Of a stretch of 64,000 bases of DNA, positions 1-64,000 are shown in pieces (the stretch's first letter is position 1; every line of letters starts with the position of its first letter). Source of the stretch: Epithemia pelagica (lineage: Eukaryota; Protista; Bacillariophyta). A program made the translations under genes and the position numbers. The notes under the pieces are model-generated. The model searched no databases. It saw only the letters and a program-made list of their open reading frames with translations, and was not told the DNA's origin. The stretch spans positions 2,356,001-2,420,000 of the forward strand of contig OX337240.1 in the NCBI GenBank assembly GCA_946965045.2, read 5' to 3'.

Positions 1-149
1 TAATCGGATTATTGTTGAATTGGTGTGTTATACAAAGAGATAGAATTGAACCTTTAGCAGTGGCAAGAATATGCTCCATGCATACACACACTGTGACATG
101 TATGTGTTTCCATGTCACTCTCTCAATCCCATCGTTCCCATCCCGTCAT

Positions 150-1205
150 TCACTGTGCTGGCAATACGAGATTTCCATTGGCTGGTACTTTACCCGTTCC
201 GGCCCATGTTTGCAACCACAATCCAATCGTCGCCAAGGCCTCACTGGATCGCAACAGGACATGGGATTTGGATTGGGGATTGTGTGCCAAATGGACCAAC
301 GTGGCAACGGCATTCTTCGTATTCGTAATGGCCACAACCGCGCCAGGTTCCGTCGTTAAATTGTGCAGGGTCGACACAGCGGTTTCCTTTTCCTCGTCTT
401 GGACAGGCATCGCACAGGCTGTGATGAACACCAAGACCCGTTCGGTGGCGAGTTTTAACTTGCTCTTGGGATCAGTGGAAAGATTTCGCAAGCATCGTAG
501 CGCCGCGAAACCATCTTGTAGAATCTGTGAAGCCTCGCCGAGCTCCATGAGACTGGGAACCAATCCCTGGAAGTCGGCCAAAATGGTATTGTTGGCAGGA
601 AATCGAGAAAGTTCAACAGAATCTCCAGACATTTGGTATGAATTGGATTCGTCCTTTCATTCGCGACCACAACACATTATGCAACGCAAAGTTGTTTGCA
701 CAGAGACGGTCCTGCTTTGTCAATTAAAAACGAAACAAGAACACACCTGAGATGCGCTGGTTTATACGAGGCAACAAGCAACATCGATCCCATCTGACTT
801 ACCGCGGTGGGGCAATGCTTGGAGAGATGCAAAAAGACAGCACATGAATTGGAACGAGCTCGTTCATAGAACTCGTGGCTCTTCTCCTTGTTGATTTTCC
901 GTCACGATGGATCTGCTTTGCCACGGGACTTTGACTTGGTCGACTTGACGGATTTACTCATGTCATCCTCGTCGTCATAGTAGGAGTTCTAGCGATCCCA
1001 TGAACGAAGAGGGTGCAAAAGGACCAAGAGGGAGCAAAGGACGAAGAAATGGAGGGCGTTCTAATGCTTCTATTGCCGACTGACCGTCACGGACGCGAAT
1101 ATAAATATTCTTGACAGAAACGGTGAACCATCCAACCCGTGCCAAGTTCTTGGCATACACAAGGGGCCATGTATCGAGTGAGGTGAAGAGACCGCCAATC
1201 GTCAT
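150..1205 (-). pseudogene. Armadillo/ARM-repeat protein gene, apparently disrupted
   Basis: ORF 150..632 has helical ARM-like repeats (ALRCLRNLS, AVSTLHNLT, AVATLVHLA). An upstream exon ends at a GTAAGT donor near 801 but has an in-frame TGA at 902-904 (DPS*RKIN), and the frame is broken again near 980. Confidence 0.45.
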
Positions 1206-1509
1206 GCTTTCGCCGATACGCCCCGTTTGCTCGTTTCCAATTCGCGTCGATAATACAAGGAAAACAGATGTTGTTCAATCAAACCCTTGTCTAACAATTG
1301 TTTGGGAAGTGTGACTTGATGATCCGACATACCCACATCTAAAGCCACATCTATTGTTCGTTTTTTGATATGACGTCGAGGCATGATCGGAGGAACATAA
1401 ACATTTTGCGATTGAAACAATTTTGAACCTTCCACTTCGTCTTGACTTCGGTTTCTGTCGAACTGCAAGTGTTGATGTCCTGAAATGTTGAGATAAAAGG
1501 TGGGACAAA

Positions 1510-3273
1510 TCAAAGGTTCTCGACGCCCAGAACACTTTTGATCGCCGTATGCCAGTCGTCATTCTTGGGAGAGGCAATGAAGATTCGTGTGTTCATCCAC
1601 ATTGTGGCAACATTCGCGGCCGGCATTAGGACATTGTTCTTGCTGTCCACAATCGGACTGCTGGTGTCTTCGCCCTTTGCCAGATACTTGTCTCGGTGAC
1701 GGCGTTCGTACGTGCTTTTGCACGCAGGATTCACAAACAGAATATTGAGTGTAGCTTCAAGCGGCAGATTTAATTTTTCCCGAAAGGATCGCAAAGTCCG
1801 GAGCTTGAAGGCATGAGATTGCTGCCATGTGGTCTGAAAGGCCCAGTATTCTTCGTTAATTACTAACACACAGTCGGCAAGAGGAAAGCTCAAGTCGCGG
1901 GGATAATTGACCATTTTCTCATGAAAGTTGTCTCGACTGATCTCTCGCTTGGTGTGTCCTAGGGTCTTCATTTCCGTGTCGGGTTCGCCATTTACACCTT
2001 TATACTGCCATATGACCTTCCCTGGCCCGGCCGCCAACATTTGAACAACAGATTCTTCCAGGTCCTTACCAGTATGATCTTTTGCCTCCCTCTTGAGGAC
2101 CTTTGCCAGCATCTTGAGATGTTCTTCAAAGGGAGTAAAGCTCATCACGTTCATTATTTTCTGCCGCACGTAGCGGCTCGTGAGGGTGAGGCCAGGCGAC
2201 CTGAAAGCCCGATCACCTTCCCACGAAATGTTGCTATAGGACAAAACGAATCCACTTATGTTTTCCTCCCAATTGGTAGTCGGATCATCGTCAATATCCA
2301 CCGTCATCGAACGTAACATATCAGCAGTAACTGCATTGCATCGTGTTTCCATTTTTTTCCGAAATTTGTCCCGATCTTCCTCTGTGGGGACCAGAGTATG
2401 TAAGAAAATCCCGCCAAATAGCTCAAAATTAGTTTCCAAAAAGTCCAAGTCCATCTTCTCTTCCTCGGCAATACACTCTAGTTCGCTGTATTCGGCGACA
2501 GGAGCATACAAGAAACGTAGTTCTTGCTTGCTGTATTCCTTGATCCGTTTCTTTCGTGGTGAAAGCGAGGCCAAACTTGGGGCTTCCGAAACCATGGGGG
2601 GCTGGTCAGTGAACTCCGAAGGTTCATAGAGGTAAAGAATATTACCATGATCACTAAGTAGAGTCTTGATTTCTCTGTCCGGACCAGTCAAAATGTATCC
2701 AGACGCAGCGTCCAGGTCCATGAGATAGAAATCTTTCCCCTCGTGACGGATAACAAACCGGTAAGGGCGATTCGACGACGATTCCACCAAAAGGCGACGC
2801 AGAATGAAGACCTGAAACCAAGATTTTCCAACCCCAGCATTACCTGTTAGAACAACCTTCTTTTCATTGTCATTTTTCCATATCTTCACCAAAACACTGT
2901 ACAAATAGTCGAAACACTCTCGCTCAAAGTAAAGATTTGAAGCTCTCCTCCGGAGATTGAGCACCTTTTTATCTGGGTAGTTCTCCAGCGAGAAGAGCGT
3001 GAGGCCACAGGCCCTCGCCTTGGGGGGTTGTGGATGCTTGGGCTCCAATTCCTTGAGGAACCCCAATTCACGCGTCAGCTTCCCAGAACGCTCCAACTGG
3101 AGACGACCCAACGCCTCTTTCACGTTTTCCGGGAAGAGGCATGTCTCTGGGGAAATCAACACCGAGCGCAACTGTGCACAACCATCAACATCGACATCCA
3201 TGGCAACAACGACAGGCTCAACGGAGAGAAAGACAAAATAAAGAATGCGAAGGTTGGTTCCGGTCCCAGTCAA
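1510..3273 (-). CDS. Crinkler (CRN)/RHS-like protein: P-loop NTPase plus C-terminal restriction-endonuclease-like domain
   Basis: Uninterrupted 587-aa ORF; likely ATG at 3201 (MDVDVDG). Motifs: YFERECFDYL, Walker A VLTGNAGVGKS, SLSPRKKRIKEY, FLYAPVAEYSEL, FELFGG, and C-terminal YPRDLSFPLADC...AFQTTWQQSH typical of CR NTPase+REase proteins. Confidence 0.75.
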   Translation of the reverse strand: MTGTGTNLRILYFVFLSVEPVVVAMDVDVDGCAQLRSVLISPETCLFPENVKEALGRLQLERSGKLTRELGFLKELEPKHPQPPKARACGLTLFSLENYPDKKVLNLRRRASNLYFERECFDYLYSVLVKIWKNDNEKKVVLTGNAGVGKSWFQVFILRRLLVESSSNRPYRFVIRHEGKDFYLMDLDAASGYILTGPDREIKTLLSDHGNILYLYEPSEFTDQPPMVSEAPSLASLSPRKKRIKEYSKQELRFLYAPVAEYSELECIAEEEKMDLDFLETNFELFGGIFLHTLVPTEEDRDKFRKKMETRCNAVTADMLRSMTVDIDDDPTTNWEENISGFVLSYSNISWEGDRAFRSPGLTLTSRYVRQKIMNVMSFTPFEEHLKMLAKVLKREAKDHTGKDLEESVVQMLAAGPGKVIWQYKGVNGEPDTEMKTLGHTKREISRDNFHEKMVNYPRDLSFPLADCVLVINEEYWAFQTTWQQSHAFKLRTLRSFREKLNLPLEATLNILFVNPACKSTYERRHRDKYLAKGEDTSSPIVDSKNNVLMPAANVATMWMNTRIFIASPKNDDWHTAIKSVLGVENL

Positions 3274-3390
3274 AAGGACACGCTAACGTCACGTCAATTC
3301 CCACCTGTGTCCGGCTTTCGCGTCGGGCTCGCCTTGTGGGGTGGGCGCCAGCCCGACGCCCCGACGAGGCGGTTTTTTCCCTCCGACGAC

Positions 3391-3444
3391 CTAGGTGTCC
3401 GCTTCTTAGCCGTCCGGCCGTTCTCCGCGACCAATCATTTTTAT
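3391..3444 (+). repeat. 54-bp transposon terminus fragment, direct copy of 5196..5249
   Basis: ctaggtgtccgcttcttagccgtccggccg(t/c)tctccgcgaccaatcatttttat occurs at 3391 and 5196 with one mismatch; both copies have ccctccga just upstream. Confidence 0.85.
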
Positions 3445-3452
3445 GGCACCGA

Positions 3453-4301
3453 CTAGTGTCTATTCTACCCCGGTTTGTCCTCATATGAGGACAGCGCTTG
3501 TCCTCATATGAGGACAATCCTACAATAATCATATCTACGTAGACCACAGTAGCTTTTGTACGAAGCTATCGACAAAAAATGTAACCCAACCATGGGAATC
3601 TGCCGTTCTACCAAAAAAATGAACAACTAAAATAGAAAAGTAATAGACCACAATCAACCATTATGTTCTATGTTTATGTGGCAAGATACTATGTGTGTTG
3701 GAAAATGCATCCATCCAGTTTATGTAGGGCAAATCCAACCATTTTGTCGAGGGAGTTCAACTGTCTTCACATACATTGGCGGATTTGAGTCTCCCACTGC
3801 ACTTTCCTGGTTCCCTGAAGGTGTCTGTGCTTCCTGTACATGAACTGTTGGGGTACAGGAGGCTCAGACGCCGCATTTGACCCTGTATTGGTGTCGAATG
3901 CTGTTACGGTCTCAGAATTTTCCTCTGTGGTGATGGAGGCTTGTTTTGGCTGAATTCTCTCAATCTGATGCCTCAATCAGGCAAAGGACAACTGGTCATC
4001 ATCGCTAGGGATAATAACACTCATCAGGTTGATTGTCTTCTGTTTTATCCCCTCCAAACACTCAGTTTAGAAAATCACCATCGCTCCAACATGGATGAAT
4101 TCTGTTTTTGATACTGTATCGTCACTACTCATCACAATTAAAGGATGAGAATATCGTGGGGTACGTTTTCAAGTATGGAGATTACGAATCTGAACTTAAA
4201 AACCACTTAGGAGTACATGATTGATTTGATATTCTTCTTTTGAAAGTGTACTCATATGAGGATTTGTCCTCATATGAGTACAGGGGTAGAATAGACACTA
4301 G
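3453..4301. mobile_element. MITE-like non-autonomous TIR element (~850 bp)
   Basis: Perfect 19-bp inverted ends CTAGTGTCTATTCTACCCC (3453-3471) and GGGGTAGAATAGACACTAG (4283-4301). Subterminal palindromes TGTCCTCATATGAGGACA at 3476 and 3499, with related CTCATATGAG copies at 4251-4280. No long ORF. The target site could be TA or CTAG. Confidence 0.85.
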
Positions 4302-6322
4302 GTGTCCGCCTTTTAGTGGTCTGCCTGTCAACTCTTTCATGGTCTGTCCTGCTCACCAAAAACTCCTTCCCCGCCAGAAAAAAATAATGATCACATCCGG
4401 CTGGAAAGGCTGGCGTGATTTGGCAGTTGGAAGATGGCTGGCGTTCTGCTCAACAAGACTCAAACTGTTCCTGTTCGTTCAGGAGAGTCATAAAATCAAT
4501 GCCGCAACAAAATGAGACCAAACCAAACCCCAAAACGGCCTCATGCTTCGTTACTGAGCTCTGAGCATGTCATCTTTGTCCGCATGGTAAGTTCCGGACG
4601 GCCTAATCCCTGCAGTGTAATGGACCATGGTTTGGGTTACGTTCTCACTTCTTTGCCACACTTTCAAGTGTTTGTGCCGTTCAACATCCATTTTTGGTCC
4701 ATTCAATGGGCGGCAGCTAAAATCAAATGTAGGATTCTTCTAACATGTCATTCGTAGGAGTAGAATTTTAAACCTCTGTGAGGTAAGATTAGTGGAGCAA
4801 ACCATCCCTATCTCATCTGTTGCTCAGTTTGAGTCTTTAGTGTCTTGTGTTGTCGACTTGCTCCTCTTGGTGGTTTTTTTTTCAGGAGTATCCCCTGTGT
4901 TTGTTACTAGCATGTGGGACTCTGCATTCTGCATGCTCCATGACACAAGCAGGAAGAGCGTCATTGTTAAACAGGTAGTAGTAGGAGTAGGTCAAGCTCA
5001 TTTGCTTGCAAAGAGACAAGCCTACGGCATAGACAAACAAGGTGTGCAGGATTGGAATTTGGAGTGAAGACGACCCAAGACCAACGGTCAAAGCGCACGT
5101 CTGCTCAAAAGATTTCGAAAGGGTGATCCAGAAGGCCGGCGTGATCATTTTCATTTTGACCAGAAATTTTGTTCATAAGCAAAAAAACCCTCCGACTAGG
5201 TGTCCGCTTCTTAGCCGTCCGGCCGCTCTCCGCGACCAATCATTTTTATTTTCGTTTTTTTTCGTTTATGAAGAAAATTTCTGGTCAAAATGAAAATGAT
5301 CACGCCGGCCTTCTGGATCATCCTTTCGAATTCTTGTGAGAAGCCGTGCGCGCTTTGACCGTTGGTCTTCCCTTTTCCCTTTCATTCCAAAACTCCTCAC
5401 AAATTTTGTCACTTCGTCTTTTCTCTTTTAGGTGTTTGTCATGGACATGCACCATGAACATGCATTCTGCATCATTTGCGTATCACTGACATTCGACATG
5501 CAAAGACCATAGATAGTGTTTGGCTGTGTTCCCTTCCCTCCTTTTTCTAGTGTTCTTTGTTCTCGTGTAGTTCTCGGTTTAAAAGCACACCTTCATCCAC
5601 ATCCGCACACCTCGTTTGTCTATGCCGTAGGCTTGTCTCTTTGCAAGCAAATGAGCTTGACCTACTACCACCTCTTTTAGAATGAATCTCTTCCTGCTTG
5701 TGTCATGGAGTATGCAGAGTCCCACATGCTGCTGAGAAACACATGAGATACTCCTGGCAAAAAAACGACCAAGAGGCGCAAGTCGACAACACAAGACACT
5801 AAAGACTCAAACTGAGCAACAGGCGAGAAAGGAATGGTTCCACTAATCCTATCTTACTGAGGTTGAAAATTCTACTCCTACGAATGACATGTTAGAAGAA
5901 TCCTACATTTGATTTTAGCTGCCGCCCATTGAATGGACCAAAAATGGATGTTGAACGGCACAAACACTTGAAAGTGTGGCAAAGAAGTGAGAACGTAACC
6001 CAAACCATGGTCCATTACACTGCAGAGATAAGGAATTCCGGAACTTACCATGCTGACAAAGATGACATGCTCAGTGCTCAGTAACGAAGCATGAGGCCGT
6101 TTTGGGGGTTGGTTTGGTCTCATTTTGTTGCGGCGTTGATTTTATGAAATCTGACCGAACAGGAATATTTTGAGTCTTGTTGAGCAGAACGCCAGCGTCT
6201 GCCAACTGCCAAATCACGCCAGCCTTTCCAGCTGGATGTGACCATTTTTTTCTGGCGCAGAAGGAGTTTTTGGTGAGCAGGACAGACCATGAAAGAGTTG
6301 ACGGGCAGACCACTACAAGGCG
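4302..6322. mobile_element. Two copies of a ~0.9-1.1 kb non-autonomous TIR element joined in inverted orientation (foldback/palindrome)
   Basis: 4308-~5050 is the reverse complement of ~5590-6322 (the mirror ORFs 4512..4757+ and 5878..6123- are nearly identical). 5070-5180 is the reverse complement of ~5268-5370. Termini begin (CTA)GGTGTCCGC at 4298 and 5196. Confidence 0.8.
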
Positions 6323-6356
6323 TTTCTCCTCGTAAAAAAGTCGAGCCTCGTTCCCA

Positions 6357-7991
6357 TACCCCCTAGCGGAAGGGTGAGTCCTGGTCGTGAATGAGAGAGG
6401 GAGCATTCTGATACTCACCCCCAAGGCGCGATTCTCAAAATTGGCGATTTTCCGACTTTGACCCAAACTCACAACTACCACAACGCAAACACCACGAGGC
6501 CCATCTTGCTGTGGTTGTAGCAGCACCCATGGACCCTCCGAAGTCCACCCGCGTTGTTCATCCTGTCTCTACCAACCCAAGGGACACTCCTGGCGTGGAA
6601 ACCAACCGTTCCGACCCGCTGCTTCCATTTAGATCTCAGTACAACGACAATGCAATGGGAAGCAACAACAACCCGAACGAAAACCATCCATCCGACGCCA
6701 TTATGCACCCGCCCAATCCGACCCAAGTTGTCGACCCTATCCCTACCCACCTCATGGGCCGTCCTGGCGTTGAAACGAACTGCTCGGACACTTCTACGGC
6801 TTCAAACCACCACCACCAATACGTTACAAACACCAACAACCACGGAACAGATGGACCTGCTCCCAAATGTGATCTGGATCCATTTGCTTCCGTTCGAATG
6901 CCTCCCGTGGTCCCTACCCCTTATTATCGTACGTCTAGAGCACAAATGGTGGCCATTGTCATGGGACAAGCGAGTTCATCAACATTATGGACCATGCAGA
7001 TGAATCGACACTGTTGGGTGGCGACAAAGCATCAATCAAACAAAAGCACCTCAAAACCTATTTCCCCGAAACAATTGGTGTCCCAGTGCCAGTACTTGGT
7101 GAACCATTCTACAGAGTACTTGTCTTATTTGGTGTCCCAGTGAACCATTCTACATGCCAAGACTATTTCTCAACAAATTTCAACCTTTGTTCAGTCCTTT
7201 TGTCGACTGTGTGAGAACCTTGCAACCGGATTGTATGTAATGGCCCCAGAATTCCGTACCCCAATGGATAGCTCCGTCTCCAAACTTTGAATGAGTCCAC
7301 CTTCCGGGTTTTGAGCACATTGTTTGGTTGAATCCTTTACATTATTGAGCAAATCATGACACTGCCCTTCCGCATCCAAAAACGTTGTGTCTTCTCCATC
7401 GTCCAAGGACTCACAAACCTCATTGATGAAGGACAGCCATTGTCCAATAGCTGTGAGCACTGAAATGGTAGTATCCAGTAAGGAAACATGAGTGTGCAAC
7501 GTTATACTACGTCTGCAGTGTAATCTCCGTTGTGAAAACCACCATCCTCGTCTCTGCTAGAATTCATCTCAGGGTCATCGGGGAGGTTGGGAGAGGGTGC
7601 ATCGACTGGAGGGGAACGGTCATTGCCAGGGACGGAGGATGGAGCAGCAGCAGTGGGTTCGGACAAGGAGCCTTGATTTTCGGCGATAATGGTGCCATGG
7701 TTGGCGGCTTCAATACTGCTTGCTATGGACGTTGCTTTCGTCTCTGTGTCGCCATAACATTCTCTAACATCACGTTGGGACCAACGGTGTCGCTTGTGTG
7801 ACGAAGAAGACTAGGAGGACGACATGGTAGTCTGTTGCACCTCCACCCTCCGTGGTGGATGCAGTGAATGTGTGTAATGAAATTTTGGGTTTGGGTCAAA
7901 GTTGGATGAGCGAGATCGAGCCTTGGGGGTGAGTATGAGAATGCCACCTTGAATCACGATCAACCTGGACTCACCCTTCCGCTAGGGGGTA
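6357..7991. mobile_element. Non-autonomous TIR element with 10-bp TSD (Mutator/MULE-like, Pack-MULE-like)
   Basis: 25-bp perfect TIRs TACCCCCTAGCGGAAGGGTGAGTCC (6357-6381, reverse complement at 7967-7991), flanked by the direct repeat CTCGTTCCCA at 6347-6356 and 7992-8001. Interior holds convergent, partly decayed ORFs (6511..7143+, 7191..7499-, 7723..7947-). Confidence 0.9.
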
Positions 7992-8168
7992 CTCGTTCCC
8001 AGTTGTTTTGTATTTCGCGGAAATCTCGAGAGCTATAGAAGTAGCTCGAAAAAGGGGCAATACCAATAGTACCAATCAGAAGAGCGTCGCCCTAGAGAAG
8101 TTTCTAGTTGCTTTCCCGGAACAAAGCTTCCTGTTTCATCGTTTTCATTCTGTAGTAACTTTGTGGGC

Positions 8169-8300
8169 ATGAATGTTCTCCATCATGCGTTGGCTGCCAA
8201 ACAACCCAGTCTCGAAACCATTCAGGTCATTCTCGAAGCCTACCCTACCGCCTTGAAACGACGATACCGTATCCTTTCCTGTACGAGGAGTCGACCCTGA
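8169..8300 (+). pseudogene. Ankyrin-like gene fragment
   Basis: Reads MNVLHHALAAKQPSLETIQVILEAYPTALK, resembling diatom ankyrin-type helical repeats; short and truncated. Confidence 0.35.
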
Positions 8301-8670
8301 GAGGAGCATCACAATTTATATCAATTCCGAGGAATCAAAAACTCAAGCATCTAAAGCGGGAACATCAAGTATGTACAACATGTACATTCTCTAATTTTTA
8401 TTGTATCAGGGCAAAGTGTGCTCACAATCGTTACATAGACAAGGTATATGCAGGAGCGGATCGTCGCATGCCGAATGTTTGGTTCGACCGTAGGTACAGA
8501 GGACGGTGTACAAAGCAGTGGGTGGGAACCAGATTCAAAGTTGTGGGTGCTGATTTGTTTTTTCCATACATGGTAAATACATGCATTTCATTTTGTGCAA
8601 GTGTATGTACAGCAACCACACTTGTTGCTGGTCTTGTTGTTTGTTAGTTGGATCCTTGTCGTCGTCGTCG

Positions 8671-9909
8671 TCAACTTCCATATCCCGACGAATCTTGACC
8701 CACTTCCAGAGCGGATGCTTTTGCTGTAGAAGGCTCGTTGGTGGTAGTTGGAACGGTCGTCCATGTTGCATCGACACCACTGAAAGATTGTTGCTCCTCC
8801 TCGTCGTTCTCATAGGCTTGCTTGTACCATTCGACCGTTCTTCGAATGCCTTCTTCAAACGAAATGGAACTCTTGTAGCCCAACAAATGAGCAGCCTTGC
8901 CGACATCCGCACACGTGTACGGAACATCGCCTGGCTGATCGGGCAATACCTTGATTTGGGCATCCTTGCCAACATTGGACTGTACCAAGCCAATAAACTC
9001 CTTCAACGAGGTTCCACTGCCCTTGCCCAAATTGAAGATTTGATAGGGGTAGGGACGATCAATGGCTCGCACCACACCATTCACGATATCATCGATATAT
9101 GTGTAGTCACGACTACTGGATCCATCGCCAAATTGCTGAATCGTTTGACCTCGACTCACACGGTCAATAAACTTGAAGGGAGCCATGTCGGGTCGGCCGC
9201 GGGGACCATAGACAGTGAAGAATCGCAGCGCCGATACATTGAGTTTGTACAAGTGATGATAAGTGTACGCGAGTAATTCACAAGCCTTTTTGGAAGCGGC
9301 ATAGGGTGAGACAGGATTGTCCACCACCTCTTCTTCGGAAAACAGTGTCGACTTGGAGCCGCCATAGACGGAGGAAGAACTGGCAAAGACAAAGTTTTGA
9401 ATACCATACTTGGCCGACAACTCCATGAGACGCGTCGTTCCTTCAATATTGGAATGAATGTACACATAGGGGTCTTGAATGGATGGCCGTACACCGGCAC
9501 GAGCCGCCATGTGACACACCCATTGTGCTTGTTCCTCCTCAAAAATTGATGTCATGAGTTGAATATCACAAATATCACCCTTGAAGATCTTGAGTCTGTC
9601 ACTGCCATACTGTTGTTTCAAGAGGTGTAAGTTTTGCATTTTGATATTCACATCGTAGTAGTCATTCATTTCGTCCACGATGACAACATCATCACCTCGT
9701 TCAAGAAGGTAAGCAGCGACATGACTGCCAATGAAACCAGCACCACCAGTCACCAAGACTTTCTTATAGCCAGTGTGAGGCTCGACAGGTGTAAGACTTT
9801 CCCAAGAATTCCAGGATTCACTCTCCGAGTCGGATGTCGCGGTTGCCGTCGAAGCATCGGAAGAGAGGGTCGTCATGGTGCGATTTAGTTGCTCTTTGAG
9901 ATCAGACAT
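8671..9909 (-). CDS. GAE: UDP-glucuronate 4-epimerase (NAD-dependent epimerase/extended SDR), copy 1
   Basis: 412 aa; TGGAGFIGSH, HMAARAGVRPS, ASSSSVYG, YAASKK and FFTVYGPRGRPDMA, the signature of the GAE/CapI subfamily. Confidence 0.85.
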   Translation of the reverse strand: MSDLKEQLNRTMTTLSSDASTATATSDSESESWNSWESLTPVEPHTGYKKVLVTGGAGFIGSHVAAYLLERGDDVVIVDEMNDYYDVNIKMQNLHLLKQQYGSDRLKIFKGDICDIQLMTSIFEEEQAQWVCHMAARAGVRPSIQDPYVYIHSNIEGTTRLMELSAKYGIQNFVFASSSSVYGGSKSTLFSEEEVVDNPVSPYAASKKACELLAYTYHHLYKLNVSALRFFTVYGPRGRPDMAPFKFIDRVSRGQTIQQFGDGSSSRDYTYIDDIVNGVVRAIDRPYPYQIFNLGKGSGTSLKEFIGLVQSNVGKDAQIKVLPDQPGDVPYTCADVGKAAHLLGYKSSISFEEGIRRTVEWYKQAYENDEEEQQSFSGVDATWTTVPTTTNEPSTAKASALEVGQDSSGYGS

Positions 9910-10854
9910 GGTGGAGTTGAGGATGGTGATTGGAGATCCGTGAGAAATGTGCCAGTTTCAATTTTATGAGACAAACGATGGAAGGAAAAATCATGATCTT
10001 GGGGGAGATGAGTCGAACATCGAACACATTGATGTTGATGAGCCTGAGCAACATTGTGATTCATCCTTGGAGAATTGCGTTCGCTTTTTTGTGGGAATGG
10101 TTTGGAATTTCGTCAGACACGCATCTGAATCTGACAGATTTGGCCGATCATTGTGCGACTAAAGCAGTTCCCGAACTTCGTCGCGCGTATTGAAATACCT
10201 AGCTGAACGCAAGAATTGGCGCGCATGCGCACGATGCTCTGAGTCACTCTGTTTGTCCCGAACCTTTCGTCAGCGCATTCGAACGACCACGTGGTGTGCA
10301 TGATGAGGAGTAGTCAGTCGCGGGATGCTCCGAAAATGCCACGCGCCATGTCCGGAGTTCGAGCGAACGCGGAGTCAGTCACACGAACCTCTATCCGCGA
10401 TTGATTACGACTTCCCCCATGTTCTTACAACCCAGTGATACAGGAAGACTGCGACTTATATTAAACAAATACAAACATTATCGATCCTTAAACCGCTCGG
10501 AAATAACGAGCCCTTCCCCCACGTCAAAATGCGTCACATCCTGCTTCCGAATCCTAGTCAGCACCACGTGAAGCATGTTTGAGACTATACATTCATCAAT
10601 GACGTGATGGAACTGGGACAACTACGTACTTCGAGCCACAAAAGCATCAGATTCCATCCAAGAATCCAAACTGCGTTGGTTGCAGAGCGTGTTGTTCAAG
10701 AAAAACCATTCCGAGACGTTCCCACCACCACAGCAATCTTTTGGGTAGGCAAAGCACCTATATCATTGCATTGTGTTATTCCAAAACCAAAAAATCTTTG
10801 GTCTCCATTGATACTTTGTAAACGTTCCTACTTTTCAACGTCTTCTCCGACACC

Positions 10855-12093
10855 ATGAACCCTCAAAAATCTCTTTCACGATCGGCTGCTTCCTCCGTCT
10901 CGTTGGCACCGACAGTTGCCTCCGAGACTGAAGCCGAGGCGGAATCCTGGGCATCGTGGGAAAGCATTTCACCTATTGAGCCTCATACTGGCTACAAAAA
11001 GGTCTTGGTGACTGGAGGTGCCGGTTTCATTGGTAGCCATGTCGCTGCTTACCTTCTCGAACGTGGTGACGATGTTGTCATTGTCGACGAAATCAATGAC
11101 TACTACGATGTGAATATCAAAATGCAAAACTTGCACCTCTTGAAACAACAGTATGGCAGTGACAGACTCAAGATCTTCAAGGGTGATATTTGTGATGTTC
11201 AACTCATGACATCAATTTTTGAGGAGGAACAAGCACAATGGGTGTGTCACATGGCGGCTCGTGCCGGTGTTCGACCATCCATTCAAGACCCCTATGTGTA
11301 CATTCATTCCAATATTGAAGGAACGACACGTCTCATGGAGCTGTCGGCCAAGTATGGTATTCAAAACTTTGTCTTTGCCAGTTCTTCCTCCGTCTATGGT
11401 GGCTCCAAGTCGACACTGTTTTCCGAAGAAGAGGTGGTGGACAATCCTGTCTCACCCTATGCCGCTTCCAAAAAGGCTTGTGAATTACTCGCGTACACGT
11501 ACCATCACTTGTACAAACTCAATGTATCGGCGCTGCGGTTTTTTACCGTCTATGGTCCCCGCGGCCGCCCGGACATGGCTCCCTTCAAGTTTATTGACCG
11601 TGTGAGTCGAGGTCAAACGATTCAGCAATTTGGCGATGGATCCAGCAGTCGTGACTACACATATATTGATGATATCGTGAATGGTGTGGTGCGAGCCATT
11701 GATCGTCCCTACCCCTATCAAATCTTCAATTTGGGCAAGGGCAGTGGAACCTCATTGAAGGAGTTTATTGGCTTGGTACAGTGCAATGTCGGCAAGGATG
11801 CCCAGATCAAGGTATTGCCCGATCAACCAGGCGATGTTCCGTACACGTGTGCGGATGTCGGCAAGGCTGCCCATTTGCTGGGCTACAAGAGTTCTATTTC
11901 GTTTGAAGAAGGCATTCGAAGAACTGTCGAATGGTACAAGGAAGCCTATCCGCAAGAACCCGTCGTATCGGAAAGCAGCATTGTGGAATCGACCTCGTCG
12001 GTAGACTTTAGCAATGGATACTTTGTCGTGGGAGAGCCATCGAAGGGACCACCCAAGCTCGGTTGGGAAGATTCCTCAGGGTACGGAAGTTAA
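10855..12093 (+). CDS. GAE: UDP-glucuronate 4-epimerase, copy 2 (inverted paralog)
   Basis: 412 aa with the same motifs; the catalytic core differs from copy 1 at three residues by my alignment (M/I, I/V, S/C). Confidence 0.85.
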   Translation: MNPQKSLSRSAASSVSLAPTVASETEAEAESWASWESISPIEPHTGYKKVLVTGGAGFIGSHVAAYLLERGDDVVIVDEINDYYDVNIKMQNLHLLKQQYGSDRLKIFKGDICDVQLMTSIFEEEQAQWVCHMAARAGVRPSIQDPYVYIHSNIEGTTRLMELSAKYGIQNFVFASSSSVYGGSKSTLFSEEEVVDNPVSPYAASKKACELLAYTYHHLYKLNVSALRFFTVYGPRGRPDMAPFKFIDRVSRGQTIQQFGDGSSSRDYTYIDDIVNGVVRAIDRPYPYQIFNLGKGSGTSLKEFIGLVQCNVGKDAQIKVLPDQPGDVPYTCADVGKAAHLLGYKSSISFEEGIRRTVEWYKEAYPQEPVVSESSIVESTSSVDFSNGYFVVGEPSKGPPKLGWEDSSGYGS

Positions 12094-12465
12094 GTTGGCC
12101 TTTTCTGGTTACAGTCCATTTTCCAAGCTAAAAGTATTGTAGATTACGCGCTCTTCACTGGTTGAAAATATGCTAGACTTCGTTTCATAAACACACAAGT
12201 CTAAATTTATTGATTATGTCATGGGATATCAATATCAGCGGAAGTTTAAAATGTTTCGCAACTGCCACTTTGTTTTTGAAGAGAAATGCTAGAAAATGTG
12301 GTCCAATTTTAATACATGTGTGATGAGATGGAGTTGAGAGTGAGATGATTTCCTGTTGACAGGTGAATCATTGTATGGGTCGGGAGACTATTGACTGTGG
12401 ACGCAACGTAATGGCAGACAGGACAGTTGGATTAGGCGAGGACGAATTCAAACAATGCAGTTGGA

Positions 12466-13643
12466 CTAGGCAAGGACAAATCCAAAAACCAAGGCCGTGA
12501 CACCCAGTAGGTAGTTTGTCATGGCATGATGGACCGAGTGAGCACCCGACTTGTCTTGGCCCTTTTCCACACCGTCGCAGGTCAATCGATGATTTTCGGC
12601 TTCGTACACAGCATGCAGGGCAATGCTAAACCGATCCGTTTGATCGTAATCATCACAGGTACTTTCAATCACACCACCAACTGTATTGGAACAATCGACA
12701 CTGAATCCAAAGGCATTCCTTCCAAATCCACCTCCTTGACAAAATTGAATGGCACAACTGGTACAGTCCGTTCCACCGTACGATGCCGTACAAGTGGTTC
12801 CCAGAATATTTTGAGGATTGAAGGTGGCTTCCATGCAAAACTCGCGATCATCCCCTTCCAAATCGGCACAGGCGGCAAAAGATCCCCCCGTGTCGGTCAC
12901 GGCAGCCGAGGATGAAATGACACCACTTTGTCTGTTAATGGTGAAGGAGCAATCGTTACAGGCAATGTTGACACCATCATCTTGACAGGCACATCCATCA
13001 ATGCCGGGAGGAACCACCTCCGAAATCCCAGCCAAGAATCGGTCGCATTGCGCTACGGCTTCTTCAGCAGCACATTCCGAGGGATGATTTTCAATTTCGT
13101 AGACACTGTGCAATTGCACCGAAAAGGGACGAGCCGTATCCATGGTTCCACAGGTACTTTCGACAGCTCCACCAGCAATGTTGGAACAATCGACTTGAAA
13201 ACCAAATTGATTGTTACCGAATCCACCTCCTTGACAAAATTCAATGGCACAACTTACACAATCGGTTCCATCATACGTCATGGAACAGGTGGTTCCTTGA
13301 ATGGCGAGTGGATTGAAATTGGCCGTCATGCACATTTGCGGAATGGTCGAGGTGGACACTTGCAAATCGCTGCAAGCCGTAAAGGATCCACCGGCGGACA
13401 GGGTGGCATCGGATTTGATGGTACCCTGTTGGCCGGCAATGGTAAAGTCACATCGATGACAATCAATCGCCGTTCCATCGGCCTCCTCACATTCCCATCC
13501 GGCAATGCCTGCGGCAAGTTATCCCCAATCGCGGTCAAAAACGTGGTACAGGAATTCAACTCACGATGATCCCGAGTTTCGCTATCCATGGCCGACGCCA
13601 AGGAACCAAGGCTGATCAAGGAGAACAACGACAAACGAATCAT
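12466..13643 (-). CDS. Secreted, probably GPI-anchored Cys-rich protein with two tandem domains; 1-bp frameshift near 13515
   Basis: Signal peptide MIRLSLFSLISLGSLASA from ATG 13643. Two homologous Cys-rich domains (GTTCSMTYDGTDCVSCAIEFCQGGGFG / GTTCTASYGGTDCTSCAIQFCQGGGFG). Hydrophobic C-terminus after SGA. The frame switches at GDNL/AAGIAG, which aligns with SEVVPPGIDG in repeat 2. Confidence 0.7.
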
Positions 13644-14494
13644 GATTCTATGTTCTGTGCAAAAAAAGCGAGGAAAACGGATGTGAGCACTTTGAACTCT
13701 CAAATAAACTCTCTCAGACATTTCATATCGATTCATATTCCGTCTCGACAAAGCAACAAACTCTCTCGCAAGGAGACGCGTTTCTTCTTACCCAACGGCA
13801 ATCCAATTCTATTTGGTATGGTGTAGAGATCTAGGTATCTCTCTTGTCGTTGTTGTGGTTGATCGGATTTTCTCTAATCTTTTTTTGGATCTCGTCTTCT
13901 TTTTGCTTGATTCTTCGGATGGCGACGACATGCGTGGTCGACACCCCGAGCCCCGAGAGAGAAACCGTCATATCCCGGAAGATTACAACATAAGCCCAAT
14001 AGATCCGTTAGGATTCACTATAGTATAATTTGTAGCACCATTATTTATTGTTGGCCATCTGGAAGCACATTCAAAACCATGGAGCGAGCGCTCGATAGTT
14101 GTCATTGTATGTACTATGTAGAGTAAACACAGGATACTACCTATCATTCTTTCTTCCTCTTCAACGGTCACCAAGTCACACATGACATATCCAAAGTGTC
14201 CAACCGGGACACGAAACCATAATAGATCCCGTATATCCACTTCGACGTAACATAGCTACTCGTATCGTCCCAAAATCCTCATCCGTTCGGTGGTCGAGCA
14301 TTATTCTGGAAAGAAGAGATGCCATGATGATTCCATTTCTTTGCGGTATTCGTCAAAGCTCGAAATAATCATTTTACGATAGGTTGAAAACCGGACTCCT
14401 GGAATAGTGAGTGGCTCAGCACGTGTGTACCTGGCTTCATTCCGTTTCTGTTGATGCAACGTTATAGCTTTCGACACATCCAATATCACCCAAA

Positions 14495-15832
14495 TTGTTG
14501 ACCGCTTTCTCAATCAAAGCAAGAGACTGGCCACGACAACGACAAAGAGAGGGATCCAATAACTCCGCAATAATGGTAGCGCAACAACCAAATCAACAAC
14601 CACATATGTGGTCAGGATCAAACAAAACAATTCAGCAACTTGAGCAGGAAAGAAATGCTTTCTTGGATTCTTTGGAGCCGCAAGAGTGTGTAAGACGGCT
14701 GCGTGGAAAGCACTTCTCGCACATGGAACATGTTTGGGGCGAATCGACGTATCGCCTCGCCACTCCGGCCCTAGACTTTGACAACATTACGCGAAACCCA
14801 GCTCAGGGTGGATTATATCAATCTTGCTACCGACATATTTCAAACGAGATCAGAGATCCGGACTGGACATCTGGCACGGCGAACCATACGGGCAATACGG
14901 AGAAAATCGACCCAGTTGGAAACCTCGGTGGGCAGGCGGCCCATTTGCTTTCTCATACCAAGATCTGCCATAGAGCTTATCCATTCCTTGCCGAGGCAGC
15001 CATTGGAATTAAGATCGAAGATCTTGGGCTCAACGGACACATGCACACAAACCGGCGTAAACTCCTGGTGGGGGTTAAGGGAGGCTTCCAATACACATCA
15101 TTAAAGGGCCACAAATTCAACAAAATGTATTTGAAACTCCAGGGAGAGCATTTTGATTCCGATAAGCCATCTGTGTTGATCGTTCCACTGTTGCCGCTGG
15201 ATCAGATTTTGAATTGGGCCACGGACGATCATCACGCGGTTGACTATGACGCGGCCGTCTTTACCTTTGGTCCTAGAAAGGAAACAGTGGCGAGGGAGAT
15301 ACTTCAGTTAGCAAAAGGCATTTGCAGTCCAGAGGAAATAACTACGGCGTGTCAAAATGTGAGTCATTTTATGAAGGGTATTGCGGGTCACCTTCTGTGC
15401 AAGAACGTATTTGAATCACTACCCGAGGAGTATTTTACTTCGAAAAACGCCACTCTTTTACGCTGGAAAAAACTCATCACTGAACATTTGCAAATCAAGC
15501 GTGAGATAACGATTCCCATTCCCCTTACCCTTCCGCCAAATGTTAATGTACGAATTGCGAAGGCTCGTATGAGCAGGGGAACTTCGCTACCAGATCCTTG
15601 GTTGCTCCTTGCCAAATCTGCAATTAATTACTCTGCGTCGAATGGCCAGAAGCTGATGACAGCATGTCCCCCAAGCGATGACAGCGACAGTGAAGATGAT
15701 GACTACGAAATCTCCATTGGTTGCTATACCAACGACAAGGAACAAACGGACTCCGAGGACGCTGCTGTTCGAGCTAGTTACTACAATGAAGCATTGCGTC
15801 GGGGTGGATTTCGCAGCGGAACTACTGTATGA
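14495..15832 (+). CDS. HNH-like (HNH_2/Crinkler-type) nuclease domain protein
   Basis: 445-aa ORF, likely ATG 14573. IDPVG...QAAHLLSH..C and NKMYLKLQGEHFD resemble the AAHI...NGLLL...H..FD pattern of HNH_2 nucleases; C-terminal PDPWLLLAKSAINYS motif and acidic tail. Confidence 0.55.
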   Translation: MLTAFSIKARDWPRQRQREGSNNSAIMVAQQPNQQPHMWSGSNKTIQQLEQERNAFLDSLEPQECVRRLRGKHFSHMEHVWGESTYRLATPALDFDNITRNPAQGGLYQSCYRHISNEIRDPDWTSGTANHTGNTEKIDPVGNLGGQAAHLLSHTKICHRAYPFLAEAAIGIKIEDLGLNGHMHTNRRKLLVGVKGGFQYTSLKGHKFNKMYLKLQGEHFDSDKPSVLIVPLLPLDQILNWATDDHHAVDYDAAVFTFGPRKETVAREILQLAKGICSPEEITTACQNVSHFMKGIAGHLLCKNVFESLPEEYFTSKNATLLRWKKLITEHLQIKREITIPIPLTLPPNVNVRIAKARMSRGTSLPDPWLLLAKSAINYSASNGQKLMTACPPSDDSDSEDDDYEISIGCYTNDKEQTDSEDAAVRASYYNEALRRGGFRSGTTV

Positions 15833-16499
15833 AATAAAGTCTTCGGAAGGGCGTTTGGGGAAATCAATAGTGCACGTGTTGTTAGCCCCGATCGTTTCTA
15901 CAACACAAGCACCAACCGAACTGACGACCATGACGAGCGCACCTTCCTTACAAACACTCCGACTCATTCTTCTGGCGGTCGTTTGTCTTTTGTTTCCCGT
16001 CCAAGGCTTTTTCATTCCCTCCATAACGACGACAAGGACGACATCTCATCATGTCCTCCACGACGCCTCGTGATGTTCATACTGTTTCTGTTTGAGTGCT
16101 CGGAGGGAGTCTTGGGAGGTGATATGAGGCTGCACATGGTTTGACTCAGCTTACTATTGTTCTTGCTGTTGCTGCTATGGCTAGAGTGGCTGGAGATAGC
16201 CTCGATCTTTGCTGGAGGTGGCACTAGACGGTGGAGCAATCAGACTCCGCATGCTACAAAACTGTAAATGGTGTTAACACTTGTAAGAAGCAATAAAACA
16301 ATCCATCTCGTGTATTTTGCATGTGCAAAAGGTATGGACAAGGAATCCCTGTGAGTTCCTAGATACAAGATAACAAGTGGGATTTGACGTAAGTTTGGGA
16401 AACTAGGGTACATCCGCAAGTTATGTGAATACAGAAAGCTGTCCGAGTGAACATTGGACGTGGTTTCAATTGCTGTGTGCTTGGATTAGGAACAAATGC

Positions 16500-17215
16500 A
16501 TGCCAAAGTCAAAAGAGGAAGAGGATTCTACTACGAAACGGATAAAGCAAGACCAACCACACGCTGCGGTGACTGTGAAATGGAATCGAAGTCCGACATT
16601 GATTCCAGCCGTCTCCTCCCGCTTTCCCTCTCCCTTGTGCCCCCGTCATGAGTTTTTGGGGTCGTTGTTGGCCTTGCTCGGTCCTTCCTTGTTTTATCTG
16701 GGATCCTTTTTGATTTTGTCCCCACCTCTCTTGTACTTTGTCTCGCCCCGGGCGTGCTTAACATCCTCATGCTGGACTGTCTCTTGTAAGTCTATCCTCA
16801 TACACCCTGGCCGGCCTTTCGAAGCTGTTATCAACTGTGGTACGAACGGTTCAAATTTGCATCACAATCTATTACTCGAGTCTTCAAAGGACAGCACCGG
16901 CGACAAGGACGACGACCAATCGTCTCTCTGCAAGACGGCCCGTATGAACCATTCCATTGAAAACGACATGTTGGCCATTCATGCCATGCATCATCATGGT
17001 GTCATTCCCATTCAAACATTTTTATGGATGACCTTTTTTGCAATCAATATTTACCCAATTTGTATGGTTTTGGTGCCACAACCGACATGGCCATGCGAAC
17101 ACCCTTGTTGCGACAAATCATGTTGTGGGGGAGTTCCGGACCTGCCACCAAGACCATTGTTCAATCCAAATTGGAAGCCGGTCATAACCTTTATGTCTTG
17201 CCTGGTGGTGTGGCG
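16500..17215 (+). pseudogene. DGAT2: DGAT2-family acyltransferase, frameshifted and 3'-truncated
   Basis: Hydrophobic N-terminus, GTAAGT donor near 16786, HHHGVIP (HPHG-like), then after a shift in the T-run at 17034-17039 CNQYLPNLYGFGATTDMAMRTPLLRQIM...LYVLPGGVA. The expected downstream RxGF/PxYxFG motifs are not found. Confidence 0.6.
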
Positions 17216-17728
17216 GTCTCTGTCGCTAGCTAGAGCTCTATTGAGTAGGAGTATATAGAGAGACCATGGTCTTTCTCTTGTTCGACCAAGAAGCACGAGT
17301 AGTTGTTCCCTACGGCGTCTTTCACAAACCACGAGACTACTAATGGTGAACTTCAGTCTACCTTATTTCAGGCGAATCATAGACTCGTTGGACCGGAACA
17401 CTCCTCTCCAGACCCAGAGGATCGGGGAGGAACGACCAAGCCGTTCTATGTCGCACCAGTCTGGCATTGTCCAACGAAAAAGGGTCTTCCAAAAGGCAAC
17501 ACACAACTCGTATCGGACGCCACCTTCATGAGACGAGTGACACAGGAACTGTACATATGACAAATTTTGAGCCTTTTTCGTGGGCTGTAGAAATCCACGT
17601 CGTTCGGCAGGCCGGGACGACACCAAATAAGCACATTTCTCATAGACCCATCCTCTCTCTCTCTCTCTCTCTCTCTAGAGTGATACGGGCCAAACTTTTA
17701 GTTGCGTGAACAGGTTTCGTCGTCGTAT

Positions 17729-18742
17729 TTAGGGATTCACTCGTTCTTGGGACCACGTTTGGGTGGACGCACTGTAGGTATCCACTTGTCGATACTGAGT
17801 TCCTCCTTTTCCCAAATAAAGGTAATCGACCCGATTGGGAACGAGCAGGACGAGCAAAAAATTGTCGGGTGGAGGTCCATTACTATCGTCAGTCAAAGAC
17901 GTCTTGTCGTCGTCGTCGACAAAGGCTTGTCCGGGAAGTCCGGTTTGAAAAAATGACTGACGAGCGGGAGGAGACAATTTGGTCCACAAGTCAAGTCGAG
18001 CTTGTGACAAGAGGGGATCTTTGTTGTTGTTGTTGTCGCATCGTACCAGGGCCTGTTCATTGGTTCGTCCGCCGGTTCCCACAAAGACCAATTCTCCTCG
18101 CAATCGATATTGTTCTCCCACCGTGGGGAACCACCACACAATTTCCGACCCAATACTGGACGCGGAATCACTGGTTTGTGCCAGGCTTTCCGTCACCTTG
18201 TCGGATCGGGCATCGGTACAGAATTGCAAGATCTGGGGCAAGGTGTTGTCGTCGTCGTCTTGTGAAGTAGACTGCACCAGACGGTGGTTGGCCGGTAACG
18301 AGACCCATCCTCGCATCACTACGGTACGACACCGAGGTTGACCCGTATGGACATTGGTCGTGGCCAATTGCACATAATTGGATCCACGAATCGGACGCGT
18401 CGCTGTCATGGTTTGTTCCAATCGGCGTCTCCAAGAGATTCGTGAAAACACGAATGGATCGTCTTGCTCTTGATGATTCGACGAGTCTGAGGATTGCATC
18501 ATGGAGCCCTTCTTCCGTCTTTGACACGAGTCACTCCGGCAAGAACCGTTCCGGTTGTTCGAACACGCTACCGAATGGAATGCTGTCTGGATCGAAAATG
18601 CTCTGGAACAGGAAACGGATGACGAGGAGGATGCCGTTGTGCTTGCGGCAAGATACACCCAAAAGGCAGCCTTTTTGAAGAATCGATGATCGCCACCCAT
18701 CCACTGTCGCATTGGATTCTCTCTGTTCTTGTGACCACACAC
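17729..18742 (-). CDS. Pyridoxamine 5'-phosphate oxidase-related FMN-binding protein
   Basis: YVQLATT...PRCRTVVMRG, LQFCTDARSDKV, EIVWWFP...EQYRLRG and FLLVLLVPNRVDYL motifs; start codon uncertain. Confidence 0.8.
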   Translation of the reverse strand: MCGHKNRENPMRQWMGGDHRFFKKAAFWVYLAASTTASSSSSVSCSRAFSIQTAFHSVACSNNRNGSCRSDSCQRRKKGSMMQSSDSSNHQEQDDPFVFSRISWRRRLEQTMTATRPIRGSNYVQLATTNVHTGQPRCRTVVMRGWVSLPANHRLVQSTSQDDDDNTLPQILQFCTDARSDKVTESLAQTSDSASSIGSEIVWWFPTVGEQYRLRGELVFVGTGGRTNEQALVRCDNNNNKDPLLSQARLDLWTKLSPPARQSFFQTGLPGQAFVDDDDKTSLTDDSNGPPPDNFLLVLLVPNRVDYLYLGKGGTQYRQVDTYSASTQTWSQERVNP

Positions 18743-18777
18743 ACAATGTCTCGCTCGCTCCGTTGTTGCCGCTTTCC

Positions 18778-19641
18778 CTCCGATTGCGGGGGTACCTCCC
18801 GTCTGCTGTCCATACGGTTATTCTCAAATTTTCCTAAAAAATGTTAAAATTATTTCTGTCAAATTTCTTTCGATCTAGCACATTATTATAACGTCCAAGC
18901 CAACTGTAATAACTGGCTTCGCCCTATTGTGTAGCCGCTTGCGCTCATGCATGACCGTGAGCCGTGAGACTTGACGAGACATGATGGACAAAGAAATCTA
19001 CTAGCCCATTTTGTACTCAATAGTCTATTGTTTCAGAAGCGAGTACTCTTTACGCAGTAGTGGATCTAGCTTCACGGAATCATCACACACACACACACAC
19101 ACACCAAACCATGAAATACACACACATGGTGCAATGCACCTCTAGAGGAGTATCAAAACAAGCTCCTGGCACTTTGTCTATGGGAAAGATAAAAGCATAG
19201 TCCACTGCTAGTTTAGGCTTCCTGCTTCCTGGGCTTACATACCCCATGATGACGCTGTCAACCAGTGCACTGGTTGATTGTTCATTGCACTGGTTGATTG
19301 TCATGTTTCATGTTGTCATCCTTCCTTTGATGCATTCCACCTTCACTTGTGATCTAGGTGGATGGTTTTGACCATAAGTTATCACTTTGGTCGTTCGTCC
19401 GGCTGGGTGGTTTTCTTTTGGTTTTTGGTGTGCTCAGTGCTCATGGTCGTCTTTTGTGGTGTTGCTCGAAAAGTGAGACGATTCTTGGCCCATGTGCCAG
19501 CAATACAAGGCGTGACCGGCGCGTCGATTTCGAACGATCGAAGGGAGGCTGGCGATATCACCCGGCTGGCGCTTTGGGAAAAAATACGAGACAATTTTTT
19601 TCCATTCGGATGACGGACGAACACAGGTACCCCCCCAATCG
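18778..19641. mobile_element. Non-autonomous derivative of the MULE at 22060..27943 (inverted relative to it)
   Basis: 18778-18810 is an exact 33-bp inverted copy of 27911-27943. 19590-19641 is an inverted match to 22060-22110 (cgattgggggggtacct.tgtt.gtccgtc.tcc). No TSD found. Confidence 0.7.
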
Positions 19642-19752
19642 CACCCTTTGTGAAGTGGATCCCACCAATCCTCCCAACGCAGTGCCACTCAGAGGAGTGG
19701 ATGTTTCTGGTATCTTTTAGGTCTACTCCCGAGATGTTCCTCAACAATATTA

Positions 19753-20502
19753 TTGCATACCAAAGTTAGACGCTCTAAAAGATATCTTCTAGGGATTGTC
19801 CATCGTGTGGTTGGAATTGGAACAACTGTAGCAACAGGAACAAGCCCTACGACCATGTCCTCGTCATCGTCGTCGTCGTCTAGTCGCGCTGGAAGGATTT
19901 CCCTCATCTTGTTTGGTCTGACGGCTGTGTTGGGAGGAACTGTGGGTTTGGTGAGTTTGGCGGTACCCCACTGGATCTGGAAGAATGCCAACAACAACAA
20001 CAACGAGTGTTTTGCCGGAGCGGTGGTGGTGAAGGACTCCAAACAAGTTCCATACGATTTAGACGAAAACTACAATGCTCTATCGACGACCCTGATTCGA
20101 ATGGTGGGACTGTTTCAAGCCTTGTTTTATACGACAACCGTCCTGCTCGGCCATTCCACCAAAATCTGCATCCTGGTGCTCGGTGCATCGGCCCTGCAGT
20201 CGTGGCTATTGGCCTCGTACTTGTCAACATCCTCTTCAACCAGCGACAGTACCAATAATGCGAACGACAGCAGCAAGTCTGATACAAACGACGACTGTTT
20301 GGAAGCATGGTGGCGCATCCTGTTGCTAATGGTGTCCGTTCTGGCTGGACTCGCCACCTTGGCTTCGAGTATTCATGACTATACTACAAGTCTCAATCAA
20401 CTGTCGTCCTTGTCCTCGGGGTCGTCCAAAAACGACAAGGCCACCATGGGTGAAACAACTCCTCTCCGTTCCGCTACCACTACACCACCCTCCTCCGTCT
20501 AG
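19753..20502 (+). CDS. Uncharacterised 4-TM membrane protein (paralog of 32444..33448)
   Basis: Four hydrophobic segments; shares the motif LGHSTxxCxLVxxAxxxQ with the protein at 32444..33448. Start may be the ATG near 19855. Confidence 0.7.
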   Translation: MHTKVRRSKRYLLGIVHRVVGIGTTVATGTSPTTMSSSSSSSSSRAGRISLILFGLTAVLGGTVGLVSLAVPHWIWKNANNNNNECFAGAVVVKDSKQVPYDLDENYNALSTTLIRMVGLFQALFYTTTVLLGHSTKICILVLGASALQSWLLASYLSTSSSTSDSTNNANDSSKSDTNDDCLEAWWRILLLMVSVLAGLATLASSIHDYTTSLNQLSSLSSGSSKNDKATMGETTPLRSATTTPPSSV

Positions 20503-20707
20503 TAGTTGGTGTCCGAACAAGGCCATCGATTGGACCGGTTGTACGACAGAGATAATGTGCTTCTCCAACAAATTCTGTTGTAGATTGCCATTGACATTAT
20601 CATGGGTGAATGTCTGTTCCACAGTACAGTACTATCCACCTACCTAGTGCAATCATGTCTACGCAACAAGTTGTTCTCAAGCTATTTGCCTCGTCTTTTG
20701 CTTTGTC

Positions 20708-20780
20708 ATGCCTGCCGCCACCCCCCTTTATCTCTCCATTATGCCTGCCGCCATCCCCCCTTTATCTCTCCATTATGCCT
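20708..20780. repeat. 33-34 bp tandem repeat x2 plus a partial copy
   Basis: atgcctgccgcca(t)cccccctttatctctccatt at 20708 and 20741, followed by atgcct. Confidence 0.85.
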
Positions 20781-21057
20781 TCCTAGGTAGCTTGATTGGA
20801 CATAATGGAGACGAATCACCCCGCCGTGATCCAGAAAGTCAACACGTCTTCCCGGATTGATGGCCGAAAGCCTCTTGGATTGATGCAAAGGAGTGAGTGA
20901 ATGTGAGCAGGGAGGGCTGGACAAGTCAAGGGATGGTCGGCCATTGTGGCAGTTGGAAAGAGCAGTGAAGGAAATGAACCATGAAGAAGGAATCTGCAAT
21001 GTATGGCTATTGCAGCAAACTGCGATCATTCACTCCCATGATTTCTATAGTGGTCGA

Positions 21058-21555
21058 CTAGTCCCTATTGAGCAGCTGCACAAGTTTGCCAAGTACCATG
21101 ACGACAAGTACAGAAAACTCATTGATCTTGTCAATCGTGTTCTCAAGAGAACTTCCGACACTGTCAATCTTCGTTTCGATCCTGTCCATGTGGTTCTCTT
21201 CAAGAAACGTTGCGATCCTGTCCATCGTCTTTTCGAGTCTGTCCATCTTCTTTTCGATCCTATCCATCTTCTTCTCTTCCAAAAAAGTCTCGATCTTCTT
21301 TTCGATCCTGTCCATGTATTTTTCAATCCTATCCATGTGGTTCTCGTCCAAAAAATCCTCAATCCTGTCGCTGTTGATCTCCAGAAAATCCTCTACATTC
21401 GTCCCTACCCTGTCAATGTTGTTCTCAAGGGTAGTTGCGCATGTTTCAATCTTGTGCTCCAGAAACCTGCAAAACCTGTCGAACTTGCTCGCATCTCCTG
21501 GCTGCCAAAGCAACAACAAGAAGATTGACACCAAGGCGGCAATCGGTGTCTTCAT
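21058..21555 (-). CDS. Small secreted coiled-coil protein with 7/11-residue repeats
   Basis: ATG 21555; MKTPIAALVSIFLLLLWQPGDA signal peptide; repeats MDRIEKK and (I)xxFLEENHMDR; hydrophobic C-terminal segment. Confidence 0.65.
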   Translation of the reverse strand: MKTPIAALVSIFLLLLWQPGDASKFDRFCRFLEHKIETCATTLENNIDRVGTNVEDFLEINSDRIEDFLDENHMDRIEKYMDRIEKKIETFLEEKKMDRIEKKMDRLEKTMDRIATFLEENHMDRIETKIDSVGSSLENTIDKINEFSVLVVMVLGKLVQLLNRD

Positions 21556-22238
21556 GGTTTGTTTTCGGACGAGTCCAAACGAGCGATTGGCGCAAAGCAA
21601 AAAGCTGCATATAGCCGTACCGGTCGGGCAATGGGCAATGTGCCACAAAGGTTGAAAAAAAATGGAAAAGTGCAATTGAGCGGGTGTGACAGATAGGGGT
21701 GAATCGATGGATAGACCAAGGATCGGGGAACGTATCCATACTACCAATCTGTCTATCTATTACGGAAAAATCCCATATCATTCGTAGTATCCGTAAAAAC
21801 TCCAACGGTCGTGTCGAGTATACTCCTGGATCCTGGGACTTCTTACGTATGAGCGTTTGGTTCGATGTGCCAAAATCAACAAAGAATATGCTCTTCTCGG
21901 TTCGATGCCGCCCGCATGGATTCGATTCGATACAGATATCATTGCGGAGATCATGGAGGCGACACGAAAACTTGGAACAAAGTCTAGGTAGGTAGATACC
22001 GTCGATGGGGATAATAGGAGTAGGAAGGAAGATCTGTGATGCGTCTCCGAGCATGGGATCGATTGGGGGGGTACCTTTGTTTGTCCGTCGTCCAGGAAAA
22101 ATAAAATAGACAAAAACAAAATTCTTTTTCCATTCGCGCCGCCGTTGGAACGCATGCCCTCCTTTTCGCGCCAGCCTTTCTTTTTCAAATCTGATGCCAC
22201 TCACTTTTTTTGCGCAACACAACATTTCAACACTCACC

Positions 22239-25178
22239 ATGACAACACCAAGTACTGCTATTCAAGATGATGAGGTAGAACGTGATGACGGAAACAACCC
22301 GAGTCAATCATGGAAAGCGTCCTTGCTCTTTGACCATGTAGAGGGTTCTTGCCACCCAGTTGATTTATTCCAGTACACTGACAAAGAAAAGTACAAGAGA
22401 CGCCACACAACTTCCCAACCCCTGGTGATATTTGATAGAACTCGCTTTCAAAACACACCTGAAGGACTGAACTTGCTACTGTGTGAACTGAAGAAATCTG
22501 CTCTACTGGACGGTACAACTCTTATATCTAGGAAAGGTGGCATTGAGTTGCGATGCCATAGATGCCGAATTTACCAATCTCACAAAAAGTCTCCTACGAA
22601 TGACAATCATTTGCAGTTTGACGAGCATGGAAGAAAGAATGGTACACGCAAGCATGCATACCACAGAGACCGTGGATTTGCCCGTAATGGTGGAAGATCG
22701 TGTCCGCGGAACACAGCCACATGCCTGCCAATTTCGAAAGAAGAAAAATGCAATGTCTTTCTTCGGTTGGGCATACAAGAAGGAGAAAATGGCTTCATTT
22801 ATCTCAAACAAGGTTGTGGGAACTGCATCCATCCTAATCATCCACAGCCTTTCAGAGCGGAACTTGCTTTGCAAAAGCGTCACATTGGTATTTTGACGCA
22901 AACCTTGATACGGTCAGGTGGCAATGCAAATGTTGGGTCTACTTCTATGAGAAGTTTGATTCTAGAGCATCAAAGTGAACTGGTCTCCAAAGGGACTGTC
23001 CATCATATTCAGTTAGAGCCTGAGTTTCTTTCCAATGCACAGAGTGACAACAACATTGCAGCAAGCACAGCCGAGAAAATGGTATCCTGGTTGCGGGCGA
23101 AAGCAAATGATCCCACAGTGAACTTACATTATTGCTTTCTTACCTGCAGTAAAGATACAGGAGCTTTCCACAAACACTCAAAGGGTCGCTGTCCTAAGCA
23201 AGGCCGAATGCCATTGTCAGACATAGAGAACGCAATGTCTCTTACTCCATCTTACAAACTGGAATGTGTCTTTTGCAAAGCTCGTGACAAGGAAATAAAC
23301 ACTCCACTTTGTGAGGGTCCTGCCATTGATAATGACCTTGTATCTTCTGCACGACAACACATTTCTGGAGCTGACCGAATCTTGTTAGGGGCTGCCTGGG
23401 TAGATGATGCAAACTACCAGCAATTCTTGAGGTTCCCTGAGGTTCTCTTTATAGACTCGACACACAAGACCAATAACGAAGCCAGACCGCTTCTGTTACT
23501 TTGTGGCCGAGATCAAAATGGAAAAGCCTTTGTAGTGGCTAGAATATTCATGCCAAATGAGACAATTGCTTTCTACAGGTGGGTATTTCTGAAATGCCTT
23601 CCATCTCTTTTGGGAACAGAGGCGATGCTCCGTGTAAGGCTTCTCATTACAGATGGGGATTCACAAGAATTTGATGCTGCACAAGAGGCTTGTCTGCATT
23701 TTTTCAAGAATGCTGCCAGGTGCAGATGCATGTTCCATCTTGTTCAAAAATCAGTTCAAAGGCACATTGCTCCCAGTGCTTTCCACACACCGCTTACAAA
23801 ACAGCACCTCCAGAAAGTCAAGTCTTGGGTATATAGTTGGGCTGATGGTTCAAGTTGCTTCACTGAACGACAGTACATTTTTTCAAAGGAGCTGCTTTTG
23901 CACAGGTTGCAAACTGATGATAAGATCCGAAAGGATGTACCTCTGGCCTCCATCACTGCAGTTATTGAGTGGCTGAACACAAAAGTCTTCCCGCACGAGA
24001 ACTCTTTTTGTTTTTGGAAAAAAACATACTTGAGGTGCTTAGACGAATACATGAACAATTCAGTAGAGGCAATGAACAAGTCGTGCAAGAAATCAGGTGT
24101 GTGTGCAAAGCCAAACATGAACATGGACAAAGCAGCTAATGCCATGCTTACGTACACGGAGTTGCAGTCGAGAATGAGGAGGAGCACCGAAGCCAGGAAA
24201 CTTTGCCAGACCCCCATTTTCTTGGATCCTTCAATACACAATGTTTCGATTCTGCGGCAACTTTGTGATCTTGGTCAACATTTGATGGTGAATCAGTTTC
24301 AACACCGGGTCAACTACTCTGTCCTTTGTACATCACCAACATCCTTTTTGGTGCTGTTGCACAATAAGAGAGACACATGTGCTTCAACTCTAGAACCACC
24401 TCGCTACAAGACAGCATGGGAAGTTCAAAAAGATGAAAAGGGATGGTTGAGATGCAAATGTGGTTATTCCCACCGGTATGGAATCCCGTGCAGGCATCTG
24501 CTTGCAGTGGAGCCCAAATATGATTTGCTTGACATTGATTCCCGCTGGCTAAGATGGTATGGATACTTTGCATATCATCCAGGTCGACCAAATGATGGCA
24601 ATGATTGTTTTCATGAGAGCACAGGAATCAGGCACAAAACAGACTTGGCGATTGAAAGACGATTTCCATTCCCACTTCCTGGTTGTCAACTCTCTGCTAA
24701 CCAATTTCTTGCTGTTTCCGACAGTTCTCACCTTCATTGTTGGAACTACAATGTAGCTGATTATCCACAGAAACACCGGGGATTAGCTATTGAAAGTGGT
24801 AGTCCCGAGCTTAGTGGTAGTCCCGAGCCATCTTGTCAGATGTTTACCCAGGAGTCTACAGCACCAGATATGACTGAAGGAAATACTATACCACAGCAAG
24901 AAGAGATATTGACTTTCTCTGCACCAATTCCCAGAACAGTGTCTCAAGCTCAAGTGCATACTTTCTTCAAGGACATGTTGCCATTGTTTAACTGCCCCTC
25001 GTCTCGAAAGCGTCTATATGAAAAGCTGGAAGAAGAGCGGGACAATCAAGAGACTAGGCTTCGAGAAAAACAACCAAAGATTGGTGATAGACAGAATGAG
25101 GTCTCATTTGTGTCAAGTAATGTTCCATTTGACAAATCCCGTGAATCGATCCAAAATACTTACCACTTTAAGAACTAG
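22239..25178 (+). CDS. MULE transposase with N-terminal Zn-finger and SWIM domain
   Basis: Uninterrupted ORF (994 aa from 22194; first ATG 22239). FPEVLFIDSTHKTN, LITDGD, CMFHL, NNSVEAMN (putative D-D-E); SWIM CKCGYSHRYGIPCRH; N-terminal C..C..H..H cluster. Confidence 0.92.
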   Translation: MTTPSTAIQDDEVERDDGNNPSQSWKASLLFDHVEGSCHPVDLFQYTDKEKYKRRHTTSQPLVIFDRTRFQNTPEGLNLLLCELKKSALLDGTTLISRKGGIELRCHRCRIYQSHKKSPTNDNHLQFDEHGRKNGTRKHAYHRDRGFARNGGRSCPRNTATCLPISKEEKCNVFLRLGIQEGENGFIYLKQGCGNCIHPNHPQPFRAELALQKRHIGILTQTLIRSGGNANVGSTSMRSLILEHQSELVSKGTVHHIQLEPEFLSNAQSDNNIAASTAEKMVSWLRAKANDPTVNLHYCFLTCSKDTGAFHKHSKGRCPKQGRMPLSDIENAMSLTPSYKLECVFCKARDKEINTPLCEGPAIDNDLVSSARQHISGADRILLGAAWVDDANYQQFLRFPEVLFIDSTHKTNNEARPLLLLCGRDQNGKAFVVARIFMPNETIAFYRWVFLKCLPSLLGTEAMLRVRLLITDGDSQEFDAAQEACLHFFKNAARCRCMFHLVQKSVQRHIAPSAFHTPLTKQHLQKVKSWVYSWADGSSCFTERQYIFSKELLLHRLQTDDKIRKDVPLASITAVIEWLNTKVFPHENSFCFWKKTYLRCLDEYMNNSVEAMNKSCKKSGVCAKPNMNMDKAANAMLTYTELQSRMRRSTEARKLCQTPIFLDPSIHNVSILRQLCDLGQHLMVNQFQHRVNYSVLCTSPTSFLVLLHNKRDTCASTLEPPRYKTAWEVQKDEKGWLRCKCGYSHRYGIPCRHLLAVEPKYDLLDIDSRWLRWYGYFAYHPGRPNDGNDCFHESTGIRHKTDLAIERRFPFPLPGCQLSANQFLAVSDSSHLHCWNYNVADYPQKHRGLAIESGSPELSGSPEPSCQMFTQESTAPDMTEGNTIPQQEEILTFSAPIPRTVSQAQVHTFFKDMLPLFNCPSSRKRLYEKLEEERDNQETRLREKQPKIGDRQNEVSFVSSNVPFDKSRESIQNTYHFKN

Positions 25179-25193
25179 AAAGAACTGACTTGT

Positions 25194-26753
25194 TTAATTA
25201 TCCAGTATTGCAAATGCAAAATGCTTCAATCCATACCCACCTCGCCCAATGCATGGGGATTTTTCAAAATTGACAAGGACTCGACGAGCTTCCAAATGAG
25301 ATGATCTATTTCTGAACACATCTCGATGGAGTCCGACAGGGTGTTGCACCATGGTCCAAGAACTATTTGTTGCCAATTTCCTGATCACTTTCTTGTATTC
25401 AAAGTTACAGGAGTTGCCGGTGTCTTGTCCTTCTTTGATTTCTGTTTGTACAGCCGTTGGGGCAATGTCAATTCCAATCTGTTGGGAAACCTGTGCCAAC
25501 AAATGAGCTGCAAAAAGTTTCATTTCCACAACTTGGTCAAAAATTGGATATGTCTCGGCATCAGATGAGCATACTTTGAATTGACCTCCTTTCTTTGGAG
25601 TGCTGTATGTATGCTTGACCATGCAATTCTTCTTCCTTGACCGATAGATGCAAACCCACTGCAGCTTCTCTCGGAATAGTTTTACTCCTCCTGCTTTCCT
25701 GGGAAAAGAGCCTGGTATGGAAAGGAACTGGAAGAACTCTTTGTTCAACTCTGTTGTTCCAGAACTGCCACCTCTGCGCATGCATTCGAAGCCTGAATGA
25801 GAAAGTTTCTTACATATTGTGTTGTAGAGTTGTTTCATTTTCATGGGTGTCATTTCCATGGTTTCTTTATAGTTGTTGTGGAAGCAAAACAGCAGCAAGG
25901 GCATCATGTGGTCAATGTTGTGTGGTCGTCCAAGCACAATACTGGCTTCTGCATTGTTGTTGTGTTGGAAGAGAGTGGCATCCTCTATCTGCTTCATTGT
26001 CAGGTCATTCTCTCCTTTCTTACTTAACTGACAGCCAGAACTCTGTTGGTCAAATATATAGATGTCGACAATATATCCTTCAGGCTCATGTATTCCTATC
26101 TCTGGAATCTCATCCATTACTGCAAATAGTTGCTGTTTGGAGTATTTGTTTGACTGCAACGACATTGGTTGTGGAGTGGCATTCTTCTCCTCAGCTAACA
26201 GCACTGTTTTGAGACTGGGAACACAATGCCAGACACCATCAAATGCACCTGTCTCTCTTCCCAGACCATGAATATCGAGAAAGCTTGTGTTGTTGTTTGG
26301 TGAATCAATAAAGAGATTGTATTGTGGGAAAAACAAACATCCATCCAATAGTTTCTGATCACTGGCTGATACTCTGTCAGCGGCGAGTTTGATTTGTTGT
26401 TGTAAATTTTGTCGCTGTACACCAGCCTCTTTCATCAGATTCCTTGTAAGTCTGTGCTCACAACAGGATCCAATAAAAGTGGAGGCTGCTTCAGTCATTT
26501 TGCTGTCAACAAACTGAGCAGCAGTCCTAAGCCATTTGTCCTCCTGGATTCCCTTTTTTTTGCAGAGGTCCACAATTTCTGACACACATCTGAAACAAGC
26601 CTTGCATCCACATCTAGAGCATGTCAGAAACTGTGGTGTTGGCTTTGTTGTTGCTGTTTCTTGCAATGGTTGTATTGGTTTGATTGATTGCTGTTGTTTT
26701 CTTTCAACTGAATTTGGGGAACAAAAAAGGCAACTCATGGTTCCAATGAACAT
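25194..26753 (-). CDS. MULE accessory protein: Cys-rich PHD/ADD-like finger plus C-terminal HxD motif
   Basis: Intact 519-aa ORF converging on the transposase (stop codons 15 bp apart). CLFC...LTCSRCGCKACFRCV...CCEH at the N-terminus; QHPVGLHRDVF near the C-terminus. Confidence 0.7.
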   Translation of the reverse strand: MFIGTMSCLFCSPNSVERKQQQSIKPIQPLQETATTKPTPQFLTCSRCGCKACFRCVSEIVDLCKKKGIQEDKWLRTAAQFVDSKMTEAASTFIGSCCEHRLTRNLMKEAGVQRQNLQQQIKLAADRVSASDQKLLDGCLFFPQYNLFIDSPNNNTSFLDIHGLGRETGAFDGVWHCVPSLKTVLLAEEKNATPQPMSLQSNKYSKQQLFAVMDEIPEIGIHEPEGYIVDIYIFDQQSSGCQLSKKGENDLTMKQIEDATLFQHNNNAEASIVLGRPHNIDHMMPLLLFCFHNNYKETMEMTPMKMKQLYNTICKKLSHSGFECMRRGGSSGTTELNKEFFQFLSIPGSFPRKAGGVKLFREKLQWVCIYRSRKKNCMVKHTYSTPKKGGQFKVCSSDAETYPIFDQVVEMKLFAAHLLAQVSQQIGIDIAPTAVQTEIKEGQDTGNSCNFEYKKVIRKLATNSSWTMVQHPVGLHRDVFRNRSSHLEARRVLVNFEKSPCIGRGGYGLKHFAFAILDN

Positions 26754-26925
26754 TCATGAACAGGGGGCTCAATGACACCTTTCCTCTCAATACAAAGGAA
26801 GACAGCAACTGCCCTGACAAATGGATGAAGACACCCTTGTCCTCAAGACAGTATAGAACTTCCTGGCACCAGGAAATAGATGCAGAGAACCCTCTATCAC
26901 TCAATTCTTTGGAGTTCCAGGTTGG

Positions 26926-27586
26926 CTTTTTATTTTTTGCCCAAGGAAGCTTTGGGGTTCACCGATTCACAATGGCCGATAGCGCGTCGGAAAGTAGACT
27001 CAAAGACGGTTCCAAGGAAAAAAGGTTGACTCAAATCCCACCAGTAGATGTGGAGATCTGGTGTGGACAACACAAGGCTTGAAAACAGATCCTGGACGAC
27101 TTTTTATTTTTTGGCCCAAGGAAGCTTTGGGGTTCACCGATTCACAATGGGCAGTATTGCATCAGAAAGTAGACTCAAAGACGGTTCCAAGGAAAAAAGG
27201 TTGACTCAAATCCCACCAGTAGATGTGGAGATCTGGTGTGGACAACACAAGGCTTGAAAACAGATCCTGGACGACTTTTTATTTTTTGGCCCAAGGAAGC
27301 TTTGGGGTTCACCGATTCACAATGGCCGATAGCGCGTCGGAAAGTAGACTCAAAGACGGTTCCAAGGAAAAAAGGTTGACTCAAATCCCACCAGTAGATG
27401 TGGAGATCTGGTGTGGACAACACAAGGCTTGAAAACAGATCCTGGACGACTTTTTATTTTTTGGCCCAAGGAAGCTTTGGCTTGCACCGATTCACAATGG
27501 GCAGTATTGCATCAGAAAGTAGACTCAAAGACGGTTCCAAGGGAAAAAGGTTGACTCAAATCCCACCATTAGATGTGGAGATATGG
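26926..27586. repeat. 175-bp tandem array (~3.8 units) with alternating A/B variants
   Basis: ccaaggaagc at 26941, 27116, 27291 and 27466 (exact 175-bp spacing). Units 1 and 3 carry ccgatagcgcgtcgg; units 2 and 4 carry gcagtattgcatcag. Confidence 0.97.
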
Positions 27587-27661
27587 TCTTTCCAGTCTGT
27601 GTGCTGGATTGTGATGACCAAGTTCTGAATGACCGGTGGAGGAGTAGCGTATGGATGGTCA

Positions 27662-27789
27662 ACAGGTGGGAGTATCCAAAGGTTTTGTCATAGGGTCATT
27701 AGGGATAGGGTATAAATGGCCCACAGGTGGGAGCATCAAAAGGATTTGTCGTAGGGTCATTAGGGATAGGGTATAAATGGCCCACAGGT
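27662..27789. repeat. 61-bp subterminal tandem repeat x2
   Basis: acaggtggg...tagggtcattagggatagggtataaatggccc starts at 27662 and 27723; partial third copy at 27784. Confidence 0.9.
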
Positions 27790-28082
27790 TAACTGTGGTT
27801 CGGGGGAGGTCTGTTTGACCGTTATATCCAATTATTAAATCTAGAAAAATAAAAAAGTTACTGTAAAAATCCAAATGATATTTTTTTAAAAATTTGGATA
27901 TTAGCGTGTAGACAGCAGACGGGAGGTACCCCCGCAATCGGAGAGATTTAGCATAAGCGAATACCACCTTTCCTCCCCCTCCTTTTTGACGGGGGGGCTC
28001 GAAAAGGGGCGGGATCCATGACTATGTACGTCCGCCGTCCGTGCAAAGGAGAAAAGATCTCAACAACAAGTAACACGGATCT

Positions 28083-29198
28083 TTGGGGACCATGAGGATG
28101 ATGGAAGGTGCTTTGACTCCAACGACCATGATTGCGACCCGAATGAGTCGTCCGTTGTGCCGTCATTTCTCTTCTGTAGGCTCGAAACAGTGCTTCTGGA
28201 ACGAGCCTCCGGTCTGCCGCCGCCGCCACCGACCGCGACAGCCTCGACGACGAGGCGTCGTTGGTTGGGTACTGGTGTTGTTCCTCCATGTGTTGGGTGG
28301 TTCGCTGCGTGTCGCGGACGGACAAGGTACGTCGCAACAGAATGGAGGATCGTGCTTGGCCATGGCGGGGAAAGATTGCGTCGCCTTGATTATGGATGCT
28401 CGATTTGGCAGTAACACTGGATTGGTCAATGTGCAAAACCGTCCCTGTCTCGTGATTGGTGGTAGTGCTGGCAGTGGTGCTGATGCACCACAACTTCCCA
28501 TGGTCATGGCCTTGCAAGGTTTGCAAGCCGATGTCTTGACGGTGGAGCAACAAATTTCCCAGACACTGCGTCGTCAACACCACGAACAGAGTCAAGTGGC
28601 CATTCCGCAACAACAACCACAACCACAACGACACCCAACACTGACTGTCTCTCCCCGAGCCTTGGCATCCTATACCAGTCACGTCTTGTATCAACGAAAA
28701 CGAGCCCCGTATTATGTCGAACCCTTGATTGTCGGATTGGAAGCACGACAAGTATTCGAAGAAGAAGCAGCAGCAGCAGAAGAAGCACCAGATTCGTCCA
28801 CCACATCTTCCACGCGGCAAGAACCACGAATCGCCAAAACTGTCTATCGCCCCTATATTTGCAGCATGGATCTCCTAGGCTCCATGCAAGAACAACCCAC
28901 ACGTCCACCGTCCTGGACGGTCGACGAATCCAACCACCACAACGATCAAAAGGACGACAATCCAGAACATGTGGCCACCTTTTGTGGCATGGGTGCCGCC
29001 GTTTCGTCCTTGTATGGGACGGCGCAAGCCATTTGGAAACCCAACATGACAGAGTCGGAATTGAAACGGGCCATTGTCACGGCCTTTGCATCGGCCCTCG
29101 AACGCGATTGCTTGTCCGGCTATGGGGCCCGCTTGTATGTGCTCACCGCCACACACGGTGTCACCGTCTATCATGTCGTCAATGGACGCAACGATTGA
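28083..29198 (+). CDS. PSMB3: 20S proteasome beta-3-like subunit with N-terminal signal-like extension
   Basis: NGGSCLAMAGKDCVAL, LYQRKRAPYYVEPLIVGL, PYICSMDLLG, SLYGTAQAIWKPNM, ALERDCLSGYGA; preceded by a basic plus hydrophobic extension. Confidence 0.8.
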   Translation: MGTMRMMEGALTPTTMIATRMSRPLCRHFSSVGSKQCFWNEPPVCRRRHRPRQPRRRGVVGWVLVLFLHVLGGSLRVADGQGTSQQNGGSCLAMAGKDCVALIMDARFGSNTGLVNVQNRPCLVIGGSAGSGADAPQLPMVMALQGLQADVLTVEQQISQTLRRQHHEQSQVAIPQQQPQPQRHPTLTVSPRALASYTSHVLYQRKRAPYYVEPLIVGLEARQVFEEEAAAAEEAPDSSTTSSTRQEPRIAKTVYRPYICSMDLLGSMQEQPTRPPSWTVDESNHHNDQKDDNPEHVATFCGMGAAVSSLYGTAQAIWKPNMTESELKRAIVTAFASALERDCLSGYGARLYVLTATHGVTVYHVVNGRND

Positions 29199-30313
29199 GC
29201 GAGAGAGAGAGAGACTATATACGGATATATAGATGGAGAGTAGTAGGATCCAGTTCCCACGCTATATGGGACAGACCCAACCAACCAACTACCCCAAGCC
29301 AAACTGCATCCGTCAGAGGTGTGTGTGTATATATATGTGGGAGAGACACTGTACGTCTGGTGGACGGTCCGCAACCAGGAACATGACGACACTCCGGAAC
29401 AGAATGCAACGATACGACGGTCTCGATGAGGAGGAGTCATTCTTTTGCCAATGACACCACCATGGTGGTGTGGCTGCTCCTTTTGTCGTTGCTGTTCTGG
29501 ATCATGGAGGAGGACGACGAACGTGTAGAGCTTTCATGGAACGCAAAAAGCACGAAACAATGTGAAAACTCATGATTCGCGGCAGTGAGGAGCAAGCATA
29601 TGGAAACCACTCGATACTGGGATTCGTACCAAGGAGACTAATACGACGATGGCAGGAACGACGAGGAGACGAGAAATCCTCCATCGCCATAGACTGACCA
29701 CAGTTCGCCAGTACCAACCACAACCACAAATCTCGTCGGATTGTGGCACTGCACGGTAGGAGGGGCCATTCCAAACGACGACAGTGTCCCACATCAAAAC
29801 CACTGGATCTACCGCAGACCAAACCTCGATTCCATCTCTCACTCCAAGACAACGAATCTCTCTTTCCTCAACGTTGTCGGCATCTTTGTCGTTGGATCAT
29901 CCTCTGTCAATTCATCCGGATGGTTCGGCGTTGGAAACGATTGACGAGGAACCATCATCTGTTCGTCTTCTCAGAATGTCACTGGGACGGTTGGACAGCA
30001 AACCATCTGATCTCAAAACGACAAAATCACTCAACACAACGCAAACCTCTGGATAATTCATGTTTTTGTTTTTTATCTTTTCGGAAAAGTCGTTCTGCCG
30101 TACGCCGTATGACTTGATCTCATTTCTACTACTCCTTCAACAATTCACATGATCACTCAATAGTTAGCAATCCTATGACGAAAACAAGACAACTGTTTGG
30201 AATCAAAATGATTATTATAGTATAGTTCCCCTTTTGCACGACATGGATGCAACGGGTCGCACATTTCCGGATTTATCCTTCCCTGAATCACAAGGGGGCG
30301 TATTGGCCGTGGT

Positions 30314-31482
30314 TCATACCGATTTTGATGTCGACATGGAGACGGATGAGATATCAGCATGTCGGATACCCATTCCTTCCCGAATATGATACGGTTGCTG
30401 CTCACAGAGTCGACGAAAACACCACGAATTCCTATCCATTAGTACTAATGTCGCACAGGTAGGATTTTCCGCTCCACCAATGATGACAACTTTATTAGCA
30501 ACAGTCACCATACTGCAGCCTGTAAGGGGATTTCTGAATGTTGGGAGATTCCACACGCGGTTGCAGTGCGTATCCACGACTTCCCCGATTTTACTGCATC
30601 CCGCCACAATCAGACTGGATCCCACGGCAGCCGCTGTACAAGAATACAGTCGTGCGACGATAAGCGCCAATTTCGAATGAGTGGTCCAAGTAGACGAGAA
30701 GGAAATGCCTTTAGCAACTGTCTCTGCCTTTGTCTTATCATTCTCACAAGTCTGGGCAAATTCCAAATACTCCAACGAGACAAGATTACCGTAGTAGTTA
30801 CGGCCTCCAGCGACAAAGATGCGGTGGCCAATGACTGCACTGGCACAAAATGATCGAGGAACGTTCATTCTTGGTCCTGCAGTGACAGTGTGATTGCTGG
30901 TATCAATAATATCCACCGACGACAAGTTTCCCAACCTGTTGTAGGTGCCACCCATTACCACAATGTATCGATTGTGAACCGCAACAGCACAACATTTTGA
31001 TCGTGGCATGGATAAGCGACAACGCATTGTCACCCAATTGCTCGCACATGTGCTGCTTGATGTCGAAGATGATTGCAGCAAATCAATGGAATCAATTCGT
31101 TCCATACAATCCAAATTTCCTTGAAAGAATCCTCCCATCACATAGACGCCTCCGTTGCACATAACAGCGGCATGTTCACAGCGTCTCATGTTCAAGGGCG
31201 TCCCTTTTCGCCACTGCTTGTTTGAACTTGCTAAATTCAATAACAGGACGGAATTGACCTCATCGTCGTGTCCTTGTTGGCGTCCTCCCATAACGACGAC
31301 GGTTTGTCCCTTGTTGTTGTTGTTGTTGTTATTGTCCTTTCGGGATGATCAAGTACGACCGAAGCATGATCCCAACGCGTTCCTCCCTCGAGAGGAGGCC
31401 AGTCCTCGAAATTCCATTCTGCGGTCTCATCCAGAGGGACAAGGCCCGACTGCCATGCTTGTTCTTGCTGTGTTGTGGTCAT
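30314..31482 (-). CDS. Kelch-repeat protein; 1-bp frameshift near 31338
   Basis: Kelch motifs (VYVMGG, IVVMGG, IFVAGG). The N-terminal part 31482..~31340 joins the main ORF if one A is added in the run at 31338-31340 (DHPEKDNNN...GQTVVVMGG). Confidence 0.8.
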
Positions 31483-32443
31483 TGTTCCAAACGTTGATAG
31501 CCGAATTTATGAGGATCAAGACTGTATTGAACGCAAGGTTAGCATGTTTGCGGACTCTGACAAATGGAAATGGATGGATATAACAAGAGATGGGGAAGTC
31601 ACGAGACAAATCGGGACCGTACGCAGTCATGTGTTTCGTTTCAGTTCAACTTAAAATTAGTCGAAAAACCCCCAAAGATATACTCCAACAGCCGGGGGCA
31701 TCCCCCTCGACCCTCGACCAGAATGAGACACTACTCTCGCAAAGTATAGATCACCCCCTTTTACACTTTTCGCCCCGCTTCCGAATGGGTAGAAGGGGGC
31801 CCCGCACTACTGAAGGCAGCGTCGCGATTCGAGATGGATAACCATGACTAGAGGTACACTTCTCCTAGCTATCCGTACCTAGTAGAGGGACCGTCGGGAT
31901 GGATCTGACACGCCGAAACCAAGCAGTCCGGTTGGCGGTTCGTCCCCAAGGAACCTATCCATTTCATGACATGGAATTTCTGGACTGGCCACAAAATCTT
32001 GGACGACCCATTCCAAGTCCTTGTCCCCTTGTCACTGTGCTTGGTTTGGACCGTACACCTCCGCTGGAGACGCACACATACACACACACACACATACAGA
32101 GAGAGAGACAAGTCGTTGTCGTCTTTGGTGATGCTTCCTGGGGGGCAGAGTTAGTTCCATTCTGTGGGGCAGAGTTGGTTCCATTCGGTTCTAAGTTACA
32201 CTCTAGTAGAAAAAGGAGAAGGATATAACCCATGAAATCACTATACACATGAAAGGCAAGCCACAAAAAACTACAACAAGAAACGAGGAGGGAAACCACC
32301 CAGACATGAAACAGGCACAAGGGCAAATTCACTAGGTATCTTGTTGCTGTTGTTGTCGTTGTAGTGGTGGTTGCTCGAGATCCCGCAGCTCGAGAAAAAA
32401 AAAAAGAAATGGCTCTCTGTACCACAAACCAATCGTGTTGTTC

Positions 32444-33448
32444 TTATCCAGCCTCGTTGTCCTCCAAGGGACGATAGTCGTTGGAGGAGGACTCCTCCTC
32501 CTCCTCCTTCATTGTCCCACGAGCACTTGTGGTTGTTGATGTGGTGGTGGTGGTTGGATTCGCAACAGCGAGTACCGGAGAGGAATCATTGACCATTGTA
32601 TTCCTTGCATCATTCTTGTTGTGTTTGTTGTTGTTGTTGGCGTTGATTGGAATTGTGGGAGGTTTGGATCCTACGAATAAAGTACTCGAGGAGGACGCAG
32701 GTTCGCCTGGCTCCTTGGTAGGCACTTCGTTCTGCTTGTCCTCCTGGCAGGACCGTTTTTGGTTGGACGACCACAGGGTGGTGGTGGTTGGTTGTTCCAT
32801 GGTAGAGGGCAGCAAGGACGACGATGATGACGATGATGTTGACGCTGTGCCATGACTCAATCGTTGCAAGCTGTGGACATAGTCTTGCATCCAGGCCAAG
32901 AGGGCGGCCATGCCCGCCACACTCAAGAAGATGAAATTGACCCGGCGCACCGTATGCAAACAACACGACAACTCTTCGATTGAGTCGTTGTCGTCGTTGC
33001 TGTTCGCCGCATGAACCAAGACAATGGCCTGCACACTGGGTGCCGCCACCACCAGGGCACACGTTGCCGTGGAATGACCCAACCAGGCCACGGCCGTGAC
33101 CCACAAGGTGAGCATGCCACCCCACAATTGTGTCACGAGATGCATCCAGAGTTGCAGGGAACTGTCCGTTTTGTTGTTGTTCTGGTCGTTGTCGTTGTTG
33201 TCGTTGGGATGGTACAGAGCCTGACATCCACACACACCGTCATCCTCCTCCTCCTGGAAGAGCGTCCATCCACCAAAGACCCACGAGGGTGCCACCAACA
33301 GGGAGAATCCCAACAAGCCTCCGGCAATCAAGATGCCATCGAAACAAAGAATGGACGCATGCCGTACCCATACAGTCGTTGGTGGTAAAGGTGTTGTGGG
33401 AGGCCGTTGTTGTTGCTGCGGAGGAGAAACGAGTCGTTCCAATACCAT
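32444..33448 (-). CDS. Uncharacterised 4-TM membrane protein (paralog of 19753..20502)
   Basis: Four hydrophobic segments, LGHSTATCALVVAAPSVQ motif, low-complexity C-terminal tail. Confidence 0.7.
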   Translation of the reverse strand: MVLERLVSPPQQQQRPPTTPLPPTTVWVRHASILCFDGILIAGGLLGFSLLVAPSWVFGGWTLFQEEEDDGVCGCQALYHPNDNNDNDQNNNKTDSSLQLWMHLVTQLWGGMLTLWVTAVAWLGHSTATCALVVAAPSVQAIVLVHAANSNDDNDSIEELSCCLHTVRRVNFIFLSVAGMAALLAWMQDYVHSLQRLSHGTASTSSSSSSSLLPSTMEQPTTTTLWSSNQKRSCQEDKQNEVPTKEPGEPASSSSTLFVGSKPPTIPINANNNNKHNKNDARNTMVNDSSPVLAVANPTTTTTSTTTSARGTMKEEEEESSSNDYRPLEDNEAG

Positions 33449-34013
33449 ACTGACAACAAGAACGGTCTCTGTGGAACTATATTACGTTGGAACAACACAC
33501 CTCGTCGTCGTCCAGTCACAGTGTCCAACTTGTCGTTGTCGCTTTTCGTTCCAGGATTCGGTTGCCGGTTCGTCCGTGTGTTGTTATACTCCAGCAGCGT
33601 CGTGGATGACAAGAGTTTCCATCTCTCTCCACTCTTTCAGGGAGTTGGAGAAGGCGTTCCTGAGTCCTGATGGCCTTCGGCCTTCCTCGACCAAAAAATG
33701 GGGAGAGGGAGAGGGAGAGGGCCATCGAGCGATTGCGTGCGACTGCGCCAGGATTTCCCTCCACCAGGAAAGAGCGCACGCCCGACATGAGCTCTAAGTA
33801 TGTGTCACATAAATACCACAAGCCGAGCGAGCCGAGCAAGCCACACTTTTGTTTCCGAAAACAGACACCAAAATTTTGCTGGAATTTGTGGAAGGCCAGC
33901 TTTTCGGAAGAAAAGAGGCAAGCCCCGTCCAAACAATTGATTTGCGAGTGTATGGTCCGTTCTCTCAGATTCCTTGATTTACATATTGAAACACGAAACA
34001 CAGAGTCGTCGAC

Positions 34014-35147
34014 ATGATGATGCATCCAGTCCTGGCCGTGGCCCAACGAGTCCATGCCTCCAGTCAACCCAAATCGTCCGAGCCACCCACCACCACCACG
34101 TCCACTGTGGCGCCCACAACGACATCGACTTCGCCGTCATCGACGACTCCTTGGAATGTTGCCGGCACCAAGCCGTACCCACCGGATGGTTCCGTGGCGT
34201 CGGCCCACGTGGTAGACCCCACGGCTCCTCCTCCTCCTCCGGCCTTGTTGGCACCCGATTTAATGGTCTTGGCTCAGGGCATGCGCTTGTCGCTCGAGAC
34301 GCAACACGCCTTGGTGGCCTACGATGCCGCCACGCTGGAAGATTTTTGTCTCATGACACAGGCTGATTTTTCCAGCATGGTGGCGACCGATGCCCGATTG
34401 GGACGACCCATTCCACCCCTGCAACAACGCAAACTCAAAATTTTGTTGGCCTGGTGTCACGAATTGTTGCACGAACATGCGCAAGAACAACAACAACAAG
34501 ACTGCATCGATGCGGAGGACAATGACGACGACCAAGAAGAAGGAGAACCGTGTTGGAATACCACCGTCCCCGAAGAAACGGAACAAGTCGAAGTGACAGA
34601 TCAAGAACAAGTCTTGGTCTTGCACGAACCCCCCTTGGCCCTTCCCGCCTCGTCCTTGTCGTCCTCCTCTGCATGCACCCCTCCCTCCGCTCGACCGGCC
34701 GGGTTGGAGCGTCAATCCTCGTTTCGCAACATACCCAAAACGAAGCGCAAGGCACAGGAAAAACTCTCCTCGTGGACCTCTCATGTCACACCTCCTCCCT
34801 CCTTTTGGAATCGCTTGTGGGATCCACTCGGTACCCTGCAAGAAGCCACGCGTCTTCAACACAAGCTATGGAGTCGTCGGCACCAACAAGAGCAAGAGCA
34901 ACAAGAACAACAACGACATTCCCAACAGAACTCAAGCACGACAACTCCTACCCAAGACGAACAAGATGGCAGCATGGACGCTGTGGCGCGTCACGTGTTG
35001 GTCCCCGTCGATTGGCAAGCCAAATTTCGACACGACTTGCCGCATTTGAAACGACAATTGCAACGCGAAGGGGAAACCCAATCCTGGAGCATTGCCAGTG
35101 ATTCCTTCATGACCCTTCGATGGATTCTCTGTGGCTATCAAAGCTAG
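34014..35147 (+). CDS. Hypothetical protein with possible SAM-like helical domain
   Basis: 377-aa ORF; LSLETQHALVAYDAATLEDFCLMTQADF...PPLQQRKLKILL resembles a SAM fold; low-complexity flanks. Confidence 0.55.
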   Translation: MMMHPVLAVAQRVHASSQPKSSEPPTTTTSTVAPTTTSTSPSSTTPWNVAGTKPYPPDGSVASAHVVDPTAPPPPPALLAPDLMVLAQGMRLSLETQHALVAYDAATLEDFCLMTQADFSSMVATDARLGRPIPPLQQRKLKILLAWCHELLHEHAQEQQQQDCIDAEDNDDDQEEGEPCWNTTVPEETEQVEVTDQEQVLVLHEPPLALPASSLSSSSACTPPSARPAGLERQSSFRNIPKTKRKAQEKLSSWTSHVTPPPSFWNRLWDPLGTLQEATRLQHKLWSRRHQQEQEQQEQQRHSQQNSSTTTPTQDEQDGSMDAVARHVLVPVDWQAKFRHDLPHLKRQLQREGETQSWSIASDSFMTLRWILCGYQS

Positions 35148-36141
35148 TTAGCGAGACTGCATGAATGAATGAATGAATCAAAAAGAGGAACCATCCAGCC
35201 GTCCCCCCTGTCATAGTCCTTGGTTCCGAAACACAACCAAAGAAGAAGAAGCACACACGAGCTACAGTGGTGTGGACCATATGGTGGAACGGAATGAGAC
35301 AATGTCTCTGTACCTGTATTTTGTCATTCGTTGTTGCCCTTGTCGTGATTGGTCTGGTAGGAGGAGGAAAAACGGTCTACCTAGAACCCAATGGGGGTCA
35401 CCGTGCGTACACAAACAGTGGTACATGATTTCTGTTGTTTCGCGGTGATGCCAAGCGAGAGGAATGATCGAAAAAACAAACACAAAGTAACCCGCACGGC
35501 CCCTGACCAGGGTAGGAGTCTTTTGCTAGTCAATGTCACTCGTACTTCTTGCAAATGAAGCTCGGGCCTTTTCTTAGATGTTCCCGTTTGAAGAGAAAGC
35601 GTTCAAATAAAATAACGTCTAACTAACTTTATTGGTTGGGTGATCGATTTCTTGGAGAGTTTATGACCATTCAATTTTTATAGAACTGGATGAGAGAAGT
35701 GATTGGAACGAGACCATTCTCTCTCATGGAGCTTGTGGTTGGATTGGTTAACACGTTGTTGTGGGATGGACGGTTGTTATGTAACATTGCTTTTGGCTGG
35801 ATAATGGGTTGTCGTCGTAGCATTGAGAAAAAGAAGAGTATTGATTGATGAATGGAAGACGCATGTCGTGTTCTTCCCAAAGTTTGGATGAAACTTGTAA
35901 AAATGAAAAGATGATATACATTGTTGTTGTTTGGCACGTCGCTGTGTGGCGCGTCATTTGTGCATATCACGGAACAATGAGAAAGTAAAAGAAGGAGGAG
36001 GAGTGTATGAATAATGGGAGATTGAGAGAGAGAGTGTGTTGTGATTGTTGTTGCATGTTGAACGTTGAACGCTGCATCGAAACCGACCCGCTTTTTTTGG
36101 CTGTGCCCGATGAGACAAAGCGGCACGACGACAAACGTTAG

Positions 36142-39100
36142 TTAATTTCGTCTCCGTCCATGCCATTTGCCCTTGCGATGGTTTTGGTTGCCCTTGTTGT
36201 TGTGGTTGGAATGAGTGTCCAGTCGAGCATGGCGACACCACGATGCGGGCATGGCACTGGCCGAGGAGTCGGTTCGATATTCAATGAGACTTTGGAATTC
36301 ATCTTCAGTTACGGTCTGCCGAAGTTTACGAAGGACATAGTCGTTCACGTATCCTGTGTCGCGACAGCGTTGAAAGAATGCGCGAGCATGTGCAAAACGT
36401 GTCAGACCATCGTGTCGGGGAATCAAATTGGCGCAAACTGACAAGAGAATCGTAAAGGTGTAAGAATCGGGCTTCATGTCATCCTGGTTGGATAACCATT
36501 CAAACACACGGAAGGCGATCTGAAGAGCTTGAACTCGATCGTCATCGTGTTTGGAGAAAGCACAGGCATTGCACACCGCATTGGCTGTGTGAACATTGGG
36601 TTTGGCATCCACATCGCCGGTGGCTTCGTATCGGGTAATCATGTTGTTGAGGATTTGGTTCGCTCGCATGGCGGCGCCCTTCTCCCCACTTTTGGCCCAG
36701 GCATCAATCACCGATGTGTGCGTTCGGGTATTGGGCTTGAAATCGGAATAACCATCGCTGTATCGTTTTTCCATAATCGACAGGACATGCTCCGCTCGCG
36801 CTGCAGATCCACGTTCACCCGCCTTGGCCCAGGCGTTGATCAGTGTATTGTACGTGTACGTGTCGGGCTTGACGCCATGGTTTCCGGCACGGTACAGCTC
36901 ATCCATATGATCCAGAATCTGTTCTGCGCGACGAGGTGCAACTCGGTCTCCGGAACGCGCCCAAGCATCCAGGACTGCATTGCTGTGGACAAAAGTAGAA
37001 AAATGGCATTATAAGAAACACGTCCATACAACTTCACATATGATCAACAAAAGCACTTACAATGTGATGGTATCAGGTTTGACATCTTCATTTCCCTGTT
37101 TGTGAAGACGGTCCATCCATTCAAGGATTTCCTCAGCGCGTTCTGCCGCAGCGCGGCCACCTCCGCTTTTGGCCCACTGGAGATAATAAGAAAAGAGCAC
37201 AAATGAGAGACTAGAGAGAAGAGACACCAACCCATAGGATAAAACAATACGTACCGCATCGAGCACAGTGTTGAAGTTGATAGTGGTTGGTTTGACATCG
37301 TCACCACCGCCATTCCGGTGACGATTCACCATGTTTTGGAGAACCCGTTCCGCTCTTGCCGCAGCACCGGCTTCTCCACTTTTCGCTAGGGCGTTAATGA
37401 CGGCGTTGTACGTAAATGTATTTGGTTTCAAATCAGGATCGCCAGCTAGGTGCTTGGCTTCCATTTTGTCCAACAATTGGTCGGCACGGCTCGCAGCACC
37501 GCGATACCCGCTCTTTGCCCATGCATCAATGACCGCCTGACAAAGACAACAGAAGAAACGTATTAGCAACGCGCTGACAGAGGAATCCTTTCGATCCTGT
37601 TGTATTTGTTCAACGTACCGTGTATGTGAATGCATCTGGTTTTAAACTGGGCATCCCGGAGGCATGAAGACGATTCATCGCGACTAACATTTCCTCAGCT
37701 TTTGAGGCAGCATCTGGTTCCTTGCTTTTGGCCCAGCAGTTGATGACGGTATTGAACACGAACGTGTTAGGCATCAAATTGGCATGAGCGACTGGATCGG
37801 ATTGGTACAATTCAATCATGTTGGCAAGCAGGGTATCGGCTCGGGCGGCCGCTCCACTTTCTCCGCACTTGGCAAACGCATCAATCACCGCACCATATGT
37901 CACGACATTTGGCTTTACTTCAGTATCACCCATGAGATGAAGTTGATGCATACTCGAAAGGAGCTTTTCCGCTTCGCTTGCGGCACCCTTTCCACCACTC
38001 TTGGCCCAACAATTGATTACCACATTGCTGTGAAACGACAAAGGCATTAGCCGCGTCATCGCGCACAAATATATACAGAAACAAACACAATACATTCACT
38101 TACAATGTGATGGTATCTGGCTTGACCGACTGGTTTCCTTCTTGGTGCAGTTTGCGCATTTTGTTCAATAGTTCCTGTGCCTTGACAGCAGCTTCAGTTC
38201 CTCCAGCCTTGGCGTAGGCATGGATTACAGTATTGCTGGGAATCACAAATCCATCACACAACTTGTAAGAAGACATACCCACACAAATCCATTAAACAAC
38301 ATTCGCAAAACATGATCTTGAACTTACAAGGTGTACTTGTCAGGCTGAACGCCAAGATCGGCACGAATGTTTTGCATCCAATTGAGAATTTGTTCGGCCC
38401 GTACAGGAGCCACGCGTTCCTTGCTACGAGCCCAGGCATTGATCACTGCGTTGAATATGCCTGTCGTGGGACGCAAATTCTCATCGTGCTTTTGTTGGTA
38501 CAATTCGTTCATTTGCTGCAACAACGATTCTGCACGTTGTGCGGCTGCGCCACCTTCACCGCTGCGAGCCCATGCATCGACTGTATATAACAAGCAAACA
38601 AAACAGACACACCATTGCAAGCAAGAGTGAGCGACCCCTCTAGAAAACAAGAGAACAACCGCATTGGAAATAGGTAACGTACCAGCCATTGTATACATTT
38701 TGTTGGTAACGACGACCCTGGTATTGCCGGCATTGACTTCTTGTTGGGCCCGAAGTAACCACATTTCGACCATGGAGGCCCCTTGAGATGACTTGCTCTT
38801 GGCCCAGGAATTCATGATTGCTGAAATGGGAATGTCGGCCACATCTAGGTCACCAACCGGCGTTTCTTGCATTTTGCGGTTCATGCGCAACAACCATTCG
38901 TGTTTCTTGGATCCAGACTTGCTGTTGGTGGCATTGTTGTTGTTATTGTTGCCACCGCTAGTACTATTGTTTTGGCTACCAAAAGACTGGTTATTTGGAT
39001 TGTTCCATGAATCTTCGTCATCCAGTAACAAGGGATCGCCATTGTCATCCAACACCACATCGTCTTCTTCGTAATCGTAATAGTTGTGTGAGTAGCAAGC

Positions 39101-41668
39101 ATGATCTTCCGGTCTTTGTTGTGGAAGGATCGGACGATGGTCTAAGGAAGAAGCCGCTGTTCCGTGGGAGTTGCGACTTCGCAACGAGGAGGCATCATCT
39201 GGAACATGACGAGACGAAAGTTGTTTGGTGTTGGGCTTGATGAGCTGTCGAATAGCTTCTGAGGAGGTATTTTCCAGTTGCTTTGTGGTGCTGTTGCTTC
39301 CGGTACTGCTGTCCGGACTGTTATTGTTATGATTGCTGTGGTTGCCACTGTGGCTTCGATGATAGTTGGCGGAAGAACCTCCCTTGTTCGATCGCAGCGA
39401 CGACAAGGATTGTGCGAGAGAAACGGGGGACGAGGAAAGGGAGTACGAGTCCGTTTCTTTGGTTCGTTTGCCTGGAGGACTGTTTCGTTCCTTGAGAGGT
39501 GGGGGAGGAAAATTGGAGCGAGGTTGCTTGCGGTTGCCATGATGATGGTTGTTGTTGTTGTTGTTACCACCCCCACGGTGTGACGTTCTTCCATTGCCAC
39601 CACCGCCACCACGTCGAGAACGACCACTGTCATAGCTTCGATTCGAGTCTTTGCGTTGGTAAGACCTTCCTCCTCCAGCATTGGACGAGTGCTGGGGTTG
39701 ATAGTGATGGCGTCCTTCGGCTCCCATTGCCATGGAACCGTAGGCACCATGGGAAGAAGAAGAAGCATTCATCATGGCCAGGGGTGGTTGGGGCAGGTGG
39801 TGCTGCTGCCGCTTGGAAGCTGGTGGTGGTGGCTGCTGACATTCAGGAGGCTCGCCAGCCTGTTGTTGCTGTTGCTGTGATGTCAAAAATCCCGGAGGGG
39901 GTGTGGGTGGAACCACCAAGGAGGTGGAAGCCGATTGAACCGAACTATTCCCCGGTGACAAGGAGGGTGGTGGATGCAAGACTAGACTATTACTTTCCGT
40001 CGTGCTGGTGGTAGTATGAGTCGCATAGGTCGAAGCCGAACTGGCGGGTACCAAATCGGCCACGGGGGAAGACAACAAGGGATGGGATGATGACGAGGAG
40101 TAGGGGAACAGGGGTCCTTCCGTGTGAGAGGATGTTGTCGTCGCTGTGGTCGCAAATGACTGTGGTATGGGAGAAGCTGGAAACCGTGGTTCGTCCGAAT
40201 GGGGAGGGGGTGGCAAGGGAAGATGAGGAGCCGCTGGTCGACCACCCGTTGAAGTTGTCCAGGTGGGTCGGATACTGTTTGGTTGAGGAATGGGCGAATG
40301 TTCCGGAGTGCTTGTATCGGCACTGACATGACGATGATTCATGGCCCGTGGCCGTTGCGGAGGAGGATCGGTGGTCGTCGTTGATGGTGGGGCACCCAAA
40401 TCACATGGTTGCATGGACAATTGCGACAAACTGTTGGAAAAGGAATCTTGACGTTCATGTTGTTGCTGATGTTGCTGCCGTTCTTGAGGATCATCATGAG
40501 CTTGCGGTGGTGGTACACGAGACGTGGGCCACAAAGACGATGAGGAGGTGTTTCGTTCTTGGTGTTCATCTTGGGGATCTTGCTGTTCTTGTGGGGCCGA
40601 GGTCCGAAGATTGCTGGTAAGGATGGTTGTATTGTTATGACCACTGGCTGTCAAGGAGGAATGACTGGTCGCCGAACTTTGCAAACTTTGATCCAAATAA
40701 TCGTCTTGAGGATGATGTTGCAACATCAAGTGAGGGTGACCTCCTCCTCCTCCTCCTCCTCGGTAACTACTACTACAATTACCAGCAGGGTGTGAAGCAT
40801 GGTGATAGGGAGGATGCTGCGTCCCCCAAATGCTCGTACTACTCGAGCCACCCGAAAAACTTGAGGGGTCTCCACCATGACTGGGGTAAGAGGAGGAGGA
40901 AGCATCGCGATGTTCTTGTGGCTCCCACAAAAAGGATGCTGTCGAGGAAGAATGATCGCCCATACCATCCTGATAGGAGCCGCCAGGTCCTCCCATGAGG
41001 AGGGGCGTGGAAGAACTGGAAGTAGTAGTCGTAGCAGTCGTAGTACTGGAATGATTGGTGGACCCCAGTCTGGCACCGCGATACGAGGAGGATTGATGAT
41101 GCAACGATACAGTTGATCGATCATCGGACTCTTGCTTGTGCATGACCGAATGACGAGAAGCATGATAGGAATGGCTGTTGTTGTTGTTGTGCATGGTATA
41201 TGGATTGGTAGAGTGACTGGGGTGGTGGTGGTGGTGGTTGTTGTTGTTCCATCCTCCTCCACTGCTGCTACTGTTTCCTCCTCCCACAATGAGAGATCGT
41301 CCATGCGCTAATTTCTCGGCATCCAAACTCAGAGCATAGGCAGCTCCTTCTGTTCCAACACCACCACTACTCATGCTACCAAAGCTCTTTGGAGGATAGG
41401 TATTTGTTGCTGTTGTGGAAGACGACGACGAAGAGGCCGTCGTCATGAGAGAATGAGGAGCATAGGTCGTCAAGGTGGTGGTAGTTGGTTGATGCGATGA
41501 GGCATGCTCATGTTCCTGCTCCTCCTCTTCGGCTGGATTGGTCAAAGAATGATGGAAATAGCGGCTGCTATTGCGATTATTCTTGTGTGAAGCAGGTTGT
41601 GTGACCAGGACATTTTCTGCCTCTCGTACATGGTGGCTTCCCCAAGCAGCACTGGTTGTAGGCTCCAT
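36142..41668 (-). CDS. Multi-exon pentatricopeptide-repeat (PPR) protein with a very long disordered N-terminus
   Basis: Repeated KPDTYTYNTLINAWAK-type motifs across exons 36142-38750. GT donors at about 38681, 38327, 38103, 37618, 37257 and 37060. About 900 aa of S/H/N/Q/P-rich sequence follows the probable ATG at 41668. Confidence 0.88.
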
Positions 41669-43254
41669 TGTTTCTTTCTCTATATAGCGGGTGTGAGTTT
41701 GTGTTTTGAGAGTTGTTGTTTGTTGCAATAAGTATTCCAGTTCAATCACAATCCATACCCCCGACACTTTTGTCTCAGCAGCGGTCCATGGGGGAAGAGT
41801 TTACACAAGCAGACAAAAAAGAAACAACAAAGGAAGGGGGCCAATACAGGAGTGGACGGTTTGATTTTTCAGTTTTGTGAACTACACACACACAAGAGCC
41901 AAAGGACTGGAATGTATGTGTGAGAAAGCAAGGACTTGAAAATTTGGAACCGTGTTGTAGTAGGTCTCCAAGTCAAATCGTGTGAGGGTTTTGCACCCAA
42001 CAACCAAAAGAGGAGGAAAAAAGATTTGTGGTTTGTTGTCCTTGTGTTGAGGTAGATGCTGCGGTTGTTGCGACAAGGGAGGAAATTGTCCCGACGCACT
42101 ACCACTAACTAATAAAGAAAGAGAGACAACCCAATCAATTGCTCAAGAAAACGGCAACGGTAGTTCCACAACGGAAGGAGCTACCGGTGGTTGGGAATTG
42201 TCGTTGTGCAGAGGAATGGCGGGTATACCGTCTCATCCGTGTAGAGAAAGAATCCACAAGAAAGACTCTCCACTTTCTAATAGAATATCGAAAGAGTCGT
42301 TTGGAAGATGGGACGCCGTCGTGGACTTGGCGCCAAATGCCTCTTATGCCACAAAAAATGAGCCCGTATCTATTTGTCGTTTGCAGCCGCCCGTCGGACT
42401 TGGCGCCAAAACCCAAACGTCTCTTTTCTCACCATCGAGCGTTTATTTCTCAAGTAATATATTGAAGTATAGTGAGAATCTTACGATTTATGAAATTTAC
42501 CGCTCAAGTTTCTCTCAGATACGCGCCCAACTTGGGCTCCCGCCGCCTCGACCAACCAATCTCTCCAAACCGCGGGAAGACCCGCACACGAAACAACGGA
42601 AGGACAACGACTCTCTTGAGTACCGGATCCCCCATCAACCGATGAGGCAATCTTCCAAATTCCAATACTTCTCTGTGTTGTGTCGTATAAAAATTATGGG
42701 GGGTCAACCTGGGAAACCAACTGGGAGAGATCGTTGGGAATAGAGCACCTCTGTCATAACGGTACGCATAACGTTCCATTTGGGGACCTTGGAGCGCTAT
42801 CCGTACTTCTCCATGAAGCAACATAGGAGTAGGAGAAGAGGAAATAGAAATGCCTCAAGTCGCAACATTGGGAGGATGGTATTCATATGGCAGAATGCAT
42901 ATACTTGTAGAGGAGTACAGGGTATGTGAATTGAGGTTGTCCTGGAATGGTGCGCATCATCTAGTTTCCCGTCAACCAATCTCGACTGTAACTATGCCGA
43001 GCTACCAAGCAATTCAACCGAAGAGTTGTGTACATGTGAGTCCTAGAGAGCCACTGCATCCGGACTAGTCCCAGTCATGTCAGCTTTATCAATATCTGAG
43101 GAAGAGAAAGATAGTTTCTAAAGATGGTAATGTAAGATGGCTAATAGACAATGGAATAGGAGTGATGTGCATGATTGAGTGCATGTCAAGCAAATGTGTG
43201 TTTCCAATGATGAGTAAAGAGTACAGGCGAGAGAACGAATCCTCCACAAACTTT

Positions 43255-44510
43255 CTATGTCAGTGTCGGAAGCATGTACGTTCCATTGTTTTCATGAACT
43301 TCCTCTCGCACACTGCTTTCCCTGCTGCCATCTTCCGAGTCATCCGAGGGCGCATTTTGCAGTATCTGACCATCGGGACCCACCACGACGCTATTGTCGT
43401 AGGTGAGCTTCATGAGGTAGCCAAACAAGGCAATCACAATAATCAAAATCAAGGTCAACGTCAAGTTTTTGAGTCCCAGCAAGGCAAATATGACAATCAC
43501 CAGCACCACCAACACGGCAACCGCCACGAGATGAAAGGTTTGCAGACCGGCGGCCGTCATGGACGCTTGCTCCAACAGAGCGTCGTTGGTGGACATTTTC
43601 TGTCGCTTGCGCCAAATCAAGACTCCCATGACGGCTCCAAACACAATCAAAACCACCAAGAGGGTAATGTCCGCCTGCTTCCAACCTTCTATTTCTTCCT
43701 TCAAGCCCATGCGCTTGCATCGTCGACCGCATTTTTCTCGGTAGGACCATGCGGTGGAACAGAGTGGTGCCGACATTTGACGATTTTCATAAAACTGGTC
43801 ATCCATTTGATCATCCGCAATGTTCACCCAGTTGACACAGGATTGGCATTTCTTGAACGGAAGCTGCGGCAAGTAGAAACGTCATAACGTGAGAAAACAC
43901 CCGACATTCTCGTACAGTTACGGACAAGCCACTGTATGTGGTTCAAACCTACCTGAATGTCAGAGATATCGATATTCGCATCATCCCCATAGTCGTTGGT
44001 ATCTCTGTGTTGGCATGTATTGTCTTTGTAAATATTGACCGCAATCGATTGAGTGGTAGAATCCGCGCATCCGAGCTGCAGATAGACTATTTTGCCACTA
44101 ACTTCTTTGGGCGTACAATATTGGTACTTGGCCACATCGGGTTCCACATAGTCGTCGTAGCCCCGATCTTCCATTTTTTGGGCCTCTTCTGCCAAATATC
44201 CTTCCATGTAGTGAGGAACAGTGGTGTAAAAGGTTCCCACCACATGCTCACCACACTGATCGCCACTGCTAAAGACTTCAAACACCACCACGTCCTTATC
44301 CTTGAACACAACGCAGCGCTTGGCCATGATATGAAAGGAGGTCCAGTATTGGATGTTGTCATCAAAGTCCGTCACATAGTCTACTTGTTGCTGTTTCCAG
44401 TCCTTGTACTCGAGATCATCGTCAAAAGCCTGGCCATTGTTTTCGGCGAATGAGAAGCCAGAAAGAGAGAGGGCCAATAGAATGGCCTTGACATATCTTT
44501 GAAGAAACAT
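43255..44510 (-). CDS. Silicanin-like luminal Cys domain protein with three C-terminal TM helices
   Basis: Signal peptide from ATG 44510; intron 43864..43952; KRCVVF...VVFEVF...QC, YLQLGCAD...IAVNIYKDNTC, CQSC, LCSTAWSYREKC; three hydrophobic segments. Confidence 0.65.
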
Positions 44511-47303
44511 TTTCTGAAAACAACGATTAAAATTGCCCAGAACGAGAAATGGACCTTGCTGGAACAAATGTGTTTGGTCTGTCCAAGCAATGAATGGTGG
44601 CTTTGTGTCAAGTGGTGTGGATTGCAAGCCAAAAGAAGGGTCGAGAGGGCAGACTACCGGTCAACGGCGTTGTTGTTGTTGGTATTGTCGTTGAATTTGG
44701 CGCCTTCTTTTGAACGTTGGGAGAAAATCTCGTTCACAACTCTCGTCGTCTCTTGATCCTTTTTGGGTTTGGTTTTTTCGATTGTCCGGTATCTGTATCT
44801 GCGGTCGTCTTCTCTACCTGCCATGGAACCCCGCACGCCACGACTGGCGCGGTGAAGTGGGATGAGCGTGCGCGATTGAGCCATTTGAATAATTAAGATT
44901 TTCTAATTATTTTAATTCTTTTTCGATCTACTTATATGCGTCCATTGTCGACTCTTGGAATCGCTGACTTTTCACCCGTTCCAACGGATGGCAGGGCCGT
45001 TCGCGCAAGCCGTCGCGTTGTCTCATAAATTCGGGGGTTTCAAACAACCCCTTTCTGCCATTCAAACGTAACAGACATATTATATTGCAAATTGCAACGC
45101 CGCATTCATTTCTCGCAATCCCAATAAAAGTGATTCCATGGCGGCGCACTTCCACTTCCACAGGAAATTGGGCTGTCGTATTCAGCGTATTTAAGGTTAC
45201 GCAACCTCTGCGCGTTGGCTGCTTTCCTTCCGTTTCAACTTTCAACGATTGATCATTCAACGGCTTGAGTTACACTACCTTGGAAGGTCCATGAATTATT
45301 GTCCCTGTCATTCAGAGTAGGCAAGGGCATCTTCTCAAAGGAACTCTCTGGATGCGCGGTCCTTCCTTGACAGTGCGTTTGTTTTCTCGGCGAAGCCTCT
45401 CTCCACCTGTTTCCCCCTCATGTGACACGAAGAACCTGAAAGTTCAACAACAACCATGTACTTGATGTCAACCAACAACCCACTCTCGGAAAAAACTAGG
45501 AGTAGCACCATTCGTTGGTCGACTCTCCACAGTTGCTGCTTTCTGGTTCACGTATGATACTTGCAATCATCCATCCGGATGATCCCTCTGTGGATTCATT
45601 TACGTGAGTTGCCGAAAACAACATGTTTGCTCCTTGATTCTTGCTCGGATACTGTCAGGTGATTCCACACCATATCTCTTGCGATGAACTCTGCTCTACT
45701 ACTACTATTTTTAGGCCCTATGCATTTGGACGGGAAAATGTCAGCTAGAAAGGGAGACATGCAACATGCAAGATGGTCGGGCAGATGCAACACTACCTAC
45801 TTGTTGGATGGAACACCAAATTCCTACGTCTACAGCCACGCCGTGCCACCGACTACAGGGCTCCAGAACGAGCGGTGATCCACGAATAAGGAACCTTGCA
45901 CTACGATCCAGCGGAAGCAACATGAATGCTATAGAAAATGGGCTGCTCTAGCTACATTTCAAATGGCAACTGGGGGGAAGCAGCACCTGGCATGTATACG
46001 TGATCTTGCAATCACTGTGAATAAACGAACCACCCATTCGTGTCTTGCAAAGGCACCAGTGGGTGATAACGAACTTGGAGAAGCGCGCGACTGGCTGGCT
46101 GACACCCTCCAAATAGTTGGAATCCATTGCTTCTCGGAGTAGGAAGTACAAACCGACAATCCTCTTGTGTCGACTGGAACCGCAGGATCTCTTTTCAAAT
46201 CCATGATGGATGGTTGTTGAAGCAATACACTGGACCAAACAATTTTTAATACATGGAAACACATAACACAAACACAGGACGGACAGACCGATTCACCACT
46301 TGTTAACGCCGCTGGAACCAAAATGTTTTTCGTATCTTGCGGATCAACAAGGAATTGCGAGCATTGAATCGATATCGTTCCGAATGATAGACGCGATGGA
46401 AATCACCCCATTCTTGGGCCGTTCCGCAATCTTGATGATGTGGAGGACGTTCGCTTTCGGCCGTTCGTACGTGATCCGACGAAGAGTGACCGCGACTCCC
46501 ACTGCTTCTTGTACTCGAGTCTCGGGTATTTGTCCATCGTCCCATCTTGATGTGTCCAGAGTGTTTTTTAAAATAGAAATTTATGAGAAGGTTGCCTTGT
46601 CTCTCTCTCTCTTTAGTGTGTTGGTTCCGTGAAGGAACGAGAGTGTCTTTGGCAAGGACAATCGCTTCCGCAACAAACGCAAAAGGTGCGTGGGTACTTG
46701 TGAAGCGTATCAAAATATGCAAAAGCGGCAGGATATGAAAAAAACATCTTTCGTCCACGTTCAGAAAACCTAGCACACTGCATGGGTCACGACGAAACAG
46801 CTCCTTGTTGCAACTATGTGATCTAATTTTCGAATTTCACCATACTGGCTGGGTATTATCATTCCTGGGGGACGCGCATCGTCTGTCCGCCGTACCAAAT
46901 GGCCTGTCGTGCGTATTCTGTTAAGAAGAGTATCAACTAATTTGTATGCCCCCCCAACTCAAACGGGGCTTGGGGGCTTATATCCTTCAGCAACGAGAGC
47001 ACGCAAGCCCAGCATCAAGTTCGCAAGGCTACCCTATCATCACAAGCGCCCGGGGCGACCCTAAGCGGTTAGCCAAGGGCATTGTCTATCTGATGATGGG
47101 GAAGGTAAGTGGGAGTAAAGGCAACACAGAGACTCCTGCATGATGTCGTCTAGTGGACATCTCATCATTCTGTTGAGTTCCGACTCGTCGAATCAAGGCG
47201 ACGACACTTTGCCGTGTGCGTGTGACTCCAATTGTGGCTCATTGGAACGGCCACAATCCACCACAGGAAATCCATTCATCGCAATTGTTTCTTCACCACT
47301 GCC

Positions 47304-47470
47304 ATAATTGTATTGGGGCTGTGTCTGTCCTGTCCCTGTTGGTTGCAACTCGTACACAGCGACACTTGTCCCGACTTTTGTTCTTTACAATAATTGTATT
47401 GTGGTTGTGTCTGTCCTCTCCCTGTTGGATGCAACTCGTACAGCAGCACTTGTCCCGACTATTGTTCTTT
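47304..47470. repeat. ~86-bp tandem repeat x2 at the 3' end of the LRR gene
   Basis: ataattgtatt...tgtgtctgtcct.tccctgttgg.tgcaactcgtaca...cacttgtcccgact.ttgttcttt starts at 47304 and 47390. Confidence 0.85.
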
Positions 47471-49843
47471 GGTTCGACGACGTTGCCAAAATCGTCGGGG
47501 ACGTTTCGTCGGGGATTCCTCTCGAAGTGGCTTGGGTTTGGTGGCTGGTACCACGGAGTGGGTTGGTTGGGTCAACGAGGATTGGGAGGTCGTGGTGGAT
47601 TGTGGTGAGGAATACTCTGAGTGTGGCTTGGGACGCTCCTCCACTCGTATGGGTTCTACTGCAGTGTGTATCGGTTTCGATTGGGACGACGACATGACCT
47701 GGACGGGTTGCTCTGTCCGCAAATTGTTTGCTTTGGTAGACTTGCGGTTTGTTGTTGTTTGTCGTGGACTCGGTCGCTTCGGGGGATCCTGATGAAATGG
47801 TTTGGGAAAGACGCTGGTACCACAAAAGCAGGTTTGCAAAAAGCAATAAACACTAGTGGCATGAGCCACTTGCCGTTCCTGCCTGGTCCAGCCGGACAAG
47901 GCCGTAGACTGCAATCGATACAATACGAGCGGCCACAGGGCAGCCCAGTGCTCCTGAGAGACTGGGAGAGGAAGAGGAGTAATGTGGGAATGTGGAGAGC
48001 TCTCGGGACGAAAGCACGCCTGATACAAGCAGTAATTCCGTTCCAACAAGGCGCGTGTCTGTGGGGAAAGAGGAGAAGTAGTCTTCCTCGTAGAAGTCGT
48101 GGCCTTGATCGCATCATCCGTGCGACAATCCCTTGTTCGGCTAGCTGTGGCAGTACCACTCCCAAATTGCACGCTTCTCAAGGTCCAATTGTCCTGGGAC
48201 AAACCCAACAAGGCGCGATCAATCACAGAGCAATCGGTGGCCGTCATGGAAGCGGGCAACATCAAGGTTTCCAATCGAGGCAGGTGCAGGAGCAATGGTA
48301 CCAGCCAAATGGGATCGGCTGGCAAGTGCGTCGAATCCGATAGATCCAAGGATTGCAATCGACAACCACCATTATAGTCCGACGCGGCCAATCCATTGGC
48401 AAACGTCGTGGCAGCTACCAAGGAGGCACGAATCTTGGAGTCATTGTCCTTGTCTGGATGGCCACTCAAATCTGGCAAGGAGAGTGTGTGCAAGGTGGCA
48501 TGATTGGCAATGGCGTGAACAAAGGCTTCGAAGGAAGAGTCGTTGGTGTTATCCTGATTTTGGAATGCCAAGAGCGAGGAATTGCCTCGCAAGTGCAAGA
48601 CTTGCAACTGAATCGACGACGACGACGACAAGATGGCAATCACAAAGGGAATGGAGTCGGGAGTCAAGCGATTGTGAGCAAGGTGCAACTCTTGCAAGTG
48701 GGCCAGTCGGTTGGTGGATTGTGGTGACCACAACAGACCGTGCTGAACAAGAATTTGTAGCATGGCCGTATCCAGACCCATGCCACACAGCGAAAGCGTG
48801 TGCCAATAGGGCAGTGGTGCTTGCTGTTGCGGCTGCACCTTGTCGAGCGCCTTTGTGGGTGCAGGGCTAGTCCGCAGTGCCGTCACCAAGCGGTGGATCA
48901 AGGTGGTATTGGTTTTGCAAAACGAGACATCCAAATGACGCCACGAGGATGACGCAATGGCTCGACACAAGGCGGCTCCCAGCCGACTCTTGGATGCATC
49001 ATTCATGTGAATGCGCAAATCAAAATAACTCAATTCCACGTGTTGCAAGGCTGGCAAGCAATTGTTCGGGATGGAGTGGTGCAATATGTGCCACAAAACT
49101 TGTTCGTTCCACTGACGGTTGCTGGTGTTGCCAGGGTGGTGTGATGGACTAGTACCATTTGCAGCAGGAGGCACATGCAAGGGATTCCACATGCCAAACC
49201 GTTGCATGGAGGTACCATTGGATTCGATCCATTTCACCAACAACAGAATCGTTGAAGGAGGAGACGGCAACTCGTCCTTCTCAGTGTCGTCGTCGTCGTT
49301 TCCAGTCGAGGAGTGATCGTACGATGATGAGAACATGGCATCTTCTGGACTGGCAAAGCACCACTGCAGGTCCAGGGCAACGAGTCGATCGGATGGTGCC
49401 CATTGGTTGGTTTGCTCCTTCAACCAGGAAATGATAGCGTGGTCCAAGGACCAATGTTGCAAGGTCAATTGTTTGGTACGAGGGACCTCTTGTTGTACCT
49501 CCCACACTTGTTTCAGCGAGTCAAGGCCGGGTGGCATTGGTAGCGGCGCCTTGTCCGGATCGATTCCAACCGTTCTCGTGGTGGAATCTTTGGTGGTGGT
49601 GAATCCTCCCCAGCCATCTCCACAAAACGTGGGCAACCAGGAAACGTATTCATCGTCGTCATCCCGTGAGGAAGATTCATCCGCTCCAGTTGTCGTTGTC
49701 TTGGATGGATTGCAAAATCCAGAAACGGCCCAGTCCCAAAAGGATGATACCCAGCTCTCCACCATTCCGCATACGGTTCTGTCTGCTGTTGCAAGGAAGA
49801 GAAAGAACCGACACTGGTTCGTTTGACAGGACACTCTGGCCAA
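47459..49843 (-). CDS. Leucine-rich repeat (RNI/NLRC3-like) protein
   Basis: 794-aa ORF; LQELHLAHNRL, LQVLHLRGNS, LQSLDLSDS, WRHLDVSFC; likely ATG 49765. Confidence 0.75.
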   Translation of the reverse strand: MARVSCQTNQCRFFLFLATADRTVCGMVESWVSSFWDWAVSGFCNPSKTTTTGADESSSRDDDDEYVSWLPTFCGDGWGGFTTTKDSTTRTVGIDPDKAPLPMPPGLDSLKQVWEVQQEVPRTKQLTLQHWSLDHAIISWLKEQTNQWAPSDRLVALDLQWCFASPEDAMFSSSYDHSSTGNDDDDTEKDELPSPPSTILLLVKWIESNGTSMQRFGMWNPLHVPPAANGTSPSHHPGNTSNRQWNEQVLWHILHHSIPNNCLPALQHVELSYFDLRIHMNDASKSRLGAALCRAIASSSWRHLDVSFCKTNTTLIHRLVTALRTSPAPTKALDKVQPQQQAPLPYWHTLSLCGMGLDTAMLQILVQHGLLWSPQSTNRLAHLQELHLAHNRLTPDSIPFVIAILSSSSSIQLQVLHLRGNSSLLAFQNQDNTNDSSFEAFVHAIANHATLHTLSLPDLSGHPDKDNDSKIRASLVAATTFANGLAASDYNGGCRLQSLDLSDSTHLPADPIWLVPLLLHLPRLETLMLPASMTATDCSVIDRALLGLSQDNWTLRSVQFGSGTATASRTRDCRTDDAIKATTSTRKTTSPLSPQTRALLERNYCLYQACFRPESSPHSHITPLPLPVSQEHWAALWPLVLYRLQSTALSGWTRQERQVAHATSVYCFLQTCFCGTSVFPKPFHQDPPKRPSPRQTTTNRKSTKANNLRTEQPVQVMSSSQSKPIHTAVEPIRVEERPKPHSEYSSPQSTTTSQSSLTQPTHSVVPATKPKPLREESPTKRPRRFWQRRRTKEQ

Positions 49844-50787
49844 AAAGCAAAGAAGTCGCCCAACGGAGCTTGTCGTGAGTATGGGAGGCGGAACAAGTCA
49901 AACGGAAGAAAGAGAACGACACGTAAAAGGTCACTGCCGTTCACTGTCCTTCCCTCATTGTGAGAAAAGATCTTTCGAGAGCGAAGAATGACCTCTCGAG
50001 ATTCGAGATATGACTGTGTGACTGACCGAGCGGTCGCGCGCGCACGGCCCAACCACTACTCGTATAGATCAAAATGTAGGCCATGGTGCTTGCACGCCGG
50101 GGGACTTTCCCAACATTCGAGTTGTTCGTTTTCTCTGTTTGTAGGGTTGTTGTGGTTGTTGGTTGTTGTTGCTCTCTCCCACTCTTTGATTCGGCCGCGA
50201 CTGTTGGACTCTCTTGTTCCCGTGACGGAGACACAATGTCTCTGTTTATCTGTCCTCACCGTCAAAGTCACGGGTAATTTGGGCCAGAAACTACTACAAT
50301 TGGCATCTCGCTGTTGTTCCCACAGCACGTTGTTGATCGCCGTCCTTGTCACAAATATGAGTGAATCAATGTCCCTTCTCGCAAAGAGTTTGAATCTCCT
50401 TTCCTTTATATGATTAAGTCTGGTGCCTAAAACATGGAAACATTTGTAACAATCGCATTCTTGGCGGTGATCTGGTCCGTCGAGCATGTGCAATGGAGGG
50501 GAACCCTCCCAACTGTCTAGTTTTGGGGTCCGACCTCCTTGTTGATGTTTCCGTTGCTTGTGTAGCTGCTATCAACACGTTTCAATTGAGTTGAACGTTG
50601 ATTTTATAAACTTTTATTTTTCTGGAATTTGCTTATTACAAAGCACGATCTTCACGATCTTGCCTCCTCTGAAAAACTTTACTACTCTATGGTCGTCTTC
50701 TGACCATCACTCAAGAATCACACAGCTCGTTTCCTTCCGTGGACAAAAACAAGCGGATCCTTACTCACATCCGATTCATGGAATCCC

Positions 50788-51813
50788 TTACAATCGGTAT
50801 CCGTCCGAGCCCTTGCCTTTGCCCTTGGCGCTATCACCGCCTTTGCCCTTGCTCATGGGACTGCCGGATCCCTTGCCTTTGCTCTTGGGACTGTAGGTTC
50901 CTTTGCCCTTACCCTTGCCCTTGCCCATCATGTAGTCGTCGTCGTAGTCAGAGCCTTTCTTGCCTTTGCCATCGCTGTCGGATCCCTTGCCCTTGCCCAT
51001 CATGTAGTCGTCGTCGTAGTCAGAGCCTTTCTTGCCTTTGCCATCGCTGTCGGATCCCTTGCCCTTGCCCTTGCCCATCATGTAGTCGTCGTCGTAGTCA
51101 GAGCCTTTCTTGCCTTTGCCATCGCTGTCGGATCCCTTGCCCTTGCCCATCATGTAATCGTCATCATAGTCGTATTCTTTTTTGCCTTTTCCCTTGCCCT
51201 TGCCCTTGCCCTTTCCCTTTCCCATCATGAAATCATCATCGTAATCAGATTCCTTCTTTCCCTTGCCTTTTCCTTTGCCCATCGCGTAGTCATCGTCGTA
51301 CATGTCGTATTCGTACACGTACTCGCAAAATTCCCATTCAAAAATTGGAATGGTCTCATCTGGTTGACCAGCTGAGACGGAGCCCATTACTCCCATGAAA
51401 GAACCTGACCCTCCGGTAATGACGTTTGGGCCACCAACATCGGAGAAACCAAACGAAGCAGATATCCAACTCTGAGGATCTTCCAACAATCCAAAGTTCC
51501 ATGTACCGGAAGAAGTTGCGTCCATGAAGAACCCATAGACACGTCCCAGTGGAACGGGCGATTCACCCATGTACGCTTGCATGGCTTCGTCAAAGGTGTC
51601 AAAAATAGGGGCATCGAAAGAAGTAAAGCCATTGTCTTAAGGAATGACTCCGGCATACGAAACACCACCATAGGTTCCCCCGACACCATACTCGTAAACG
51701 GATGAACATTCCAAGACGAGGTCATCGTCCTCGTAACCGTCCTCGTGGACTGCAAGGGCGAAAGGAGCCATGACGGCGACTGTACCGAGGAACAAGGCAA
51801 GGTCAAACTTCAT
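50788..51813 (-). CDS. Secreted protein with dirigent/AOC-like domain and GK/DY-rich repeats; in-frame TAA at 51637-51639
   Basis: ATG 51813; MKFDLALFLGTVAVMAPFALA signal; NVITGGSGSFMGVMGSV motif; repeats of DYDDDYMMGKGKGSDSDGKGKKGS. The frame is continuous across one TAA. Confidence 0.7.
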
Positions 51814-53236
51814 GTTGTTGTTTCTCGTTCGTGGAATTCTGTTGTTGGGTTGCTCCGTTTGTTTTTTCCTTGCTCTGGAATTATGATCTCAATATGGCTC
51901 CCATTGGTCTTGGCATGAGTGTTCGGAAGAGCCGGAATCTTGTCGAATCTAGCTTGCTTGTAGCACTAATTTTGGCAAGGGGCTTGACACTCATAGAGGA
52001 TTGGTCAAACAAACATACCCAACAGACCCAAATTTGGACTTGGCTTGTTCGTTGGAGAACAGGGTTCCGCGGCAATCCCAGGGAACGGTCGATGTCCATG
52101 GCCAATTTTGGAAAGAAATGAGGAACATAAGTGAACCTCCATGGACGACGAACCGTCTTATGGACAAATTTGGTCCAGCCTGCTCGTCCTCGTATTAGGT
52201 ACTGCAAAATTCAACAACTCGCCTGTTTCTCGGAGTTGCACCCAAGCATGCATTGTCCAAAGCTAATGCGTGGTGAAATGAAAGGCATCAACATACGCAG
52301 TACTAGTATTCATCGGATGAGAGCGGACGGAGCTCACCATTGTCATCCTGAGTGAGTTCCCAACGGCGCGCGGAAAACTTCCGCCGCGGAACCATGTGCG
52401 ACTGTGGTCGTTGCCATGGCAATAGCAATAGCGGGGTAGCAATCGCAATGGATCTACTCCTAGCTAAAAGGGGGAGATTCGCCGAACAGAATATCGACTT
52501 TGAGCTGAGATTCATCTTCTCCGGTAAGACAGAATAATAAGACAGAACAAGACAACACATTGGTTCCCTCTGCTGGAACAAGGCTAAGGCTAGGAGTTGA
52601 GCTGCGCAAGAAGGCATGTTCTTGGGTCTTTTGTTTCTTTTGGCTACCTAGAGGAGTAGTTGGATTGTGCATATTGTAGATAGTTCTACGTTCACAGTGC
52701 CATGGTTCCTTTCGCTCAGCTATTGCTATCTTGACAGTTCAGCACTATCCGAAAAGAGTTCCATTCTATAGTGAAGAACAACCGCATCCATTTCTACATC
52801 AATGGGCAGGTGTAGAAGACTTGCCGTTGCGCTTGGAGGGTGGTGACACTGGCAGGTCCTGAGAATACTCCTACGATCTAAAATCACAAATAAATCTCTC
52901 TGTTATAGATGATAACACCAATACTTTTCACAATTGGCTCCGACACATGTCACTATTGTGGATCCAGGCCTCTTCTTTTTCTTTTCTTTTCGTTTCCTTA
53001 TCTGTCTTTATACCCACTCATTCGCTAATAGGCCTCTCCGTACTCCTTGCACACCCAAGGGTTCTTCCACACACAGGATCCACTTTCACATATACACACA
53101 CACATGTCATTCTGAACGCACGTTTTAACAAGAGTTGCCAGGACTCTCTTGTGTATGCGCGTGCAAGCGTTGTTCCGCACGCACGCACACATACAAAAAC
53201 AGAGATGGATTCCACTCCATTCCTTGTAGGTGCTGT

Positions 53237-54285
53237 TTACACCGGAGTTGCTCCCTCGGCGGAGGACGCATCGACACTGCTGTTGCTCCAGCTGCTATTG
53301 CTCCACATGGCGCTCATTCCGGACGACGACGACAAGCTACGGAGGCGACGCATGGTCATGACCACACCCACCAAGATCAATGCCATGGCACCCAAAACGA
53401 CAGCGACAATGGATCCTGTCGTCATACCACCTTGATTATTGCCAGCACCAGAAGCCTTTTCAATGGAGGAAGAACCAGAATCCGTCTCCGCATTGCTTGT
53501 GGTTTCGGACGAGTCATTCGGACTTGTGTTCTTGTCGTTGTTGTTGTTGGATCCATTGGTTCCTCCATTCTCGCCACTGGACGCTGCATCACCGTTCCCA
53601 TCACTGCTACTGCTTCCTTCCTCATGAATACCTTCTACAACACCATTATTGTTTTCCTCATAGTCCACAAAGGAGAATCCCGGAGGATACGAAAAGCCTG
53701 GAGTGGAAAAGGACATGGAAAATTCTCCACTCGAGTCTGGATAGGAAAAGGATTCCCAAGATGGGTACGACATGGACCAGGGTGCACCGCCATCGTCGAG
53801 TGGATAGGAAAAGGAGAGGGAGAATCCTCCACCACCGGATGATCCGACCATGGTTGCATACAAGCCTTCCTCCAAGGCCCTGTTGCAGAAAAAAGTTACA
53901 GAATAGAAGAAACACACGAAAATGTGAGCAACAACATGCATCCACGGTGACTGGAAACTAATGGCTCAGCAACCATGAAAAAGCAGTGGCGTTTTGTCGC
54001 AACGTACCGTTGAGCATCGTCGTGACGTGCTGCTTCTGCCGCCTGCTGTCCTTCTTGCTCTTGTTCGCGTTCGACTTGTTGTTGTTCGTGTCGCAACTGA
54101 TTATGCTGTTGCTGCTGGAGGGCTTGCAACAAGACTGTTTGATGGTAGGATTGCAATCGATACAAATGATGCATCATGCTATCGGTAATGGTAGTGGCCG
54201 ACACCTGAGGCTTTGTCGTCGTCAAAAGGACCAAGACGGTGGTGAAGAACGAATTCTTACGGAATGGACTCGAAATCATCATCAT
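53237..54285 (-). CDS. Type I membrane protein with RXL site and S(F/M)S(Y/F) repeats (SAP-like)
   Basis: Signal-like N-terminus; intron ~53880..54007 whose splicing creates R-A-L; SFSYP/SMSYP repeats; S/N/E-rich stalk; single TM (IVAVVLGAMALILVGVVM) and short RRLRS tail. Confidence 0.65.
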
Positions 54286-55108
54286 GTTGAAAAAGTTGCA
54301 GAGTGTGTTTGTGCTGTGTCTGGTAGTGTTGCAGTTTGGAGCACTGGTCGTTTTGTGAGACCAATCAAAATGGAGACCCTTAATGGAGGCAAACCTGTGT
54401 TGGATTCAGCTCCTAGCAGATTGTCGACCAAACGGTCCAAAGTCATCCACCTGTTCAAAACTATCCATCCACTTGCATCAATCATGGTGACATTCTTGCA
54501 GGGTCGTCTTTCCGACAAATACGATGAGCCAGAAAGATTCGGACCGGTGGTGGTTCTGTCGTGGATTGTCGTCGCCCCGAAAGGCTTGGTAGTACCACAT
54601 GCTTGTCAGTTCGAGTCATTTTCGGAGGAACGAGGCATCCATCCATGTCCATCGCTTCTCCGGTGCATGCACCTCCATCAGGGAGAAGAGATGGGTCCGG
54701 ATTCCGGATTGGTCGCAGAGGTGTGTGTCAGTGCGTGTCGACTGGGATTGCCTCACAGAAAGCTTCCTCACGACTCTGGCACGGCAACGGGATACTTCGA
54801 ACCTTCTGGTCCTCTCTTGTTGCGATGAAGAAGAATCTGGCTGCTGCTGTGTGCTGTGTTTGTCAATTGTCTTTCTTCGACGTGTTGTGACTCGTGACGA
54901 CGCCACACGACCAAAACCCAATGACAGCGTTGCGAGACCAATACGCGACCCTCGAGCGTCTAAGATCGAAAAAGCGTGACGTCATGTTTTTTTATCAAGA
55001 GCCACAATGGCCGCCCGCCTCCCATATTGAAGGAAACGACATTCCTCCTCCTCCTCCTTCATCCTTCTCAGACTACACATTGGCGAAAGATAGATCCTAT
55101 ACTGGTAT

Positions 55109-56473
55109 TTGTGCGATACTATCTCTGCACCACCAATAGAGGGAACACAGAAAGAAGGCACTGGAATGGAAGCACCGTCGTCGCGTCCTCAAACCAATGG
55201 CACATTGGTGTCGGTCCAGGAATTGTCCGACTTGGTGGCAGACACATTGCCTCTCGATCATGTGATCTATGCTTTTGGTTATGGATCTGGTGTCTTTTCA
55301 CAACAACAATCATCATCATCATCATCATCATCAAGCGACACGACGAACAAAAACAAGACTACTGAGACTGTGGTAGTAGACGTCATTTTGGTAGTCGACA
55401 ATGCCTATCTCTTTCACAAACAAAATGTGACGCAAAATCCGCATCACTATTGGATGCCACCGACGTGGATTCGACAAGGACTTCTCGGATCGCTTTCGTC
55501 ATCGTCGTGGCAGCCGCCAAACGACGATCATTCGGCGACAGTAGACGCTGCCAGGTGGTTGACATATTGGCATCGAGGACCATCCAATGGCAATAACAAT
55601 AATAACAACAGCATATGGTCGCGAGGTGATCCTCGAGTCTACTTTAATTTGGCACCTGGTTTGAAATATGGTATTGTCCAATGGGAGGATTGGGTGGACG
55701 ATTTGTGCAATTGGAGGTATCTCTATATTGCTGGACGCATGCACAAACCAATTTTGCCACTCGACTTGCCGCCTTGCACCATTGCAGAGCAACAGCAACA
55801 ACGATCTGTTCGAAACCATATGATTCAACAGTATCAACAAGTCAATTGGAGTGCCGCCTTGGCGGCTGCATTCTGGCTGCGATTGTCTTCGACGACGTCC
55901 TCCTCCTCCTTGTCGTTTTCGGAGGTGGATTTGTATCACACTCTGGCCGGCTTGTCCTATCAAGGCGATTATCGCATGCAAGTAGGTGCCGAAGATCCAT
56001 ACAAACTTGACAAATTGGTTCAAGCACCGGGGCAATTGGCACGGTTTGGACAAATCTATCGGCCCTTGCTCCAAACGTGGACGGGTGGGACCACCTCGTT
56101 ACCACACAACGATTCCTTGTTGCCCATGGAGATTTCCAAAACTCAAACCAACAGCAACGGGAACAACGTCGACCATGAACCTTGGACCTTGACATGGCAT
56201 TCCAATGTTTTGGACACTTCCATCACAGACGACAACCGAAATTACACGGTTGGATTTTTGGCTGACCACTTGCCAAGGTCGATTCAAGCGTCCATGCATA
56301 AGCACCAGTGGAACTTGTCAAACGTCCTGGATCAACGAGTGGCACAATCGGCTCGGAGTCAATCTCTCAAGGGATTAGTCACGGCCGGTCCCACTCAAGC
56401 ATTCCGCTATGCCCTCCGCAAACTAAACAAGGGCATCTTGGGCGGAGCAGGACGACTCTTTCGTGGTCGTTGA
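55109..56473 (+). CDS. TAM41: Mitochondrial phosphatidate cytidylyltransferase (Tam41/Mmp37)
   Basis: AFGYGSGVFSQ, VDVILVVDN, QNPHHY, VYFN, KYGIV, LCNWRYLYIAGRMHKP, LSYQGDYRM; first ATG at 55166. Confidence 0.92.
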   Translation: MCDTISAPPIEGTQKEGTGMEAPSSRPQTNGTLVSVQELSDLVADTLPLDHVIYAFGYGSGVFSQQQSSSSSSSSSDTTNKNKTTETVVVDVILVVDNAYLFHKQNVTQNPHHYWMPPTWIRQGLLGSLSSSSWQPPNDDHSATVDAARWLTYWHRGPSNGNNNNNNSIWSRGDPRVYFNLAPGLKYGIVQWEDWVDDLCNWRYLYIAGRMHKPILPLDLPPCTIAEQQQQRSVRNHMIQQYQQVNWSAALAAAFWLRLSSTTSSSSLSFSEVDLYHTLAGLSYQGDYRMQVGAEDPYKLDKLVQAPGQLARFGQIYRPLLQTWTGGTTSLPHNDSLLPMEISKTQTNSNGNNVDHEPWTLTWHSNVLDTSITDDNRNYTVGFLADHLPRSIQASMHKHQWNLSNVLDQRVAQSARSQSLKGLVTAGPTQAFRYALRKLNKGILGGAGRLFRGR

Positions 56474-57081
56474 TTCGACGAGTCGTGGCATGGAGATAGA
56501 AATATACAGAGAGGATGGAATCGACGACCTCATTCACCAAAAAGACTCTGATCTTTCGTTCAAAGGAGGGTCGGACACAAATTGCTAGTCGATGCAAAAG
56601 GGCAAGGGACGAACGAACGAATGCTCCTCGTGAATTGGGTTCCGACTGTCTGTTGCGCAAGACTCTTATAATATATTTGCGATGAACAAGCCTCGACGAT
56701 CCAATGACTCTGGTAGATTCGCAGCAAGACCATCCTTGGGGTGCTCCCATGGGTCTAGGTAGAGCGTGTCCAGTTCCAAAAGGGAGGCCAAGAATCGGCT
56801 TTTTTCTCTCATATGTTTGGAGAAGAATGAACCATGTAACGATGTGGATCAAAAAAGGTCCAGAATTACTTCTAAACGAATTTCAAACAATCAACTGTGA
56901 TGGTCGTTGCCCTATGAATTTACTTCACGCCACCCCTTTCTTTCTGGTGACAAGCCAAACACACACAACTTTTCACGAATCAATCCTGATCCATCGTCAA
57001 GGTATGTCAAGATTTTCGTATTGCGCCTGATAAGCTGGATTTATCCCATTCATCTTTTCCTTTTGTTTTTCTATTTCATTC

Positions 57082-57592
57082 TTACGATTGCCATCGTTGC
57101 TGTTCATCCAATTCTTCCAATTGTTTGTCAAGACGGGAAACATCGTCGACGTGGGACTTGCAGGCAATGGTATAGCCATACGCCATATCACATACTGTTC
57201 CAAGTGATCCCAAGGCAAACAACATTGCCAGACCATTTTTGGGTTTGGTCAAGAAGGAATAGCCCGTCACACTTGCCACGGCGGCCACGGTAAACATGTG
57301 TTGCTGAAACATACTGTCCAGCAACAAAAAGAGTGTTGGGTATGACAGATGTAGATACAACAGCACATAACCCCATTGTTGGAGAACGCAAACACAAGAC
57401 ATGAAACCAAGAATCAGCGTAGGAGTGACAAACAAAAGACAAGTATCATGATGAGTATCCTCTCCGTGTGGTTCTTTCTCGATAAACGTTTCCGAGATCA
57501 ACATGCATTGCTACTTGCTACTCCACGACGTACCATTCCGACAAGGCATTTCGAGCCTTTTTCTTGGCTTCTTTAATTTCGTCATATGACAT
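57082..57592 (-). CDS. Small two-exon membrane protein of unknown function
   Basis: Exon 1 MSYDEIKEAKKKARNALSE followed by a GTACGT donor; exon 2 has hydrophobic segments and ends LEELDEQQRWQS*. The exon junction is my inference. Confidence 0.45.
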
Positions 57593-58068
57593 GGTTGCCT
57601 CTTTGTGAGTGGAAAGAGAGATTGTTGTGTTGCCAATCGGAGATCTGAAAAAAAGTATCTTGATTTTAAGCACGACCTAAACGCGACTACATGGCAATCA
57701 GACTTCGAAGTCAGCTATGCATGCTACCTTATCCGTCGGACTATCTGAATGGGAGTGCTTAACTCCTGCAGTGGGAAATTCTACAGTGAGGCGAACGACA
57801 TGACAGAGCACGCCATCATATAATTTAGAACCCAAGATCTGTCGTCGTCTGCACTTCCGAGTCTATGAGGCGAAAGCCACGACCGTGGAAAGGCATAGAA
57901 GGACTGACAACAAACTTTGGAATCCCGTGGTGGAGTGCGAGCGCGAAACAATCCAATACAGCTGGATCGGGGTTGTGACTAGGTAGTAGTCGATGCTAGT
58001 GATGTCGCGCCACATCCAACAGAACGCAAGGAAGGAACCCTTCAAATTGGATTGGTGGTTCAGAGCTA

Positions 58069-61000
58069 CTACCACATCTTGTGGTCTTGCTCATGATCAG
58101 CATCAGCATCGCGGTCGTCTTCCGAGTCATTTCGCATGAGGGGAGAAGGTGTTTCAGAAGAAGACGTGGCAAAATGATGGTGCATCTCCTGTGCAAGATA
58201 ACCAAGGAACAGCAACCACTGATACGTGAGCTTTTCCTCGTGATTGTCGAGGACGAGCAGAAGCAGAAACCACCCAATACGCAGACGCACATACCATTTT
58301 GAGTTCCTCCATTTGGGCGGTCATTTGTTGTAGTTCCAGTTTCATGTCGCGTCGTACTTCCTGGACAATACGTTCCAAGGTTTGTTCCATGTACCGGATC
58401 CGTCCATTCCATTGTTGTTCGGTCGATGCTTCACTGGTAATGACTAGGATCTTGCCCTGCTCCAGACCGAACAGGTAACTCGCAACGCGTTTCACAAAGG
58501 CACGATTGATATGGTCCACCGTCTCCAAGACCTGACGGAGTCCCGGGGGCAAAGACTGACGAAACAAACCCTCGGTTGCAGCCAAGGCTGCCACCCAGAT
58601 ACCGGAGAACAAGACAATTCCGAGAATGACACCTGATTGTTGTTTATCAATGCACGTAGACAAATTGAGAAAAAACAAGGCACAACTCGAATCACTTCGC
58701 ATACATCGTCATAGTACACTTACAAATGATAAAGAGGGCAATGTCTTCATCGCCCGCATCGGAAAGGATGACGGCGGCATCAATCAAGAAGATCTGAGTA
58801 AATACGGTTGTTCCAAGAATGATGGATAACAGTGTCCAGCGACCAATGCGCTTGAGAGTTTTGATGGTGGAAATTTCCGATTCGCCTTGGCTACTTGTGT
58901 TATTGTTTGTGTGCAAAGAACTGCCATGATTGGTCCGATCCGGTTTTCTCAAAAAGGCTTCCAAGGCGTCATTCTGAGCCACAAACATAACTCGGGCTTT
59001 GCCAAAGAGTATATTGCTGCTCATGATGGACTTTTCATACGAGTCGGAAATAATGGCAATGAGGACGTTCAATAGAATGATAATGCCAAAAATGGTAAAA
59101 ATGATAAACAAAATGGACGAACCAATAGTCTCCGTGACATCGTCCAACTCAAAATCGCCCAGGAGAAACGCCTGTAGGAGTATATCGTAGCGCAACACAA
59201 TACGATGGCGAGGATTGTGAGATTCTGGAGAGCGCAAGCCTACATTCATACACACACAAGATACAGTTTCTTGTTGTTGTCACTTACATAGACACGAAGG
59301 TAGGATTCCCACGAGGAACTACAAAAATCTTCCGTCGAGGAACTTTCATGATCCTTGTCGTTGCAATACTCGCCCGAATTTTTGCCCCGCACCGCCACAT
59401 GGAACATGTCTCCAAACATGCAGATACAAACAAAGAGAACCACCATAAAGAGACGAATGTCGGACAAAATTTGCGTGAGGGATAGAACAAAGGTGGCCAT
59501 TTCCTTGTTGACCACCTTGAGAAAGGCCAAGACCTTGATCCACAAGAGACCAATGACAAAGGCATTGAGACCATTGAGAAAGGAGGAATGAAGTCGGTTC
59601 AAGGTGGTGGTGACCACTGTCAAAATCATCGCAAATAGGTCAAAGAGAGTCCACATGTTCCAAAATGCACTCCAAAAGGCCGATCGCGATACGGTCCGGA
59701 GAGCTCCGAGTTCGCAAAGCAGTCGAACCAGATAATGAGAACAAATGACATAGATATTCACAGAACTGGACACCATTCCTATAGGAGAACGTCAAGAAGG
59801 GGTAAAAAAGGCACACCAAAGCGGTAAACAACACACAGATTCATCATGGTAGAAAAGAAGAAAACACAGAATGAGACAATCCCCATTCTCTGCAGGCTAC
59901 TAGACAGGACAATGGCTTGAACATTTCAACATCTCCTCGTACCATCGGCAGACAATTCAATCGACGGTTTCAACTCGGCGTCATTGCGAAAGGCCAACAT
60001 GAGAGTCAAATGCAAGGACAAATCAATGAGTACCAGTCCCAAGACAAAGGGTCGTGAGAGTTTGTTGGACATGATATGCCAGGTGACAGAGGTGGAGGCG
60101 GCCCGTTCCAATTGATCTTCGTCCAAGGCCACAAGGGAGGCAATTATGCCTCGCAAGTGTCCGACGGCATCAAAGACGGCTTCCTTGGACTCGTGAAAGG
60201 CTTGCCAATCCTTGGGCAGGGGCGTTCCGACTCCACCGGTATAATCGTCAATGGTCGTATTGGAAATGAGTCCCAAAAAATCAACGCCCCGTCGAGAGGG
60301 GACACCACCATGTTTGAGCATACGGACCAACCACTTGTCAATAATGAGGGGACAGAGCAAGAGTCGTCGAAAGACGGTGGTTTCCAAGACTTTGGTTCGA
60401 GAATCGACCGCATCATCGTTCACCAACAAGACGGACCGTACTAGATTGGGCATGGTTTGGGCCAAGGCTTGGACCAAAATGGTTCGTTCGTCGCCCAAGG
60501 GCTTTTTGGACAGTTTGCTGCGAAAATTGGGAGAGGTATACCGTTGTCCCAAAAGTTCCATTTCGATCGACAACATGTCAAAACACCACAAGACTTCTTC
60601 CCAAAATTCGGTCCGTGGAAAATAATAACCCGCCTTGGTGCTACTACCACCACCACCATTTGGTTGAGATGTTGTTTGCCACAACCCCGATCGGCCTGGA
60701 TATTGTTCACTGCTGATATGATGGATTGTGGTGCCCTCTTGTTGTTGTTGTTGTTGTTGTTGCGGTGCTGTTGTGGTTGTAGTGTCGGTACCACGTCGTT
60801 GCGGTTCTCCTTGAGGAACATCGGTGACCCAATCGGCAAGGATGCGAAAAAAGGGCAACCAACCATTGTGATCGGGTGCAATCATGGCCAGCGGAAAGGC
60901 ATGCATGAGTTGAATGGCGACGGATTTGGCCAATTGTGGCTCACGGGAAATGAATTCTTCATTGTCGGCCAAGAGATGGAGTGGATATCGTCCTTGATCA

Positions 61001-61527
61001 TCTCGTGTTTGAATCGATTGGGGATATTGCTCAAGACACTCTTGTATGGCTTGCAAGCTTACCACTCCTGGACTACTGCACAACTTATGCAAGGCCCACG
61101 CATTGTTTGTATCTGGTTGAAATGGTTGTTGTTGTTGTCGTTGTTTGTTTCGTGCCTCACGAACATGTCGTGGAACGGTGATTCGTCGAAGAAAGGACCG
61201 TACCAAACTATTCTTCCTTTTGGTCGAGGTGGATCGAGGAAGGAGCGACAAGGATGGCCGTTGAGAAGCAGAAGCAGAATTTTGTGTGGTTGCTGCTAGT
61301 TGTGGATCCGAGGCGTCACCGTCGTTTTCCGGAATCCTTGGGGTCGTCGTCGTTGTCGCCTGCGTCATCGTCGCTACTGCCGGCTGCTGTTTGGGAAGAG
61401 AGGACGACTCATCGGTAATATTAGTAATATGGTCAGGGTCATCCTCTTGGGGACTTGTTGTTGTTGATGTTGCATGGTTGTATTCCATAAAAGGAGGATC
61501 TGTCCCTGGCGACGAGGACGACGACAT
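58069..61527 (-). CDS. TRP-family cation channel with ankyrin-like N-terminus (multi-exon)
   Basis: ALHKLC...RDDQGRYPLHLL; WTLFDL; WIKVLAFLKVVN...FVLSLTQILSDIRLFMVVL; pore/S6 LLGDFE...IIILLNVLIAIISDSYE. Last exon ends at 58069. Confidence 0.88.
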
Positions 61528-61585
61528 GACGACAAGGAAGAGTGATGATTGGCTTTTGTGTTGCTTGTTATCAAGAGAGGGCGTC

Positions 61586-61777
61586 TGATGTCTGATTCAC
61601 TTATTCGCGTTGTGGCAAAAAGCAAGTTCCTTATTCAACAAAAGACTAAGCTTAAGGTGCTACATTCCCTTTCCAGTACGGAGGTAATCGGTAATGACCG
61701 TTGGGCCTCATTTTTCCCCCATGACTCCCTATTACCCGTGAATCATTGATTCCCGCTCTATCAGTCAGAATGAAACA
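61586..61777 (-). repeat. 3' LTR of the copia element (~192 bp)
   Basis: On the minus strand the PPT-like TTGCGGGGAC is followed by TGTTTCATTC...GACATCA (TG...CA). The LTR end is inferred because the 5' LTR is outside the window. Confidence 0.7.
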
Positions 61778-61838
61778 GTCCCCGCAAGTATCATACATGG
61801 TACGTGAATGAACTTGGAACAACAGTCAAGCAAGATGC

Positions 61839-63954
61839 TTACAGGTTGTGGGCATTGGAGGAAGCGATTAAGGGTGGTCCTGATTGTCCGAAGGCGGATG
61901 AGTACGTAAACTGGGATACCAAGGCATTGCGCCGGTCCTGTGGAAGAATTTTCGTAAAAAGGTCAGCAATGTTGGATTCGGTATCTTCTTTCCCAACGCG
62001 AAGAATACAGGCGGCAGCGGCTTCGCGGACTGCGTGGTAGTTAATGGCGTTGAGTCGCTTGGAGAGGATAGACGAGGGAATACTGGTGTTCTTGACGACT
62101 CCACGATTATCGCACATGACATCGGCGGGCTCTGGCACAGGAACACCGAACATTCGTAATTTATAGCGGAGGGCGACAATCATTTCCTTCGCAATCCGCA
62201 TGGCAACGAACTTGCTCCCAAAGCTAGATGTCTCGACGGTGTTCTGCCTCTTGGAGAACCACAAGATGGGTGCATTTTGGACGAAAATCAAGACTCCACT
62301 GTGGGAGCGCCGAGTCACCAGGTTGCCCGCATGGTCGGCATCAACGAAGCAAGTGATCCTGACTGGCCTCCCGAGTGGTTCAGGCATGGTAGCGGGTAGT
62401 TCTTCTGCGACGTTGCCATAGAATTCCCGCCATTCATCAACCGGTACTTGTGCAAAACAGGTCTCATCAATTCGCACGTCCTTTGGGTCGAAGACAATCT
62501 TGAGTTTCAGGTACCTCTTGAGGAATGCAAAAATGTGGTACACAGCTTCGAGATGTCCGAACCTTGGATTGGCCAAATACTGGGACATGATAGATACCTC
62601 GAGGTAAATATCAACACGTCCAAGTTCAACGGCCCACCGTAAAATACCAATCAACTGTTGAAACCTGGTAGTGCCCTCTGGCCCCAGTTCGGGACTCGTG
62701 TCTAGCTCAGGCTTATATGAGGATATGACCGGCACCTTCGCTGTGGTTTTAAGGTGCTTGCCGTCCCCGTCTTTCTCCAACATATCCTCGACAATTCGCA
62801 CAGCATTGGTAATATATTTCTCACTTGTCATCCCCCAAGCCCAGCTACCATCCGGTAGGCTAGTATGTTTGTAGATCTGTGCCCCAAGGTACACACTGGG
62901 CTCGCCTGTGCTGCCTGCCTTAATCTTGTAATGACTGTCTATTTCGTCAAGAACAGGCTGTGGTTTCTCACTGACCAATAGGATATCGTCAACGTAGACC
63001 AATATTAGCTCGTAGTATTCCTCGCCCGACTCGCGCTTGGCCTTCCTTCTCAACACGCAAGGGTCTGCTCTCGTGTCTGCAAAGCCCATGTCGTACAGAG
63101 TATTCATCAAGGTCGCTCTCCAGCTCGCGCCCGATGACTTCAGCCCGTACAATGCTCTGGTCATGACACACACTTTCCCTTTGTCCTCCGTACCTACCTC
63201 AGAGCCACCTAGGAACCACACTTTCTCACGGCACGGCGCGTTTAGGTAGGCGTTACCAATATCGCACGCCAGGATGTTCAACCCATTCAACGCTGCAATC
63301 AACAAATGCCACTCGTATTGAGTCCCTGCTGACCACACTTGAGTAGGTTAGACTAGCCGGTGCGTCCGTCATGTGGCCACCCGCGACCAGCCGTGCTTTT
63401 CTTGTTAGGTCCATCTTGATGTCGAACACCATGTGACACTTAATTTCGGTGTAACCGACCAATTGTCGCCCGGCGCGCACTTCCCCCAAATCGAGATCTT
63501 CTCGTGATTCCCAGGATACATTAACTACTTTTAGTTCTTTCTCGATTGCCCTAGCCCAATAGTCGGTTCCCGTCTCCTTGTCGATCGCGAGTGCTTCATC
63601 AACCGAGTGCGGCAATCGAATTCCGAACTTTTCCGTCGTCTTCCAGTATTTCTTCTTTACCTTGTTAATCATCCTACGCATATGATTCAATGTCTGCGGA
63701 ACCCACCAGTGGAACGCCGGCTCGTTCTCTATTCCTTGGGCCACCGCGTATTCCGCCAGATCGATTGGATATCCGTCCTTGACATCTTTCAAGGGCATCC
63801 ATACTTGCGAACCATCCATGAGTTCGACCGCGATCTGCCAACCCTTTGTCGTCCTCTTTGGGTGCTTGTTTCCATTCTGCCCCAGAATGAATCCTTCGTC
63901 TCGTGGGACCGCGTCCCCGTCTTTCCTGTGCCCTACGATTTCCTTGAATAGCAA
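61839..63954 (-). CDS. Copia pol (RT-RNase H), frameshifted near 63304; continues beyond the window
   Basis: Two overlapping ORFs (63253..63954 and 61839..63338) join at RDSIRVAF/LIAALNG with one extra base. Confidence 0.85.
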
Positions 63955-64000
63955 GAATTCCTTGCCCTCGTCATCGATCTTGGCAAACAGGTTCTCTGCG

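What the first reader, a model, noticed from the sequence alone, without database searches (positions are those of the whole stretch)
22060..27943. Diatom MULE carrying a putative chromatin-acting accessory gene plus a tandem array: candidate transposon-encoded anti-silencing system
Seen: intact DDE/SWIM transposase; a convergent intact 519-aa ORF; a 175-bp ABAB array and 61-bp repeats directly upstream of that ORF, inside the element end. Established: Arabidopsis VANDAL MULEs encode VANC proteins that recognise tandemly expanded motifs in their own non-coding DNA and remove silencing; fungal KDZ transposons carry TET/JBP dioxygenases; diatoms methylate transposons at CG. Inference: this three-part layout could be an independently evolved anti-silencing module, which I do not know to be described in diatoms. 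The alternative is a mudrB-like integration helper.
Basis: inference. Interest (0 to 1): 0.85.

Follow-up and report, generated by a model that had tools for sequence, protein, structure and literature searches.

The report
Two-gene Mutator transposon with repeat array
This is a young Mutator-type jumping gene that carries a second, uncharacterised gene and a 175-bp repeat array; relatives keep the same three-part layout, but nothing here shows that it fights silencing.

Summary
Window 22055-27946 is a 5.9-kb MULE whose ends are fixed by two further copies and a 0.87-kb mini-copy. It has a 994-aa MULE/SWIM transposase, a tail-to-tail 519-aa ORF2, a 175-bp x 3.8 ABAB array 172 bp upstream of ORF2, and a 61-bp x 2.2 repeat.

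The layout is conserved. Three more MULE lineages of the same assembly (transposases 40-57% identical) carry arrays of 179 bp x 34, 180 bp x 23.5 and 177 bp x 7.4 at the 5' end of a convergent second gene. Their monomers share no sequence.

ORF2 is not a recent host capture. Its profile finds 495 protein clusters, and distant homologs again sit convergent to MULE-type transposases. Its model is confident (pLDDT 90.6) but matches no solved fold.

The anti-silencing reading is untested and weakened:
- ORF2 shows no VANC or TET/JBP homology.
- Two of the arrays accompany an unrelated second gene.
- The element is CpG-depleted (0.45 against 0.89 for the rest of the window).

Most likely this is a MuDR-like two-gene MULE whose array is the second gene's control region. 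It is a new variant of a known kind, of moderate interest. "Diatom" could not be verified.

The parts
22055..27946 (+). Complete autonomous MULE copy (5.89 kb)
   Evidence: The limits are set by where similarity to L006 (98.8%), L001 and the in-window mini-copy stops. The flanks are unrelated.
22060..22076 (+). Left terminal inverted repeat core (17 nt). It is preceded by 5 near-constant bases, GGGWK, at 22055-22059.
   Evidence: (pair I7).
22194..25178 (+). Transposase, 994 aa: MULE DDE core, RNaseH-like domain and C-terminal SWIM zinc finger
25194..26753 (-). ORF2, 519 aa, the convergent accessory gene. It has an N-terminal Cys-rich zinc module (C8, C11, C45, C48, C53, C56, C97, C98, D160, H162, H176). 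It also has a conserved enzyme-like alpha/beta domain with near-invariant E323, R326, G328-G329-S330, R352, Y370, Y383, K412, H476, D478, E488, R504 and D518. This copy carries a derived R290C change.
26754..26925 (-). 172-bp spacer between the ORF2 start codon and the array; presumed core promoter and 5' UTR (inferred)
   Evidence: Coordinates.
26926..27587 (.). 175-bp tandem array, 3.8 copies, with ABAB higher-order structure
   Evidence: (family D1). The same array is present in L001 and L006.
27655..27789 (.). 61-bp tandem repeat, 2.2 copies
   Evidence: family D5. Also present in L001 and L006.
27924..27940 (-). Right terminal inverted repeat core (17 nt). It is followed by 6 near-constant bases, GAGRGW, at 27941-27946.
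18775..19646 (-). Non-autonomous 0.87-kb derivative of the same family. It keeps both termini and has no ORF and no array.

Best explanation
This is a young, low-copy, structurally complete Mutator-like element organised like maize MuDR, with two convergent genes between short inverted repeats. Gene 1 is the DDE/SWIM transposase.

Gene 2 (ORF2) belongs to a large, unnamed protein family that is a long-standing partner of MULE-type transposases. So far it has been found in eukaryote-like contigs and marine or aquatic metagenomes. It combines a Cys-rich zinc module with a conserved enzyme-like domain. I infer that it is an element-dedicated helper acting on DNA or chromatin during or around transposition. 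That makes it a positional analogue of mudrB; its chemistry is unknown.

The 175-bp array, and the 177-180-bp arrays of sister lineages, is the 5' control region of the second gene. It is a stack of repeated promoter or upstream-activating units, and possibly a binding platform for an element-encoded protein. Its unit length is held near one nucleosome repeat.

Shown: the anatomy, its conservation, the family membership of ORF2, and the recurrent linkage of ORF2 to MULE transposases. Inferred: the promoter or platform role of the array, the helper role of ORF2, and the nucleosome-length constraint.
For: - Transposase domains.
- Copies with unrelated flanks, a deletion derivative and a mini-copy show recent mobility.
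- The two stops are 15 bp apart here. The gap is under 160 bp in most related loci (L002, L003, L021, L028, L032, L036, L051) and about 400 bp in L004.
- ORF2 homologs are next to MULE transposases in L001, L002 and L006.
- The ORF2 profile finds 495 clusters (237 below 1e-10).
- In metagenome loci the ORF2 homolog is again convergent with a 1040-1180-aa ORF. For the L028 and L032 groups that ORF aligns to the MULE catalytic core (hhalign probability 91.7%, E 8e-7).
- No relative was found in viral or prokaryotic contig collections.
- Arrays of 179 bp x 34, 180 bp x 23.5 and 177 bp x 7.4 begin 4-190 bp from the 5' end of the second gene. In L002 and L003 they lie inside the inverted repeats.
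- In L003 the array starts 4 bp from the start codon, so the promoter must lie within the monomers.
- No other 170-185-bp array was seen in the roughly 190 kb sampled from this assembly.
Against: - No transcript data are available, so the promoter role is inferred from position alone.
- L005 has a related transposase but no array. The metagenomic MULE-plus-ORF2 loci show no array of about 177 bp. The array is therefore not indispensable.
- The helper role of ORF2 is by analogy with MuDR. No homology to MURB was or could be tested.
- All three larger copies carry a blemish in ORF2: R290C in the window, a 1-bp deletion in L006, and a 1757-bp deletion in L001. None is known to be active.
- The 8-11-bp target-site duplication expected of MULEs is absent.
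Confidence: 0.5

Rival explanations
1. ORF2 is a sequence-specific anti-silencing factor that binds its own tandem array and removes or blocks CG methylation or repressive chromatin on the element. This would be an independent analogue of VANDAL VANC, or of the TET/JBP genes carried by fungal KDZ transposons.
For: - Each lineage has its own array sequence next to its own diverged second gene. This is the pattern expected from protein-target co-evolution, as described for VANC (PMC5735166).
- ORF2 has a zinc module that could bind DNA and an enzyme-like domain with an invariant HxD.
- The best non-trivial fold match is a Sylvanvirus protein annotated as a JBP1/TET oxygenase (probability 0.82, E 0.017, TM 0.28).
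- One distant ORF2 homolog (L036) sits beside an ORF with a sub-threshold Plavaka (KDZ-type) transposase hit (E 0.0011).
Against: - No DUF1985 or Tet_JBP hit in ORF2 or in 81 relatives.
- No TET, JBP, AlkB or other double-stranded beta-helix structure among the PDB matches (best E 0.07, TM about 0.1).
- Only 41 residues follow the HxD, and there is no conserved distal His.
- Arrays of about 177 bp also accompany the unrelated family B gene.
- The monomers share no motif of 6 nt or more and have only 2-3 internal repeats of any 6-8-mer.
- CpG observed/expected is 0.45 for the element, 0.27 for ORF2 and 0.19-0.32 for the sister arrays, against 0.89 for the rest of the window.
- 17 of 79 substitutions between copies are CpG transitions, although CpG sites make up 4.6% of the bases. 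The family therefore appears to have been methylated for a long time.
Confidence: 0.12
2. The arrays have no function for the element. They are satellite-like expansions of subterminal DNA, produced by slippage, unequal exchange or faulty gap repair, and they settle near nucleosome length as many TE-borne satellites do. The period is shared only by descent. ORF2 is simply a helper or passenger gene.
For: - Satellite-like arrays with monomers near 170 bp carried inside transposons are documented, for example in Tribolium (PMC4675708) and in oyster Helentrons (PMC7492417).
- Copy number varies widely, from 3.8 to 34.
- L005 and the metagenomic relatives lack such arrays.
- The arrays are the most CpG-depleted part of the sister elements.
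Against: - The arrays are always in the same place, between the 5' end of the second gene and the inverted repeat.
- They were kept while the transposases diverged to 40-57% identity and the monomer sequence turned over completely, yet the period stayed within 175-180 bp.
- In L003 the array abuts the start codon, so it cannot be irrelevant to that gene's expression.
Confidence: 0.28
3. ORF2 is a host gene recently captured by this MULE (Pack-MULE style) and has no role in the element.
For: - MULEs are known to capture host genes (PMC6446971).
- Several distant ORF2 homologs (L010-L019, L021, L036) have no demonstrable MULE neighbour.
Against: - ORF2 is full-length and conserved at 47% identity in the sister lineage L002, in the same position and orientation.
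- Homologs at 25-30% identity are again convergent with MULE-type transposases in metagenomic lineages.
- The many fragmentary, multi-copy hits are typical of transposon genes.
Confidence: 0.05

Closest known systems
Maize MuDR (mudrA transposase with convergent mudrB helper)
   Same: Both have a Mutator-superfamily DDE transposase and a second gene transcribed convergently from the other end of the element, between inverted repeats. In both, the second gene is lineage-restricted and of unclear biochemistry. (The MuDR anatomy is from my own knowledge; the mudrA/mudrB summary is in PMC6446971.)
   Different: The inverted repeat here is only 17 nt, against about 215 bp in MuDR. There is no target-site duplication. 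The second gene is preceded by a 175-bp tandem array. ORF2 belongs to a large family spread over many marine lineages, whereas mudrB is confined to Zea. Homology to MURB was not tested.
Arabidopsis VANDAL21/Hiun (VANA transposase, VANB, VANC anti-silencing factor)
   Same: Both are MULEs with extra element-specific genes and tandem repeats in their non-coding DNA. In both, the repeats differ between sublineages (PMC5735166).
   Different: ORF2 shows no detectable homology to VANC. VANC targets are 8-9-nt motifs at high density in short repeats in introns and upstream regions. Here the units are 175-180 bp with no dense short motif. Loss of methylation is demonstrated for VANC and untested here, and the CpG decay argues that the element is methylated.
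Repbase 'MULE-Diatoms' group and the mobile Phaeodactylum tricornutum MULE
   Same: These are SWIM-type MULE transposases from stramenopiles. The Repbase group is tabulated as 'No TSD' (PMC6446971), which matches this element. The P. tricornutum element also carries a second, diatom-restricted zinc-finger ORF (bioRxiv 10.1101/2023.01.02.522487).
   Different: The Repbase group is listed with one ORF and 123-124-bp inverted repeats. The P. tricornutum element is 3.7 kb with inverted repeats of about 200 bp and 9-bp duplications. Its second ORF is annotated as a UBR-type E3 ligase, and no tandem array is reported. Sequence relatedness to either was not tested, because no sequences were to hand.
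Fungal KDZ transposons carrying TET/JBP dioxygenases
   Same: Both show the logic of a DNA transposon that keeps a dedicated enzyme-like passenger gene across lineages. ORF2 has an HxD motif and a weak fold match to a protein annotated JBP1/TET.
   Different: ORF2 has no Tet_JBP domain, no solved double-stranded beta-helix neighbour and no distal His or Arg in the canonical order. The partner transposase is MULE-type, not KDZ.
Monomer arrays in the mouse LINE-1 5' UTR, and satellite-like arrays carried by transposons (Helentrons, Tribolium)
   Same: All are head-to-tail units of about 170-210 bp at the 5' side of an element's gene. The sequence turns over between subfamilies while the unit length is kept. 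(The mouse L1 comparison is from my own knowledge; the TE-borne satellites are PMC7492417 and PMC4675708.)
   Different: These belong to different transposon classes. Promoter activity is proven for L1 monomers and only inferred here.

Membership tests
Mutator-like element (MULE) | DDE transposase with the MULE catalytic domain | tested here: met
   PF10551 at 1.5e-14 (54.7 bits, cut-off 27.6) and ZSWIM1-3 RNaseH-like at 1.2e-8. The invariant D421, D487/D489, E625 and C512/H515 are present.
Mutator-like element (MULE) | C-terminal SWIM or CCHC zinc finger | tested here: met
   PF04434 SWIM, 20.8 bits against a cut-off of 19.6, at residues 753-772.
Mutator-like element (MULE) | Terminal inverted repeats, usually long | tested here: met
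   A 17-nt repeat with one mismatch sits at the ends defined by four copies. It is short for a MULE. Sister lineages have 45-nt (L003) and about 320-bp (L002) repeats.
Mutator-like element (MULE) | Target-site duplication of 8-11 bp | tested here: not met
   No shared string of 6 nt or more flanks any of the four young copies or L002 and L003. The literature lists Repbase diatom MULEs as 'No TSD' (PMC6446971).
Mutator-like element (MULE) | Several copies at unrelated sites, with deletion derivatives | tested here: met
   The window copy, L006 (98.8% identical), L001 (1757-bp internal deletion) and a 0.87-kb mini-copy all have unrelated flanks.
MuDR-type two-gene MULE | Second gene convergent with the transposase, between the inverted repeats | tested here: met
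   The stops are 15 bp apart. The same arrangement is seen in L002, L003, L004, L007, L051 and the L028/L032 groups.
MuDR-type two-gene MULE | Second gene homologous to mudrB | not tested
   No MURB sequence or profile was available from the tools. Pfam gave no hit of any kind.
VANDAL/VANC anti-silencing system | VANC-type protein (DUF1985-containing) | tested here: not met
   ORF2 has no Pfam family at E up to 1. DUF1985 is not among the families listed for the 81 relatives, although the call shows only the top 25 of 27.
VANDAL/VANC anti-silencing system | Short binding motif arrayed at high density, in one orientation, in the element's non-coding DNA | tested here: inconclusive
   Tandem repeats are present. 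Any 6-8-mer occurs only 2-3 times per monomer, which is borderline against shuffles. No motif of 6 nt or more is shared between lineages.
VANDAL/VANC anti-silencing system | Expression causes sequence-specific loss of DNA methylation and derepression | not testable with these tools
   This needs methylome and expression data. Indirectly, CpG observed/expected is 0.45 against 0.89, and the copies decay with a bias to CpG transitions. That indicates the family is methylated.
TET/JBP 2OG-Fe(II) dioxygenase passenger (as in KDZ transposons) | Tet_JBP domain detectable by profile | tested here: not met
   Tet_JBP is not among the families listed for ORF2 or the 81 relatives at E up to 1; the call shows the top 25 of 27 families.
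TET/JBP 2OG-Fe(II) dioxygenase passenger (as in KDZ transposons) | HxD ... H ... R iron and 2-oxoglutarate triad in canonical order | tested here: not met
   H476-x-D478 is invariant, but the protein ends 41 residues later and has no conserved His in between.
TET/JBP 2OG-Fe(II) dioxygenase passenger (as in KDZ transposons) | Double-stranded beta-helix fold | tested here: inconclusive
   No TET, JBP or AlkB chain appears among the 50 PDB matches shown (best E 0.07). There is one weak match to a Sylvanvirus protein annotated JBP1/TET (E 0.017, probability 0.82, TM 0.28 and 0.21). The aligned region could not be inspected.
Transposon-borne satellite-like array | Head-to-tail homogenised monomers of about 150-200 bp inside a transposon | tested here: met
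   175 bp x 3.8 (94% matches), 179 x 34 (97%), 180 x 23.5 (95%) and 177 x 7.4 (98%).

The most novel reading that the evidence does not exclude
ORF2 may found a new class of transposon-encoded DNA- or chromatin-modifying enzymes: a zinc module plus a fold with no solved relative. Such an enzyme would be recruited to nucleosome-length arrays that each MULE lineage renews for itself. This would be an independently evolved self-recognition or anti-silencing module in marine protists, functionally parallel to VANC in VANDALs or to TET/JBP in KDZ elements.
Probability: 0.12. Interest if true: 0.85.

Novelty: new variant of a known kind. Interest (0 to 1): 0.5.

Why it matters
Two-gene MULEs are known, but what the second gene does is understood in only one case (VANC). 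This locus offers three things.

- A large, unnamed family of second genes. It has a confident predicted structure, no solved relative, and a clear set of invariant, catalytic-looking residues. It recurs beside MULE-type transposases in distant lineages.
- A natural series of sister elements. Array sequence, array copy number (3.8 to 34) and even the identity of the second gene vary, while position and unit length (175-180 bp) stay fixed.
- Near-identical copies with an open, a frameshifted and a deleted ORF2 in one genome.

Together these make it directly testable whether transposon-borne arrays act as promoters, protein landing pads or nucleosome-phasing devices in an organism that appears to methylate CG in its transposons. 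If the answer is only 'promoter', the finding is a tidy annotation. If ORF2 acts on chromatin, it would be a second, independent example of a transposon counter-silencing system.

Tried and rejected
- TET/JBP identity for ORF2. This was prompted by the HPVGxHxD motif and the Sylvanvirus fold match. I rejected it as a membership claim.
- PD-(D/E)xK nuclease reading of D478-x9-E488-x-K490. The model places D478 in a long loop rather than at a beta-hairpin. The nuclease matches (Cas4 SSO0001, UL24, phage PD-(D/E)XK) have E of 0.7-0.9. Not supported.
- Homology between accessory families A and B. BLASTP, HMM and hhalign all gave nothing.
- Structure of family B. Only 3 sequences were available, because the last protein search found no further relatives. 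The model failed at pLDDT 32, so no fold search was run.
- Shared sequence or motif among the four arrays. None was found. The marginal window-L002 score (z = 3) is below the highest shuffled score.
- Target-site duplication at several candidate boundaries. None was found.
- Known RNA families in the element. None was found.
- ORF2 relatives in viral and prokaryotic contig collections. None was found.
- NCBIfam and PHROGs scans. Nothing was found.
- The nature of the 1130-aa and 378-aa ORFs linked to ORF2 homologs in L010, L016 and L041. No Pfam or PDB hit, and not MULE by hhalign.
- Organism identity. Cluster look-ups returned no accession numbers or organism names. The window's other genes (proteasome subunit, Tam41, epimerases) show only that this is a eukaryotic nuclear genome. 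'Diatom' remains unverified. Copia-type elements and a guanylate-cyclase/phosphodiesterase gene in L004 are compatible with a diatom, from my own knowledge.
It worked with a 10-sequence alignment.

Full report
**1. What is there.**
- ORF1 (22194-25178, +, 994 aa) is an uninterrupted transposase with MULE, ZSWIM1-3 RNaseH-like and SWIM domains.
- ORF2 (25194-26753, -, 519 aa) is convergent. Its stop lies 15 bp from the ORF1 stop.
- A 175-bp array of 3.8 units (26926-27587) begins 172 bp upstream of the ORF2 start. A 61-bp repeat of 2.2 units (27655-27789) follows.
- The array has true ABAB structure. The A/B difference is a 14-bp patch in which B lacks a cluster of four CpGs.

**2. Boundaries and mobility.** The 17-nt inverted repeat at 22060-22076 and 27924-27940 would not be convincing alone. 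Other copies fix the ends.
- L006 is a full-length copy, 98.8% identical over exactly window 22055-27943.
- L001 is the same element with a 1757-bp deletion that removes the 3' ends of both genes.
- A 0.87-kb mini-copy lies in the window itself at 18775-19646, in reverse orientation, and shares both termini.
- The flanks of the four copies are unrelated, so these are separate insertions.
- No target-site duplication is detectable at any of them, nor at two older relatives. The 5-6 bases just outside the 17-nt repeat are nearly constant (GGGWK ... GAGRGW).
- A published survey tabulates the Repbase diatom MULE group as 'No TSD' (PMC6446971), so this oddity has precedent.

**3. The layout is conserved.** All transposase relatives with long contigs come from one ENA assembly (ERZ21939226), as do the two ORF2 relatives found by the first protein search.

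| Locus | Transposase identity to window | Convergent second gene | Array at that gene's 5' end | Inverted repeats |
|---|---|---|---|---|
| L002 | 51-57% | ORF2 homolog, 47% identical | 179 bp x 34 (6.1 kb) | about 320 bp |
| L003 | 43% | 750-aa gene | 180 bp x 23.5, starting 4 bp from its start codon | 45 nt |
| L004 | about 41% | 390-aa gene | 177 bp x 7.4, 111 bp upstream | none found |
| L005 | 49% | unrelated ORF | none | none clear |

Sources for the table are.
- In the window element, L002 and L003 the array lies inside the inverted repeats.
- The four monomer consensus sequences share no detectable similarity and no common word of 6 nt or more.
- The second genes fall into two families. 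Family A covers the window and L002. Family B covers L003 and L004, which are 36% identical to each other, plus a relative in L007. BLASTP, HMM and hhalign find no homology between A and B.
- A further metagenomic relative (L051) has a third, unrelated convergent 1009-aa gene preceded by clusters of an 18-bp repeat.
- The constant features of this MULE clade are therefore a convergent second-gene slot and repeats at that gene's 5' end. In the one genome sampled in depth, the repeat period is held at 175-180 bp while everything else turns over.
- No other array with a 170-185-bp period occurs in the roughly 190 kb sampled from the assembly.

**4. What ORF2 is.**
- ORF2 has no Pfam, NCBIfam, PHROGs or PDB sequence match.
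- A profile of ORF2 and its L002 homolog finds 495 protein clusters at E up to 1e-3 and 237 at 1e-10. Almost all are unnamed and come from metagenomes. Some are fused to long N-terminal extensions that carry no known domain.
- The family has an N-terminal cysteine-rich module: CxxC ... CxxC-x4-CxxC ... CC, plus D160, H162 and H176. It has weak B-box, IBR and PHD affinities.
- It also has a large domain with near-invariant polar residues: E323, R326, G-G-S 328-330, R352, Y370, Y383, K412, H476-x-D478, E488, R504 and D518. This pattern looks enzymatic.
- AlphaFold2 with an 81-sequence alignment gives a confident model (pLDDT 90.6, pTM 0.89).
- Foldseek finds no solved structure (best E 0.07, TM about 0.1). 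Against the viral library there are only two weak matches, one to a Sylvanvirus protein annotated JBP1/TET (E 0.017, probability 0.82, TM 0.28).
- I tested the TET/JBP idea and do not file ORF2 there. No member hits Tet_JBP. The HxD lies 41 residues from the C-terminus with no conserved distal His. No double-stranded beta-helix structure was recovered.

**5. Is ORF2 a captured host gene?** No.
- Besides L002, metagenome loci with ORF2 homologs (25-30% identical) repeatedly show the homolog convergent with an ORF of 1040-1180 aa.
- For two such groups (L028-31, and L032-34 with L033 and L040) that ORF aligns to the MULE catalytic core by profile-profile comparison (probability 91.7%, E 8e-7). 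It also carries a SWIM-like stretch.
- Other homologs sit beside large ORFs that are not demonstrably MULE. L036 has C2H2 fingers and a sub-threshold Plavaka hit. L021 has an ORF of unknown type. The L010, L016 and L041 group has a conserved pair of ORFs with no known relatives.
- No relative was found in viral or prokaryotic collections.
- ORF2 is therefore an old transposon-associated gene, and it may partner more than one kind of transposase.

**6. State of the copies and the methylation signature.**
- The element is strongly CpG-depleted. Observed/expected is 0.45 overall and 0.27 in ORF2, against 0.89 for the rest of the window and 1.0 for the neighbouring proteasome gene. TpG and CpA are in excess.
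- The sister arrays are the most depleted parts, at 0.19-0.32.
- Among 79 substitutions separating the three larger copies, 17 are C>T or G>A at CpG, although CpG sites make up 4.6% of the bases.
- This is the footprint expected if the family is CG-methylated.
- The window copy is the only one of the three with both reading frames open. Its ORF2 carries a derived R290C, caused by a C>T change at a CpG, at a residue that is Arg in 67 of 74 relatives. L006 has a 1-bp deletion at codon 322, and L001 has the internal deletion.

**7. Interpretation.**
- The arrays always abut the 5' end of the second gene, and in L003 they reach its start codon. The most economical reading is that the monomers are that gene's repeated promoter or upstream region. 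They may also be a landing pad for an element protein.
- The unit length is constrained near one nucleosome repeat, much as mouse L1 5' monomers are (my own knowledge).
- A neutral satellite-like origin cannot be excluded (PMC4675708, PMC7492417). It fits the fixed position and period poorly.
- The VANC-like anti-silencing idea keeps one attraction: lineage-specific repeats sit next to a lineage-specific gene (PMC5735166). It has no homology support. It is weakened because the same kind of array serves an unrelated gene, and it sits uneasily with the CpG decay. I put it at about 0.12.

**8. Novelty and limits.**
- Second genes in diatom MULEs have been reported. A P. tricornutum element has a UBR-type zinc-finger ORF (bioRxiv 10.1101/2023.01.02.522487). 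Two-gene MULEs are classical.
- In the literature searched, I found no description of three things: this second-gene family, its recurrent linkage to MULE-type transposases, and the conserved arrays of about 177 bp.
- This is a new variant of a known kind, of moderate interest. There is a small chance of something more if ORF2 proves to act on chromatin.
- The organism could not be identified with the tools, so 'diatom' is unverified.
- No expression, methylation or binding data were available.
- The census rests on a handful of loci from one assembly plus short metagenome contigs.

Noticed in passing
window 18775-19646 (reverse orientation): A 0.87-kb non-autonomous derivative of the same MULE family. 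It keeps both termini (34 and 67 bp of similarity), has no ORF and no array, and lies 2.4 kb from the full copy.
   Followed up: yes
window 22055-22059 and 27941-27946; also L006, L001, L002 and L003 ends: No target-site duplication at any copy. The bases just outside the 17-nt inverted repeat are nearly constant (GGGWK / GAGRGW). This suggests either extra terminal bases or a purine-rich target preference.
   Followed up: partly
window 8671-9909 (-) and 10855-12093 (+): A head-to-head pair of 412-aa NAD-dependent epimerase/dehydratase genes with almost identical Pfam profiles. It looks like an inverted local duplication.
   Followed up: no
window 21058-21747 (-): A 229-aa ORF whose middle is built from 21- and 69-bp coding repeats (MDRIEK-like units). 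It lies immediately left of the MULE.
   Followed up: no
window 50905-51267: A tandem repeat with periods of 72-78 and 150 bp (2.4-3.8 copies), rich in CCCTTG units. It is probably a coding repeat on the minus strand.
   Followed up: no
window 61842-63999 (-): ORFs similar to the Copia-type (RVT_2) polyprotein of L003 1-3441. This is a retrotransposon fragment at the window edge.
   Followed up: no
L006 9746-9802 and 16316-16372 (approximate): The 98.8%-identical MULE copy lies between 57-nt inverted repeats (93% complementary). It seems to have inserted into another inverted-repeat element.
   Followed up: no
L010 8297-12820, L016 5000-9582, L041 617-5627: ORF2 homologs are linked to a conserved pair of ORFs with no known relatives (about 1130 aa and about 378 aa; 46-52% identical between L010 and L016). 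They have no Pfam or PDB match and are not MULE by hhalign. This may be an unrecognised kind of mobile element.
   Followed up: partly
L051 859-7500: A metagenomic MULE (transposase 39% identical) with a third, unrelated convergent 1009-aa gene. Clusters of an 18-bp repeat in both orientations lie upstream of that gene (7117-7428).
   Followed up: partly
L021 749-1414: A distant ORF2 homolog (1574-3166, +) is preceded by fresh tandem duplications (118 bp x 2.0 and 211 bp x 1.9, 97-100% identical). It is followed by a convergent 1055-aa ORF of unknown type.
   Followed up: no
L002 3173-3226 and 15615-15654: A 20-bp subterminal repeat (2-2.7 copies) sits inside both arms of the roughly 320-bp inverted repeat. 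It is a candidate transposase-binding site.
   Followed up: no
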